This document shows, piece by piece, positions 1-64,000 of a stretch of 64,000 bases of DNA. A program made the position numbers and the translations under genes. The stretch comes from Strigamia acuminata. Lineage: Eukaryota. How positions within the stretch are numbered: the first letter of the stretch is position 1; every line of letters starts with the position of its first letter. The notes under the pieces were generated by a model, which saw only the letters and a program-made list of their open reading frames with translations, searched no databases and was not told the DNA's origin. The stretch covers positions 8,432,001-8,496,000 of the forward strand of contig OX442314.1 of assembly GCA_949358305.1 (NCBI GenBank), written 5' to 3'.

Positions 1-788
1 AAATTGGAAGTTTGCCATCTAGTGAGAAAATGTAGCAAAACTGCTTAAAGGACTTGAGTTAATGTATTTTCATGTAAAATGTAAAATCATTCTGTGATTA
101 AAAGTAAATAAATAATACACAGTTATGATACTTAGCGATTTTGCACAAAGTATTCAGTATCGAGCAGTGCATAGCCAGCGGTACCAAACGACGAGTGTTG
201 ATCGATTGTCCAGGTCTGGAAAAATAAGCAAATGTACAATAATTTAACGGTAGTTTTACAAGATTTCTAGAACATAAAATGTATTTTAAAGTATGGATTT
301 ATGGATTTATTATTGCAATTTGATAGCGGAATAAACAAGCATCCTTCTAAATGATTACAATCAGTTTGCTTATGCCGGCCGCAGTAGTGGCGAGAGTCGC
401 CTCGCCGACTTTGGTATTTATTCAAAAATTCTTGCGGTGGAAATCCGTTGCTCGAGTCGAAAATTAGAACATCAAATTTTCCACTTGAATCCATTTTGGA
501 AAAAGAAGAGAGGAAAGAAAAAAAATTAAAGAAACCGCAAATGTATTCCACGTCTCTTAAATATCGATCCAAGCCAATCGATAATCGGAAATGACCTCGC
601 AAATGTCGAGGACCTTTACATTTCGTTCGAAGCCGCGACCCGATGCATTTTTCAATGGCATGTGCACGGTGGAAAATTCGGCTCTTTAATAGTTACCATT
701 ACTGTTCCAAAAAGAAGAAATGGCTTGTTATTTCTGTTACCGTTACTTCTTCAGAAACACTAGCGATTCTTTTTGCGCACAATGTAAA

Positions 789-1092
789 TAAGGTGCGCAC
801 CATAAGTATAGAATAATCAGTTTTTTTGAAATATTTCTTTTTGCGCTTCATCTGGAATCAAACCAATTTTTTAATAAATGTATTTTGTCATTGGAATTCA
901 TTTAAAATTAACAGGTTTATAAGTTTTGTAGAAAAATAAAATTGGCAGTAATTTTACATAAAAACGGGGATGACATAAGTATAGAATATTTTAGGTTTGA
1001 CGCAAAAAATTGGATAAAATTAACTTCACGTAACATGCCTTTGTCTTATTAGAAAAAAAACTGATTATTCTATACTTATGGCGCGCACCTTA
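789..1092. mobile_element. MITE with ~39-bp terminal inverted repeats
   Basis: TAAGGTGCGCACCATAAGTATAGAATAATCAG at the left end matches the reverse complement of CTGATTATTCTATACTTATGGCGCGCACCTTA at the right end; no ORF. Confidence 0.75.
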
Positions 1093-1749
1093 CCATGGCA
1101 TAACTCAAGTAACACAATAAATGATTTAACATCGCATCTAGATGGATGAGATGCGATGTTTAATATTCTATCAACGTACAGTTCGCGCTGGGTGTCTTGA
1201 TGCTAAATTCGTACTGAGCATCCCATTCTGCGCAGACGATTTTCTAATTCCAGTTGTTATTTAGCAGTATTAGGCCTAATATTAGGCCTAATAATTTATA
1301 TTGTTTTTAATGTTTGATTTTACCTGATAATAATATTTGCAGGGATTTATTTTCTTTTGGAAAAGTTGTAAGGATTTATCGAGCAGTAAAACAGCTTATT
1401 TATTCTGCCTGTTGCAATAAAGTTAATGCAAGATGTACACCTTGCTCCAATTGCCTGATGTTCTGTACATTGCCTGGGAAATGGGATTTTCTTTTGTTTT
1501 CTTCGAGAAATAAGAAAAAATAAGTTAAGCTTTAATACATTTCTTCAAAGGGAAGTGAAAATCCCTTGTTCTATTTGAAATGGAATCATTTTTCTATTTT
1601 TCATCAGAAATACATTTTTATAAAGATTTTAAGTGGTCTAGAAATTTTTATAAAAACTCTCAGAAAACCATTAGAAATTCTAAAAGTTGTTTCCAAATTC
1701 TAGAAACTGTTTCAAAATTCAAGAACTAATTAGACATGTACAGATCATA

Positions 1750-2660
1750 AAAAAACCTTTAAATCCCTATAAATCCTTTAAAAATCCCTTAAACACTTTA
1801 AAATCCCTTAAATACTTTAAAATCCCTAAAAGACATTAAAATCCTTTAAATACTTTTAAAATCCCTAAAAGACATTAAAATCCTTTAAATACTTTTAAAA
1901 TCCCTAAAATACATTTTTAAAAAATCTCTTAAAACCATTAAAAATCCCTTAAATCCTTTAAAAATCCCATAAATCTTTTGAAATCCTTAAAATCCTGAAT
2001 ATTCTATCAAAATTAGACAAATAGACACCCTATAAAAATCCTAGAATATCCTAAAGATCCTATAAATCCTTTTAAACTAAATACTATAAAACCTAGAAAC
2101 CTTAGAAAAATCCTAGAAACCTTAGAAAAATCCTAGAAACCTTAGAAAATCCCTAGGAACCTTAGAAAAATCCTAGAAACCTTAGAAAAATCCTAGGAAC
2201 CTTAGAAAAATCCTAGAAACCTTAGAAAAATCCTAGAAACCTTAGAAAAACCGTAGAAATCTTAGAAAAATCCTAGAAACCTTAGAAAAACCATAGAAAC
2301 CTTAGAAAAATACTAGAAATCTTAGAAAAATCCTAGAAACCATAGAAAATTCTAGAAACTTTTGAAAAATCCTAGAAACCATAGAAAAATTCTAGAAACC
2401 TTAGAAAAATCCTAGAAACCTTAGAAAAACCCTAGAAACCTTAGAAAAACCATAGAAATCTTAGAAAAATCCTAGAAACCTTAGAAAAACCATAGAAACC
2501 TTAGAAAAATCCTAGAAATCTTAGAAAAACCCTAGAAACCATAGAAAATTCTAGAAACTTTTGAAAAATCCTAGAAACCATAGAAAAATTCTAGAAACCT
2601 TAGAAAAATCCTAGAAACCTTAGAAAATTCTAGAAACCATAGAAAACTCTTAGAAATCAT
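1750..2660. repeat. Low-complexity tandem repeats (degenerate TTAAAAATCCC, then 20-bp CCTAGAAACCTTAGAAAAAT array)
   Basis: Directly visible tandem array, most regular at ~2090-2655. Confidence 0.9.
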
Positions 2661-3431
2661 ACAAAAACCTGACAAAAGCACTATAAATGGTTTTAAATCC
2701 TAAATACCTCTTGAAAATCCCAAGAACACTCAACATCTGGACATAAATCAGACTCAACCACAATCTTAAGGAAAAAGTTATTGACACAAACTCTGTACAT
2801 TTACAAGCCCCAGACCATCCAGATAAGCAACAAAATTTCATCTAATGTCACTGTTTCACTGCCTCTTGAGAGACATTTTGATTCATAACTTCTTTAGTTT
2901 TACAAGACTAACAAAATTATTTGCAGTGTGTGCAAAATTTCATCACTAATTCGATGCAAAAATTGCCGCTTCACTTCAGATTCAATTTTCAAATTACAGT
3001 ATGATTTGATGCAAACAGACTGGCAACAGCCTAGCTAAAACCTTCCCAGTGCCACTCATCAAATTCTGCATTTAAAGTATGCTTGTCACTTGGATTTTTC
3101 CAAAGAGCAATAAAATATCCTTTCAATGGCAATAGCTGGGGCCAGCCTCAGAAGCGGTTTATGATCTAAGCACAAAAAGGCGCATGTATTGGGCCCTCAA
3201 TTTCAAGGGGCCCAAAAAGTAAAAACTATATTTTTTTTTTAAATAATAAAAAAAAAATTAAAAAATACTCTGTATAACGGTTTTAATTTCAAATAAAATT
3301 TTTAATTTAAATTTTTAATTTTTAAATTTAAATTTGCGGTATATCGTGGTGCGGAACTTTTGTCACTAACCCTTTTATTTTCAGCCTCTATTTTTAAAAA
3401 TCTAATTACATTAGATCCAAAAATAACAAAA

Positions 3432-4060
3432 TATACTCTTGTTCGACTCAAAAGTGTAGATATGTTTTTATCACAAAGTGTTATAGTCTAAGTGTATTAA
3501 TTGATGTATTGTTGACGTACGAGATTGCACAAGAATGGAGTGCAACCAATGTAGTTATTGTAATGAGAGTGTTGTTCGAGTTGGAATAAAATGCCGACAT
3601 ATTCATCTTGTTGATATTTCCAATGATTGAGTATTTATTCTAAACCAACAAAAAGGATGCCCTTCTCCCATTGGCCGAGCCGTATCACTGGTTTAGTGAT
3701 CCAAAAATGTAGACCCAAATACCAGAAATGCATTACAATGTACAGACATTGTAATCGATTGCCTAGGCAACGGCCAAAAATTCAAACTTGTTTTCTTTCC
3801 AGACAAAATAATCGATAAACAGAACAAATAAGAGTTTTTCAGTTATACAGTATGTGCATAGAAATGTTATTTCCGAAAAGGAAATAACATTTCTTTATAA
3901 AAATAATCAAAATTATATCAACTTAAATGGTAATAGCAATCACAAACCATAATAAAAATAAAAACTACTTCTCCTAGTGGTAGTAATACAAACTTGAGGT
4001 AGGAGTAATGCGGCTCGGCCAATGGGAGAAGGGCACCCTTTTGAGTCGAACAAGAGTATA
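3432..4060. mobile_element. TACTCT-family MITE, copy 1 (TA-flanked)
   Basis: TATACTCTTGTTCGACTCAAAAG ... CTTTTGAGTCGAACAAGAGTATA; internal CCCATTGGCC/GGCCAATGGG and body shared with the copies at 10.0, 11.4, 45.0 and 54.3 kb. Confidence 0.8.
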
Positions 4061-5129
4061 ACTAAAATTAGATTCAAAATAAATATAAAACTAATTGAAT
4101 GAAGTGGGACGCTTATACATGTCCATGTGCTGTGGCAGCCATCTTTGTTGGGTGATTAGGGATTTTCCTTAGAGTTAAAACCCCAAAGACGTCATTCTTT
4201 TGTCGAATTAGAAACATCCAAATGTATCAGTTGTAGTCATCCATTATGGAAATCTACTTGTAGACAGATATCATGGAAGATAAAGGTTATGATGAATGAG
4301 TGGAAAGTTACAATGGCTGCTGAACTGATTCAACATAAACAAATAATTCAGCATGAATGCTCCAGATAATAGCATCTAACTAGTTAAGAAATGCAAATCC
4401 ATGAGTTTTGATGATCTTACGGTGAAACTATTTTTAGAACAAATCAATATTTGTTTTCAAGGGGTGTTTTTAACACAAAGAAAATTAGAAAAGGAGATCA
4501 AAACAAGACAAGACACTTCTTTGATGTAAAATAAATGAAATTAGATTCAAAATAAATCTAAAACTAATTGAATGAAGTGGGAAACTTATACACGTCCATG
4601 TGCTGCGGCGGCCATCTTTATTGGAGCAAAAATGACTCGGGTTGGGTCAATAGGGATTTTTTTTAGAGTTAAAAATTAAAATTCCAAAGACAGTCATTGA
4701 ATCAACACCTTTCTCAGAGCATCAATTACCAATAGCAGAATATGTTGATCATTGTTTGTTAGTAATATTTAGATATTGTATCACTAAATTGCATTGTATA
4801 TGTAGTTGTCAGGGAGAAATAAATACACAGAATGAAGTTTTAAATACGAAGCTTTAATGAAAACTTAAATGAATATCTCTTATTACTATAAATTCATGAT
4901 CTCTAATAATTAGGGAGTCCCAATTAAAACATGAAAGTCTGGAATTAAGCATAAAGGAGCTTATAGATTTAATTAACCAATAACCGAAGTATACTGACCC
5001 CCGAGACCCACTTCATGAGGGCCTGCCACTAAGATTGAAGCAACATGACCCTACAAATGAGTGGAAGAATAACTGCCATGGCTGCGCAAATACGGGTCGC
5101 GACAATTTGAGTCGCACTAATCCAAACCC

Positions 5130-6343
5130 CGTCGCAAAAACGTAACTTTTTGCATCGGTTTTAAACGTTTTGATGACGTTTTCATCATCAAAACATTCGT
5201 TTTGATCACTTTTTACAACAAAAACGGCGAAAACAGGCGTTTTCGTCATTAAAATCAATGACAACGACTGCTTTACTAAAAAAAAAAGTGTTTTCTTTTC
5301 ATCTGCAAACCACAAAACATAAAATAAAACTTTTCAATTTTTAAAAAAAAAATTGGAAAAGAGAACTGAACTATTGGTTCAAGTTCGTAATCTTGAACTT
5401 AGTTCACTTTAAAAAAAATTGTAGTGAACGTGAACGTGAACTTGAACTAGTTCGCACTTTGGTGAACGAGATACCGGGTGGTCTACATAAAAGCGACCCG
5501 ACAATACAAGTATACATGCACAAAATTAAATATACATTAATCATTAGCTGTGCGCAGTGTTGTTTATTTAACGTTTCTAGTGCAGTTTTTTCCGCTCTTT
5601 CGTTTGGTGTTTAGTTTTGAACAATCCGAGCCTTCGTTCTCGAGATATTTGCATTTTTCTTCAATTTTTGTCCGAATTTTCTAAATTTGATGGCACTAGT
5701 CAGCTTGAATTTTAGATTTTGGGGTAATTTTGTGGATTTCTTCAGCAGTACTGGTACCGGTATAGGTACACAGTACTTATAAAAAAATACCGCAATTTGT
5801 GGGACTGGTACGGTACCTGTAACACTTTTTTGGTACCAAACGACTTTACTTTAGCAAAATCTCAAAAAATGTAGCAAAATCTCAAAAAATGTAGCAAAAT
5901 CTCAAAAAATGTAGCAAAATCTCACAAAATCAAGCACAATCTTACAAAATCTCACAAAGTCAAGCACAATCTCACAAAATCTTATAAAATCAAGCAAAAT
6001 CTCATACTGGTACATCTGAAAAAATCCATAAAAGTACAATTGAAGAGATTCAAAAAGTACCACAAAATTCAGGAATGACTAGAGCAATCAAACTTAGCGA
6101 ATTGGGACAATAATTGATTAAAATCGCAAATATCTTGAGAACAAAAGCTCAGATCTTCAAAAACTAAATACCAAACGAATGAGCGGAAAAAACTACACTA
6201 GAAACGTTAATTGAACAACCCTGACCACAGCTAATGATTTATGTATATTTAATTTTGTGCATGTATACATTTTTTGAGTCGCCCTTCGCAAGACTCCGTG
6301 TATTGTCGGGCCGCTTTTATGTGGGCCACCTGGTACAACACTG
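5130..6343. mobile_element. Partial hAT-like non-autonomous element, interrupted near its end by a MITE
   Basis: 5130-5473 plus 6334-6343 match the right part of the complete copy at 54562-55059 (..GTGAACGAGATA|CAACACTG). Confidence 0.7.
5474..6333. mobile_element. Tc1/mariner-type MITE (TA TSD) containing a 20-bp tandem repeat
   Basis: TA-CCGGGTGGTCTACATAAAAGCGACCCGACAATAC ... GTATTGTCGGGCCGCTTTTATGTGGGCCACCTGG-TA, with long internal inverted arms. Confidence 0.8.
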
Positions 6344-7108
6344 TTGGGGACATATTGCATGCATGAAAATATTTTAAAACAAAAAGGCCTTTCGATATTG
6401 CCAAAGAATTTTTTTATTATTTACAATTGATACAAGTTTTCATATATTAAACGTTTGCATATTTTTTCTCATCAATTGAATTGGACTTCAGTCTTCATCA
6501 TTCCTAAAAAGTCACAGAAATTATTCAAAAGTAATTTACGAGTTTTAAAGAACAAAAAACTAAATTTTGCTCATGGATTACACTCAAGGCTAAATAACTG
6601 CTTCACTTTCAGATTGTTCTCTATTGTAGTTATCACTCACAAAATCTAACAAAATGTCTTTTACAACTCATTTTAAAACTCAAAACTTCAAAATATGTGT
6701 ACAAGGGTGCAGAAGGATACTTTGTCGTGACCCAACTTAGGGTTAAACAATACAAAATGTTTAATAACCGAATAATAAAATAAATCAAAAGAATCTACTC
6801 CTCCCTAAACTCTATTCCGAAAAGTACTTGAAATACTCCCATTGGTTGGGAGATTCACATTGTGGATGACTACAATCACATGACTGAGTCAACCAATCCT
6901 GGTGCGTCACTATGCAAACACACAACAAATACACAAAATGGCTGCTGACATTATACCGAGGAGACCGACAATCGCAAAAAATCTCGTTGATGGTTGGCTA
7001 AATCCCAAATAAATTCTTAAATCTTGTACAAATCCCTAAATCCCGATTAAATCCCTAAATCTCGACTAAATCCCTAAATCTCAAAATAAATCCCCATGAA
7101 CACTTTAC

Positions 7109-7392
7109 CTTTTTGCAAGGTTCAAGACAAGCGCACTCGCCACTGCGGCAGTAACCTATCGGATCACCAGGATTGGTGCAAAAGATGTCACACGTCACGT
7201 TCTTAAGACATGGGTGGAGGCCACCTGAAGGAACAGGAGTAGCTACTGACCGGCAATCCTTCTTTGCTACTAAGAATTGGAAATCTTTTTTCAAAGACCA
7301 AATATTAAACCAAAACTGAAATTTCCTTGTCCCGAATAGACCTTACCAACGCTCAGCACAAGACAAAAGAGCAAGTTGATTAGATATTTCAT
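7109..7392 (-). CDS. Defensin-like CS-alpha/beta peptide 1 (8 Cys, drosomycin/plant-defensin spacing); stop codon lost
   Basis: Exon1 7392-7347 MKYLINLLFCLVLSV(G|GTAAG), phase-1 intron, exon2 from 7266 (or 7269): AKKDCRSVATPVPSGGLHPCLKNVTCDIFCTNPGDPIGYCRSGECACLEPCKK. The paralogous TAA is AAA here, so the C-terminus depends on splicing at GT 7108 (unspliced stop at 7055). Confidence 0.85.
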
Positions 7393-7703
7393 TTTCAATG
7401 AATACTCTTGTGTTGGAAGTATTTAACTACGTAATGAACAGCGGACTTTCTTTTTGGTACCGGTAATGTCGTACACAAACAAATTTATTAATGGCCTTAT
7501 CTAAATTGTTTTCAACTTTAATTAACAAAGTGTATTCAATTATGTATTTCAAACAATTGAATAATAAGTCATAAGGATGCCATAAAGTCTATTAAATATG
7601 AACTCATTGCTAGTTATTAGAATGGGCCTAAGCGTTAGGAAAATACCACCAACAGATGGCGAAAAGAAAAGTATTCGCTAAGACTTAAAGTAATAGCGTC
7701 ACG

Positions 7704-7932
7704 TGTTGAGGTTGTCGACGAGAAATAATGCACAGTTTAATTGTTTAAACTAAATAAAGACGGTTTATTAGACCTGCGACTTGACTTGTACGCAAGGTCG
7801 AACTTCAAAAGCAATAATACACACTACGTCAGTAGGCAGTACAAATCTTTATGCTGTCTGACGTGCAAGAACGAATCACAATGTTATAAATAAAACACAC
7901 TAGTATGTTCACTGCAAAATATCTACTCAACA
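7704..7932. mobile_element. Solo LTR (229 bp)
   Basis: TGTTGAG...CTCAACA termini with a perfect 5-bp TSD TCACG (7699-7703 and 7933-7937). Confidence 0.75.
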
Positions 7933-9332
7933 TCACGTTTGTTTTAAAAATTAACAGAGGGGCATAGTAGGAGTCAAGTGTTGCATCGAACGCAAACTAA
8001 GTTTGTTAGTTCGCAAACTAAGATCGCAAAATAGTTCACTTTTACAATAAGAGGTTTGAAAAATGATACACTGAAGGTGCTGAAGTGATTATGACGATTA
8101 TTCTGCCGAAGCGATTATCATGTGACTTGTGCGAACCAATCACATAAATTATCACTTCAGCACTTCAGCGCTTATGTATAATCGTTTGAAAAGGAGTTAT
8201 TTACCGTGAAGATCGGATAAGCGGTTTTGATAACACATCATACTTAAGAGGTGTATAGTTTGCGTTTGCTATTTTCAAGGTCGTTTAAACATTCTTACTA
8301 ATTGTCGCAACTTAAACCCATGTGCATCCAAGAAACAGGAATACAACAAGTTGTGTATAAAGTATTCTGATGTGCCATTCCAGCGCCCTTACAAGAGCTT
8401 TAAGTCATTGTTCCCTAAGTTACCAGATCTGAATGCATTTTATCAGTTCATGGAGACACACCAACTGTAAATCTGGCATAAAAATATTTGAAAACAAAAA
8501 GGTCTTCGGATATTGCCAAAGAATTTATTTATTATTTACAATTGATTAGTTTTCATATTTTAAACATTTTAAAATTTTGCATAATTTTTCGCATCAATTG
8601 AATTGGATACTCAGTCTTCATCATTTCTAAAAAGTGAATGAAATTATTCAAAAGTAATTTACGAGTCTTAAAAAACAAACAAGTAAATATCTGTAATGCA
8701 TGGAAGCATTACTTCTTAGACTTCTAAACCCCTTCCTACACTTTTCTGTCCGTCTGTCCCTAAATTAAACACCAAAATAAAAGAAAACAAAGTAATAAAA
8801 AATAAATTTTTTTGGCCAAAATAAAGCAACAACGAACAAAATCCCACCAAAATTCGATCAAAAATGATCATTTTAGACGACTAGAGCGCCATAAGGTAAA
8901 TAAAACGTCATTTCCGGTTCGGGTTGTAATAGACGACTAAAAGTCTAATAAAACCAGTTTTTTTTTATTAAACCGGAGGTCGGAGAAATACGAAAATACC
9001 TTAGGAACCTAATACAAGTATGCTGAGTTCATTGCGGTGTTATAGATAACTTGGGCAACTGGCATTGGTCCTCTATCAATCCGGTACGTTATAAAACATC
9101 ACGTTATAACCTTACACCATTATAACAGAATATAATTATAAGGAATAGGCCTGTATTATAACCTTATGTAATAAGGGAGCCAGTTTAAGTATCCTTATGA
9201 TTTTGCCAACAATAATCCTGACCCATTTTGTCACTCTAAATTTAATGAAATTAACATTTTCAATACGGAAACATGTCAAAGTTAAACCAAACCAATCAAA
9301 TAGATATTTAATGCTAAGTTACATTTTACCTC

Positions 9333-9593
9333 TTAGCGCGTGAATCTACACTTGCACTCGTGATCAGTACAGCGACCTACGAAAAAACCTTCGTCTGCAC
9401 AAGGTTTTTTACAGTCGGCGTCTTTACTGCACCGTTTTCCATGGTCCAGTTCACCAAACTCCCTCGCTAATAAGAATTTGAGATTTTTTTTTCAAAGATA
9501 AAATATTACGACAAAACTGAAATGTGTTTGTACTGAATAGAACTTACCAACACACAGAACAAAGCAGACGAACAAGATGGTTAGATATTTCAT
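9333..9593 (-). CDS. Defensin/short-toxin-like CS-alpha/beta peptide 2 (6 Cys), 59 aa; the mature exon is absent from the ORF track
   Basis: Exon1 9593-9548 MKYLTILFVCFVLCV, GT-AG phase-1 intron, exon2 9466-9333 AREFGELDHGKRCSKDADCKKPCADEGFFVGRCTDHECKCRFTR*; pattern C-x5-C-x3-C...GxC-x4-C-x-C. Confidence 0.88.
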
Positions 9594-10002
9594 TTTCGAT
9601 GGATGCTCTTTTAGTAGAAAGAATTTAACTAACAAATAGCGGATGGAAGAATTTCTTTTTGGATGTCTGTGCTGTTGTAGCGATAATACTTGTATATACA
9701 CATTTATTAATGGCCATATCTGAATGGTCTCTAATTGGTTGTATTTAATCGAGTTTATGAGGAACTATCAATTCTAATATATCAACTAATAGACCATAAA
9801 CTAAAGAAATGAAATATTAATCAACAAAACACCCATCCAATAAAGTATTTTAAGCAATTGAATAAACATACACATGCGGATGCTATATAATGTTTATTTA
9901 AAATGAATTATTAATTGTTACTTATTACGGAATACAATTTATATAAAGTTATTAAGTGCATTCAAGGTTTGTCTTACAAAATGTTGTGTGGTTGAAGTTT
10001 CA

Positions 10003-10409
10003 TACTCTGGCAGACCTTAAGAGTGGCCTTTCTCCCATTGGCCGAGCCATTTTACTGGCGTATTTATACAAAAAAATAGACCAAAACACCAGAATTGCAT
10101 TAGATGTCCAGACATTGCAATCGATTACCTATTGTTAGGAAATTGTTTGCTTTCCTGACAAAGCAACCAATAAACTAAAAAAAAAAATGTATTATGAAAT
10201 GCAAACGACCTAAAACATTATTATATGAATTAAAAAAAATATTTTCTTATAAAATACAAATAAAATTTCATCATTTTAATCATTAGAATAATCAAAAAAA
10301 TTAAGAAAAAAACAAAACTACTTTTCCTGGTGGTATGACACAGTCTACAGTTAGTAGTATTAAGGCTGGGCCAATGGGAGAAAGGCCACTCTTAAGGTCT
10401 GCCAGAGTA
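10003..10409. mobile_element. TACTCT-family MITE, copy 2
   Basis: TACTCTGGCAGACCTTAAGAGTGGCCTTTCTCCCATTGGCC occurs as a perfect inverted repeat at both ends. Confidence 0.85.
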
Positions 10410-10652
10410 TACTGTAGTTATAAAATTAGACATAACCTTATACACGTCACGTGATACTACCGAAACCCAAGCGCAAACTGTAGTAATGAACATACATTAG
10501 AGTAATGTTGTATTTTATAGTTACAATGTTTAAAACAATATTTATTTCCCCAAAATATATTATTTAATTGAAGCTTGATCACAACGATGCAACAATGCCA
10601 CAACTTTGAAAAGCACTTCTTTTCAATCAATTCCCCACGAACACTTTACTTC

Positions 10653-10978
10653 TCAACAAGATACAAGACATGCGCACTGGCCAAAGCGACAGAAACCTCT
10701 TGGAAAATCCTTTTCGGTGCACAAGGGGTTACATGTGGCATCCCTAAGACACGGGTTCATGCCACCTGTAGGAACAGGACGACCCGCTAACCCGCAATCG
10801 CGAGCTAATAAGTCACGGTCAGGATCAGGATGATGATGATGAACGTGCTTTGCTAATAAGAATTGGAAATCTTTTATCAAAGACAAAATATTAAACCAAA
10901 ACTGAATTTTCCTTGTCCAGAACAAACCTTACCAACGCACAACACAAGGCAGAAAAGCAAGATGATTGGATATTTCAT
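10653..10978 (-). CDS. His-rich defensin-like peptide 3 (8 Cys)
   Basis: Exon1 10978-10933 MKYPIILLFCLVLCV; exon2 10852-10653 AKHVHHHHPDPDRDLLARDCGLAGRPVPTGGMNPCLRDATCNPLCTEKDFPRGFCRFGQCACLVSC*. Confidence 0.88.
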
Positions 10979-11421
10979 TTTCAACGGATGCTCTTGTGGT
11001 AGAAGTATTAAACTACGTAACGAATAGCAGACTTTCTTTTTGGATTCCGCTGACGTGGTCCCGGTAATGCCATAAACTTAAAAATTTATTAATGGCCCTA
11101 TCAAAATCGTCTTTAATTGTTTTCAATATTAATTAACTAAAAGTGCATTCAATGATGTATTCTAAACAATAAAATAATCATACATAAGGATGCTATAAAG
11201 TTAATTTAATGTGAAGTAATTGTTAATTATTAGAATTTAGATATGAAATTGCTTTCAAGGCTCAAGTTAAAAAATCAATGAAATAATAAATAAATCAAAA
11301 ACAATAATACCATAAATTGCCGCCTGGGCGTTTATTTATTCTAATAAACAACAATTATTATTATTATATTTGGGGGGAAACGATAGATGGAGCAAATTTA
11401 ATAAAAGAACTGCAATGGACC

Positions 11422-11753
11422 TATACTCTTGTCAAGTCCCAGATAAGCCTCACTTCCATTGTCCGAGCCATTTCACTTGTGTAGTGACAAGAATTGCACT
11501 TGATGTACAGACATTGTAATCGAAAAAACAAATTCTAACATTGTTTGCTTTCCTGACGAAGCAACCAATAAACTGAACACACATGTATATTGAATTAAAA
11601 ACAGCATAAAACTTAATTTTATGAATGAAAAAAACATTTGATTATAAAAAAATACAAAACTACTTTTCCTGGTGGTAGTACAGAGTCTACAGTTAGTAGT
11701 AATTAGACTAGGCCAATGGGAGTGAGGCTTATCTTGGAGTTGACAAGAGTATA
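11422..11753. mobile_element. TACTCT-family MITE, copy 3
   Basis: TATACTCTTGTCAAGTCCCAGATAAGCCTCAC ... GTGAGGCTTATCTTGGAGTTGACAAGAGTATA. Confidence 0.8.
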
Positions 11754-11908
11754 TGCTACCAAGAGATGGCAAAAATAAAAGTATTCACCTAAAACTTAGA
11801 GATGGCATAAAGTTTGTTTAGTAGTTGCTGCACAGTTTGCGACAGGAACCAGGAACCTTTCCATATAAAAACCCCATTATGCCTATAAGTATAGTGGAAA
11901 ACTTATAA

Positions 11909-13550
11909 CTCCTCGGAGCTTAGACAGTAACTAAAAACAGCATAGTCAATCTGGTAGTTTTCCACTATTTACGTCACTGACTAAAAATTTGGATTAGCAA
12001 TTACCGCTTTCGTCGCCATTTTGAATTCTCCGCTTCATTCACGGGCAGCGTACATGTTACGATTTATCTAATTGTATTTGCTTTTAATTCGGTTAAATTC
12101 ACAATAATAAAGTGGCAGCATTGTATTGAAACAGTTAAAATCAGGAATTCTCTCTTTTTATGCTAACGAGACAAGGCTGCTTTTGGTAATTACGTGACAT
12201 GTATAAGGTTTCGTCTAATTTTATAACTATAACATAAAACTTCAACCGCAACCCAACCTTACACTAAATATAGCGTAAAAGATGTCATAATTATTAGGGT
12301 AAAGCACCTGCCGCAAACTGTGTACTACTAGTACGCCACTACGTATAACTATAAATATAATTATAAAGTAATTATAACCGAAACCGCAATTTAAAACTTT
12401 ATGGTAATTAACTTGTTTAAACGGTCGCGGATATTTTTAAAAACTTCTATCTCAATGCGCACATCTAAATAATAATACAGGTTAGTTTGGGACATATTGC
12501 ATGGCACAAAAATATTTGAAAACAAATTACCAAGGAATTTATTTATTTTTTACAATTACTTGTAGTTACTGGTAGTGTTCATATATCAAACGTTTATAAA
12601 GTTCGCATAATTTTTCTCATCAAATTGGAATTGGATCCTCGATCTTCATCATTTCTATAAAGTGAAACACATTATTCAAAAGTAATTTACAAAAAAAAAG
12701 AATCTTCTCCTCAATATAACGAACATACATTAGAATAATGTTTAAAATGTTTAAAACAAAATATTTATTTGCCAAAAATATATCGTTTCCAAAATAGAAG
12801 TTTGATTACAATGATGCAACAATGCCACAACTTTGAAAAGCACTTATTTTCAATCAATTCCCCACGAACACTTCATTTCTTAGCAAGGTCTAAAACATTC
12901 GCACTGGCCAGCGCGACAGGAACCTATTGGAAAATCCCTTTCGGTGCACAAAGGGTTACATGTAACGTTCCAACGACACGGGTGCAAGCCACCTACAGGA
13001 ACAGGACGACCCCCTGCCCCGCAATCGCGAGCTAATAAGTCACGGCGGTGATGATGATGATGATGAACGTGCTTTGCTAATAAAAATTGGAAATCTTTTT
13101 TCAAAGACAAAATATTAAACTAAAACTAAAATTTTTTTGTTCAGAATAAACCTTACCAAAGCAAAACACAAGGCAGAAGAGCAAGGTGATTAGATATTTC
13201 ATTTTCAATGGATGCTCTTGTGGTGAAAGTATTTAACTACGTAATGAATAGCGGACTTTCTTTTTGGTACCGGTAAGGGTGTACACATACAAATTTATTA
13301 ATGGCTTTATCTAAATAGTCTCTAATTGTTTTCAATATTAATTGACTAAAAGTGCATTCAATAATGTATTCTAGACAATTGAATAATCATACATAAGGAT
13401 GCTATCAAGTTTATTTAATATGAAGTCATTGTTAATTATTAGAATGGATATAATCAATGCAAGTATTTCAAGGCTCAAATCACAAAATACTTAATACAGT
13501 CGAACCTTGTTACATCAAATACTTAAAAATGGCTTGGTTGGTTGGTTGGT
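11909..13550. repeat. Tandem segmental duplication unit A (~1.64 kb, carries gene 4); unit B is 13551-~22325 plus four later insertions
   Basis: CTCCTCGGAGCTTAGAC... recurs at 13552, and 12330-13550 recurs at 20203-22325. Confidence 0.85.
12880..13202 (-). CDS. His-rich defensin-like peptide 4 (8 Cys)
   Basis: Exon1 13202-13157 MKYLITLLFCLVFCF; exon2 13076-12880 AKHVHHHHHHRRDLLARDCGAGGRPVPVGGLHPCRWNVTCNPLCTERDFPIGSCRAGQCECFRPC*. Confidence 0.9.
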
Positions 13551-13962
13551 ACTCCTCGGAGCTTAGACCGTAACTGAAAACAGCAAAGCCAATCTGGTAG
13601 TTTTCCACTATTTACGTCACTGACTAAAAATTTGGATTAGCAATTACCGCTTTCGTCACCATTTTGAATTCTCCGCTTCATTCACGCGCGGAGTACAAGT
13701 TACGATTTATCTAATTGTTTTTGCTTTTAATTCGGTTAAATTCACAATAATAAAGTTGCAGCATTGTATTGAAACAGTTAAAATCAAGAATTCTCTCTTT
13801 TTATGCTAACGAGACAAGGTTACTTTTGGTAATTACGTGACATGTATAAGGTTTCGTCTAATTTTATAACTATAACATAAAACTTCAACCGCAACCCAAC
13901 CTTACAGTAAATATAGCATAAAAGATGTCATAATTATTAGGGTAAAGCACATGCCGCAAACT

Positions 13963-14387
13963 AGGTACATTCGAAAAGTCATCAAAACGAGTGTAAATGC
14001 GTTGACACTCGTTTTCACACGACATTTACACGAATTAATTCGTGTAAATGTCGTGTAAACTGGTTAAACGGAAACGACCTGCAAGCCACGTTTAAATCTC
14101 CGTTCAATGAGTTTTCTAGTTCAAATCGGGTCTTGCTGGCAGCCATCTTGGATTTTCGTTAGATCGGTTGCAACTATTTACGTTTGTGCAATCGAATGCG
14201 GCCGGTGTTCGGCCGCATTTGTGCGATTGAATGTGGCCGATGTTTGGGCTAATTTATTTACACTTGAATTTACACTGAAATTTACACAGTAATTTATTTT
14301 TAAACTCGAAAATTGGGTCGTTTAACTTGACATTTACACTACCAGTTGCACTGGTCGTTTAGTGCAAATGACTTTTCGAATGCGCCT
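13963..14387. mobile_element. MITE with 3-bp TSD (ACT)
   Basis: AGGTACATTCGAAAAGTCAT ... ATGACTTTTCGAATGCGCCT; the empty site is visible in the paralogous unit at ~12318. Confidence 0.8.
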
Positions 14388-14937
14388 ACTGTGTACTACT
14401 ACTAGCCCGCACCCATGTGTATTGGGCCGCTTGTATTTTTTGATGTTGCAAAAATAAAAATCGTAAATTTCGAACTCAAAAAAAAGTTTTTAATCAAAAT
14501 AAATAAATGCAACTTGTAGAACAAACATTGGGCTTTATTTTTTAAAAAAAAATAAAATTTTAACTTAAATGGGCCAAAAGTTATGGCCAGTTGAATTTGT
14601 GCTACTTGGCACAAGTGTATTGGGCCACCACGCTAACTGCCTCAAGTGAGTTGGGCCGGCAGAAAAAGCTTAGCACCACATCCAAAAAATCACACAAAAA
14701 ACCGGTTTCTTCAGAAAATCATTGTTTATTTGAACAATACTTTACAATATTTTGTTGGATAACCAAAATTTTGTATGTGAAAAGTCAAAACCTAAATGTG
14801 ATGGGTTAGGAAAACTGAGCAATTGACTTGACTTTATGTTTAGAATCATTTTCCTGCTGAAATATCCATGTCAAAGGCAGTTTATCATCTCAAAATGGAA
14901 GCATAACAATCCTCCAACACTTTTTTATAAGTATATT

Positions 14938-15061
14938 TGTTGGAACAATACTTTATAAAATCAACAATGTATTTTGGTAACTATGTATGAAACGTGTGTT
15001 ATTAAAAATTCAAGATGAATGTATGAATATATGAAAGCTCCATTGCATATCTGACTCTTCA
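14938..15061 (+). repeat. copia 5' LTR
   Basis: TGTTGGAAC...GACTCTTCA; one mismatch seen versus the 3' LTR. Confidence 0.95.
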
Positions 15062-15063
15062 TG

Positions 15064-15077
15064 GGTTATGAGCCCAG
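15064..15077 (+). promoter_or_regulatory. Primer-binding site, half-tRNA-iMet type
   Basis: GGTTATGAGCCCAG just after the LTR, one mismatch to the Drosophila copia-type PBS GGTTATGGGCCCAG. Confidence 0.8.
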
Positions 15078-15274
15078 ACACAAATTTATTATGTGAAATA
15101 TGGACTGTTTTTTGGCTGAACAATTGCATATTGTGAAGAAAGGTTGGAAATCTGAAGTTTTAATGCAGTTTTAAATGTTCCATGAGAATTAGGCCCAGAA
15201 TTGCCTGAGTGATAAGCCTGTGCAACATTAAGCCCTGGACTGATTAGTTGATTTTAAGTGCTATTTCTGAGGAA

Positions 15275-18200
15275 ATGATGGCAGATCAATTTGTAATTCC
15301 AGTTGAGAAGTTGAATGGCAGAAACTATGGTGCATGGAAATTTAGAGTGGCAATTCTACTGAGATCCAAACACAAGTGGGATCCAACTGCAGCACCTGTG
15401 ATGCCTATTAAATTGATAACTGAAGATGAGAAAACTTTCAATACCAGATTGGATGAATGGCAGGTTAAAGATGTGGAAGTGCTGAATACAATTTTATCCA
15501 CAATAGATGCTACTCAAATGAAATATGTGATGAATGTTGTTACTGCAGCAGAAGCATGGGAGAAATTGCAAGTCCAGAACCAAGGTGTCTTAGCAGAATT
15601 AAAAGTTCAATTAAAAACTGACTTGGGAAGAATTCAGATGAAACCTAGAGAGACAATTCTGGAATACATTGGGCGTGCCACAGCAGTAGCTCAGGAACTC
15701 CAATCATTGGGAATAGTGACTGAAGAACCAGAACTTTGCTCACACATCTTGAAAGGATTAACTGCTGATTATATTAATGTTGTACGCAGCTGTGATGTAC
15801 TGGGAGTGGCAGCAATGACAATTCAAGTTTTGCAACGTGCCTTATTGGCTGAGGAAGCAAGAAAGCCACAACAGACAACTCCAAAGCTGGAGAGTGCCAA
15901 TTGGGTACGAGGTGCAACCTCCTATCAACGGGGCAGAGGTGGCAGACCAGCCAGAGGTCGAACCCAACTCAAATGTTGGAATTGTGGGATTCCAGGCCAT
16001 AGACAAGTGGATTGTCGCCGCCCACCCCAGCAGAACCAAGACACTCAGCCATCTACATCTGTCAATCGTGGTTTTCCTCCCCGGTCAAGACCTTGGGTTC
16101 CCCGAGGACGAGTATCATCTGGACCGTCCACATCCAAGCGAGTGACAGATGTGGAAGATCAAACACCACAGTTCGCTCTTGTTGCAACGGACAGTGACCC
16201 TGCTCATGTGGACAGGGAGAACGAACTTTTAATAGACCAAGAACAATTTGACCCTTACATATGGTACCTGGATTCGGGTGCAACTTCACATATGAGTGGA
16301 GACAGGAGTTTATTCACAACATTAGATGACTCATTTGCCAAGATGGTTTCATTGGCTGATGGCAGAGAGATTAAAGCATCAGGAACTGGTGTAATCATGC
16401 TAAATATTTGGTTTGGTGACCAAGCCAGAGTACTCAAGTTGGAAGACACCTATTATGTGCCTGAATTGAGTGGTAACCTGTTATCAATAAGCAGAATGAC
16501 TAATTTGGGCTATAAAGTGGCATTTACAGCCCGTGGCTGTACAGTTTCTACAATTGACAATGTACAAGTGTTCCAAGCTTCATCCCATCGGGGATTGTTC
16601 AGATTACAAGCAAGAAGCCCCAATGCACCCACAATGGAAGACAAAGCAGTAGTGATGGCTATTCAATCACAACCTCCATTGACGGGATCAGAGTTGTGGC
16701 ACCGCAGGTTGGCACACATAAACAATCGTGCCTTAAAGGATTTAGTAAAGAAAAATATGGTGACAGGGATGACAATTGATAAAGTTCACAAATGGACATT
16801 GTGTGAGGAATGTGTGACAGCAAAGCACACCAGAAGCCCGTTTTTGCCTGCACCATCAATTAGAGCCAGTGGGCCGCTACAGATGCTGCATGTAGACCTG
16901 TGTGGTCCCATGCCACACCCTTCAATTGGAAGATCAGAGTATATCTTCATGATTGTAGATGACTATTCAAGGTGTTTGTTTCCTCGTTTTTTGGTCTCAA
17001 AGGCTGAGACTTCGCGTGTTTTTGAACAATTTATAGACACACATCAAAATAAGTTTGAAGCCAAAGTCAAGATGGTCCGCTCAGAAAACGGGACTGAATT
17101 TTTAAATCAACACTTTAGGGCAATTTTGGACACAAGGGGAATTCAACATCAAACTACCGTCATCTATAGTCCATCCCAAAATGGAGTCTCTGAAAGGGCA
17201 AATAGATCCCTCCTTGACAAGACAAGGACACTATTGAATGATTCCAAGTTGCCACACAAGTTTTGGGCTGAAGCTGCGGCATGTGCCGCATATGCAATGA
17301 ATCGCTCACCAACACGTAGGTTTCCGGGCGAGACACCCTATGAAAGACTTACTGGAAGAAAACCAGATATATCTAATATGAGGATTTTTGGCACTATTGC
17401 TTACGCATGGGTTCCAAAGCAACATAGGAATAAGTTGGATTCTCGTGCTAAACCGGTCATTTTCATGGGCTATCCCTTGTTGAAGCCGGGCTGGAAGTTT
17501 TATGACCAAGATACTAATAATATCATTGTGGCACGAGATGTTAAGTTCAATGAGTCCAGATTGGGAATGGAATTATTATCAGGACAGAATGTAAAACCTG
17601 ATCATGAACCAGAAATGGTGTACATACCTGAGGGAGATGTAAGCTCCCAACCCCCAGTTGTTTTTCAACAACCCACCAGACCGACACCGGGTCCAGAACG
17701 GAGATATCCTTCAAGGATACGACGTCAGGTCCAGCCTTATCAGGCAATTGATTGGCGACAGCATCGCACACAACGTTGGGAGAACCAACGAGCACATGTG
17801 GTGAACACCAACCCACAGGTTGAAGTACCGATACATGAACCAAAGACATTTGCTGAGGCAGTGACATCTGACCAGGCGAGCCAATGGGTAAAGGCTATGG
17901 AAGAGGAAATAGCCTCCCACACCCAACAAAATACTTGGACTTTGGTTCCAAGACCACAGGATGCAAAAGTAATTGGCTCTCGCTGGGTATACAAGTTTAA
18001 GAAGAAATATAAAGCCCGTCTAGTTGTTCAAGGCTACAATGTCCACAAGGGCATTGACTATTCAGAGTCTTTTTCCCCTGTGGCTCGATTGGCTACCATC
18101 AGAATTATCTTAGCCATTGCTGCAATGTTTGGCTTTATAGTCAAGCACTACGATGTCAAATCAGCATACCTCCATGCGAAATTGAAGGAGGTAGTCTACA

Positions 18201-19360
18201 TGGAGCAACCTCAAGGCTTTATTCAACCTGGACGAGAAAACGATGTTTGGCTCCTAAATAAGGCAGTTTATGGTTTACCTCAGGCAGGCCGCACTTGGCA
18301 TGAAGCCCTGAACAAGGTACTTGCACAAGCGGGATTTAAGAAGTTGGTAGTTGATCCATGCGTTCATCTGTGGAAAAATGGTACCGACATTATAATAATG
18401 GGCACTTATGTCGACGATTTGATGCCGGCAACTAACGCCACACGAATGCTCGATCAGATAATGGGGAAAGTGATGAAGCAAGTTAATCTGATCGACCTTG
18501 GAGAAGTCACAGAGATTTTGAGCATCAGGATTAGGCGACAGACCCACCCGTATGCACTTTTGTTGGACCAATCCAAGTATATATTTGAGGTCTTGCTTAA
18601 ATTCAACATGATGAATGCAAAGACAAGTAGAGCACCCATGGACCCATCCCAGAAACTGGAGGACCCTAATTATCCGCTCGGATCACCATTAATTAACGAG
18701 CCCTATCGAGAATTAATTGGCTCTTTATCCTACTTGGCTCAAGCTACTCGACCAGATATCGCTTATGCGGTATCCTATCTATCGCAGTAGTTGCAGAATC
18801 CGCATGACGCTCACTGGACAGCAGCAAAGAAGATCCTTCGCTATTTAAAAGGAACGGCTGATTTGTCATTAATTTATTCTCAGGGATTTGGATTATTGCG
18901 AGGATATGCCGATGCATCTTGGAACAGTGCCTCGGTTGATGCAAAGAGCTATGCAGGATTTATCACCATGCTGGGAAATTCAACCATCACTTGGCAATCA
19001 AAGAAGCAAAAGCTAATTGCCTTATCAACATGTGAATCGGAATTTGTAGCAATGGTAGAGTTAGCGAAAGAACTGAAATGGATAACATCATTGCTGGAAC
19101 AGCTTGAGATGACCAAATTAATTCAAAGACCGATTCAAATCTTTTCTGATAATCAAGCCGCCATCGCCCTCACTAAAAACCCCCAGTACCATGGGCGCAC
19201 AAAACACTTTCACAGGAGAGTGTTATTTTTACGTGAGGATGTTCAAGATGGAACTTATGATATCAACTATATGTCTACAGAAGAGATGCCTGCAGATATT
19301 ATGACTAAGGCAACAGGTGGTTTGAAATTGATCACCACAAAGGATTTTATTAATTTGTGA
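15275..19360 (+). pseudogene. copia Gag-Pol polyprotein with an in-frame TAG at 18788-18790
   Basis: CCHC knuckle CWNCGIPGHRQVDC, protease WYLDSGATSHM, integrase WHRRLAH..CEEC/HVDLCGP, RT YVDD, RNase H GYADASW and SDNQAAI; the frame continues after the TAG. Confidence 0.92.
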
Positions 19361-19394
19361 CTATGTGATTCACCGTTACGATGAAGGGCGAGAA

Positions 19395-19518
19395 TGTTGG
19401 AACAATACTTTATAAAATCAACAATATATTTTGGTAACTATGTATGAAACGTGTGTTATTAAAAATTCAAGATGAATGTATGAATATATGAAAGCTCCAT
19501 TGCATATCTGACTCTTCA
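19395..19518 (+). repeat. copia 3' LTR
   Basis: Direct repeat of 14938-15061, followed by TSD ATATT. Confidence 0.95.
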
Positions 19519-20610
19519 ATATTGGTCCTTGAAACCCTTAATTTAATGTTGTGGACCGATACACATACAGGAAACCATCCCCAAGCCATCCCAATAGTAA
19601 AATGGCTTGGGGATGGTTTCCTGTATGTGTATCGGTCCACAACATTAAATTAAAAGTTTCAAGGACCAATATACTTATAAAAAAGTGTTGGAGGATTGTT
19701 ATGCTTCCATTTTGAGATGATAAACTGCCTTTGACATGGATATTTCAGCAGGAAAATGATTCTAAACATAAAGTCAAGTCAATTGCTCAGTTTTCCTAAC
19801 CCATCACATTTAGGTTTTGACTTTTCACATACAAAATTTTGGTTATCCAACAAAATATTGTAAAGTATTGTTCAAATAAACAATGATTTTCTGAAGAAAC
19901 CGGTTTTTTGTGTGATTTTTTGGATGTGGTGCTAAGCTTTTTCTGCCGGCCCAACTCACTTGAGGCAGTTAGCGTGGTGGCCCAATACACTTGTGCCAAG
20001 TAGCACAAATTCAACTGGCCATAACTTTTGGCCCATTTAAGTTAACATTTTATTTTATTTTTTAAAATAAAGCCCAATGTTTGTTCTACAAGTTGCATTT
20101 ATTTATTTTGATTAAAAACTTTTTTTTGAGTTTGAAATTTACGATTTTCTTTTTTGCAACATCAAAAAATACAAGCGGCCCAATACACATGGGTGCGGGT
20201 TGTAGTATGCCACTACGTATACCTATAAATATAATTATAAAGTAATTATAACCGAAACCGCAATTTAAAACTTTATGGTAATTAACTTGTTTAAACAGTC
20301 GCGGATATGTTTAAAAACTTCTATCTCAATGCGCACATCTAAATAATAATACAGGTTAGTTGGGGACATATTGCATGGCACAAAAATATTTGAAAACAAA
20401 TTACCAAGAAATTTATTTATTTTTTACAATTACTTGTAGTTACTGGTAGTGTTCATATATCAAACGTTTATAAAGTTTGCATAATTTTTCTCATCAAATT
20501 GGAATTGGATCCTCGATCTTCTTCACTTCTATAAAGTGAAACACATTATTCAAAAGTAATTTACAAAAAAAAAGAATCTTCTCCTCAATATAACGAACAT
20601 ACATTAGAAT

Positions 20611-21163
20611 ATTAGTGAGTTTGCGGTTGCCAATTGTTCCTTATAATTATGAGTTACAAGCTCATAATTATAATTATAATTCCTTCTTGAAATAGGCATT
20701 TGCGGTACAATAAATATTTTATAAATTATACTTATAAATACCATGTGAACAGTACAAATCTCTTGCATGTAATGGTAGAACAAATCCATATGCAAAAGAA
20801 AATGAAAATCTGTAGTTTTACTAATTTGACAGTTTTCAGACATGAAATTGTCTTCCAGTTCATTTATTTGCTTACCTGGAATGATTTTAGTTGTTTCTAT
20901 CCTTCGATGGCAGAAAGAAATTGTGATTGAGGCTGATTGTTGAAACAGGTCAGGCAGCCATTTTGAATTTTTATTAGCACCATCAGCGCCATTTGCAATA
21001 GTGGGAGGAGCTTAAAATAGTGTTAAGCGATCTGATTGGCTCCCTTATTTTACAAAATAGTGTAAAAATTGAGGAGTTACGTTATGTTATAAGTCCAATT
21101 TTATAATTATGAGCTTGTAACTCATAATTATAAGGAACAATTGGCAACCGCAAACTCACTAAT
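20611..21163. mobile_element. MITE with ~65-bp TIRs downstream of gene 5
   Basis: ATTAGTGAGTTTGCGGTTGCCAATTGTTCCTTATAATTATGAG... inverted at the right end; absent from paralogous unit A (~12735). Confidence 0.85.
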
Positions 21164-21319
21164 GTTATTTACATCTTTGGGTTACAATGTTTAAAACAAA
21201 ATATTTATTTGGCAAAAATATATCGTTTCCAAAATAGAAGTTTGATTACAACGATGCAATAATGCCTCAACTTTGAAAAGCACTTCTTTTCAATCAATTC
21301 CCCACGAACACTTCATTTC

Positions 21320-21645
21320 TTAGCAAGGGTTAAGACATGCGCACTGGCCAGAGCGACAGTAACCTATTGGAAAATCCTTTTCGGTGCACAAGGGGTTACA
21401 TGTGAAGTTCCTATGACACGGGTGCAAGCCACCTACAGGAACAGGACGACCCCCTACCCAGCAATCGCGAGCTAATAAGTAATGGCGGTGATGATGTTGA
21501 TGATGATGAACGTGCTTTGCTAATAAAAATTGGAAATCTTTTTTCAAAGACAAAATATTAAACCAAAACTATAATTTTCTTGTTCAGAATAAACCTTACC
21601 AAAGCAAAACACAAGGCAGAAAAGCAAGGTGATTAGATATTTCAT
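21320..21645 (-). CDS. His-rich defensin-like peptide 5 (8 Cys)
   Basis: Exon1 21645-21600 MKYLITLLFCLVFCF; exon2 21519-21320 AKHVHHHQHHHRHYLLARDCWVGGRPVPVGGLHPCHRNFTCNPLCTEKDFPIGYCRSGQCACLNPC*. Confidence 0.9.
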
Positions 21646-21862
21646 TTTCAATGGATGCTCTTGTGGTGAAAGTATTTAACTACGTAATGAATAGCGGACT
21701 TTCTTTTTGGTACCGGTAAGGGTGTACACATACAAATTTATTAATGGCTTTATCTAAATAGTCTCTAATTGTTTTCAATATTAATTGACTAAAAGTTCAT
21801 TCAATAATGTATTATAAGCAATTTAATAATCGTACATAAGGATGCTATCAAGTTTATTTAAT

Positions 21863-22176
21863 GGCAGTGGCTACGTTCATGTCCGACATGAACGTATTAT
21901 TTTCATGACGCGCTGTGATTGGCTGAGATCTATTCATGTCGGTTCGTTTCCTCAACGTATTTTTCTCAAATTCAATGTTTTCGAGGTTCTAGCTTCTTTT
22001 TTTCTTACAAGGGGGGGCGTAGCCCCCCCTTGACCCCCCCAGACCTAACCTTATCTGTGTTTAGCAAAGTTGACAAAATGAGGATTTTCATCAATGTATT
22101 TCAATGTATCTCTCAACCAATCACAGCGCGTCATGAAAATAATACGTTCACGTCGGACATGAACGTAGCCACTTCG
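21863..22176. mobile_element. Mutator-like MITE (9-bp TSD) upstream of gene 5
   Basis: ~65-bp TIRs (GTGGCTACGTTCATGTCCGAC...), TSD TTATTTAAT on both sides; empty site at ~13411. Confidence 0.85.
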
Positions 22177-22269
22177 TTATTTAATATATAATATAAAGTC
22201 ATTGTTAATTATTAGAATGGATATAATCAATGCAAGTATTTCAAGGCTCAAATCACAAAATACTTAATA

Positions 22270-22801
22270 CAGTCAAACCTTGTTATATCAAATACTTAAA
22301 AATGGCTTGGTTGGTTGGTTGGTTGGCCATACAAGTCAACACCGAAAACCTGGGACACCAACTCAAAATCAAATTTACAAAATTTAATTCACAAAATAAA
22401 GTACAAAAAAATAAAAAATAAAATGAAAAAATTGTCATAGCCATAATGTTCAGCCAGGTACTGGAAGAAAATATCTGGAAAGTAATTAAAATAAATTGTT
22501 TCATTGCTAAGTTATCTCCATTTTTGTATCTTTCAATGGATTCATAATACCTCGAATAAAGCAAACACAAATCATACGTAGGACACATTTTTGGTGTTGA
22601 CTTATAGAACGTCATGTTAAAAAAATTTGAAAAACAAACTTTCGTTATAACGAATTTTAAGAAACCCGAAAAATCGGTTCGTTGTAACGAAAGTTCGTTA
22701 TATCAAATTTTTTTTTAACATGATGTTTAGCCAACCAACCAAGTCATTTTTATGTACCATATTCATTATATTGAAAAATTCGTTATAATGAGATTTGATT
22801 G
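22270..22801. mobile_element. Tigger/pogo-like non-autonomous element
   Basis: TA-CAGTCAAACCTTGTTATA ... TATAATGAGATTTGATTG-TA, with internal TTCGTTATAACGAA motifs as in 60813-62282. Confidence 0.65.
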
Positions 22802-22829
22802 TATGCAGTTTCAAGTTACTTTTTACCTC

Positions 22830-23131
22830 TTAGCACTCAATATTACACGTGCACGCGCCATTGACACAGCGAGCTGCTGGATAATTCGGGTGCTGTCGGA
22901 GGCATTTGGCTTGACACTGGGCATCAAGTAGGCCTACGCATCTGGTGATGCCGTATACAGGCATAGTCGCCGGCTGACAATTGGGGTCACCTTTTTTGTA
23001 GGCAGGAACTGCCGTCACTAGTAGGAATTGCAAATTTTTTCAAAGACAAAATATTAATACAACACTGAAATTTCCTTGTCCTTACCAACACACAGAATAA
23101 GACAGAAGAACAAGGCAATTAGATATTTCAT
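22830..23131 (-). CDS. Divergent defensin-like peptide 6 (8 Cys)
   Basis: Exon1 23131-23086 MKYLIALFFCLILCV; exon2 23017-22830 VTAVPAYKKGDPNCQPATMPVYGITRCVGLLDAQCQAKCLRQHPNYPAARCVNGACTCNIEC*. Confidence 0.88.
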
Positions 23132-26100
23132 TTTCAACGGATGCTCTTGTGATAGAAGAATTTAACTACGAAATGATTGAATAGCAGATGGAAAACTTTC
23201 CTTTTACCATGGTAGCGACACCACCCTGTGTATATAGATATATTAATTATTTATTTATGGCCACATCTGAATTGTCTCTAATCAATTGTTTTTAACATTA
23301 ATTAATGTATTTCAACATTCAATAATGTATTCTAAACAATTGAATTATCTTACATACGGATGCTGTATATTTAATTTAATGTTACATTGTTACTTATTAG
23401 AATTGATATATTTAAATGCTTTCAAGGCTCAAGTCACTAAAAACTTATCAATGGAATAATAAAACAAATCAAAAACAATAATACCATAAAGCTTCAAATT
23501 GCAGCCCAGGTGTTTACTTATTCGAACAGACAACAACGCTTTTGTTGTATTCGAACACAACACTAATCTATTATATTCGGAAAAAGTCGAACAAATTCAA
23601 CGAAAGAACTGAAATGGGTCTAAAGGTGGAAACAAAGAAACGGGTAAAATTCCAAAGCTCGCTAGGACAAGTTTAAAGAGGGAGTCATTTACAAGCTCAC
23701 TTTTGGCTAACCAGCTTAACTGGCAAACTCAAGCTAACTAGGAAGCTAGCTAAAGAAAATGGCTCCCAGAAATACCCGCTAAAATCTCCTCCAAGAATTT
23801 CCTCACGATTCTGATTAGCTGTTAAAGTCACATGACCAAAACACCAGCAAGCTTGAAGCTGGTAAATCAAACTCACAAGGGGAGCACATGTATAAGAAAC
23901 TCACAGATTGTTGCAATATTAAACGTGAAGGATTGTTATATCATGCTGAATGAGATCCTAAAATAATTTCATTCCATAAACAGCCAACAATGTAAAGAAT
24001 GAGCTTGTCACGTCGTATTCGACTCTTCAACAATAGTTTCGGAAATTTGTGAATTTCCAGGGATTGTAATAACCAGAAAACCTACAGTAGGTTCGCGGGC
24101 ACCGCAACTCTTAAAACTTTGCCGGGGGGGGGGGGAGTAGCTAGGTTAAGACAGCGTCTATTCGTGAAATCTGTATTTTTTGGGTACAGGGTATCAGCCT
24201 GGGCGCCGCGCAAAATGGCGAACGTTGATACTCGAATTAAGACCGAATATCGCTCTTCATTAAGGGAAAATTTCGTCACTTGCTAGGCGTACTTACGAAG
24301 AGAATATTTCTTCTCCTGGATACGCGCAAACGTTGGGTGAACGCGCGCTCAGGTACTGAACCGCAGACAACGTCGTCGAACTGTCGATAATGAAATAAAC
24401 ACACAATTGAGACGACATGCAATTCAAAATGTCTAGGCTGAAGAGGAAGTCACAGTCGTGGCATAAAAAGTATGACGAATTAAGACCGTCGAATACGCAG
24501 TTTCTCCAGTAAATGGTACGCAAAAATATGGGCCAATAATAAATATAGCGGTCAGATAGCCAACCATGAGAATTCGGGCTGCACAATGGCCATATGCACT
24601 AATGCGCAACATAAATTGCACTAAGAAATCTCCCAGTTGAGACAGGAGGTGTTGACTCGTCAAAGGCGAAAATTATTCTCTCTCTTTTTCAGTAATTTGG
24701 TAAAACAAGTCACCTCCGATCACATGTTCATGGCCAAGTCTATTTCCAAAAGGAAACTGGACAAAAACAGGTGGTCGGAGGGAAATATGCTAATTCAAAA
24801 GTGCGAATTTATCAATTTATGGCAAAATTCTCATGAAAGTCTGGATGGGGTGAGCATGACCAGGCCCAAGTAAGGATAAATGATAAAAATAAAAGAAACA
24901 AAATGAAATAAAACAATAAATTTGGATTTAGGAGAAAATGAAGTAACGTAAAAGAATTAAAACAATTTCCTAACAAAATGGGGCAAAATCAGGGAGAAGG
25001 CGCAGAATGCACTTAAAATTTTAAAAATTTCTACTGTCTAAAGTCAGGACCGTGACAAGCTCAAAGTTTGCACTATTTTGTCTGTGTATACATCCAATCT
25101 GAGCAATCAGGCCTAGTGTATGAATACTGTAAACAACAGTTGCTAGGTAAAAAATAGTTCCAAGATCCAAGTTGAATTTTATCATTGATATTCAATGATG
25201 TCATTTCATCATTTGAGATTCAAGCAAGCTTTGGATTTTTACCACCCCCTTGTGTTTCCACCTTAAGCGTTAAGAAATATCCGCTAACAGATGTCAAAAA
25301 GAAAAATATTTCCCTATAACCTAAAGAAATGATGGCATGTTTGCTTAAAAATTTACAGTAGTTACTACTAGTAATTATTAATGTTACACTTTCTATTGAA
25401 ATACAACACACATTAAAACAACATCAACGACCCACTTGTCACTAGTTCTCAAATCTCACATTAAACTAGAAAGCGCCAAAAGCTATTTCTATTCAAATCC
25501 CATTGCCATAACATGCATAGAAGTAAGGAAATTCAATTTCTTCACTGCAATATCTGTTTTTCTCACGTTCCTTTCGATTTCCATTTCCACAAGTTAAAAC
25601 AATTCCTGTATAGCGGTATCTATTTCCTTCACCTTTTGCCTTTCGTTTCTGTCTTTTCTTTTCTTTTCTTGCACGATCGCTCCGATTCGTTTAACACAGT
25701 CATTCCCTGCCAAGCTTCGATTTCTCTTTAAAGCTGTCGTAACATTTCCCATTAATGAAATCTCATTACAGCGAAAGTGGGAGAAACCGTGAAATAACTT
25801 AGAACGACAAGTAATTAACTGGAGTGGGAGGTATGAATGTTTGATACTGTCATCTTTAATAATAAAACATTAAATTCAATGCTGAACGTATTTTAAGTGT
25901 TTGGAACGATGACCGGAGTGACAAACGAAAATGGGTCATAAACTGTATCCAGACCGGACTCACCGGTCAAGATTGGTTCGAAATTTTCGATCAATGTTCT
26001 CTTGTTGCGGATGGGTTTATTTTTAGAACTATTTTTCTATTGTGCATTTGTATCTTTGATGGAATTGCTATGGACATTGGGAGTATGTAATCAATTTTGT

Positions 26101-26219
26101 AACAGTATAGGGATGGTCGGTTTCAGGTTTTAACTCCCTACTTTTCACTTGGACCTTTCAATGATATACAGTGGGTTTTCAGTGATTTCATGATGTATGG
26201 TTGATTTACAGTCATTTAC

Positions 26220-26760
26220 ACATGATTTTCAGTGATGTATAGTTGGTTTTCAGTAATATATAGCTGATTTTCAGTGATAAACAATAGATTTTCAGTGATA
26301 GTTGATTTTCAATGATAAATAGTTGATTTTGAATGAATGATAAATAGTTGATTTTCAGTGCTTTTCAGTAAATTTCAGTAAATTTCAGTGATTTTCAGTA
26401 ATTTTCAGTAATTTTCAGTAATTTTCAATGATTTTCAATAATTTTCAAAATTTTTCAATGATTTACAATCAATTTCAGTAATTATTTCAGTGATTGTCAG
26501 TGTTTTTCAGTGATTTTCAGTAATTTTCAGTAATTTTCAGAATTTTCAGTAATTTTCAAAACTATTCAATGATTTACAGTAATTTTCAGTAATTTTTTCA
26601 GTGATTTTCACGAATTTTTACTGATTTTCAATGATTTTCACTGATTTTCACTGATTTTCACTGATTTTCACTGATTTTCACTGATTTTCACTGATTTTCA
26701 ATGATTTTCACTGATTTTCAATGATTTTCACTGATTTTCACTGATTTTCACTGATTTTTA
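26220..26760. repeat. 10-bp tandem repeat (TGATTTTCAG/C)
   Basis: Visible array. Confidence 0.9.
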
Positions 26761-27369
26761 ATCATTTGTTGATGTGGTTCTGATTTACCAAGATCACTAT
26801 CACACATTTTTTATCAGTTTTCTCCTACTCCATGCAACATCATTATAAAATGTAGATTTAATTTTTTTTTTAAAAATTTATTACTCAAATCTTGAAAGCA
26901 CTCCAGCACTTTTCCCTATATGACAGATTGACAATAGTAACTTGCTTCTGAAACTTGACAAGCAGAAATTAATCTTTGCCATTCCATCCCTTGCACAATG
27001 CATTCCAGTTCCAGTCATTTCAGTCAGTTTCAAAATGGATTATCATGGTGAAATCTAAAATGGCATCTTGACAAAGAGTTATTCCATTGAAATGCCACAT
27101 CCAATAGATGTCTGACTCACACTTTCCAGTGGAACATTTGAATTCAGACTATGTTTCCTGTTCTAAGAAACCAAGACATACCCATGCGGTATAATGGCTG
27201 CATTGGTTTCAGATTTATTTGCCTAGTTGCACTTATTCCAAGACATTCATGAAGTTCTTCCCTCAACTTATTGCCTACTGCCATGTACAGCGCTCATTTT
27301 TGGCCAGCAAACAAATAAAGAGAGCACAAGTAAAAAAAATTTATATTTGCCAAAAAGTAGTCAAATCAG

Positions 27370-27735
27370 CCAAAATTGTCAAAAATTAATCAAAAATTAA
27401 TCAAAATTTTATCAAAATTGTCAAAATTCATCAAAATTGTCAAAAATTTATCAAAATTGTCAAAAATTTATCAAAATTGACAAAATTTTATCAAAATTGT
27501 CAAAAATGTCCCAAAATTGTCCACAAATTTCCCAAAATTGTCCACAAATTTCCCAAAATTGTCCACAAATTTCCCAAAATTGTCCACAAATTTCCCAAAA
27601 TTGTCCACAAATTTCCCAAAATTGTCCACAAATTTCTCAAAATTGTCCACAAATTTCCCAAAATTGTCCAGAAATCTCCCAAAATTGTCCAAAATTTCCC
27701 AAAATTGTCCAAAAATTTCCCAAAATTGCCAAAAT
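27370..27735. repeat. 21-bp tandem repeat (CCACAAATTTCCCAAAATTGT)
   Basis: Visible array; source of the spurious repetitive ORFs. Confidence 0.9.
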
Positions 27736-28456
27736 CATTAATATTCTTCACTGAAAACAAACCATCCATTTTTTCCATCTTTCTGATCAAATATTTATCC
27801 CCCAAATGATCTAACAGACAACTCCTTAAACTTTGTTGTATGTCCGCTTTAATTTTCCCATTTCTTGGCCAGCCAATGTAATCTTGTGCAGTCAACAATA
27901 TATAATTGCATTCTCTGGTTGATGACAACAGTTCCAACCCTACATCTAATCCTAATCATTTGGGACCTGCAACTGTGCGATTGGGACTACTAAAACACAT
28001 ACGTGTTCTATAGCCCAAGTTATATCATGTCTACAGTAATAACACATTCTATGACCCAATTTAGGAACTGAAAAACAACTTCACAAAGTGAAATATTTCC
28101 AAAGCCCACTACAGCACTATATATACAATTTTTCTGATTTTATACCCTAATTAAAGAAAACATTTAGAATCCTATTTTTTTATTACAAATTAATAACGGT
28201 CCATGAACCAAAGATAACATGGACACGTATCCACATGTTTTGCCACTTACGGCGCCACATAATATATAGCCGCACTGTATTCTGGGATGATAACATGTAA
28301 CAAATATGCTTAGTTGGCAAGCATTGCATATGTGATTGCCGTCATCTAATCAGTGCACAGAACAATGAATCAATAGGAAATAACTAGACCCCGGATATTT
28401 ATGAAAAATAAAATTCGTTTTATGCGCATAAAATATGCACCAAAAATTCCATTTTA

Positions 28457-29241
28457 TGCAAAATAAAATTAAAAATGTGCAAAATAAAATTAAAAATGTG
28501 CAAAATAAAATTAAAAATGTGCAAAATAAAATTAAAAATGTGCAAAATAAAATTAAAAATGTGCAAAATAAAATTAAAAATGTGCAAAATAAAATTAAAA
28601 ATGTGCAAAATAAAATTAAAAATGTGCAAAATAAAATTAAAAATGTGCAAAATAAAATTAAAAATGTGCAAAATAAAATTAAAAATGTGCAAAATAAAAT
28701 TAAAAATGTGCAAAATAAAATTAAAAATGTGCAAAATAAAATTAAAAATGTGCAAAATAAAATTAAAAATGTGCAAAATAAAATTAAAAATGTGCAAAAT
28801 AAAATTAAAAATGTGCAAAATAAAATTAAAAATGTGCAAAATAAAATTAAAAATGTGCAAAATAAAATTAAAAATGTGCAAAATAAAATTAAAAATGTGC
28901 AAAATAAAATTAAAAATGTGCAAAATAAAATTAAAAATGTGCAAAATAAAATTAAAAATGTGCAAAATAAAATTAAAAATGTGCAAAATAAAATTAAAAA
29001 TGTGCAAAATAAAATTAAAAATGTGCAAAATAAAATTAAAAATGTGCAAAATAAAATTAAAAATGTGCAAAATAAAATTAAAAATGTGCAAAATAAAATT
29101 AAAAATGTGCAAAATAAAATTAAAAATGTGCAAAATAAAATTAAAAATGTGCAAAATAAAATTAAAAATGTGCAAAATAAAATTAAAAATGTGCAAAATA
29201 AAATTAAAAATGTGCAAAATAAAATTAAAAATGTGCAAAAT
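28457..29241. repeat. 21-bp AT-rich satellite (AAAATAAAATTAAAAATGTGC)n, left part, ~37 units
   Basis: Homogeneous array that continues in register after the gypsy element. Confidence 0.95.
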
Positions 29242-30372
29242 TGTCACGGCCCGTGTTTCCTACGTGTACAGTTTACGCATTGTTAACCCGTGTTTGTTCC
29301 TATTAAACCTAATTTGCGATTCTCCTACCTTTGTTGTTTTGTTTATGTTTGATTCGTGAGTTTTCCTCATTTTCCTTCTATCTTATCTCTTACTCTCTCC
29401 TAACTTTCTCTTCATTCTCTCACTTTTCTCTTATCTACTCCTAGTTTTTCTTCTTTAGTTTATGATTTCGATGCAAGTCTATTTGCATATCTATTCTGGT
29501 CAGTACGCGTCGGCGTTAGTCATACACTTAGTATGCACCGACTGTACTGATTGGCTCTTGACTCTTCCGTGATTGGTCAAGCTTGGTTGAGTCCAAGTTT
29601 ACCTCTCACCCTATTTTTCCTCTTTTTCTTCAGTTGATCTCAGTATCCCGAACGCGTAGGTGCTCCTTTGGAGCCGGTGCTCATGGCTGAGGTTTAACTC
29701 CGAAGCTCACTTGTAGCTTTGCATTCGCCCTGGAATTCTGCAACACGGTTTCAGGCTTTCATTTCATTTCGCGTGTTAACTCACGGTTTTACACCACTCG
29801 TTCACCATTTGTTTTCCTGCTCCTTTTTGTTCATGTTTTATCGCCGTGACGCGTCATCCAAGGCCAAACAGGATTTGTTGGCCATAAGTTCGAAGTTTGT
29901 GCCGTTTATTTCGCGTGCGCGTGCATTTAGCTTAGTTTAGCCGCCTGCCATTTGGGCTTTAGCTTTAATTAAGCATTAAGTCAGGTTTAGAGTTAAGTTT
30001 AGGGCCCGTGCGTTGTATAAGCACGAGTAAATTGCCCATCCTCGTTCAGACTCGACAGTTTGGGGTTGCTTATGAGCCACTACGAGACGTGCATTCGTTT
30101 GCCTTCGTGTGAAAACACGATTGTTGGCGGGTCACGCGTTGGGTTTTGGTTCAGACGCGACTACCGGACATTCTGTCCCCGAGTTTTACAGCTCGGGATA
30201 CCCGGCCACAAATAAATATTAGTGTGGTGCACAGTATCTGAGAGTGTGTTAGCTGCCACTTCCTGCGCACATTCGATTTACGACAGGTACGAAACTACCA
30301 GGGTGTGTGAATTTACTGTTTCGCGGCGTCTTTCAAACGCTTCTAAACCACCTAGACTCGCGATCCATCACA
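29242..30372 (+). repeat. gypsy 5' LTR
   Basis: Direct repeat of 41586-42716; only two substitutions noticed. Confidence 0.95.
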
Positions 30373-30374
30373 CT

Positions 30375-30392
30375 TGGTGCCGAAACCCGGGA
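30375..30392 (+). promoter_or_regulatory. Primer-binding site, tRNA-Phe
   Basis: TGGTGCCGAAACCCGGGA is complementary to the 3' end of metazoan tRNA-Phe(GAA). Confidence 0.85.
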
Positions 30393-30548
30393 ATATCCCG
30401 TAGCTTTTCGATTGCTAGCCGTATAAACTGTTTCCAGTGGGCTAGTAATCATTATTCGGAAAACAAAGGTCGAGTGGTATCGTTACTCGCCTTTTTTAGA
30501 GTGGATCATCCATTTGAGTTTTGCTGCGAAATTGCTTGAGTTGACGCA

Positions 30549-32660
30549 ATGGCAGAGGGAGGGCATCCTAAAGAGGATAACTCCAAGAGTGTGTGGCCTA
30601 GCTGGATGCGTAGAGTCGGGGAGCGCTTGTGTGATGAAACTCCACGGCGTCCCCTTGATGCGCGTCCTCCGAGAACCCGCTCAGAGTATGGCTTGCCCGT
30701 GGCAAGAGGCGGTGGGCCGCCGTACCTCCTGCGACCACACGGGGATGTCACACGAGTAAAGGTAGAGGATAAATCCACTTCAACGGATAGTACCTACTGC
30801 CCGGACACTACTCCGTCCACGCGTGAGTCTCGTGTCGATGTGTCTGCTTCGGATCTTTTAACGCCCGTGCAACCAAATCCTTCGGCGCCACCTCAACAAA
30901 GGAGTAGTCCTGAGGATAACGTCGAGGAGGGGGAAGAAGAGGCTGGTCAACGGCCTCCAGAATGGCTGCCGTATTTGCAAAATGCGGAATTGGCCATGAA
31001 TGAGCGTATGGTCCGAGCATTAAACCAGTTTGGTCAGCATGTTGACTACCGACTGGGAAATTATAGAGATGAGACTCTTGTGGGGGTGAGACAAGTGGTT
31101 AGGGCCGAAATCGTGGCATTAGCTGTACAGCCCGAGGAGGAGGTAATTCCACCAGCTCAGCAAAGACCTCATAACTCTTTGCCTGGTGATGGACCTCGTT
31201 CTGACGGTCAGAGGGAACCTGGGGGAAGTGTTCAGTCTTCACGCATTCTGACGCCTAGCGAGTTGAACAGGCAAGGAATTGCAGTAGTAGGAAGGTTACA
31301 AGGGGATGTAAATCCTCGTTTACCTTCAAATGAGAGACCATCGGACGTGACCGCTCGCGCGGGGTCTCGAATGGGTACGCCCTCACAGTGTAACAGTGAG
31401 GTGATGAGGAGTATTATACGCTCAAAGTCGACAGCTGTTAGCTTGCCGGATACAGCAAGTGTTGATCGCGCAGCAGCTGCGCGCGGGGATTCGGTAAATA
31501 CGCGTTTGCAACGGGCGCGAGACGCCCAAGCCGCAGCGGTAACGCCGACGCCCCGGCAGCGGCCGCAGACGCGATATGATCAATATGACTTGTCGCACGT
31601 GAGGTCGGAACATGTGCCGATATTTGATGAGGATGATCAATCCTATAATGCGGTCGAAAGATTCCTAGCAAAATTGCGCGCCCACTATATCATGACGCGC
31701 ATTCCGGATGAAGCGTATATTGACTTGTTCATTCCTTTGGCGCTGTGTGGGAAGCCCTTAAATTGGTACTTGCACTTACGCCATAAACCAAAAACATGGG
31801 ATGAATTTGTTATGCGTTTCCGGAAACGTTATTCCCTCAAGGAGGCCGAAGCAACGGTCCTCCTGACGGATGCCTGGCAGGAAGTAGGGGATGATACGGC
31901 CGAATTTCTGTGTGAGATCAGTCGTTACCTCGAAATGATAGGTATTCGGGGGGATAGGCAACAATGGAATATGGCGAAACATCGCCTCCAACCGCAGATA
32001 ACGGATGCAATGACTCGGTACGGAGTCCGCTTCATGTCGCAGGCCATAGAGATGGGGCAGGAGGCTGACAGCAAATTGGCGTTGCGTTCTCTTCAGCAGT
32101 ATAAGTTCGATGAGCGCGGAGTGAGAAGAGGTCCGGTGCCTCGACCTCAATCCAAGGACAAGGATAAGCAAGCTGTTAAGGCAACCAAAAAGGTGGTAGA
32201 GCCTGCCAAAACAAAGGCGGCGGAAAAGCCTCCGCCTGGTCGCTTCCAGTTTGACAAAAGGAAATTGGTTGCGTTGGCTGAAATGTTTGGGGCTACGAGT
32301 GAGGACCTGCAGAGTGTTGCTGGGCAGTCCGTTGTTAGTGTTGCACCTTCGAGAGTGCCAGAGCCGCAAATAAACGCGTCTGTAAAAGTCTCGGAGAATA
32401 AGCCTACTCCGGCTGTGGGGCCGGCACAATGTGGACATTCTGCCCATACCTTCGCCAATACGGCCAATCCCCCAACGACACCGTTGCCACCCGGAGCTGA
32501 GTGGGTGCGCAATCGGAAGGACAGATGGTACATGCGTGATATTGAAAAACGCATCGCATTATGTCCTCACTGCTTTAAGCCCTGGCAGTTTCCGGGAAAC
32601 GACCAGGGTCCACTGTCCAAACCATCCAACGGAAAGGCAGCGGACCCGAAACCCAAATAA
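30549..32660 (+). CDS. gag: Gag (703 aa)
   Basis: Position after the PBS; retrotransposon-gag-like core LCGKPLNWY..PKTWDEFVMRFRKRY; only a partial knuckle CPHC at the C-terminus. Confidence 0.85.
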   Translation: MAEGGHPKEDNSKSVWPSWMRRVGERLCDETPRRPLDARPPRTRSEYGLPVARGGGPPYLLRPHGDVTRVKVEDKSTSTDSTYCPDTTPSTRESRVDVSASDLLTPVQPNPSAPPQQRSSPEDNVEEGEEEAGQRPPEWLPYLQNAELAMNERMVRALNQFGQHVDYRLGNYRDETLVGVRQVVRAEIVALAVQPEEEVIPPAQQRPHNSLPGDGPRSDGQREPGGSVQSSRILTPSELNRQGIAVVGRLQGDVNPRLPSNERPSDVTARAGSRMGTPSQCNSEVMRSIIRSKSTAVSLPDTASVDRAAAARGDSVNTRLQRARDAQAAAVTPTPRQRPQTRYDQYDLSHVRSEHVPIFDEDDQSYNAVERFLAKLRAHYIMTRIPDEAYIDLFIPLALCGKPLNWYLHLRHKPKTWDEFVMRFRKRYSLKEAEATVLLTDAWQEVGDDTAEFLCEISRYLEMIGIRGDRQQWNMAKHRLQPQITDAMTRYGVRFMSQAIEMGQEADSKLALRSLQQYKFDERGVRRGPVPRPQSKDKDKQAVKATKKVVEPAKTKAAEKPPPGRFQFDKRKLVALAEMFGATSEDLQSVAGQSVVSVAPSRVPEPQINASVKVSENKPTPAVGPAQCGHSAHTFANTANPPTTPLPPGAEWVRNRKDRWYMRDIEKRIALCPHCFKPWQFPGNDQGPLSKPSNGKAADPKPK

Positions 32661-32703
32661 GTCGGACGTTGGAAGCTTTAGATAGCATAAGCGGTTGGAT
32701 GGT
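32594..32703 (+). promoter_or_regulatory. -1 programmed ribosomal frameshift signal
   Basis: G_GGA_AAC in the gag frame; the -1 frame is open into pol; downstream stem GGGTCCACTGTC/GGCAGCGGACCC; loop ACCATCCAAC complementary to GTTGGATGGT (32694-32703). Confidence 0.8.
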
Positions 32704-35700
32704 ACCCCCTGCGTTGCAGAAGACCAGTACCACCGCGTTAGCGGCTTCTAAGCCGAAAATGACAAATTTCATAATGTTGTCACCACCCGAATTTTTGGCT
32801 TCCAAAGAGCCGAAATTGATAATCGGGTTGAAGGACCGTTGTCGGCGAGACGCGGCCTTTGTTAAAATCGCCTGGATCAATATCGAGTTCATTGCAATGA
32901 TGGACAGCGGTGCACAGACGTGCATAATGACCATGGCATTGTATGAGAAACTCGCAAAAGAGATAGGCATAGAAATGGTGAAACTGGACGAAACCATCCG
33001 GACAGCCGACAATCATATTACCAAAGTGGTTGGCTGTGCACAACTAGCCGTCCGTGCTCCTACGGCGGTAGTTTGCTTTACTTGCCTCATCATAGAGGAG
33101 GGGTCTCAAGAGCTCCTCTTGGGGCTAGATTTCTGTAAGGCAGTTGGTCTGTGTACCGACCACGCCAATGAATACTGGTTCCTCTTAGGGGATGGCACGC
33201 GGCATCCCTTCCTCACAGAAGAGCAAGCTAGGGCATCTGATCCAGTGATCTTATTCCCTTTAACAAAGGAACAACCTTCCCTCCCGGAGGGAATTGCGGT
33301 TAAGGGGCCCCCTCTTTACAACCTTCCGGCTTTGCGAAATCCGCTGGTCCCCAAGCCAGAGGAAACGGCGGTGCCCGTCAAGCTTGTCGGCCAAAAGGAG
33401 CGGGAACTGACCCCCGAGATTCCTGCAAAGGAGGAGGAGGCAGAGGAGAAGCCTGTGGTCGCTACAAAACCACCAATTAGTGAAGCTAACTGTGTCTTGC
33501 TAAATAAGCGTAATTTCGAAGTGGAGTTATTCGAGCCCCCACATGAGGACAATCCTTGCATTGTCAAAGTGGTTGTTGCTCGAAGAGGGCAGGACGCTCA
33601 AAAATGGACATTCATATGGTCACCTAAGAGACGGGAAAAAACCGCACGAAGGAACATCGTGCGAGTTACGCGTAAACTTGGGAGAAAGGCCATGTGTTTG
33701 AGTCAGATGCGTCGAGCCATTAAGTTGCGTAAAGCAAGAGTTAAAGCGGTGGCTAAACGAACGTTGGTTGAGACTGCAGATTCTCCGAGTGGAGAGAGAA
33801 ATGTCGTCGGCAACGCGGAGATCTCTTCTGCTTGTCAAAAGACGGAAGGTACTCCAAGACAGCATGATGTTAATTTCGTCCAATACATCCCAAACAGAGA
33901 TCCTACCAACCTCGCTTGGGTGTATGATCAGCTGTGTAATCAGTTGGAGCCGAAACGCATTAACCACTTAATGGATGCGTTGAAACCAGTTGCTCACATC
34001 TTTCGTGAGGAATTGGGGCTCTGTAATAACACACAGTTTGAAGTGAATCTGAAGCCTGATTTCCGACCTATCCATGTCCCGGTACGTCCGGTGAATCCGG
34101 CAAAAAGGGAAATAATCGATGCCTATATCGACCAAAAGTTGGCGCAAGGAGTAATCAAGCGCTCCAAAAGCGACTGCGCCGTGGCGCCCGTAGTTGTCCC
34201 CAAAAAGGACGGACGCTGGCGCTGCGCAATGGATTTTAGGCCGATCAACTCCCAAACTTTGCCTGATGTTTACCCCCTCCCAGATATCGACAACATCTTT
34301 GCATATCTGGGCGGGGCAAAATGGTTTTCCATCATCGACGGAAGGGAAGCGTTCCACCAAATAGGAGTCCGACCTGGAGATGAACGATATCTCGCATTTA
34401 TCACCCACAGGGGACTCTTTGAGTATACGCGTATGCCCTTCGGTCCGATCAATGGCCCTGCCACCTTACAAAGGGCCATGAATTTGACTCTAGCTGAGCA
34501 TCTCTACAAGTTTGTCTTTGTGTACATCGACGACATAATCGTGTTTAGTAAGACCTTCGAAGAGCATGTGACCCACTTGCAAAAAGTGCTCACTTTGCTC
34601 GACCAAGCGGGGTTTACAATGAACGCAGGAAAAACGGAGTTGTGCAAGACAAGTCTTGAGGTGCTCGGACATATTGTCGAGGAGGGACTTATCCGTCCTA
34701 ACCCAAAGAAGACCGACGCGATCAGCAAGTACCCGGCCCCCACTAACTTGAAGGAGTTACAACGCTTCAAGGGTATGATCGGGTACTACTCGTCGTTCTT
34801 CCCCGGATATTCCAAGACCTGTGAAGTCTTTCGAGTTCTTATGCGTAAGAATGCGCCATGGAACTGGACGGCGGCGCACCAGGCAGCTTTCGAGTATCTC
34901 AAAAATCAAGTGTCGCTATCTACTTTGCACAGGAACTTCCCGGACTGGAGTAAACCTTACATCTTACAAACCGATGCGAGTTATTCTGGTCTAGGGGCTG
35001 CGTTGATGCAGATCAACAATGACGGCGTACGCGTCCCAATTGCCTTTGCATCACGGGCCTTAAACAGTGCAGAGAAAAACTATACGGCGACGGAAATTGA
35101 GTGCCTGGCCGCCGTCTGGGCCGTTAAACGCTTTAGAGCATACCTCGAGTTAATGGATTTCTATCTTGAGAGTGATCACAAGTCTTTAACATGGCTTTGG
35201 GCCCAGCGCGAGCCAAAGGGCCGACTGGCGAGATGGATTCTTTCGCTGTCGGAATACCGATTCACATTCCTCCACTGTAGTGGTACGAAGAATCGGGTCG
35301 CCGATGCGTTGAGTCGGGCGCCGGTTGACCCGCCGATCGAGCTGGATGACGAAGACTGTCCAGCGTTGGATGACACATATTACTGTGCGTACTTCGATGA
35401 TTTCAACGACTGGCCAGTACTCAAAATGGAGGAGTTAGATGAGGTGGCTCATTGGAAATCATCCAACTGCAAAATCGTTAGAGCGGTAACAATGCGTAAA
35501 CAGAAACGTGCGTTCCTGGCGAGATTGAACGCCTTGTCGGCTACGGCAGTGGATGTATGTCCGGTGGAGGACGAGCCCCCTCCAAAAAGAGGACGGGGAC
35601 GTCCACGGAAAAATCCCATTGCAAAGGGGCCGACTCAGGCGGGACCCTTGCCGGGAGCACAGCCTACTCTGCCAATGTCGGACGAAGAATCTGTGGCGGT

Positions 35701-37702
35701 GTCTTTGCCTAAGGAAGACGGGCCTGTAAAAAGGAAAAGAGGTCGTCCGCGGAAAACTCCGGCCAGCGGGGACATGACGCAGCCTAAATCCTTACCCGTA
35801 ACGCGTCCTATTCCACCAACTTCGGAAGAAGAGTCAGGTGCAGTTTCTTTGCCAATTGACGTTCCTGAGAAGAGAAAACGGGGGCGACCAAAAAAGGTTG
35901 TGGAGAAGCGACCGGTCGGAAGGCCGAAAAAGATTCCCATCATCTTCGATCGCTCTACGGGCTCGGAAGCCAGTGAAATGTCGTTGGACGGTGAGGAGCT
36001 GCCGGGAGACACGGACTCCGAAGAGTTTCAAATTCCTGTGATTCCACGGGACTTGTCACCAAGGACCCAACCACGGCGAGATTTGGTTTCACCAACACCC
36101 TCTATCGATGCGGAGTTGCTTGACCACTCTGAGCACTCGTCTGACGAGAGTTTCTACTCACTTCCGGCGGATCATCCGACAATTGAGATTCTCCCAACAC
36201 AGAAGGCCGTTAAAGAAGCCCAACTAGCCGATGAATGGTCTAAGGGACTTATATTATATCTCAATTCAGGGTCTCTGCCGCCAGGTGAGATGGAGGCTGC
36301 AGAACTTAAGAAACGAGCAGTGGACATGGCGTTACACCGTGGTCTGCTCTGCAAGTTTCCACCAACTAAGATCGGTCAACAAGCTCCTACGCGTCGTATT
36401 TACCTCCCTCAATCCCTTCGTTACAAGTATTTTCATTGCTTACATTTCCCACCAACCTCTGGCCATCTCGGGATCGAGAAAACACTAATGCGTCTAAAAA
36501 CACGTGTGTTTTGGCCGGGGATGAAAAAAGATGTAGCAAATTGGATTAAAGTTTGTGAACCTTGTCAAAGGGCGAAGGTCGAGCGGAGGCTACCGTATGG
36601 CGAGATGGAGACCGCGAAACCGAGACGGTTGTTTCGGACCATTTACGTCGACTACTTCGGGAAAAAGTTGAAGTCCACTGGCGGACACTGCTACGCGTTC
36701 GTAATGGTGGATGCAGCCAGTCGCTGGGTGGACGTTAGACTCACCGAAAAAGCAGACGTTTCTACAACAGTGAAACAACTTAAAAAGTTCACTTATAGAT
36801 GGGCTTATCCAAAAACTATAATAAGTGATAACGCCCCAACCTTTCGCTCTGCCAAGTTCCAGGCACAGTGCGCCGAAATGGGAATGGTAAATAAATATAT
36901 TTCCGCCTACCATCCGCAGGGGAACTTGGCGGAAAGACTCAACCAATCACTTAAAACGTGCATCCTCGCGTATATAGACGAACATACGCGTTGGGATAAG
37001 CACATTGGTTCTTTCATTTTAGCAATTAATACTGCTTACCAGACCTCACTCAAATTTTCACCTTACATGATGGTCACAGGACAAGAAGCACGTTTTCCAG
37101 GAGATGTCGACTCTGACACTGACGACGGAGAACCCTTGCCGCCAGATGAATCGCGTTTTCTTCATCGATACTTATTACGCATCCGTGAGGAGGCGAGGAA
37201 AAATCTGGATGCCGCACATCTACGCCATAAGCGTTGGTATGACCGAAAAAGGCGGCCCCATATGTTTAAACCTGGGGACTGGGTCACCGTCAAAAGTCGT
37301 GTTTTGTCATCAACTGATAAACAAATAAGTTCGGGTTTCCAACACCGGACTGAAGGCGTTTATATGATTCATCGACTCCTGGGACCAAATACCGTGCTCT
37401 TGATGGACCAGGACGGGAAGATTTCCCAACCTATTCATGTGTCGGATCTTCGCCATTGGTACCGGGCTGAAGAGCCGGAAATTGAAGTTTCCGATGTCTC
37501 CAGTGTGGCTAGTGGGGCAGAGGATCACGAGGAATTGGATTCTGAGTTGGAAATTGATGAGGACATTCCCCAAGAAGACTTGGATGATATTTCTGCACGC
37601 GTTGTTAAATTCCAAACTGAAGTCCGTAGTATTTGCGTCGACTTCGAAGAGAGGAATAAACGCGTCAAAACATCGAAATTAGCGGCAGAAATTATCTCCT
37701 AA
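32594..37702 (+). CDS. pol: Pol (protease, RT, RNase H, AT-hook insert, integrase), expressed as a Gag-Pol fusion
   Basis: MMDSGAQ, RT YPLP/RMPFG/YIDD, RNase H LQTDAS..EIECLA..DHKSL..VADALSR, integrase H..GHLG..CEPC, YVD, ISDN, AER; frame uninterrupted. Confidence 0.95.
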   Translation, partial: GKRPGSTVQTIQRKGSGPETQISRTLEALDSISGWMVPPALQKTSTTALAASKPKMTNFIMLSPPEFLASKEPKLIIGLKDRCRRDAAFVKIAWINIEFIAMMDSGAQTCIMTMALYEKLAKEIGIEMVKLDETIRTADNHITKVVGCAQLAVRAPTAVVCFTCLIIEEGSQELLLGLDFCKAVGLCTDHANEYWFLLGDGTRHPFLTEEQARASDPVILFPLTKEQPSLPEGIAVKGPPLYNLPALRNPLVPKPEETAVPVKLVGQKERELTPEIPAKEEEAEEKPVVATKPPISEANCVLLNKRNFEVELFEPPHEDNPCIVKVVVARRGQDAQKWTFIWSPKRREKTARRNIVRVTRKLGRKAMCLSQMRRAIKLRKARVKAVAKRTLVETADSPSGERNVVGNAEISSACQKTEGTPRQHDVNFVQYIPNRDPTNLAWVYDQLCNQLEPKRINHLMDALKPVAHIFREELGLCNNTQFEVNLKPDFRPIHVPVRPVNPAKREIIDAYIDQKLAQGVIKRSKSDCAVAPVVVPKKDGRWRCAMDFRPINSQTLPDVYPLPDIDNIFAYLGGAKWFSIIDGREAFHQIGVRPGDERYLAFITHRGLFEYTRMPFGPINGPATLQRAMNLTLAEHLYKFVFVYIDDIIVFSKTFEEHVTHLQKVLTLLDQAGFTMNAGKTELCKTSLEVLGHIVEEGLIRPNPKKTDAISKYPAPTNLKELQRFKGMIGYYSSFFPGYSKTCEVFRVLMRKNAPWNWTAAHQAAFEYLKNQVSLSTLHRNFPDWSKPYILQTDASYSGLGAALMQINNDGVRVPIAFASRALNSAEKNYTATEIECLAAVWAVKRFRAYLELMDFYLESDHKSLTWLWAQREPKGRLARWILSLSEYRFTFLHCSGTKNRVADALSRAPVDPPIELDDEDCPALDDTYYCAYFDDFNDWPVLKMEELDEVAHWKSSNCKIVRAVTMRKQKRAFLARLNALSATAVDVCPVEDEPPPKRGRGRPRKNPIAKGPTQAGPLPGAQPTLPMSDEESVAVSLPKEDGPVKRKRGRPRKTPASGDMTQPKSLPVTRPIPPTSEEESGAVSLPIDVPEKRKRGRPKKVVEKRPVGRPKKIPIIFDRSTGSEASEMSLDGEELPGDTDSEEFQIPVIPRDLSPRTQPRRDLVSPTPSIDAELLDHSEHSSDESFYSLPADHPTIEILPTQKAVKEAQLADEWSKGLILYLNSGSLPPGEMEAAELKKRAVDMALHRGLLCKFPPTKIGQQAPTRRIYLPQSLRYKYFHCLHFPPTSGHLGIEKTLMRLKTRVFWPGMKKDVANWIKVCEPCQRAKVERRLPYGEMETAKPRRLFRTIYVDYFGKKLKSTGGHCYAFVMVDAASRWVDVRLTEKADVSTTVKQLKKFTYRWAYPKTIISDNAPTFRSAKFQAQCAEMGMVNKYISAYHPQGNLAERLNQSLKTCILAYIDEHTRWDKHIGSFILAINTAYQTSLKFSPYMMVTGQEARFPGDVDSDTDDGEPLPPDESRFLHRYLLRIREEARKNLDAAHLRHKRWYDRKRRPHMFKPGDWVTVKSRVLSSTDKQISSGFQHRTEGVYMIHRLLGPNTVLLMDQDGKISQPIHVSDLRHWYRAEEPEIEVSDVSSVASGAEDHEELDSELEIDEDIPQEDLDDISARVVKFQTEVRSICVDFEERNKRVKTSKLAAEIIS

Positions 37703-39009
37703 TCGTGTCAATGTTTTTGTTTATTCTTTGACAATTTTTAGTGTATTTTGTTTATTTTCTCCGGTTATTGCACCTTTTCATGTTTATTCTGCGCATGTCG
37801 GGACTCAAGTTCGCTATTTGTGATTGCTAGTAAGCAATTTGCTCAAGTGGTGGCGCTGAACGTCATTGGTCAGCTGACCGATGAGTCAGTCTTCACACAT
37901 GTGTGTGACCGCCATTGTTTTTCCACTTGTTGAGCAACGCGTATGCCTCGTGTAAGCGGGCGGAGATTGAAAACGCGTCGAGGCGATACACTTGAGCGCC
38001 TGACTGTCGAGGATTTGAGCCTGTTAAGTGTGCTGGTAGCCGTGAGTAACTTTATTTTGTTTTCGTGGACAATTATGAACCATTTTGAGAGTTTGAGTGG
38101 CGAACGCCGATGCTCGTGCCGTGCCGACAATAATGTAATTATTACGCGTTGTCATGTTAGGATTAATGAGTAATTTTATTGTTCAAACTATTTCACCTGA
38201 CTTTTACGCGTTTTCTACGTGTTTTTGGTGTCAAAACGGCCCGAGTTAGGATTCTTCGTCACTCTCGCTTTTGAAAATCCAACATGGCCGAATTTTCCCC
38301 CTGCTTAGGAATGTGTGAGGGTCACGTGGTCGGTTTCTAACCTCAACCCGGGCTCGAGCGTCCATCTTTGTTGGACTTAGAAAATTTTCTTCGTGTTTAG
38401 TCATTCACATGTGCTCACGCGTGCCTGTTCACTTGTATTTAAAATGCCGAGGCGATTGGAGATAATTTATTGCGCTCTCTTTGTATTCTTGTTTGCGTTT
38501 TATTTAGAGGAAATTTGCTACTATTTAGTGATTTATACTTTGCATATTTTGATATTTATGTACAAGTTACTGTTCGCGTAATGCCAATTCATGTCTTATG
38601 CGTTTGTTTTTGGGTGTATTACCTTATAGTTAGCGGAATCTATTTGGAGTGTAGACGAGAGTCATTTGTATGCTTTTGTGTATTTTTCGAACTGTTAAAT
38701 CTGGCAGTATACGCGTTCTTTCTGTATTTAATTCGACTTAATCGCGCCATGGCTTGGTGGATAAGTTATGAGTTGTAGATATGTTAGTGAATGTTGAAGC
38801 ACACGCGTTTTTTGTGATCATTATTTATATTTATGCGTTACATGCGTATGTGAGCTTCCTTGTGAAAACTAGCGTTATTATTCTGAGCACTGTGTATTTT
38901 TTGTTCATTCGCCATGTTTGGATGTGGTTTGCCCACGAGTGAATATTTTATTTGATTTGTAAATTTATTGTTGCGACTTTTTCTTCACCATTCAGTTTGA
39001 GATCTTATC

Positions 39010-40970
39010 ATGGCGGACCAGGACAGCAGTTCCGAGGGGGACGAATCACTCGATTTTACATCGGATGAGGAGCTTTATGAGGATGAAGGACTAGGAAGTA
39101 TGGCCGGAGCGGAACAATGCTCAAGTGCGGGACAACGCCGACCTGCTTCGCGTCGTGGCGTTTACCGCCCTCCATACCCGGTACCCGATTTGTACGCGAA
39201 AGGGGATTTCCAAACTTCGAGATATGCCCCCTGTGCTCCGGCTGGGGCCATCTGGAAAATATGTCGAGAGAATGCAACGCGTGTTTGGGGAAAGGCGTAC
39301 TCCGCCGTGGCAAATTTAAGATTTGGATGAGGAGGCTCCAAGCAATGGCCTTGCGAAAAAAGCGCTGGGATAAGCGGGATTTATCAAAGTATAAGTGGCC
39401 GACGGTTTTCCAAGTCATACGAGGAGACATTAGTGCGACTACGCGTTTTGTGCGAAGGCACGAGACGTTTTGGCGGAACACTATTGCGGAGGCCACGGCG
39501 GCCGGAATACAGCCTTTAAATTGGCAGTACCCTCCGCTCAATTCCATCATGCCGGTCCCGGGTGCCTGTGCTCCCCCTCTGCCGGCCCTCTTGAGAAGTT
39601 TTCCGACTGGAACGAGTACAATAAATGTGATTCGACACTCAAGGGAAAGTGATGTTCCCACCATTACGCGTCCACTTCATTCTGCCGCGTTGCGTCAGCG
39701 GGAAGAGCCACAGACCGTAGTTAGGGCTGGAATGACGCGTGAGGCCGAGGAGCAAGAGCGCGTCCGCCTCATCGAGGAGAGGAACGACCATCTCGTGGAC
39801 GAAATCGCCCAACTGCGAAAACTTCATTTGGATGCGAAAGCGCGGGATCAAGCCGTTCCGTCGAATTCAACGGTGGTTGTCACCGAGCGAGATCGCCCCA
39901 ATTTACCAGCGATCGAGGGGGCGCCGATCTGCGAAGTGGAGGCATTGGCCATCGTTCCGGTTCGGGCGAGAGACCCGAGAACCATACGTCCACGACCGGC
40001 GTTGGAGTTTCACCAGACCCAGAGTGAGGACGAAGAAACCACTGAGTGGGGAGAAGGAGCACACGAACAACTAGCCATTGAGGGGCCGCCGGCTGCAGAA
40101 AGGAGCCGAAGAGGAGTTGGAGCTCTCATCCCCCGAAAGAGTGAGAAAACAGTGATGCACGGCTTCACTCAACGTGCAGGGGAGTCGGCGGAGGATTTCC
40201 GAAAACGATGCTTTGCGACGCGTGCGCGGCGGCAGGCACGAGCCCAGAAGGAGGCTGAGGATCTTCGGGGAAAGGAGTTAGTCCTTTTGGAGAAATTGGA
40301 TGCGATCGATTGGTTCCACCCGGAGGACAACCCGTACCTTGGTAGTATTACTGGATCGATCAAAGACCGAGCGATGTCCCGGCGGCTGGGTTGGTCGACG
40401 GATTTGTCGGGCCCTCAATCACAGTTGCCCATCCGACACCCGGATTTGGTGGCGACGGGTCCGCGTCGACGATGTTTTGGGGACGCGTCACCTTTCAATA
40501 TGCTTGCGATCCCTCGGGCCACCGACTGGGAGACAGCGATACGACACGTGGCAGCGAGGCAGCGGTCCGATGGAAATCGGATGCGATTCCTGGACTACCA
40601 CGATTTCCCCACTACATTCTGGGCGCGGAAGGGATTTAACGAAATTTTCCCCTTCGGCACCCTCGACTGGCAGTGTCCAACGCGTCGACGAGCGACGTCG
40701 TATATTCAGGCAGACCCGGATTTGTGGCGACAGTTTTTCTACGCCATCGCCCGCACAGAGCACGGATGGCCTGAATCGCAGGCCCATGCCATTTTGGAGC
40801 TTCGAAATGGACAAATCCTCTTCCTAGAAAGCCTCATCGCAGATGTACTTACGCGTTACCACCCGCGTACGGAGGAGCAGATGGAGGACGTGTTGGTTTA
40901 TCGCGTCGTTGGACTCGTGGAGGAGCTTCTTCAGCTGATGTTCCCGGACGGTGCCAGTGACAGTGACTAA
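39010..40970 (+). CDS. ORF3 accessory protein of unknown function (617 aa from ATG 39117; ~653 aa if a 1-nt frameshift near 39120 joins the ATG at 39010)
   Basis: Long GC-rich ORF in the env position, preceded by a polypyrimidine/CAG acceptor (38978-38995); two CxxCxGxG motifs and a coiled-coil-like stretch; no evident signal peptide or TM segment. Confidence 0.8.
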
Positions 40971-41585
40971 TGTGAGGAAGTACCATTGCGAACTTGGTGA
41001 ACGGTTTCTCGAACGTGACTTTTGTTTTGTGCGCAACTTTTAAGTTCAAATGGATAAGTCTCCATTTGGACGCGTGTTTAATTTTATTGTTTGTGTTTAG
41101 CATTTCCAGTGATATTTGTGAACATTATATTTTACCCGACTGTGATATATAATTTATTTTGTTTGTTTTCTAGTGTTTTCCGCGCCTCTTGTACCTATCC
41201 GCGTGCCCGGGAGACGCCTCATTCCTCCTCCGAGAATCATGTGCCGGTGGAGATGACCCCCTAAATTTTCCTCTCGGTCGTGTGGATGGGTGCAATGAGC
41301 GTAGGAGTTCCAGCAATCAACGATTGCTTGGAAGCGTAAGTTTGTGTTAGTTTTAGCTTTATTTCAAAGTGTCAATTTGCCTTACTGTGATTTGAGTATA
41401 TATTTTAACGCGTCTGACGCGATTGTTTGATTTTGCATTATGTCTTTAGTTACTTTTGATTTATCTTTGATTGTGTTTAATTCGCTAATGTTGCGATTGA
41501 TTATGTTCTTGATTATTTTATTGATTTGATTGTATCGTTTCATTACTTCATCAAACAGAGTAATAAAACTCTGGCTGTGGGGGCG

Positions 41586-42716
41586 TGTCACGGCCCGTGT
41601 TTCCTACGTGTACAGTTTACGCATTGTTAACCCGTGTTTGTTCCTATTAAACCTAATTTGCGATTCTCCTACCTTTGTTGTTTTGTTTATGTTTGATTCG
41701 TGAGTTTTCCTCATTTTCCTTCTATCTTATCTCTTACTCTCTCCTAACTTTCTCTTCATTCTCTCACTTTTCTCTTATCTACTCCTAGTTTTTCTTCTTT
41801 AGTTTATGATTTCGATGCAAGTCTATTTGCATATCTATTCTGGTCAGTACGCGTCGGCGTTAGTCATACACTTAGTATGCACCGACTGTACTGATTGGCT
41901 CTTGACTCTTCCGTGATTGGTCAAGCTTGGTTGAGTCCAAGTTTACCTCTCACCCTATTTTTCCTCTTTTTCTTCAGTTGATCTCAGTATCCCGAACGCG
42001 TAGGTGCTCCTTTGGAGCCGGTGCTCATGGCTGAGGTTTAACTCCGAAGCTCACTTGTAGCTTTGCATTCGCCCTGGAATTCTGCAACACGGTTTCAGGC
42101 TTTCATTTCATTTCGCGTGTTAACTCACGGTTTTACACCACTCGTTCACCATTTGTTTTCCTGCTCCTTTTTGTTCATGTTTTATCGCCGTGACGCGTCA
42201 TCCAAGGCCAAACAGGATTTGTTGGCCATAAGTTCGAAGTTTGTGCCGTTTATTTCGCGTGCGCGTGCATTTAGCTTAGTTTAGCCGCCTGCCATTTGGG
42301 CTTTAGCTTTAATTAAGCATTAAGTCAGGTTTAGAGTTAGGTTTAGGGCCCGTGCGTTGTATAAGCACGAGTAAATTGCCCATCCTCGTTCAGACTCGAC
42401 AGTTTGGGGTTGCTTATGAGCCACTACGAGACGTGCATTCGTTTGCCTTCGTGTGAAAACACGATTGTTGGCGGGTCACGCGTTGGGTTTTGGTTCAGAC
42501 GCGACTACCGGACATTCTGTCCCCGAGTTTTACAGCTCGGGATACCCGGCCACAAATAAATATTAGTGTGGTGCACAGTATCTGAGAGTGTGTTAGCTGC
42601 CACTTCCTGCGCACATTCGATTTACGGCAGGTACGAAACTACCAGGGTGTGTGAATTTACTGTTTCGCGGCGTCTTTCAAACGCTTCTAAACCACCTAGA
42701 CTCGCGATCCATCACA
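41586..42716 (+). repeat. gypsy 3' LTR
   Basis: Direct repeat of the 5' LTR, preceded by G-rich GGCTGTGGGGGCG. Confidence 0.95.
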
Positions 42717-42911
42717 AAATAAAATTAAAAATGTGCAAAATAAAATTAAAAATGTGCAAAATAAAATTAAAAATGTGCAAAATAAAATTAAAAATGTGCA
42801 AAATAAAATTAAAAATGTGCAAAATAAAATTAAAAATGTGCAAAATAAAATTAAAAATGTGCAAAATAAAATTAAAAATGTGCAAAATAAAATTAAAAAT
42901 GTGCAAAATAA
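42717..42911. repeat. 21-bp satellite, right part (~9 units)
   Basis: Same unit as 28457-29241. Confidence 0.95.
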
Positions 42912-42991
42912 AAAAAATTATTCTAGTGAAATCAAGTATTAAATCACAACTTAATGCTGTTTCAAAGTGTTCTTGATGTAAATGAATTATA

Positions 42992-43068
42992 CCGAGTGGC
43001 CCACATAAAAGCGGCCCGAAAATGTGTGTATGTAATATTATGGGGCCGCTTTTATGTGGGCCACCCGG
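42992..43068. mobile_element. 77-bp miniature MITE, same TIR family as 5474-6333
   Basis: TA-CCGAGTGGCCCACATAAAAGCGGCCC ... GGGCCGCTTTTATGTGGGCCACCCGG-TA. Confidence 0.75.
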
Positions 43069-44587
43069 TACTTAGTAATTACAATTCTTTTTTTTCTATT
43101 TTTTTATTTGTTTATTACTTAAAACTTTTTCCAGACACTAATTTAGTGACTTTACCTGGTGGCTGTTTTTGGCAAAATCCTCAGTTTTCCGAACGGAAAC
43201 ATACGTACACGATAAGTGTCTTAAAAAAAAGCCAAAAATTGTTACGCACATCGTTAAAAAGAGACAAATTGCTGTTTTTTCCCGGAAAAATGGCGATTTA
43301 TGCATTTATTTCTGATTTTCGGATAATATGCATTTTTTGCCAATTTCGGCTTTTTATTTTTAAGTTAAGAAGTACTATAAGCTTACAAATAAACAATTTT
43401 CGACTTTTGTGTTTTCACGTGTAAAAAAAATTAAATTTACGGTAGATTGCAGAATTTAATAAAAAAAAAATTAAATTCATTAACCCCAGTAAGGAAACAG
43501 CAAAACTGTGTGATGATCCCACTGTTGACAAAACAAAAACAGGTGTTTCCTATTCACGGTTCCTTTGTAGTCGTTGTCACCGGCAAATACCAGTCATCGG
43601 GTCTTTCCGCTGAATGCAAGAGTGGATCAAAGAAAGGAAGAGGAAAGAAGAAAAAAAAACAATCCAAGAGTGACAAAAAGATCTTGTCCAACACAGATGC
43701 CACCAGTTCTTCCTGTGAGCTCAAACTTCTTCATTTCTCACAAGGTCATTGAACCATCCCCACAATAGTAATGGAATGGTCGTACAACTTGATCTAGTAA
43801 ATCCACTGGAAGCTGTTTGGTCTTCAAACAAACACTGCTAACAAAACTTCACATCTGCTACATAACCCACAATTGCATCACATTTTATCCAAAAACTTCC
43901 TCCTTTCATTGATTCAAGTGAAACTAATAAAGATTACAACGGAGAGGAGCATTTACACCGATGCAAAGCTTTGTGCTCACATACTGCAAATTTAGTATTC
44001 AATTTTGCTTTCAAAGCATCAATGCATGCTCTAATGTAAAGCTTATCCATCGACAGTTGCTGCCATTGGTGGTTTTAGCGAGGCCCTAGGCAAATGTGTA
44101 GGTGCAAGCCGTTGAACAGACATTAAGGAACGTAAGTTGAGACCTGGATCCAGTGGATCGTAATAAGATGCATGTTTCGTTGACGTTCCTTGATGCTGGT
44201 AAAATGTGATTACAGATTTTCGTTTAAAACAAAGCTTCTTAAAATTTTTCCACTTGCAACCCCTTTTAAGGTGGGAAACACAAGGGAGCGAATAAAATTT
44301 AAAAGCTTGCTTTTACTTGAAAAAGCAGCTAAAAACTCGCCCACTTGAGCGCGGAGGAATAATTATGTTAGAATTTGGGCCAGAAATTTGAGTTTTCTTG
44401 ATATTCTGAAGGTTATTACTAAAATTTGGGTAAATTTATAGAAATTTAGGCCAGTTTCCTACATTTTAGACATCTAAAAGCTTGTTTTCGTTCAATTCTC
44501 ATTGAAAAAATTTTGTACTCATTTCTAACAACATGAAAAATGAAAAACAATTTTGTTTTAATTTTTCTTTTCTTCTCGTCTTTGCAG

Positions 44588-44819
44588 ATTATTCGAAGAG
44601 CACAACGAACTTCTCAATTTGTTCACCAAATTCAGTGATTTGAAAACTAAAGAGCAGCAGTCAGAAAGTCTAGAGTTACAGGAACATGCAACGCTTGTCA
44701 TGACGACTTTGGACGAAAGTATCCAGGCACTGGAAAACGTGGACGCATTCACCGCCTACTTGCATCAAGTAGGCCGGTCCCACACAAAAGTGCCCGGATA
44801 CAAAAAGGAATACTTCTGG
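44588..44819 (+). CDS. Globin X-like (arthropod neuroglobin-like) central exon
   Basis: TTTGCAG|A-LFEEHNELLNLFTKFSDLKTKEQQSESLELQEHATLVMTTLDESIQALENVDAFTAYLHQVGRSHTKVPGYKKEYFW|GTAAG; CD1 Phe, distal and proximal His; intron phases fit canonical B12.2 and G7.0. Confidence 0.92.
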
Positions 44820-45050
44820 GTAAGAATACTAAACATCTTTTCAAATAAAAAATCATCATCATCATTAATTACGGTATTAACCCCCTTTGGAGCACATACC
44901 ATAAAAACCTGAGTTACATTTGTTTAATGTAACAAACGAAGTCTGAACGTCACAAACGAAGCGTACGTTCATCGTTCGTGAGGTTAAATATGGAAACAAT
45001 ACCGTACTTTTGCAAAAACACCGTATTCTTGGTGTCTCAGCCGCAGCTAC

Positions 45051-45454
45051 TATACTCTGGCCGAGTATAAGATCGCGCTATTTCCTATTGGCCCAGCCTT
45101 TTCACTAGTGTAGTGATCCCAAATAATAGATCAAAATACATGTTGAGTGCTTCCCAGACAATGCAACCGATAAGAAAATTCCAAAACGGCTTGCTTTCCT
45201 GACAAAGCAACCAATAAACTCAACAGTCTGAACAAATATGTATTTAGAAATACAACCAGCATAAAACAATATTTTATGATTTAAAAAAATATTTTATTAT
45301 AGAAAAGAAATAAACTTGCATCATTTCAATCATTAAAATAGTCAAACAAATTAAAAATAGAACAAAACTACTTTTTCTGGTGGAAGTACACAGTCAACAG
45401 TTATCAGGCTGGGCCAATAGGAAATAGTGCACTCTTATACTCGGCCAGAGTATA
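45051..45454. mobile_element. TACTCT-family MITE, copy 4
   Basis: TATACTCTGGCCGAGTATAAGA..CTATTTCCTATTGGCCCAGCC inverted at both ends. Confidence 0.85.
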
Positions 45455-46563
45455 TTCAAAGGCGACTCTTACTCAGTAAAATACGGTAATTAATTGGTAA
45501 TATCAATGTAAAATTGTCTGTTCTTCTCTATCCGTATCTGAGCTGATTTTTCAAGCTTGTGAAAAATTTATATCTGGCATTCAGTAACTCACACATACTG
45601 GCAAGCTGTTGGCAATAACAGGTCCCTTTTCTAAGTCCACCTCATACAGCTGTGTTCTTGTTCACTACACAATATTTTAAAGCCCTTTCTGCAGGTCCAA
45701 GACTTTGTGCTAAAAATATTCTTTAACATAATAAGCTTATAGACGTAGGTTATGTTGGTTACACAGAATATATCCCCATCTAAAATATACATCTCGCCTG
45801 GTTTAAATCAGATAAATCAGACTAAATGAATTTATGGTTGCAGCTAGTGGGCCTTTTATCGTAACTATAAACCAAATGTGTGCCTGTTTGTCTGAAGCAG
45901 CAGTAACTCTGTAACGCTTAGCACAAATGTCGTAAAATTTGGACAGCTTATTCTTTATTTATAGACTTTCTAGGTCAACGCAACAATTTTCATATCACTA
46001 TGTTGTACCCTTAACGAGTTAATATTAATAAATGCAATAATAAAACCTCCAGGCAAAGCCGAGTAGTACAACTTGTATAAAATATAAACAAGTTTAACAC
46101 TAGAATGTCGACACCGGTCATTTTGACCGGCACAGCTGTTTAAAATAGCTGTAGCAATAAACCTAATGGGTTTACAATGGTGTTTTTTCTTTTACTTCAG
46201 CTGATTTATGAGGCTTTATATAAAAAATCAGCAAATGTGGCATTTTTCTTAAAAAATAATAAAGAGAGAGAATTAACCTAGAACGACTGAAACGGGTCAA
46301 ATTGACTGGTCGAAATAGCATGAACGTGCACAATACGTGAACAATACGTGCATACAATGTTTTGACGTCAAATTGAGTTGTTTTAAATTCAGAAACACGC
46401 AAAACATGCGAAGAAAATAGTAAAATAAAAATTGATGGATTTTGTAAAACCTGATAAAATTAAAACGGAAATTTTGATTTCAGACACATGCAATTTTGGA
46501 TAGATCTGGTTCCCCGATATAGATGAATAAACTATATCTAGTCTTTCATAAAATGCTAATATA

Positions 46564-47328
46564 CAGGGTGTCCTAAAAGTCTGAACCCCTCCAAATATTT
46601 CTTGAGCAATTGCATCTAGGCCAACTTTGATGAAGCGATTGTATAGGAAGTTGGGTGAGAGCAATCCAATGACGTCATCTAATTTTATCTTGAAGGTCAT
46701 TTTCAAGGTCATTCACTTGCTAACTTTTAAACCAATCAGGCTAGAGTAAAAAAGTCAATTACAAAGTTGTAGAGCACTATCAAATTAGTACTATCCAACT
46801 TATCTTAGTCATCTTAAGTTAAATGTTTTCCTTTTAAAAAGGAGACAAATCAGCTGAAATAAAGCCAGCCATTGTGACAAAACTTAAATTGCTATTAGAA
46901 AAATACTGAATTACTTAGATAAACGTATTCAAATGTGCATTATTATGCAAGTAAACAACAAAAACCACTGCCTTTTTTTAATGCTTCAATAATTATTAGA
47001 TTACAAGAATAAAAAATTTCACTTTTTGGGTTTTTTTTCTGATTTGCCTCCTTTTTAAAAAGAAAACATTTAACTTAAGATGACTGAGATAAATTGGATA
47101 GCACTAATTTGATGGTGCTCTACAACTTTGTAATTGACTTTTTTGCTCTAACCTGATTGGTTTAGAAGTTAGCAAGTGAATGACCTTGAAAATGACCTTC
47201 AAGGTCAAATTTGATGACGTCATTGGATTGCTCTCACCCAACTTCCTATACGATCGCTTTATCAAAATTGGCCTAGATGCAATTGCTCAGGAAATATTTG
47301 GAGGGGTACAGACTTTTAGGACACCCTG
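46564..47328. mobile_element. Palindromic Tc1/mariner-type MITE
   Basis: TA-CAGGGTGTCCTAAAAGTCTG ... CAGACTTTTAGGACACCCTG-TA, with ~290-bp inverted arms. Confidence 0.85.
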
Positions 47329-47340
47329 TATATATATATA

Positions 47341-47912
47341 CAGGGTGTATCAGAATTCATGTTACACAGAAATAAGGGGTATAGAAGTGGACCAGGAGAT
47401 CACATTTCCACTAATCAAAAATTCCAAAAAAAATTTCCCACTTTGTTACAACCCCAAAAACAATGGAAGATTTCAAATATCGGGTTACGCATATCGCCCA
47501 CATTTTCGAGGTTAAAGCGCAATTCTCAAATAAAAAGATACAAACCTATCATTTTAATGTTAAAGAATCACAAAAAAAAGCCCAAAAATCCAGGAAAACT
47601 AGAATAAATCATTTATGTAAAAGATTAATTTCCTTAGATTATTTACCAAGCTGTGCATTTGAACATGTAGAGCATTTCTTGTAATAAACTTCTGCTGTTG
47701 GCTACCGATTGTGTCTTTTTATTTGAGAATTATGCTTTAACCTGGCAAATGTGGGCGATATGCATGACGCGCGATATTTGAAATCTTCCATTGTTTTTGG
47801 GTTGTAACAAAATGGGAAATTTTTTTTGGAATTTTTGATTAGTGGAAACGTGATCTCCTGGTCCCTCTCTATACCCCCTATTTCTGTGTAACATGAATTC
47901 TGATACACCCTG
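47341..47912. mobile_element. Palindromic Tc1/mariner-type MITE
   Basis: TA-CAGGGTGTATCAGAATTCATG ... CATGAATTCTGATACACCCTG-TA, with ~200-bp inverted arms. Confidence 0.85.
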
Positions 47913-48884
47913 TATATATTACAGTATTGAACATTAATTTACTATTGAGTCATTAAAAATTATTAAATTATTATTTTCTCAATGGGTCATTATGACCGGT
48001 TTTAGCCATTCTAGGTAGGGGAAAATTCCGGCCGTTCTAGTGTTAAATGACTTTATGAATGCGCCTACTGTTCTAAACAAACAATCGAAAGAAAAGTCGG
48101 CTCCACTGTGCTGCATTTGGCACCTCTGCTGCCAATTGTTCCATTTTAACAATGGATTAAATTTTTATTTCTTCTCTTTCTCACTGACAAATTGCAAGCA
48201 GTTGTTCCACAATTAAATCCACCAGATTAAAAAAAAAGAACCTAAAAAAATCTCCTTTTGAATCATGTCCAAGAAACCGCTCGCTCCAGAAACATCGAAG
48301 TTTTTTCACCGGATACAAAACTACAGATCTCAGACCCAAACAATTACTGCTGTTAACTCTTCTTGGTAAACAAAACAATGACTGACCTCCAAATAGGATA
48401 TTGTGCATTTGGCCACCACCCAAACATCATTTCCATTCACCCAAAAGATGGCACCACCATTCCATCCCGAATCACAAATAATTCATTGGTTTTCTGTCAA
48501 ATAGGAGACTATATATTTTCTATAGAAGAGAGCTGAATGAATTGTGATGAACCACTTTAATGTTATATGATTATATCCTTTAAAATTCTCCTCCATGTAA
48601 TTAAACTGCTTTGCACACACACTCTCTGGCCTTTGAAAATGAAGTCCATAAATAATATTGCTACTTGACATACCCCTTGCGGTAAAGCCGCTTATCGGAA
48701 ATGGAACGTCAAGAGCTTTGACCTCTCAATATTGTATTCATTAGTTACATAGGGGCTTTAAACCACGACTTTTCTGGTAGGCCTATAACATATTTCATGA
48801 GAGTAAAATTGTGCAATACGGGGAGTTAGGTAAATTGTAATAAATTATGAAACGATTTTGCTATACATGTATTCCCTCATTATA

Positions 48885-49419
48885 CAGTGGTGGAAAAAAG
48901 TTTGAGACCAGTCTACAGGTTTCTTAGTTGCAAGTCAAATTTTGACTTGAAAATTTATTTACAGGTTTATATCATGACAATAAAGCATTGTTCAAAATTA
49001 TAAGACAATAACTCAAACCAAATTTAAAAAATAAAAAAAGTTGTTCAAAAAATGTCATTTATGCTAGAAAAAAGTTTGAGACCATGTGCTCTAAATCATC
49101 AAAACTATATCCAATTTTCATTTCTAATGTTTGGTATGCTTCCTATTCGTTCTAATAACTATAATGAACCTATTTGTGATTGAATAAACTAAATATTTTA
49201 GATTATTTGGTGTTGTCCTTAACATGTGTAGGTGCATTATTTGGTGAAATTCAAACATTGAAACATTAATTTCATCTCTAAATTGAAGAAGAGTAGTATA
49301 TTGCTTCAGAATGTGGTGAAACAAATGCAGAATTTGGTGTAACAACTGCAAGAATTGACATCAAAATTTGACTTGCAACTAAAAAACCTGTAGTGGTCTC
49401 AAACTTTTTTCCACCACTG
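48885..49419. mobile_element. Tc1-like MITE
   Basis: TA-CAGTGGTGGAAAAAAGTTTGAGACCA ... TGGTCTCAAACTTTTTTCCACCACTG-TA. Confidence 0.85.
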
Positions 49420-50169
49420 TATTCAGAAATGCATTATGCAACAAAAGAATGTACAGTCGGACCTGTTATAACAAACTGCGGTACAACGAATTTTTTTACA
49501 ACGAATTGCGGTATAAAGAATTTTTTTTATAACGAATTGCAGTATAACGAATTTTTTGTTATTAACGAATACTTAAAAACGGCTTTGTTGATTGGTTAAT
49601 TAATGAAGTGATTTAATGACATTAATGGCACTCTTAAACTTACAAACAATTAACTAAAACCATAGGCCTTTCGATCCAACGATCATCTTCAGTGGTTGGT
49701 TGGCCATAAAACACTGTTAAAAAATTTTTGAAATACAATAGAACCTCAATTATCCGAACTAATTGGGTACAAGGGTGTTCATAAAACCGAATTGTTTGGA
49801 TAATCGAACATTAGGTTTATACACATACTGTACTGCATACGAAAATAAAGTCTTTAAAATATTGCTAAAAGACATTCAAACCGACCAAAAATGGATAAAA
49901 ATTGTCAAAAAACATTAAAACCAATGAGAAATAGGTGAAAAAAAATTCATCAAAAATCGATTAAAAAAACAGTAAAAAATCGATAAAAAATCGCCTAATG
50001 CTGGTCGGATAATCGAACGGTCGTATAACCGGTGTTCCGAAAAACGAGGTTCTAGTGTAACAAGATTTTGTTGTAATGAACAGATTTTTCGAGTCCCTTG
50101 CAAGTCCTGTATTCGACTGTATTTGAAGGCGGAAAAATGCATTTCTATGAGAAATAAATTCATTTGATG

Positions 50170-50585
50170 TGAAAAAATTGCATTTTGAGATGAAAAAATT
50201 GCATTTTGAGGCAAAAAAAAATTGCATTTTGTGGTAAAAAAAAATTGCATTTAGAGGTGAAAAAATTGCAATTTGAGGTGAAAAAATTGCATTTTGAGGT
50301 GAAAAAATTGCATTTCGAGGTAAAAAAAATTGCATTTTAGGGTGAAAAAATTGCATTTTAAAATGAAAAAAATTGCATTTTTAGGTGAAAAAATTGCATT
50401 TTTAGGTGAAAAAATTGCATTTTTAGGTGAAAAAATTGCATTTTTAGGTGAAAAAATTGCATTTTTAGGTGAAAAAATTGCATTTTTAGGTGAAAAAATT
50501 GCATTTTTAGGTGAAAAAATTGCATTTTTAGGTGAAAAAATTGCATTTTTAGGTGAAAAAATTGCATTTTGAGATGAAAAAATTG
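50170..50585. repeat. 21-bp tandem repeat (AAAAAATTGCATTTTTAGGTG)
   Basis: Visible array. Confidence 0.9.
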
Positions 50586-50931
50586 TATTATAAGACAAAA
50601 CAATTATAAGAGATAAAAAAAACCTATTTTGTCGAAAAAAAGATGCTTTTTTGGACACAAAAAGGCATTTTTATGTGTACTGGAAAGGCCGAAGCAATTT
50701 CCCCTTTCACTCCCCTTAACCCAGCCTTCATTTTCCCCACAAAACACACAATTATTGAAAATCCAACAATTTCAATGTAAAAAAAAGTTTCAAAAGTAAA
50801 TAAATCTCAATTCCCCCTGTCGTTATCGCTACTTCGCTGACAGTATACTCATAAAACCTCTGCAGTGTCCATTCACCTTGATGCTGAACAAAGCAGAATT
50901 ACTAACAAATCCTTTTCTTCATCCCATTTAG

Positions 50932-51081
50932 AGAATCCAGAAGCCGTTCCTGGAAGCCGTCAGCGAGACGCTAGGAGACCGTTACACCGAAAACATGGAA
51001 ACCATCTACACGGTGACCATTCAATTTATTCTCGAGACACTAGTCAAGGGTTTCGAGATAGGCGAGAAGGAGAAAGTCTGA
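50932..51081 (+). CDS. Globin X-like terminal exon
   Basis: Branch point ACTAAC, TTTAG|RIQKPFLEAVSETLGDRYTENMETIYTVTIQFILETLVKGFEIGEKEKV*; G/H helices in phase with the 44588-44819 exon. Confidence 0.92.
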   Translation, partial: RIQKPFLEAVSETLGDRYTENMETIYTVTIQFILETLVKGFEIGEKEKV

Positions 51082-52750
51082 TCCCTTGGTCCAAAATCAA
51101 GCATAGATGAAGACAAGAAAAATGTACAACCAACACCTGAAATCCAAGAAAGCAAAAATTAATATATATATTTAAAACACGGGGCAAAACAAAGACATGT
51201 TTTCCGAAGCCGAGCCAATGCACGATTTCTTCCGGCCAAGCGCTAGACTTGTCCCTATGGCCAATAGATGTTTGAAAACAATTTGGATTTAACAAAAATG
51301 GGACATTCACACACATGGGAAACAACTAAACAAGGTTAAATGTAAATTAAGAAAACCAAAGTATAAGAAATCCCGTCCAAATGTGTTGGCCCACAAACTG
51401 TTTGTATATTGTGCTTTCATTTTATTCAATAGAAATGGAATCCCCTTTTCCTAACTTCCTTCAAAACTTCCTTTTCCAAATTATTCTGCTCTTAAATGTT
51501 CCTAATGTAATGAGTGTTTACAGATATAAAGAAGAGAAAAAAGAAAAAGAAAAACAAAGGCCTCTGTTCTATCTTTGGCATTTAGTATCCTGACATTCCA
51601 TAATACTGAGAAATAAAAGCAAACAAAGTCACTGCATATTTTTTCCTTCCCAGAAAAGAGAAAGAATAGTTTTCTAGTAACCGTTAGCGGGTTTTCCGCG
51701 ATTAAATGCCGTTACGTTTGAAGGAGTGAAGCACGAAAAGACGAGTTCGAATTTACAGTGGCAACGATTACTGAGTTTACATGATCAGTTACTACGTTTA
51801 CATGGTAACAGTTTTCCAGATAAGTGAAAATTCGGATTTTATTTTTCCGGTTGAGAGGGTTTGTAACCCCTAGTTCGCGCCAACTTTGAAATATAGATGA
51901 CACCACTGTTTTCCCATAGAAACCCATGTTAATTCGTTTTTCAAGTTTATCTCGCTTAAAAATGAGTCTTTTTTTCCGTGTGCGTTTATACGACGCTAGT
52001 TTTGTTCATTAATTTCCCACAAGCAATCTGCTTATTAGGAAAAAACATAATGGCTATCTATCTATTTCAACCGCTACACAAACAAAATTTAGCCGAAGTA
52101 TTAAAATTTGTTATTAAAGCCCGGAACCCAAGCAGCAAGTAAAATTGACCCATTGTTGGTTTTTAAGTGGCAGTAATATTGAACCAATAATATAATGTTA
52201 ACATTTTGCAATAACAGCTTCACATTAACTACAATCTTGGAATAATTGAAGGTATAATACAAATTTATTGAGCTCATGTTGGCAATTTATCCAACACTGT
52301 GCCAATATCTGCCCTATACAGACTTCAAATATGGACCCAACAAAAAATATTGGACAAACATGGAATATTTTGCCAATTAAACACCAAAAATGGTTACCAA
52401 GATGAGCATATTAAGGAAAAAACAATGTTGGAAATATGTTGGTTTGACGCCAATTACAGAATCTACAAAATCTGTATTGCGTCTTCATAACTTCATTAAT
52501 TGCTGCTTGGGAATAAAATTTTTTTATTTATACTCGATTCCATTACTATTACTGTGCCATTTTACATGAGTACAGCACTGTTATGCATGCATAAGTGTTT
52601 AAATTGCTAATGGCAATGCGCAAAACACCCAAAATCTACCTCGTACCAACAAAATTTGCTTTTTTGAAAAAGCATGTCTTTTGCGCAAAACTGTTTCCAT
52701 AATTAATTTTACAAAAAAGTTCGGATTTTCAATTTCCTGGAAAACATTAA

Positions 52751-53094
52751 GGGGTTTCATAAATGACACACTGAAGGCGCTGAAGTGATTCTTCCAATAA
52801 TCACAATCACTGCATTATTGAGGACCCACGCCAGGTCCAAGTAATTATTTTGCATGACACATGACTTTTATTGATACTTTTATTTTATTTTGTTTGTTTT
52901 TGTTAAATTAAACTATTTATTTATTTTTATTTGTCTACTAATTTATAACCGACTCTTTTCCTTAGTTTAAGCATTCTTCAGCACTAAAAACTCCTTTTCA
53001 GAAAATAAATAAATAAATGCTGAAGTGATTATTCATGTGATTGGTCCGCACAGGTCACGTGATAATCCCTTCAGCGTGTCATTTATGAAACCCC
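52751..53094. mobile_element. PIF/Harbinger-like MITE
   Basis: TAA-GGGGTTTCATAAATGACAC ... GTGTCATTTATGAAACCCC-TTA; related remnant at ~8050-8190. Confidence 0.7.
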
Positions 53095-54344
53095 TTATTG
53101 TCCATGTAAACTAAGTAAATTCAGATGGCGTTTAATCGCTGGAATACGGTAGAATCCAAGACTGATCATTCGTAGGACCATTCCCATCTGATTTGTACTT
53201 AGCTAATTTTGTTTTCGAAAGTCTACTTTTGTAGCGGATGAAAGCGAAAAACCAACGAAGAAGAAACAATAGACGTATTCTTCAACTGCTTTGCACTTCC
53301 CAAATCAAATCAAAATTCTACATTTTTTAATTTCATTATTCCAGACACCAATCACTTGGCAAAGCAAGCAGAAAGACTGCCATTTGCTCCTTTGTTGCAT
53401 TACAAAATATGAGCAACTTTTAAGCAGCCAGTTTGCATTATTGATTGTTGCATCATAAATAATTTTTCCAACAATTTGAGAACACTTCTGGGAAATGCAA
53501 AGCTTCAATTATTAAAAACCCAAAAATGCATTGTTGAAAATGCAAAGTGCATCATTAAACACAGGATTTTACATCTAACATATTTTCATTGTGATTGTGG
53601 CTCCACCTATGGACAAAATAACAAAACATATTTACACCATAACCATTTAACTTATGGTTTATTGTTGCGACTGCTTGCAACAAAGCTGGCGGTGAACCAC
53701 CATTTGTTGTCAGAAAGTTGAAATATTTCAACAATAGGTGGAGCTTGATTCAGCTTCAGATTCAGAAAAAATGGCTGATGGGAAGTCCTGTGTTTAATTG
53801 TCCTAGATTTAACTGTTACTATTTTGATAAGTGTGCATATTGTTGTAAGTTCAAGAGTTTGATAAGTATTCCTCCTTCCTCTCTGAATCATTCATTATCT
53901 AGTCATCAATAAAGTGCATTTGTATCATCAGTGGAATAGAAAAGCCTTCAAGTGGATTTCGATCTTTATGTATAGAAATTGGTTGGCAAAATCCAAAATA
54001 TACTCCAAAATAAATTCATACCTTATATGTTTTTCCCAGTTTCCAGCGAATAAAATTATTCAACGACCGATAATAGATTTTGCGCCATGTACTTCTTCTT
54101 CGATGTGCGCTGTATCGCATATACTTCTCTACATATAACCCACCTACATATACTTTTTGGGACAATGTTCTTAACACTTCCGTTAGCGTTAGACGTAAGG
54201 TATTACCCCGCTTTGAAGATCATGCCCTAAAATGCGAGTTCGACTATATCTGGAGATCTGATTGGCGACCCTTCTTAAAGCATGCCGTAAAGGTAAAATT
54301 CCTGCTGGAGAATTGGGTCTCGTTTTATCCGGCACTGCCAGATG

Positions 54345-55090
54345 TACTCTGAGTCGATATAATGTTGTCCTTTTCCAGCCGTATCACTGGTGTAGTAGCA
54401 CTAAAAAATAGCCCAAAACACCAGAATTGTAATCGAACCCCAGACATTAAGATCGATTACCAACACTTGTTTCATTGTCAACGATAATGCTATGACACAG
54501 AAATACTTTTCCGCATAGTAGAGCATAGTCCGAAGTTAAGCGTAATGCGGCTGGAATCAGGCAGTGTTGTATCGAACGCAAACTAAGTTTGCGTTCGCAA
54601 ACTAAGTTTGTTAGTTTTGTTAGTTCACGAACTAAGATCGCAAACTAGTTTACTTTTGCAAAAAACGAACTTAGTTCATGTTTAAGAGTGAACACTACGT
54701 TTGATAATGAAAACGTCGCAAAAGCGTAACTTTTAGCATCGGTTTTAAACGTTTTGATGACGTTTTCATCATCAAAACATTCATATTGATCACTTTTTAC
54801 ACCGAAAACGGCAAAATTAGCCATTTTCGTCATTGAAATCAATAAAACGACTACTTTACTAAAAAATAAGTGTTTTTTTTTCATCTGCAAACCACAAAAC
54901 ATAAAAAAAAAACGTTTCAATTTTTTTTTAAAAAAATTGGAAAAGTGAACTGAACTATTGGTTCAAGTTCGTGAACTCGAACTTAGTTCACTTTGAAAAA
55001 AATTGTAGTGAACGTGAACGTGAACTAGTTCGCGATTTGGTGAACGAGATACAACACTGGAATTAGGACATTATATCGGCTCAGAGAATA
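54345..55090. mobile_element. TACTCT-family MITE, copy 5 (older, interrupted by a hAT-like element)
   Basis: TACTCTGAGTCGATATAATG ... CATTATATCGGCTCAGAGAATA; body homologous to the other copies. Confidence 0.7.
54562..55059. mobile_element. hAT-like non-autonomous element
   Basis: CAGTGTTGTATC / GATACAACACTG TIRs; 8-bp TSD GAATCAGG / GAATTAGG. Confidence 0.8.
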
Positions 55091-56413
55091 GTTTCAATTA
55101 TCTGGTAACCTGGTCGGACTCACGATTGTACAGCATGCCCTCCAAAGCGAGGTAATATGCAGGGCCACCTTATCCATAAGACAAAGCAGGCACATGGACC
55201 TGAAAAATTGATTCATTATAACGAGAATTCGCTATATCAAAATTTTTTAACATGGTGTTCTATGGCCAGCCAACTAAAGCAGCCAGTTTTAAGTATTCGT
55301 TATATCGATAATTTGTTATATCGTGATTCGTTATAAAGAGTTTCAACTGTACAAAAATTGTAATACATGCATGCAAATGATGAAATTCGCATAAAAATCG
55401 GTAACAATTTCAGACAAAGGCCTCTAGAAATCAAAGTGCCTAAAGCCTACGAAAATCTTAAAGTGGCCCTGGTAGTAAGGTATGCACAACGCCCCTCAAA
55501 CAACATACAATTGCAAAAACTAATTTTTTAGAGTTCGCAGCATCAGGAAAGTCATTAACTACATTTTTCTTTAAAATATTTTCTTACCTTGTATATACTT
55601 TGGGTCACAAGGAAAATGCTTCAAAATTTGTGTGCAGAATAAAAAAAATGTTAGGAAGCCCTGTACTAGAATCTTCTTTTCAAAGACCAATAGCTAAAAA
55701 TCACAAAGAAAAAATATATGGTGCAAACTCTACACTGGTTGAACCTTGAGCCATTAAGAATAATATAATCATACACTTTAAATTTAAATTAAGTTAGTTG
55801 TAGCGTAATTAGAAAAGAAACCGTTTCCTCCAGTGAGGTTTCCTCAGCAACACAAAAATCCAATTAAATTTTTGCTTCGGTTAACCTGCACTCACCACTT
55901 AAATTTGCTTTTCTATTAAAAACACAAGATTCAAAACCCAGTTTTGCAAATAAATTATTATTGTTGTATTTAGTTGTTTCAATAAATAAGTTTTGCAACT
56001 AAACAGCTTTTCTTCTCTAACTAAGCTAGAACACAATAAGCACCTCCACAGTGATATCACAAAATCCAAACACTAACACCCAAAACACTTAAAACATGGC
56101 TTTTTGAAGGCAGCTATAGTCGGTGCATTGAATCTTACACTAATATCATTTCAGCGCATGATTACAATTTGCACTGCTTCTACAGTTTGCTCCCAACATC
56201 TCTATGCTAAATTCATACTGCAAATCTTATTCGGCGCAGATGATTTCATAATTTCAGTTGTTATTTAGCAGTGTTAAGCCTTATATTAGGCATAATAATT
56301 CTACGTAAAATAAAATAAACAACAACGAACTCATTATTCAAGCAATTTACAGCACGATACCGAAATATTTATTACTAGTCGTGCCCAGCCACGCGTTGCT
56401 ATGGCTCATCTCT

Positions 56414-56725
56414 TAAATCCCGTGGAAATAAATCCCGTGGAAATAAATCCCGTGGAAATAAATCCCGTGGAAATAAATCCCGTGGAAATAAATCCCGTGG
56501 AAATAAATCCCGTGGAAATAAATCCCGTGGAAATAAATCCCGTGGAAATAAATCCCGTAGAAATAAATAAATCCCGTGGAAATAAATAAATCCCGTGGAA
56601 ATAAATAAATCCCGTGGAAATGAATAAATCCCGTGAAAATGAATAAATCCCGTGGAAATGAATAAATCCCGTGGAAATAAATAAATCCCGTTGAAATAAA
56701 TAAATCCCGTTGAAATAAATCCCGT
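56414..56725. repeat. 15/19-bp minisatellite (AAATAAATCCCGTGG)
   Basis: Visible array. Confidence 0.92.
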
Positions 56726-56864
56726 CTGTTAATTTTACATCCAACAGGTGGCGTTATTTTTCAGATATTTAGTACAGCATGTGTTGCTTTAACGTCCAAC
56801 ATATGGCGCTGGCGCTGTTTTTCTAAAAAGCATGTTTTTACCTGTCACAGGTGTGACATCCATA

Positions 56865-58350
56865 CAACTCCTTGCCAAAAAAATGGAATAATCAATTTTT
56901 GACAATGCCTTTTCATTTTATAATTGTAATTTGAAGACGCCCATACAAAATTATAAATCGTGCTTTTAGTATATAAAACTACAATTATTAAGCTACCATT
57001 TGGTCAAAACAGAACAATAAAATCACTTCTGGTTGCTATTTTATTCAACTTTAGACACGGACAAAAAAATGGAATATTTTTTTCCTGTGCCAAAAAAATA
57101 GAATAATCCAATAAAGTAATTGAATTATGCAAATTAGTATACGCTTTACGTTAGATGACGCCATACGTACATCGCCCACACACATCTAAATATGTCTAAG
57201 CATGTCTGGCCAGTGTGAAGTTCTAATTCATGACAAACATGGGTGGCAAAAAAGACTTGTCACCTGCGACGAGAAAAGTAATTCTAAAGTTCCATCAAGA
57301 CAATAAAACGCAAGCAGAAATCGCCAAGGCTGTTAACTGTAGCCAATCTACAGTGTCAAAAGTTCTCAAACAAGTCAATTCAAATCACGGACTCCACAAC
57401 AACCGTGAAAATTGTGATAGAAAGCGCTCAACAACTGCCAGAAATGATCGAAAACTGTGCACAATTGTGAGGAAAAACAGATTTAAATCGACTAGACAAT
57501 ATCATAATATGTGGAAACAGGAAAATGTAGCTACTTCCCATCGCACAACTGTCCGTCGACTTCATGAACTGAACTTTAAAAGTTGTGCACTAAACGTAAG
57601 CCACTGTTAACACAGAAGCAACGACAAAAACGAGTTAAGTGGATGTCGGAGGATTGGGCAAACGTAATTTTCAGTTTTGTATTTTATATGGTGACCAGGG
57701 TGTCACGGTTTGGAGAACAAAGGATGAGGCATATCATCGAACAACTTTAAAGCAATGTGTGAAATTTCAGGGTAGTGTGATGATATGGGGTTGTATGTGC
57801 ACACGAGGTGTTGGGCACATGACAACCACCCGGGGGACTGTTAATTCTGAAGAATATCAAGAACTACTCGAATATTTCCTAATTCCATCCATTGAGGACC
57901 TTTTCTCCGATGATGATGATGCTGATGTCATTTTTCAGCTAGATTTGGCCCCTGCCCATGCTTCAACATCAACTAAAGAATGGTTTGAAACACACAACTT
58001 CAATGTACTTTCAGGCTGTCATTAAGGCAAGAGGATACCTGACCAAATATTAAGTTCTTTTCATGTGTATTTGATTATGTTTCAATAAAAATAATTACTT
58101 TATTAGATTATTCTATTTTTTTGGCACAGGAAAAAAAATATTCCATTTTTTTGTCCGTGTTTAAAGTTGAATAAAATAGCAACCAGAAGTGATTTTATTG
58201 TTCTGTTTCGACCAAATGGTAGCTTAATAATTGTAGTTTTATATACTAAAAGCACGATTCATAATTTTGTATGGGCGTCTTCAAATTACAATTATAAAAT
58301 GAAAAGGCATTGTCAAAAATTGATTATTCCATTTTTTTGGCAAGGAGTTG
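56865..58350 (+). mobile_element. Tc1-family transposon with long (~255-bp) IR/DR-type TIRs
   Basis: TA-CAACTCCTTGCCAAAAAAATGGAATA ... TATTCCATTTTTTTGGCAAGGAGTTG-TA; AAAAAAATGGAATA is repeated within each TIR. Confidence 0.9.
57230..58053 (+). pseudogene. Tc1 transposase, frameshifted and internally deleted
   Basis: HTH QAEIAKAVNCSQSTVSKVL, TVRRRL-like segment, GSVMIWGC, degenerate FQQDNAPAH (FQLDLAPAH); the first Asp region and SPDLNPIE are missing. Confidence 0.85.
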
Positions 58351-60842
58351 TATAGTAGATATATAAAAACACTCCCCTATTCGAATGCAACGTTGTGTCA
58401 AAATTTCAAAGCAATCGGTGAAGAACTTTCGGAGATTTAAGATTTTGTATAAACAAACATTTACATTTTTATTTATACAGATTATTATTTAGTAAAATTT
58501 GGCATTTACGTTATAAGTGATTTCTTACTTGGGACTTAGAACAAATCCGATTTCATTTTGTTTTTAAAAAAACAAAAATTTCATACCAAAGTTATACGTT
58601 ACACTGTAATAGTGTTTAAATCGAATTTCACAAAGTCCCTAATGTGTTTTCCAAAGCGAAAACACATTAATAATTTATAATTCAACTCATCTATATTTAT
58701 TTGCTAACATTTGCTGGCCTGAAACAATATTGTCTTTAAGATATTTTCTTAGCATGCCTTTTATTTCCTTCTATTAAGAATAATTCTTCCATTAAATGTT
58801 CTTGCTGCACAGCACACTGTCTGCAGTATTGAAGAAACCCATTAAATCTTTGCCAACAAATTATACTAAAATTTGTGATGTTTTTCCCATCTTTCCTCCC
58901 TCCCCCCCCCCCCCCCCCGAAAAAAATGAGTGGCATTTCTGTCATCACTGAGGCTTTAAGTATTAAGATTATTCACACTGTCGGTCGGCGATAAGCTGCC
59001 GGATCAAGGATCAATTAACTCCTTCAAATGAGTTATTGACAAGTGCAACAAACTGGCAGCTGACTTAATTAAAACTGTGCTAACTCAATAGATTGCCTCG
59101 ACAAAGGAAATTACATGTTGTGTCCTCAGTTAGGACTATTGAATAACCTTTAACAACCAAAAGGCCATGGGGTGAATGAAGTAAAGCATTTGTTTCTGCC
59201 GTTACCAGATTGAGTAAACTCTATTCGCCCAGAGCATACACTGATTCTCATTGGTTGCCGTCTTTATCATTGTGTAGATACATAGAAAATGATCAGGTGA
59301 TCATCTCACAATTGTGTAATCCACAATTGTTAATTTTTTTTAAAAAAAGCCGCATGCCGAAAAACCCCGTTTTTACTGGCATGCCGGTGTAGCTAAAACA
59401 GGCATAAAAAGTATTCTAAGATGTCCAGATGTAGAAAATTAGCCCAAATTTCTACAAATTTTCCAAAAATTTTAGTAATAATCTTCAGAATATCAAGAAA
59501 ACTCAAATTTCATTGCCGCTTTCCACCCGCAATTTCACTGTTTTAAGTCCGCAAAAATAGCAGGTTTAATTATTGGGACTCTTCTGGAGCGCTTTGATGT
59601 ATCAGCGCCCTCTGCCCATAAAACGTCCAATTTGTTTGGACTGTTTGCACGAGAAACCCAGCAGTAATTTGCCCAACGACCAATAAGAATAAGAGGATTC
59701 TCCGGCTGAATATAATTTAATTCATTTAAAATCTGTTCAATGTAATTCACTGTGAGAAGAAAAGCAACAAAGAAAACTAATATTCCTTGCATTGATGCTA
59801 CAATAGCACTGAAAAAATGATTAAATGCTGTTTCTAAGAGGAAAGACTTTTTTTCTTTCCTGTCCCAGAAATCCAGCTACCACAGGTTTCTGGTCCAATG
59901 CAGATGTCAATATTTGTTTTATGCAGATGGTTTCTTTTATTCCATGCATTTTCCACAGCTCATTCACCTGATCCTCCACTCCAACATCCGCTCAGCCCAG
60001 CAAAGTTTGCTTGTAAAGTGAAACCTAGATATGGTGATCGCTTACGGAGATCTGATTACATCGTCGATTCCGTCTAAAAGGATAATCCAACACCGTCCAT
60101 GTAGCGGAAATAACAACCAGTAACAACAACGCCACAATGGAAAACAATTCCCATCAAGTAATGGTGCTAAAAACACAACAAACAATCCCTTCCCCACATA
60201 GTTTTATCTTATCTGACAAGAAGATGAGTGCTGACCTAATCTCGACAATTACTCAAGCGCGAGGTGTATTTGATCCGAGAATTTACTGATAGAAAATAAT
60301 GTAGATAGTGAAAATGAGATAGTGAAAATGAGAATTAACCTTGAGATTAGGTTTAACAAAACAACAATCGTTTTCCCGATCAATCCCATGGCATTTGACA
60401 TTTGATGCTTGATTCGTAAAGGCTCCACTGGGGGGCGCCAGTAGCACGAGAAAAAATCCCGAGAATTATGCATGGCGCCAGGAATTTCTTTCGGGTAAGA
60501 ACCAATCAGACGTCAAAAGCGGTTTCTTACGCACCTCGGGATTGGTCGGGAGAACGATTGTTTTGTTAGGCCTAATCTCATTCGTAGTTATTTATAGACA
60601 AAGCTAGTGGTAAATTCTCAGAAAAAAAAAGTTTCTTACAATTTTTGACGATTGAAATCTCGCTAGCTCAGATGTGAATTCTTCGATTTAAATCCCAATA
60701 AATTGTTTTTCATAAATTAAGCTTATCTAGACTATTATCCAAGATGTATTATACCCAAAATCATTACTTCTTGAATTCATCCTCAAGTGTAATGTATCTA
60801 ATAAAAAAAATACAGTTTAAACTCTTTATAACGAATCGCGAT

Positions 60843-61176
60843 ATAACGAATTATCGTTATAACAAATTATCGTTATAACGAATTATCGTTATAACGAATT
60901 ATCGTTATAACGAATTATCGTTATAACGAATTATCGTTATAACGAATTATCGTTATAACGAATTATCGTTATAACGAATTATCGTTATAACGAATTATCG
61001 TTATAACGAATTATCGTTATAACGAATTATCGTTATAACGAATTATCGTTATAACGAATTATCGTTATAACGAATTATCGTTATAACGAATTATCGTTAT
61101 AACGAATTATCGTTATAACGAATTATCGTTATAACGAATTATCGTTATAACGAATTATCGTTATAACGAATTATCG
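60843..61176. repeat. 18-bp quasi-palindromic tandem repeat (ATAACGAATTATCGTTAT)
   Basis: ~18 near-identical units expanded from the subterminal motif of the Tigger-like element. Confidence 0.92.
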
Positions 61177-61206
61177 AAAATGACTTGGTTGGCCAGCCAT
61201 AGAACC

Positions 61207-61797
61207 GGCCAGCACCAAATTTGCGCGACCCAAATTTGCGCCGTCTTTATTTTGGCTCAAATTTGCGCCGGCCCAAATTTGCGCGATTCAAATTTGCGCC
61301 GACCCAAATTTGCGCCGGTCCAAATTTGCGCTGGTCCAAATTTGCGCAACATACGTCACGACTGACCGCCAGGGCGCGCCTTGGGATACCCTCAACCCCC
61401 TTTGCGGGGTTTCTTCATTTCGTCGCCCTTCATTTAGTTGCCCTTTATTTAATTTCTGACCAATACTCAATGGAAGGAGAATTGCTTAAAAAAAGTGGTA
61501 AGGTTAGGTTCGCGGGGGGTCAAGGGGGGGCGCCAGCCCCCCCTTGTTAGGCATTCTTAGGAATACGAGAGGCGGACTCAGCCTAACAGCGGCGGCGACG
61601 AAATGTTCTGCGCATGCGTCGCGCTAATTTGACCACGCGCAAATTTGGGTCGGCGCAAATTTGGGTCGGCGCAAATTTGGGTCGGCGCAAATTTGAATCG
61701 CGCAAATTTGGTTTGCGCAAATTTGGGTCGGCGCAAATTTGAATCGCGCAAATACGGGTCGCGCAAATTTGATTTGCGCTAATCTGAACCCTGCCCG
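61207..61797. mobile_element. Nested non-autonomous element with inverted arrays of AAATTTGCGC
   Basis: Left array CCAAATTTGCGC repeated, right array GCGCAAATTTGG repeated, central GGGGGG..CCCCCC hairpin; boundaries approximate. Confidence 0.6.
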
Positions 61798-64000
61798 TGA
61801 ACACCATGTTAAATATTTTCGTTATAACGAATTTCGATATAACGAATTATTCGTTATAACAAACAAGTTTCAGGTACACTATAATACCCATAAGCTCTCG
61901 TTGCAACGAATTTTCAAAACTGATCACATCACTCACAACATCCGATGCCCATATTTAGAAAACAAAGGAAAATGAAAATGGCTGCCAAATGAAAGGCAAT
62001 TTTGATTTACGACAAGCTGAACATTATTGATGCCATTGACAATGGCAAGAAGCTCTCAATTGTAGCAGAGGAGTTTAATTTGTCCCGTTCTACAATTTCC
62101 AACAATTTTAAGGAATCAGGATAAAATTAACATGAAACTTGCAAGTGGTAATCAAGGTGTACAAAAAAAATAGTGTTTGGTGCTAAAATTTGATTTTTTC
62201 ACCTAATTCGTTTTAACGAATTCTCGTTATAACGAATCGATTCATCCGGTCCCTTGCGATTCGTTATAAAGAGTTTCGACTGTAGTGATATTTGAAAATT
62301 AGAACAAAGCATGTTTTTACCAGTACTAAGTGATTAGTTGTGTTGTTCCTTTGTAAACCTTCACTTCTACACTATCACTCCCAGGAGCCGATTGATCAGT
62401 CAAGCTATCAAGCAAGTCCCGAAGGGCCGACTGTCCAATATAGGCCGGGTCGTGGACAACCAAAGAAATTTTTGAAATGGTTGGATTCAAAATAAATGGA
62501 CTAATTTTTAAAACAATGCCTGAGCCAATATTCCTCTTCAATCCGACTCTGATCACTTCAGATCAATCAACCTATTCATCTGAAATGACTTCTCCAAACA
62601 GGATATGACGATTTTTACATCATATCTCCGAGAACTCGACTTGAAAGAATTTAAGTAAGAGGATTAAGATCACGTAAGTGAAATTGAAATCACTTTTTTT
62701 ACTTATAGAAGTGACTTATTTCTTTTGCACATGCTATTGGATGTTGTTACCACACGTTCCATCGTTGTAGTTCAGTTCAATAAACAATGCCAGCACACTG
62801 TATAGCATTTCGTTGTTGCACATTTTTATTGATATAAAATGGCAGCCATTGTTGCTACTACAACCCAGTTTGGTTTGTTTCAATTACATTTTGGTGTGAA
62901 CACAATTCCATCCAAGTGCATACTGGGAACTCTGTTCAGTTAGATCTGATCGGGCGGATCAGATCCAGCCAAACTCGATCCGTTGGTTTGAACATGGTAT
63001 TATAAAGCGTTCAATCAAGAATTCACTTTTTTAAGTGATTTATAAGATGAAGACAATTCAACTTTTAGAGTTTAAATACATTCTAATGATGCTGCTGTCG
63101 GGTAAATATAAGAAACTGCATATCCTCCATCTTTGACAGACTCGTATAAAAAAAATTAATAACAAACCTAGTTTTCATATTACAAAATATCAAAAAATAT
63201 ATTCAAATTGGCTGCAATTTGGTGAAAATAGGATTTTACTACAGGGTAGGTCAAATTGATCAAATAGTAGCAATGCGACTGGCTTAGCGTTTTCGAGGGT
63301 AGAACAAAAGGATGGATTGACTTTCATGAAATAACAATCGATCGTGGATTGTGGTTGGTCAGATAACTGATTACCGTTTATGTCACGTTTCATAGAGTAT
63401 ACGAGTATAAAAACCCCTTATTAACGGAGTTGGTTCAAAGTATTTTTTACACCCAAGACAAAACATGAAAACTGTGCAAACCTTCAGGAGAACTCCAAGG
63501 TGCCCCTACCGTAGGGCAGATGTGCAGTCAACAGTGCATGTCGTGCCCAGTACGGCGGCCCTTCTAAATACACCACTCAAGTAATGTCGGATTAAATTTT
63601 CAGACTAATTCAATAATATTTATTTAAATTATCAACAATAAATAAAATTCTATGTCAGAACAAATTTTTTTTTAATGTTAAAGAAATGCAAATGTCACAA
63701 CAAAAATGCAAATTAAATCTGAATTGCCAATTCCATAACTTTAAAAGTTTTTTTGCATAAACAAAAGAAAAAATTGAAAGAAAAAATTGTTCCGATTGTA
63801 TAATGTGTACAATTCTATCACCAAAAAATATATTATTAATATATATAAATATATAAAACTTGTATCTAGTCATTCATCATTTCTCTTCCTCCACCCAATA
63901 AAAAATAACAACTTCATCTCTTGGCAAAAGAAGATTTTGTTTATTCTTTTTCTTCTTCCCCCTTCATCCCAAGGCTAAACTGTAGTGTAGTTATGCTATC

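Follow-up and report, generated by a model that had tools for sequence, protein, structure and literature searches.

The window analysed here, the whole stretch of 64,000 nt from contig OX442314.1 of Strigamia acuminata (GCA_949358305.1), contains a 13.5-kb Gypsy element at 29242–42716 (Table 1). Its paired 1131-bp LTRs with TG...CA ends, the 4-bp duplication and a pol gene in the order protease, RT, RNase H and integrase assign it to Ty3/Gypsy. The element is young and high-copy in its arthropod host, and is inserted within an AT-rich 21-bp minisatellite. Its primer-binding site is presumably the complement of the tRNA-Phe 3' end, and the heptamer G GGA AAC in gag (32594–32600) is likely to direct a -1 frameshift into pol. 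The closest pol relatives are 34–44% identical. Single-sequence scans yielded no true DNA relative of the element, the candidate L001 being a bacterial chance match, and no RNA data set is listed as a carrier.

Table 1. Features of the Gypsy element and positions of its ACGCGT sites (window coordinates).
Feature	Position	Strand	Remarks
Target-site duplication, 4 bp	29238–29241	+	copy at 42717–42720
5' LTR	29242–30372	+	1131 bp, TG...CA ends; 2 mismatches to the 3' LTR
5' LTR ACGCGT sites	29505, 29652, 29849, 30134	+	
5' LTR signals	30016; 30211	+	TATA-like word; poly(A) signal
Primer-binding site	30375–30392	+	
gag, 703 aa	30549–32660	+	Retrotrans_gag, E 0.003
gag ACGCGT sites	30819, 31500, 32374	+	
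pol, 1667 aa	32699–37702	+	PR-RT-RH-IN
pol ACGCGT sites	33668, 34427, 35029, 35801, 36389, 36693, 36986, 37597, 37660	+	
AT-hook-like motif cluster	35600–35940	+	between RNase H and integrase; AT_hook, E 8.5e-5, 3 stretches
Non-coding spacer	37703–39009	+	densest ACGCGT of the element; splice-acceptor-like end (by eye)
Spacer ACGCGT sites	37937, 37973, 38144, 38206, 38417, 38711, 38803	+	plus 3 near-matches
ORF3, acidic 5' part	39010–39194	+	frame differs from the rest of ORF3 in this copy
ORF3, main frame	39195–40970	+	annotated from ATG 39117 as 617 aa
ORF3 ACGCGT sites	39277, 39441, 39666, 39735, 40218, 40483, 40680, 40851	+	
3' UTR	40971–41585	+	ACGCGT at 41070, 41408; end G-rich, polypurine-tract-like
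3' LTR	41586–42716	+	ACGCGT at 41849, 41996, 42193, 42478

The other copies indicate that ORF3 starts at 39010 and that the ORF3 of this copy looks broken near 39195; the first-pass annotation had taken the 617-aa frame for the whole gene. The start region is acidic (12 of the first 30 residues are D or E), and the main frame contains a C4 zinc ribbon (CxxCxGxG-x8-CxxCxGxG), a basic helix, two predicted coiled-coil helices and a helical C-terminus. The ribbon is most similar to those of the anti-TRAP/DnaJ type, with a sub-threshold match to the DnaJ-type zinc ribbon (E 0.0075).

No relatives of ORF3 were found among 7995 candidates of 339–1080 aa, in 1.84 billion representatives at E <= 0.001, or in five bins. 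In the Atlas search, residues 385–617 had no usable match, and residues 27–140 reached only 0.75–0.76. PDB, PHROGs and Pfam returned sub-threshold zinc-ribbon or coiled-coil matches only, and no recognised DNA-binding family. Among the variants listed for other copies, 22 of 27 in one comparison and 32 of 33 in another were synonymous. On this sequence evidence, ORF3 counts as an orphan gene that purifying selection maintains. Since no relative was detected, a DNA-binding role of ORF3 rests on weak features.

The single-sequence structure models of ORF3 were poor (pLDDT 39.8 and 37.4), and fold searches gave nothing at E <= 0.001 (best Z 4.7). The KilA-N/APSES domain (MBF type, the MCB reader) is absent from the Pfam scan listings for ORF3, the models of which are poor. 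Visual inspection and some low-scoring fold matches hinted at a histone fold in the C-terminus, but the profile tests gave it no clear support (hhalign E 0.15; -1.3 bits for a 40-sequence H3 profile; P ~0.09 for end-to-end alignment). An errantivirus-like env was rejected: ORF3 lacks a membrane segment (hydropathy over 19 residues peaks at 1.39) and matches no fusion-protein family, and the env ORFs of control loci match Baculo_F or Monjiviricetes_fusion.

The hexamer ACGCGT occurs 38 times in the window, 37 times within the element and once (at 56391) in the other 50.5 kb, and this exact recount reproduces the first-pass estimate by eye of about 37 sites in 13.5 kb and about one, at 56391, elsewhere. 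The reported split of the sites also agrees with the recount: four lie in each LTR, three in gag, nine in pol, seven in the spacer, eight in ORF3 and two in the 3' UTR, or 33 in all when the duplicated LTR is counted once. The 20 coding sites fall in all three codon frames (13, 4 and 3), as had been claimed, and the examples quoted for this (30819, 32374 and 37597) are correct. An order-1 Markov model expects 3.4 sites, close to the approximately three assumed earlier. In the codon- and dinucleotide-preserving shuffle that the first-pass annotation had proposed (codons shuffled within ORFs, dinucleotides preserved elsewhere, 300 shuffles), 4.2 sites were expected, with a maximum of 12, against the 33 observed (z 14.3), whereas the top z for any hexamer within the null was 6.0. 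The overall excess is approximately 8–10-fold, including inside protein-coding genes.

When each gene was compared with 2000 codon shuffles, the sites in pol (9 versus 1.27 expected, maximum 6) and ORF3 (8 versus 0.83, maximum 4) exceeded every shuffle; the shuffles of gag reached 5 (3 observed versus 1.07 expected), so gag by itself is not significant. The non-coding parts of the element contain 13 sites versus 1.0 expected, and the DNA outside the element in the same window one versus 3.2. Across the three proteins, 20 of the 43 places at which ACGCGT is encodable are occupied (8 of 10 in ORF3 alone), and none of the 14 in the neighbouring Copia. The sites span the whole length of the element, with a widest interval of 1294 bp. 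The sites show a weak tendency to even spacing (P 0.08 for the whole element, 0.04 and 0.008 for its parts), and in gag-pol three other hexamers among 38 tested were spaced as evenly. Neither helical phasing (P at least 0.11) nor an extended consensus in the flanks was detected, the flanks of single sites being unrelated, and individual sites have been both gained and lost in other copies and relatives.

CpG or CGCG frequency, the explanation against which the first-pass annotation had set its reading, does not account for the excess. Of the 75 CGCG cores in the element, 33 are ACGCGT and the next commonest flank pair accounts for 7, and the CpG observed/expected ratio with ACGCGT masked is 1.04, indicating no CpG deficit; in the Copia 10 kb away it is 0.48, with elevated TpG/CpA, in a comparison of one element with one. 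Among the 18 one-mismatch neighbours of ACGCGT, only ATGCGT is elevated (12 versus 4.7, P 0.004). Its reverse complement is similarly elevated (5 versus 2.4, P 0.08), and the elevation in both orientations is consistent with double-stranded reading. The CGCG-box variants CCGCGT (5 versus 3.6), GCGCGT (3 versus 3.8) and ACGTGT (4 versus 3.4) are at background, as is ACACGT. These results support the dispersed, sequence-specific cis-signal proposed earlier, beyond protein constraint and CpG content. According to the available part of PMC7343188, transposon methylation is low in most arthropods, a point against the preferred reading given below.

No ACGCGT excess was found in 79 unrelated Gypsy loci (of 87; the others fell short of 3 kb or lacked a match on the plus strand). 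In a stricter set of 39 loci, bounded by two LTRs and carrying an RT match, near-duplicates included, a corrected motif score of 3 was passed by two of the three loci with a non-env extra ORF and by none of the 36 without. Three Gypsy families in one bin from another host (G001) each carry an extra gene, a histone H3 variant in two of them (L049 and L072), and a CpG palindrome of their own that differs from family to family, a pattern more in keeping with readers specific to each element than with a single host factor. Their RTs are 33–35% identical to that of this element and form no clade with it (FastTree). The palindrome of L072 is not elevated in coding DNA, L164 has two large extra ORFs without a motif, and L025, L052, L069 and L079 have large non-env extra ORFs without a strong palindrome. 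The three unrelated families lend indirect support to the VANC-like self-recognition suggested in the first-pass annotation, in that an extra gene is paired with the family's own palindrome.

We consider it very probable that ACGCGT is a selected protein-binding code. The code would sit on double-stranded DNA, written in non-coding DNA and synonymous codons, and its palindrome would be read by a dimeric protein tolerating T at the second position (ATGCGT). ORF3, acting on expression or silencing, is the leading, if tentative, candidate for this reader: its zinc ribbon and basic helix may read the site, its coiled coil may serve for pairing, and its acidic N-terminus may recruit activating or anti-silencing host machinery. 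With many redundant sites, the element would be coated along its length and would stay transcribed as a whole. Since ACGCGT is rare in flanking host DNA, the effect would stay within the family, and copies with a broken ORF3, such as this one, would rely on protein supplied in trans. It is possible, if rather doubtful, that animal Gypsy elements have repeatedly evolved such self-recognition, in which a family-specific CpG palindrome along the whole element, synonymous codons included, is combined with an accessory chromatin protein that marks the copies of its own family alone and shields them from host silencing; this protein would be the orphan zinc-ribbon protein here, and H3 variants or another protein in the three unrelated families.

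The yeast MCB site has the sequence ACGCGT, which also occurs within CGCG-box consensus words, and a strict-ACGCGT host transcription factor might read the sites for germline or early-embryo activation, leaving another role to ORF3. In line with this reading, the TATA-like word has three of the four LTR sites on its upstream side, site density peaks in the spacer before ORF3, and ORF3 belongs to no recognised DNA-binding family. We nevertheless regard it as unlikely, since ACGCGT is not accumulated in the Copia or the host DNA of the window, an enhancer role needs no sites across 7 kb of gag-pol, and the word differs per family in bin G001. The CAMTA/CGCG-box consensus has degenerate flanks around CGCG, a pattern not seen here; the background levels of the other CGCG-box variants argue against a host factor of this type, including the generic CGCG-binding factor proposed in the first-pass annotation. 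Coating of unintegrated cDNA by a protein of the element, be it ORF3, Gag or integrase, either in a pre-integration complex or blocking integration into the element's own copies, would fit the whole-length coverage and strand symmetry, and the AT-hooks, like the AT-richness of the target site, hint that targets are actively chosen. This is quite improbable, however, because the acidic N-terminus of ORF3 and the intact CpG content point to a chromatin stage, and a code of this kind is missing from ordinary Gypsy elements, which integrate nonetheless (0 of 36).

An action of ACGCGT in RNA, for export (as with CERV of Cer1), packaging or dimerisation, is highly improbable. Every site lies within the inferred transcript, the zinc ribbon is of the anti-TRAP/DnaJ-like kind, and a Gypsy accessory RNA-export protein is described in the available part of PMC10309623. 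However, the sites are not more unpaired in RNA than 84 control hexamers (0.27 versus 0.31, P 0.42) and show no loop preference, which does not bear out the dimerisation/packaging palindrome suggested earlier, and single-strand reading needs neither a perfect palindrome nor the elevation of ATGCGT in both orientations. A functionless origin, in which a neutral mutation or repair bias makes or protects ACGCGT, has a possible parallel in bacteria, where palindromes may be enriched by repair coupled to a methylase, and some lineages do lose single sites. We regard it as very unlikely: the excess is limited to this element within the window, and a repair bias would be expected to lower the counts of the one-step neighbours, whereas ATGCGT is elevated and ACGTGT and ACACGT are at background. 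Because CpG overall is not depleted, protection alone cannot yield an eightfold excess.

By analogy, the logic of the proposed self-recognition resembles that of the plant VANC–VANDAL system, of which the element is not a member. In the available part of PMC5735166, Arabidopsis VANDAL transposons have VANC accessory proteins with accumulated short motifs, and related or co-resident families differ in motif. The combination of an accessory gene with an accumulated short motif is common to both, and family-specific words are seen in bin G001. VANDALs are, however, plant Mutator DNA transposons with 8–9-bp non-palindromes in tandem repeats of non-coding DNA (PMC5735166), whereas the present element is an animal LTR retrotransposon with single 6-bp CpG palindromes, 20 of the 33 in coding DNA, and no homology to VANC/VANDAL was found. 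On the loss of methylation across the element that marks the plant system, the CpG ratios (1.04 versus 0.48 in one Copia) speak only indirectly. The self-activation by TnpA of Spm and by transposase (bioRxiv 10.64898/2026.08.24.746577) likewise involves a proposed element-encoded, sequence-specific activator of cognate copies, but it concerns DNA transposons whose motif clusters and hypomethylation lie at the termini and whose reader is an HTH protein; neither "LTR" nor "retrotransposon" occurs in the main text as far as available. Cer1 of C. elegans, likewise an animal LTR element, encodes a novel accessory protein other than env, CERV, but that protein exports genomic RNA, and the available part of PMC10309623 does not mention a dispersed motif; database searches showed no similarity between ORF3 and CERV. 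Conserved extra ORFs that follow pol and precede the 3' LTR are described without an element-wide motif in the available part of PMC7264820. CopiaMBD, likewise an arthropod LTR element engaging CpG DNA, reads host methylated DNA for targeting and not a tag of its own (PMC6673714, available part).

Searches of the openly accessible literature did not turn up a palindrome spread over an entire animal LTR element, nor an H3 carried by a Gypsy element. Molecular answers to how a transposon escapes silencing without unsilencing the genome have come mainly from plant DNA transposons. With a six-base palindrome superimposed on its protein-coding DNA, this animal retrotransposon permits a precise and cheap test with one protein and one short duplex, and if ORF3 is the reader, it would represent a new sequence-specific DNA-binding family. 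A family-specific palindrome excess is also a sequence-only signature by which such systems could be found in any genome.

In the control loci, an HTH noted by eye in the ORF of the L075 family had no Pfam support. The outliers L015 (GGAACA), L084 and L088 reflect repeats in tandem or in clusters and no dispersed motif.

The ACGCGT load of the Gypsy element is a real, sharp and unusual feature. The first-pass annotation counted the word correctly, with 37 copies in 29242-42716 and 1 in the remainder of the window, and 33 copies are present in 12,344 bp once the duplicated LTR is omitted. A null model, in which synonymous codons were shuffled per ORF and dinucleotides were kept outside the ORFs, gave 4.2 copies, and the highest of the 300 runs reached 12. 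The counts in pol (9 vs 1.27 expected) and ORF3 (8 vs 0.83) were above all 2000 codon shuffles, and that in gag (3 vs 1.07) did not exceed all of them. The proteins of the element permit ACGCGT at 43 places, 20 of which use it, and those of the Copia element in the window permit it at 14 and use it at none. ACGCGT is also the sole palindromic hexamer with >8 copies in the element. The annotation had named CpG/CGCG frequency as one explanation that would undo its candidate self-recognition code; CpG content does not explain the excess, because masking the word leaves a CpG o/e of 1.04.

Among the 18 one-mismatch neighbours of ACGCGT, ATGCGT alone exceeded expectation (12 vs 4.7, P 0.004); the count of its reverse complement shifted in the same direction (5 vs 2.4, P 0.08). 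Background counts were obtained in the element for the remaining CpG-decay products, ACGTGT and ACACGT, and for the other CGCG words. With this distribution, ATGCGT appears to be a variant that is tolerated, not a decay product, and the pattern fits double-stranded reading. As post-hoc remarks, the near-matches lie mostly in gag-pol, which has a lower density of perfect sites, and the two together reach 3.3-4.4 per kb in each part except the spacer (7.7). Neither a flanking consensus nor a helical phase was found for the sites in the element, and their even spacing is weakly supported.

The element is a young Gypsy copy, with 2 differences in 1131 bases between its LTRs and a 4-bp duplication within a 21-bp minisatellite. 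A -1 frameshift likely joins gag and pol, and AT-hooks precede the integrase. Public contigs show that the family is large and includes diverged lineages: run X2 gave 2727 matching contigs, 235 of them <90% alike. Among the matches listed, ACGCGT sites turn over singly between copies, an anecdotal observation: the site at 29849 is retained in a diverged LTR, one lineage has an extra site near the LTR end, the site at 34427 is absent from one lineage, and that at 39277 is altered in two.

No relatives of ORF3 were detected in database searches. Its variants, synonymous in 22/27 and, separately, 32/33 among the matches listed, indicate purifying selection. Other copies indicate that the acidic ORF at 39010 forms the start of the gene; the window copy appears broken near 39195-39204, where contigs of other copies from three runs have extra sequence. 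Among the matches listed, variants upstream of this point were synonymous in the 39010 frame in 4/7 vs 1/7, and those downstream in the long frame in the 32/33 given above. The acidic N-terminus is followed by a proline-rich linker; the protein also contains a single C4 zinc ribbon of the DnaJ type (E 0.0075), a highly basic segment with a net charge of +11 over 30 residues, a pair of long predicted helices and a helical C-terminus, and no membrane segment was found. This predicted anatomy resembles that of a nuclear regulator. Tests for a histone fold at the C-terminus gave no support for one.

ACGCGT is probably a selected binding code. A neutral bias is unlikely, because the excess is restricted to this element and the mutational neighbours of the word are not depleted. 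ORF3, acting on expression or silencing, is a tentative candidate for the reader. That a host factor reads the word is rather doubtful, and action of an element protein at these sites on unintegrated cDNA is improbable. A role in RNA is quite improbable; the sites are not located in RNA loops.

The intact CpG content of the element beside the depleted Copia (o/e 0.48) is a single contrast that would be consistent with escape from methylation. According to PMC7343188, most of the arthropods studied have little transposon methylation, and centipedes and mealybugs have high levels; PMC5644144 describes one springtail genome without it. Any protection could equally counter histone-based silencing.

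The proposed, putative mechanism, which is testable, would work like VANC-VANDAL (PMC5735166) and TnpA-Spm (bioRxiv 10.64898/2026.08.24.746577). However, the element is not a member of these systems: it belongs to a different transposon class and carries single palindromes in coding DNA in place of non-coding tandem arrays. The closest animal accessory protein, CERV (PMC10309623), acts on RNA. Within the library searched, no precedent for the motif load was found; the accessible portions of a meeting report (PMC12859917) and a chromatin survey (bioRxiv 10.1101/2021.11.30.470311) added none.

An RT alignment yielded 87 Gypsy-like control loci, mostly on eukaryotic contigs within bacterial bins. 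ACGCGT was at background across the 79 usable loci (84 vs 96.8 in 605 kb) and in the 20 contigs of the bin with the nearest RT relatives (7 vs 12.8). After 40 regions were added, 39 controls, near-duplicates among them, had both LTRs. The corrected dispersed-motif score was 17.8 for the window element, reached at least 3 only in loci L049 (5.4) and L082 (3.5), and was <=2.3 in the other LTR-bounded controls; L072, which is not LTR-bounded, scored 4.9. All three families carry an extra ORF after pol (3/3), an H3 variant in two, and the CpG palindrome differs from family to family: TTCGAA/CGAATTCG in L049, GTACGTAC in L072 and dispersed GTCGAC in L082. The excess extends into coding DNA in L049 and L082 (11 vs 2.0 in the latter, maximum 6 in 200 shuffles), and was not found there in L072. 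The RTs of L049 and L072, whose contigs are eukaryotic DNA inside a bacterial bin, are 70% identical, and the long N-terminal part of the L049 H3 gene is interrupted by a stop. Against a general pattern, all three families come from one bin; no motif was found in L164 of the same bin, which has two extra ORFs, and further loci with large extra ORFs showed no strong palindrome. Since their RTs are also 33-35% identical to that of the window element and form no clade with it, the parallel is best regarded as analogy, not homology.

L048 and L041 are sister Gypsy loci whose extra ORFs are large and antisense; both show a dispersed CTGAAG excess (26 vs 6.0 and 21 vs 6.8), which may come from codon usage. 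In another control, a TatD DNase domain is encoded by an ORF downstream of Gypsy pol (L069:6941-9367).

Locations of features in the control loci (L-numbers; G001, the bin of L049, L072 and L082) and in the window
Feature	Location	Strand	Description
L049 divergent histone H3 gene	L049:9252-10496, G001:C11		after pol, between two LTRs; Pfam Histone E 2e-30
L072 divergent histone H3 gene	L072:5732-6481, G001:C22		after pol; Pfam Histone E 6e-29
L082 Gypsy family, 17 kb	L082:3625-20703, also L071, L074-L077		327-aa extra ORF, no known family
Copia	window 14406-20199		coding region 15248-19360, one in-frame stop 18790
Defensin-like gene copies	window 7055-7342, 10653-10928, 12880-13119, 21320-21568	minus	by eye
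Neuroglobin-like host exon	window 44586-44819		62-71% identical to 7 matches

Elsewhere in the window, inverted repeats of 535 bp (99%) flank the Copia coding region, and a Tc1-like transposon (56862-58353), whose transposase is interrupted, has inverted repeats of 237 bp. Judged by eye, a small cysteine-rich defensin-like host gene occurs in dispersed copies. The named matches of the neuroglobin-like exon are from wasp, water flea and firefly, and this exon assigns the host to the arthropods.

Follow-up and report, generated by a model that had tools for sequence, protein, structure and literature searches.

A young LTR retrotransposon in the 64,000-nt stretch of DNA analysed here (the window) carries the palindrome ACGCGT 33 times when one LTR is counted, where order-1 and order-2 Markov models predict 3.0–3.6 copies, and it bears behind pol a third gene, ORF3, in the position of env. 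Our tentative explanation, drawn from sequence, is that ORF3 is a non-Env gene, likely frameshifted in this copy, whose product would be a nuclear regulator that binds ACGCGT and keeps its own family active. The element thus offers, in an arthropod, a concrete candidate pair: a specified 6-bp target and an orphan protein of the zinc/basic type. Moreover, host reader or not, a palindrome kept in all compartments of an element via codon choice is unexplained.

Architecture and age of the element

The element is assigned to Ty3/gypsy from the order of its Pol domains (PR-RT-RH-IN), and it has TG...CA LTRs, a target duplication, a tRNA primer site and a gag followed by a PR-RT-RH-IN pol. Its parts, except those around ORF3, are:

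29242-42716, + strand: whole LTR retrotransposon, with ORF3 as third gene after pol
29242..30372, + strand: 5' LTR, 1131 nt, TG...CA, four ACGCGT sites
30375..30386, + strand: primer-binding site of the tRNA-Phe(GAA)/His type, exact reverse complement of the Phe_GAA_His_GUG 12-mer (available part of PMC13524379, supplement file 2)
30549..32660, + strand: gag, 703 aa (PF03732, E=0.0033, below cut-off)
32579..37702, + strand: pol (PR-RT-RNase H-integrase), overlapping gag, from profile search
32594..32600, + strand: predicted -1 frameshift heptamer GGGAAAC, presumably a slip site by the heptamer rule, then a hairpin (-20.6 kcal/mol, a value without shuffle control), both read from the sequence
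35585..35941, + strand: four AT-hook-like motifs GRP[RK]K between RNase H and integrase (PF02178, E=0.13, below cut-off)
41562..41567, + strand: AATAAA, directly before a G-tract and the 3' LTR
41586..42716, + strand: 3' LTR, pairing with the 5' LTR
29505..42483, no strand: dispersed ACGCGT palindromes, 37 in total

The element is young because its 5' and 3' LTRs mismatch at only 2 of 1131 bases. A 4-bp target duplication, AAAT, lies on either side of it within a 21-bp minisatellite; the units of this minisatellite are 100% identical, and the insertion interrupts it (28457-29241, 37 copies; 42715-42913, 9.5 copies). Since Pol carries the AT-hook-like motifs, which sit in a long low-complexity linker, and since the minisatellite is AT-rich, targeting to AT-rich DNA is suggested; a literature search for AT-hooks in arthropod gypsy elements found no match. 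Relatives of Pol were at most 44% identical among the matches listed. No complete CCHC knuckle was detected in Gag by profile search (no zf-CCHC match), whereas the neighbouring copia element has a zf-CCHC match. At the C-terminus of Gag (window 32540-32660), a CxxC that is not completed to a CCHC knuckle stands directly before the predicted frameshift site.

Three sequencing runs from two studies carry the element with many variants, and it is therefore a multi-copy family; one of the runs may be the source of the window. The CpG observed/expected ratio is 1.0–1.4 in the element, that is, undepleted, against 0.49 in the neighbouring copia. Substitutions between copies run about equally in both directions (C>T 79, T>C 90 in run X1) and so give no sign of a methylation-driven decay to be countered.

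The ACGCGT palindrome

All hexamers were tested after the abundance of ACGCGT had caught the eye, and ACGCGT was the top hexamer in each compartment, with 13 copies against 0.9–1.3 expected in non-coding DNA, 12 against 1.5–1.7 in gag-pol and 8 against 0.6 in ORF3, while the second-commonest palindrome of the element occurred 8 times. Outside the element the motif is not enriched: the host flank (44,952 nt) holds a single copy against 2.97 expected, and the neighbouring copia none against 0.1. Codon choice holds the palindrome inside pol and ORF3, where the observed numbers (9 vs 1.31 and 8 vs 0.79, respectively) lay above 5000 of 5000 synonymous shuffles; the excess in gag was not significant (3 vs 1.02, P=0.069). 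All six Thr-Arg pairs of ORF3 are encoded by ACGCGT. Coding-region sites make up 20 of the 33 and fall in all three frames, and density reaches 3.3–5.4 per kb in the LTR, the spacer before ORF3 and the 3' region compared with 1.4–1.8 in gag-pol. No flanks common to the sites were found, and one short two-copy repeat touches an ACGCGT site while no other repeat does. Spacing was evener than random in gag-pol (P=0.017) and in the 3' part (P=0.021), a two-part split that was chosen post hoc, and was not significantly so over the whole element (P=0.087).

As a comparison, more than one copy of ACGCGT was present in only 1 of 25 other gypsy-type loci (L001, with 3). A top hexamer as significant as that of this pol (1e-5) is found in 8 of 14 other gypsy-type ORFs, and the three of those eight that were examined have local tandem peptide repeats, in one frame and within one kilobase. 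Tandem peptide repeats are present in the polyproteins of loci L006, L008 and L020, and integrase lies upstream of RT in L004, L006-L009, L011 and L018-L020. In the most diverged run, X4, a loose end at 29849 keeps ACGCGT while its flanks differ (one case). Our literature search, whose scope excluded most subscription journals, Repbase and Dfam, gave no matching system for ACGCGT in insects; for one palindrome kept in all compartments of an element by codon choice, the literature search gave nothing comparable among the papers listed.

The third gene and its predicted protein

The region downstream of pol contains these features:

37703..38995, + strand: T-rich spacer, seven ACGCGT sites, GTGAGT donor-like word at 38042
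38978..38997, + strand: splice-acceptor-like tract; an initiator-like TCAGTT at 38992 overlaps it and is followed by a DPE-like GGACA at +28, the canonical spacing
39010..39204, + strand: likely true 5' part of ORF3 from the first ATG, 65 codons, acidic (net -8), from codon score and X2/X3 contigs
39195..39204, + strand: probable register break of this copy against other copies, from contigs of runs X2 and X3
39195..40970, + strand: main ORF3 frame, 591 aa, eight ACGCGT sites
39225..39296, + strand: CxxCxGxG-x8-CxxCxGxG, predicted single C4 zinc site, from motif, shuffles and weak profile matches
39351..39377, + strand: basic patch LRKKRWDKR, a possible nuclear signal or DNA contact
39738..39848, + strand: predicted long helix / coiled coil 1 (model, H208-244)
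40188..40304, + strand: predicted long helix / coiled coil 2 (model, H358-396, pLDDT 64-74)
40311..40940, + strand: C-terminal region, predicted helical (model, mean pLDDT 37)

The first-pass annotation had described a 617-aa ORF behind a T-rich spacer of 1.3 kb and a strong splice acceptor. The ORF is open from ATG to stop at 39117-40970, the spacer measures 1293 nt with 39% T, and a pyrimidine tract plus CAG does precede ORF3, ending at 38995. Seven sites have at least 13 of 15 pyrimidines before YAG, and 38995 is the sole one in the internal region, the other six lying in the LTRs. Pairs of initiator-like and DPE-like words number 7 across the window against 3.95 expected, which is not significant (11 of 100 shuffles reach 7). 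From these signals, the RNA of ORF3 could be spliced or could begin at an internal initiator. The T-rich + strand suggests further introns. The 3' untranslated region has a donor-like GTAAGT at 41336, and the LTR has a strong acceptor/initiator-like site at 41974-41977, with its counterpart at 29630.

The start that had been assigned to ORF3 is doubtful, as ATG 39117 is the sixth ATG past 38995 and the first, at 39010, is in another frame. This first ATG lies 14 nt 3' of the acceptor-like site in good context (ATCATGG) and opens a 106-aa acidic ORF, and over 39010-39116 its frame has a codon score of +5.5 versus -18.1 and -6.4 for the other two; in the short windows 39117-39194 and 39205-39330 the codon score fails to pick the expected frame. 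Contigs of X2 and X3 contain at ~39195-39204 a longer form that, by eye, joins the 39010 frame to the long frame. The depth of these contigs is 574 in X2 and 76 in X3, and the total depth at 39299 is 457 and 124, respectively; the two versions of the extra stretch have two differences, both silent in the 39010-derived frame (by eye). The rows listed for X1 did not include the longer form, and one gap, of unstated position, is present in the X3 contig across the ORF3 start. Because the X2 and X3 contigs read from the 39010 frame into the long frame, ORF3 is likely frameshifted near 39200 in this copy. Of the 617 aa, about the first 26 would then be an out-of-frame artefact, and the N-terminus of the family's protein, we infer, is acidic. 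As a working description, ORF3 very probably starts at ATG 39010 on an RNA that is spliced or begins internally; its protein would have an acidic N-terminus, then a C4 zinc site accompanied by a basic helix, two long helices and, at the C-terminus, a helical region.

The two zinc-binding words reported earlier, CPLCSGWG and CNACLGKG, are present at residues 37 and 53, and shuffling the 591-aa downstream part 200,000 times never produced such a pair. Type I DnaJ proteins have four CxxCxGxG repeats. The label 'DnaJ-type' is hence only partly right, because the two repeats of ORF3 make up half of a DnaJ zinc domain. Profile matches of a 102-aa piece to DnaJ (PF00684, E=0.0053) and Anti-TRAP (PF15777, E=0.021) were both far below cut-off, and PDB matches of the pair were weak (1exk, E=0.035; 3lcz, E=0.1). 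The likeness to Bacillus Anti-TRAP, which has two CxxCxGxG repeats, is confined to the motif. No J-domain was matched at E<=10, and a lone HPD tripeptide at residues 441-443 stands in a region without predicted helices. Downstream of the zinc pair, the basic patch is as described, with a net charge of +15 over residues 41-120. Hydropathy alone also bears out the lack of an evident transmembrane helix (best 19-residue Kyte-Doolittle mean 1.39). Single-sequence structure models were poor (pLDDT 39.8 and 37.4), and two long helices stand out in them; the segment that had been called coiled-coil-like is their best-predicted part, a helix at 208-244 with pLDDT of about 80-85. The Trp-rich character of the C-terminal domain is mild, since 7 of 15 Trp lie in residues 399-551 but another 6 lie in the first 119. 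Such a layout of acidic start, zinc site with basic helix, coiled coils and helical end would resemble that of a dimeric transcriptional regulator.

No relatives of ORF3 were found by word-index search (near lengths), by phmmer against 1.84 billion representative proteins at E<=0.001, in metagenome and viral contigs, or in the ESM Atlas with the whole and with residues 1-105 of the downstream part, and tblastn of both ORF3 pieces against 25 RT-related loci was blank at E<=1. Fold searches with the low-confidence models gave nothing significant (BFVD, best E=0.34; PDB, best E=2; VIA wide fold search, best Z=5.9 with rmsd 5.0 over 71 residues), and blank searches with models this poor show neither absence nor novelty of a fold. 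A match to an Env or to a host gene family, which would have overturned the proposal of a novel intracellular accessory protein, was sought with Pfam profiles (for Env at E<=10) and with sequence searches, and there was none.

Several observations bear on whether ORF3 is maintained. The chance of 591 open codons from base composition is about 3e-11, and GC climbs from 0.38 to 0.56. All 4 ORF3 variants are silent in the main frame against a neutral share of 0.30, and 2 of them overlap the tail of the 39010 frame, where they are missense; silent variants are 10 of 13 in gag and 10 of 15 in pol, these counts being taken from 40 of 982 rows chosen by depth, just 4 of them in ORF3. Over 39734-40888, 1155 nt of ORF3, an X3 contig differs at 80 letters (~7%) and has no gap, whereas 551 nt of an X2 contig that lies largely in the spacer show 69 differing letters and 13 gaps. 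These data are consistent with coding constraint on ORF3 among copies, albeit thinly. At four contig joints (37888-39052, 38509-39734, 39251-39432 and 39302-39711) the acceptor, the ORF3 start or the zinc pair is bypassed, a pattern compatible both with action of the gene in trans and with its decay. The accessory-protein proposal accordingly stands in that ORF3 is non-Env, without relatives and with signs of constraint, but the N-terminus it described is probably wrong.

Candidate readers of the palindrome and known systems

A reader is required because the palindrome is dispersed and selected, and a palindrome suits a dimeric DNA binder. The simplest candidate reader is the element's own orphan zinc/basic protein, an assignment for which we have limited confidence. 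An RNA made by splicing or internal start would encode a protein with an acidic N-terminus followed by the C4 zinc site and basic helix; the coiled coils would hold an ORF3 dimer, the zinc/basic part of which would bind ACGCGT, so that ORF3 would coat all copies of the family in trans, and the acidic end or the C-terminal domain would recruit activators or block silencing. If ORF3 acts in trans, the existence of young copies in which it is broken or deleted would be explained. The pairing of protein and motif is circumstantial, given that it comes from their co-occurrence in one element, and the earlier guess of an anti-silencing or nucleic-acid-binding factor likewise gains circumstantial support from the element-wide palindrome.

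Alternatively, a host transcription or chromatin factor may read the palindromes (for instance a CGCG-box binder like CAMTA), and ORF3 would be an accessory protein with a separate job, for example as a protein-interaction decoy against silencing or apoptosis. The motif excess demands merely some reader, ACGCGT is densest in the LTR, spacer and 3' region, and the solved structures most similar to the zinc pair, those of DnaJ and Anti-TRAP (both weak matches), belong to proteins that bind other proteins. For a host activator, however, sites inside gag and pol would be needless, and the flank is not rich in ACGCGT; we regard this explanation as rather unlikely. Somewhat less likely still is a role at the RNA or particle stage, in which ORF3 would be a nucleocapsid-like or export protein replacing the Gag knuckle, with ACGCGU aiding RNA pairing or packaging, or in which Pol or Gag would be the reader. 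Every ACGCGT site would fall in the genomic RNA, the zinc site of ORF3 adjoins a basic stretch, the zf-CCHC match is missing from Gag and present in copia, Pol has its own AT-hook-like motifs, and the near-motif ATGCGT is strand-biased (12 vs 3.7 expected on the + strand; ACGCAT 5 vs 2.3). Against this, local RNA folds left ACGCGT sites unpaired at a share of 0.32 (n=33), no higher than the 0.33 of composition-matched controls (n=150; P=0.85), and an acidic N-terminus would better fit a transcriptional role. Display of ACGCGT in kissing loops is not supported by the same comparison.

It is improbable that ORF3 is a captured or decaying passenger, functionless now, with the motif excess having some other cause. 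In favour of a passenger are the likely frameshift of this copy, the contigs that lack portions of the gene and the blank homology searches, but the silent variants and the gap-free divergence argue the other way, and ORF3 has the strongest coding-region ACGCGT excess, which suggests that its association with the element is old. That ORF3 is an Env or cell-fusion protein that has diverged strongly is very improbable and largely refuted, since the env position, the acceptor-like site, three RxK/RR words and two long helices are set against the lack of a hydrophobic helix (max KD19 1.39) or signal-like N-terminus from either start, an acidic upstream start, only 2 N-glycosylation sequons and no Env family match in Pfam at E<=10. 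Fusion-protein fold comparison, from low-confidence models, gave no significant match.

With ORF3 as the tentative reader, the closest parallel is VANC of Arabidopsis VANDAL elements, an anti-silencing accessory protein with a short motif dense within its element and rare outside (available text of PMC5735166 and PMC6719617). VANC21, as the accessible part of PMC5735166 describes it, binds a short motif that is dense in its own element and rare elsewhere; in our case, 'outside' is a 45 kb flank and one copia element. VANDALs are plant Mutator-like DNA transposons, whereas the present element is an arthropod LTR retrotransposon, and their motifs are 9-mers in non-coding tandem repeats of one orientation (same partial source, PMC5735166), in contrast to a dispersed 6-bp palindrome that also lies in coding DNA. 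ORF3 has no Pfam match to DUF1985 or DUF287, and its mode of action would be VANC-like although it is not a member of that family. Extended by this analogy, ORF3 would be an element-encoded, sequence-specific chromatin regulator whose target is written about every 200–700 bases in the LTRs, spacer, gag, pol and ORF3, and thus an independently evolved, family-specific case of VANC-logic anti-silencing in the arthropod germ line, which we consider doubtful though conceivable. As far as the available text of a 2019 review goes, just three transposon-encoded anti-silencing mechanisms are given, all from plants, and none against the piRNA pathway, although one was speculated for Drosophila (PMC6719617); a 2025 meeting report mentions anti-silencing, in its accessible portion, for VANC only (PMC12859917).

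Non-Env ORF3s are already known (PMC5408684 and PMC6431247, both in part). Bdelloid rotifer LTR retrotransposons have family-specific ones of the GDSL, DEDDy, CC and TM kinds, likewise extra ORFs 3' of pol that replace env and typically form a separate spliced unit (available part of PMC5408684). The present ORF3 differs in having a C4 zinc pair and an acidic start and no membrane features, and Pfam profiles found no GDSL or DEDDy domain in it. With errantivirus Env proteins of the F type and HSV gB type (PMC13524379, available part), ORF3 shares only position, as it lacks a signal, a membrane anchor and ectodomain similarity; 12 errantiviruses have the exact Phe/His 12-mer primer according to the same partial source. 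Compared by described features and not by tree, mosquito gypsy elements of the Osvaldo lineage resemble this one in long LTRs (997-2055 bp vs 1131), a ~4-bp target duplication and large size, whereas their primer is invariably tRNA-Lys, in place of Phe/His here, and they have 1-2 ORFs (available text of PMC3286476). No system matching ORF3 was found in the literature within the scope already given.

The rest of the window contains the copia element (15248-19360), which has one in-frame stop at 18790 and no ACGCGT, and, clustered on the minus strand at about 7000-23400, short Cys-rich genes in repeated copies (repeat families D9 and D12-D16), which we take to be defensin-like. Broken transposase pieces, presumably Tc1-like, lie at 57227-58025 (by eye). 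The window is recognised as DNA of an arthropod by a globin exon. A neuroglobin-like exon at 44586-44819 is 62-71% identical to 8 matches, which include wasp and Daphnia neuroglobin-like proteins and a firefly protein.
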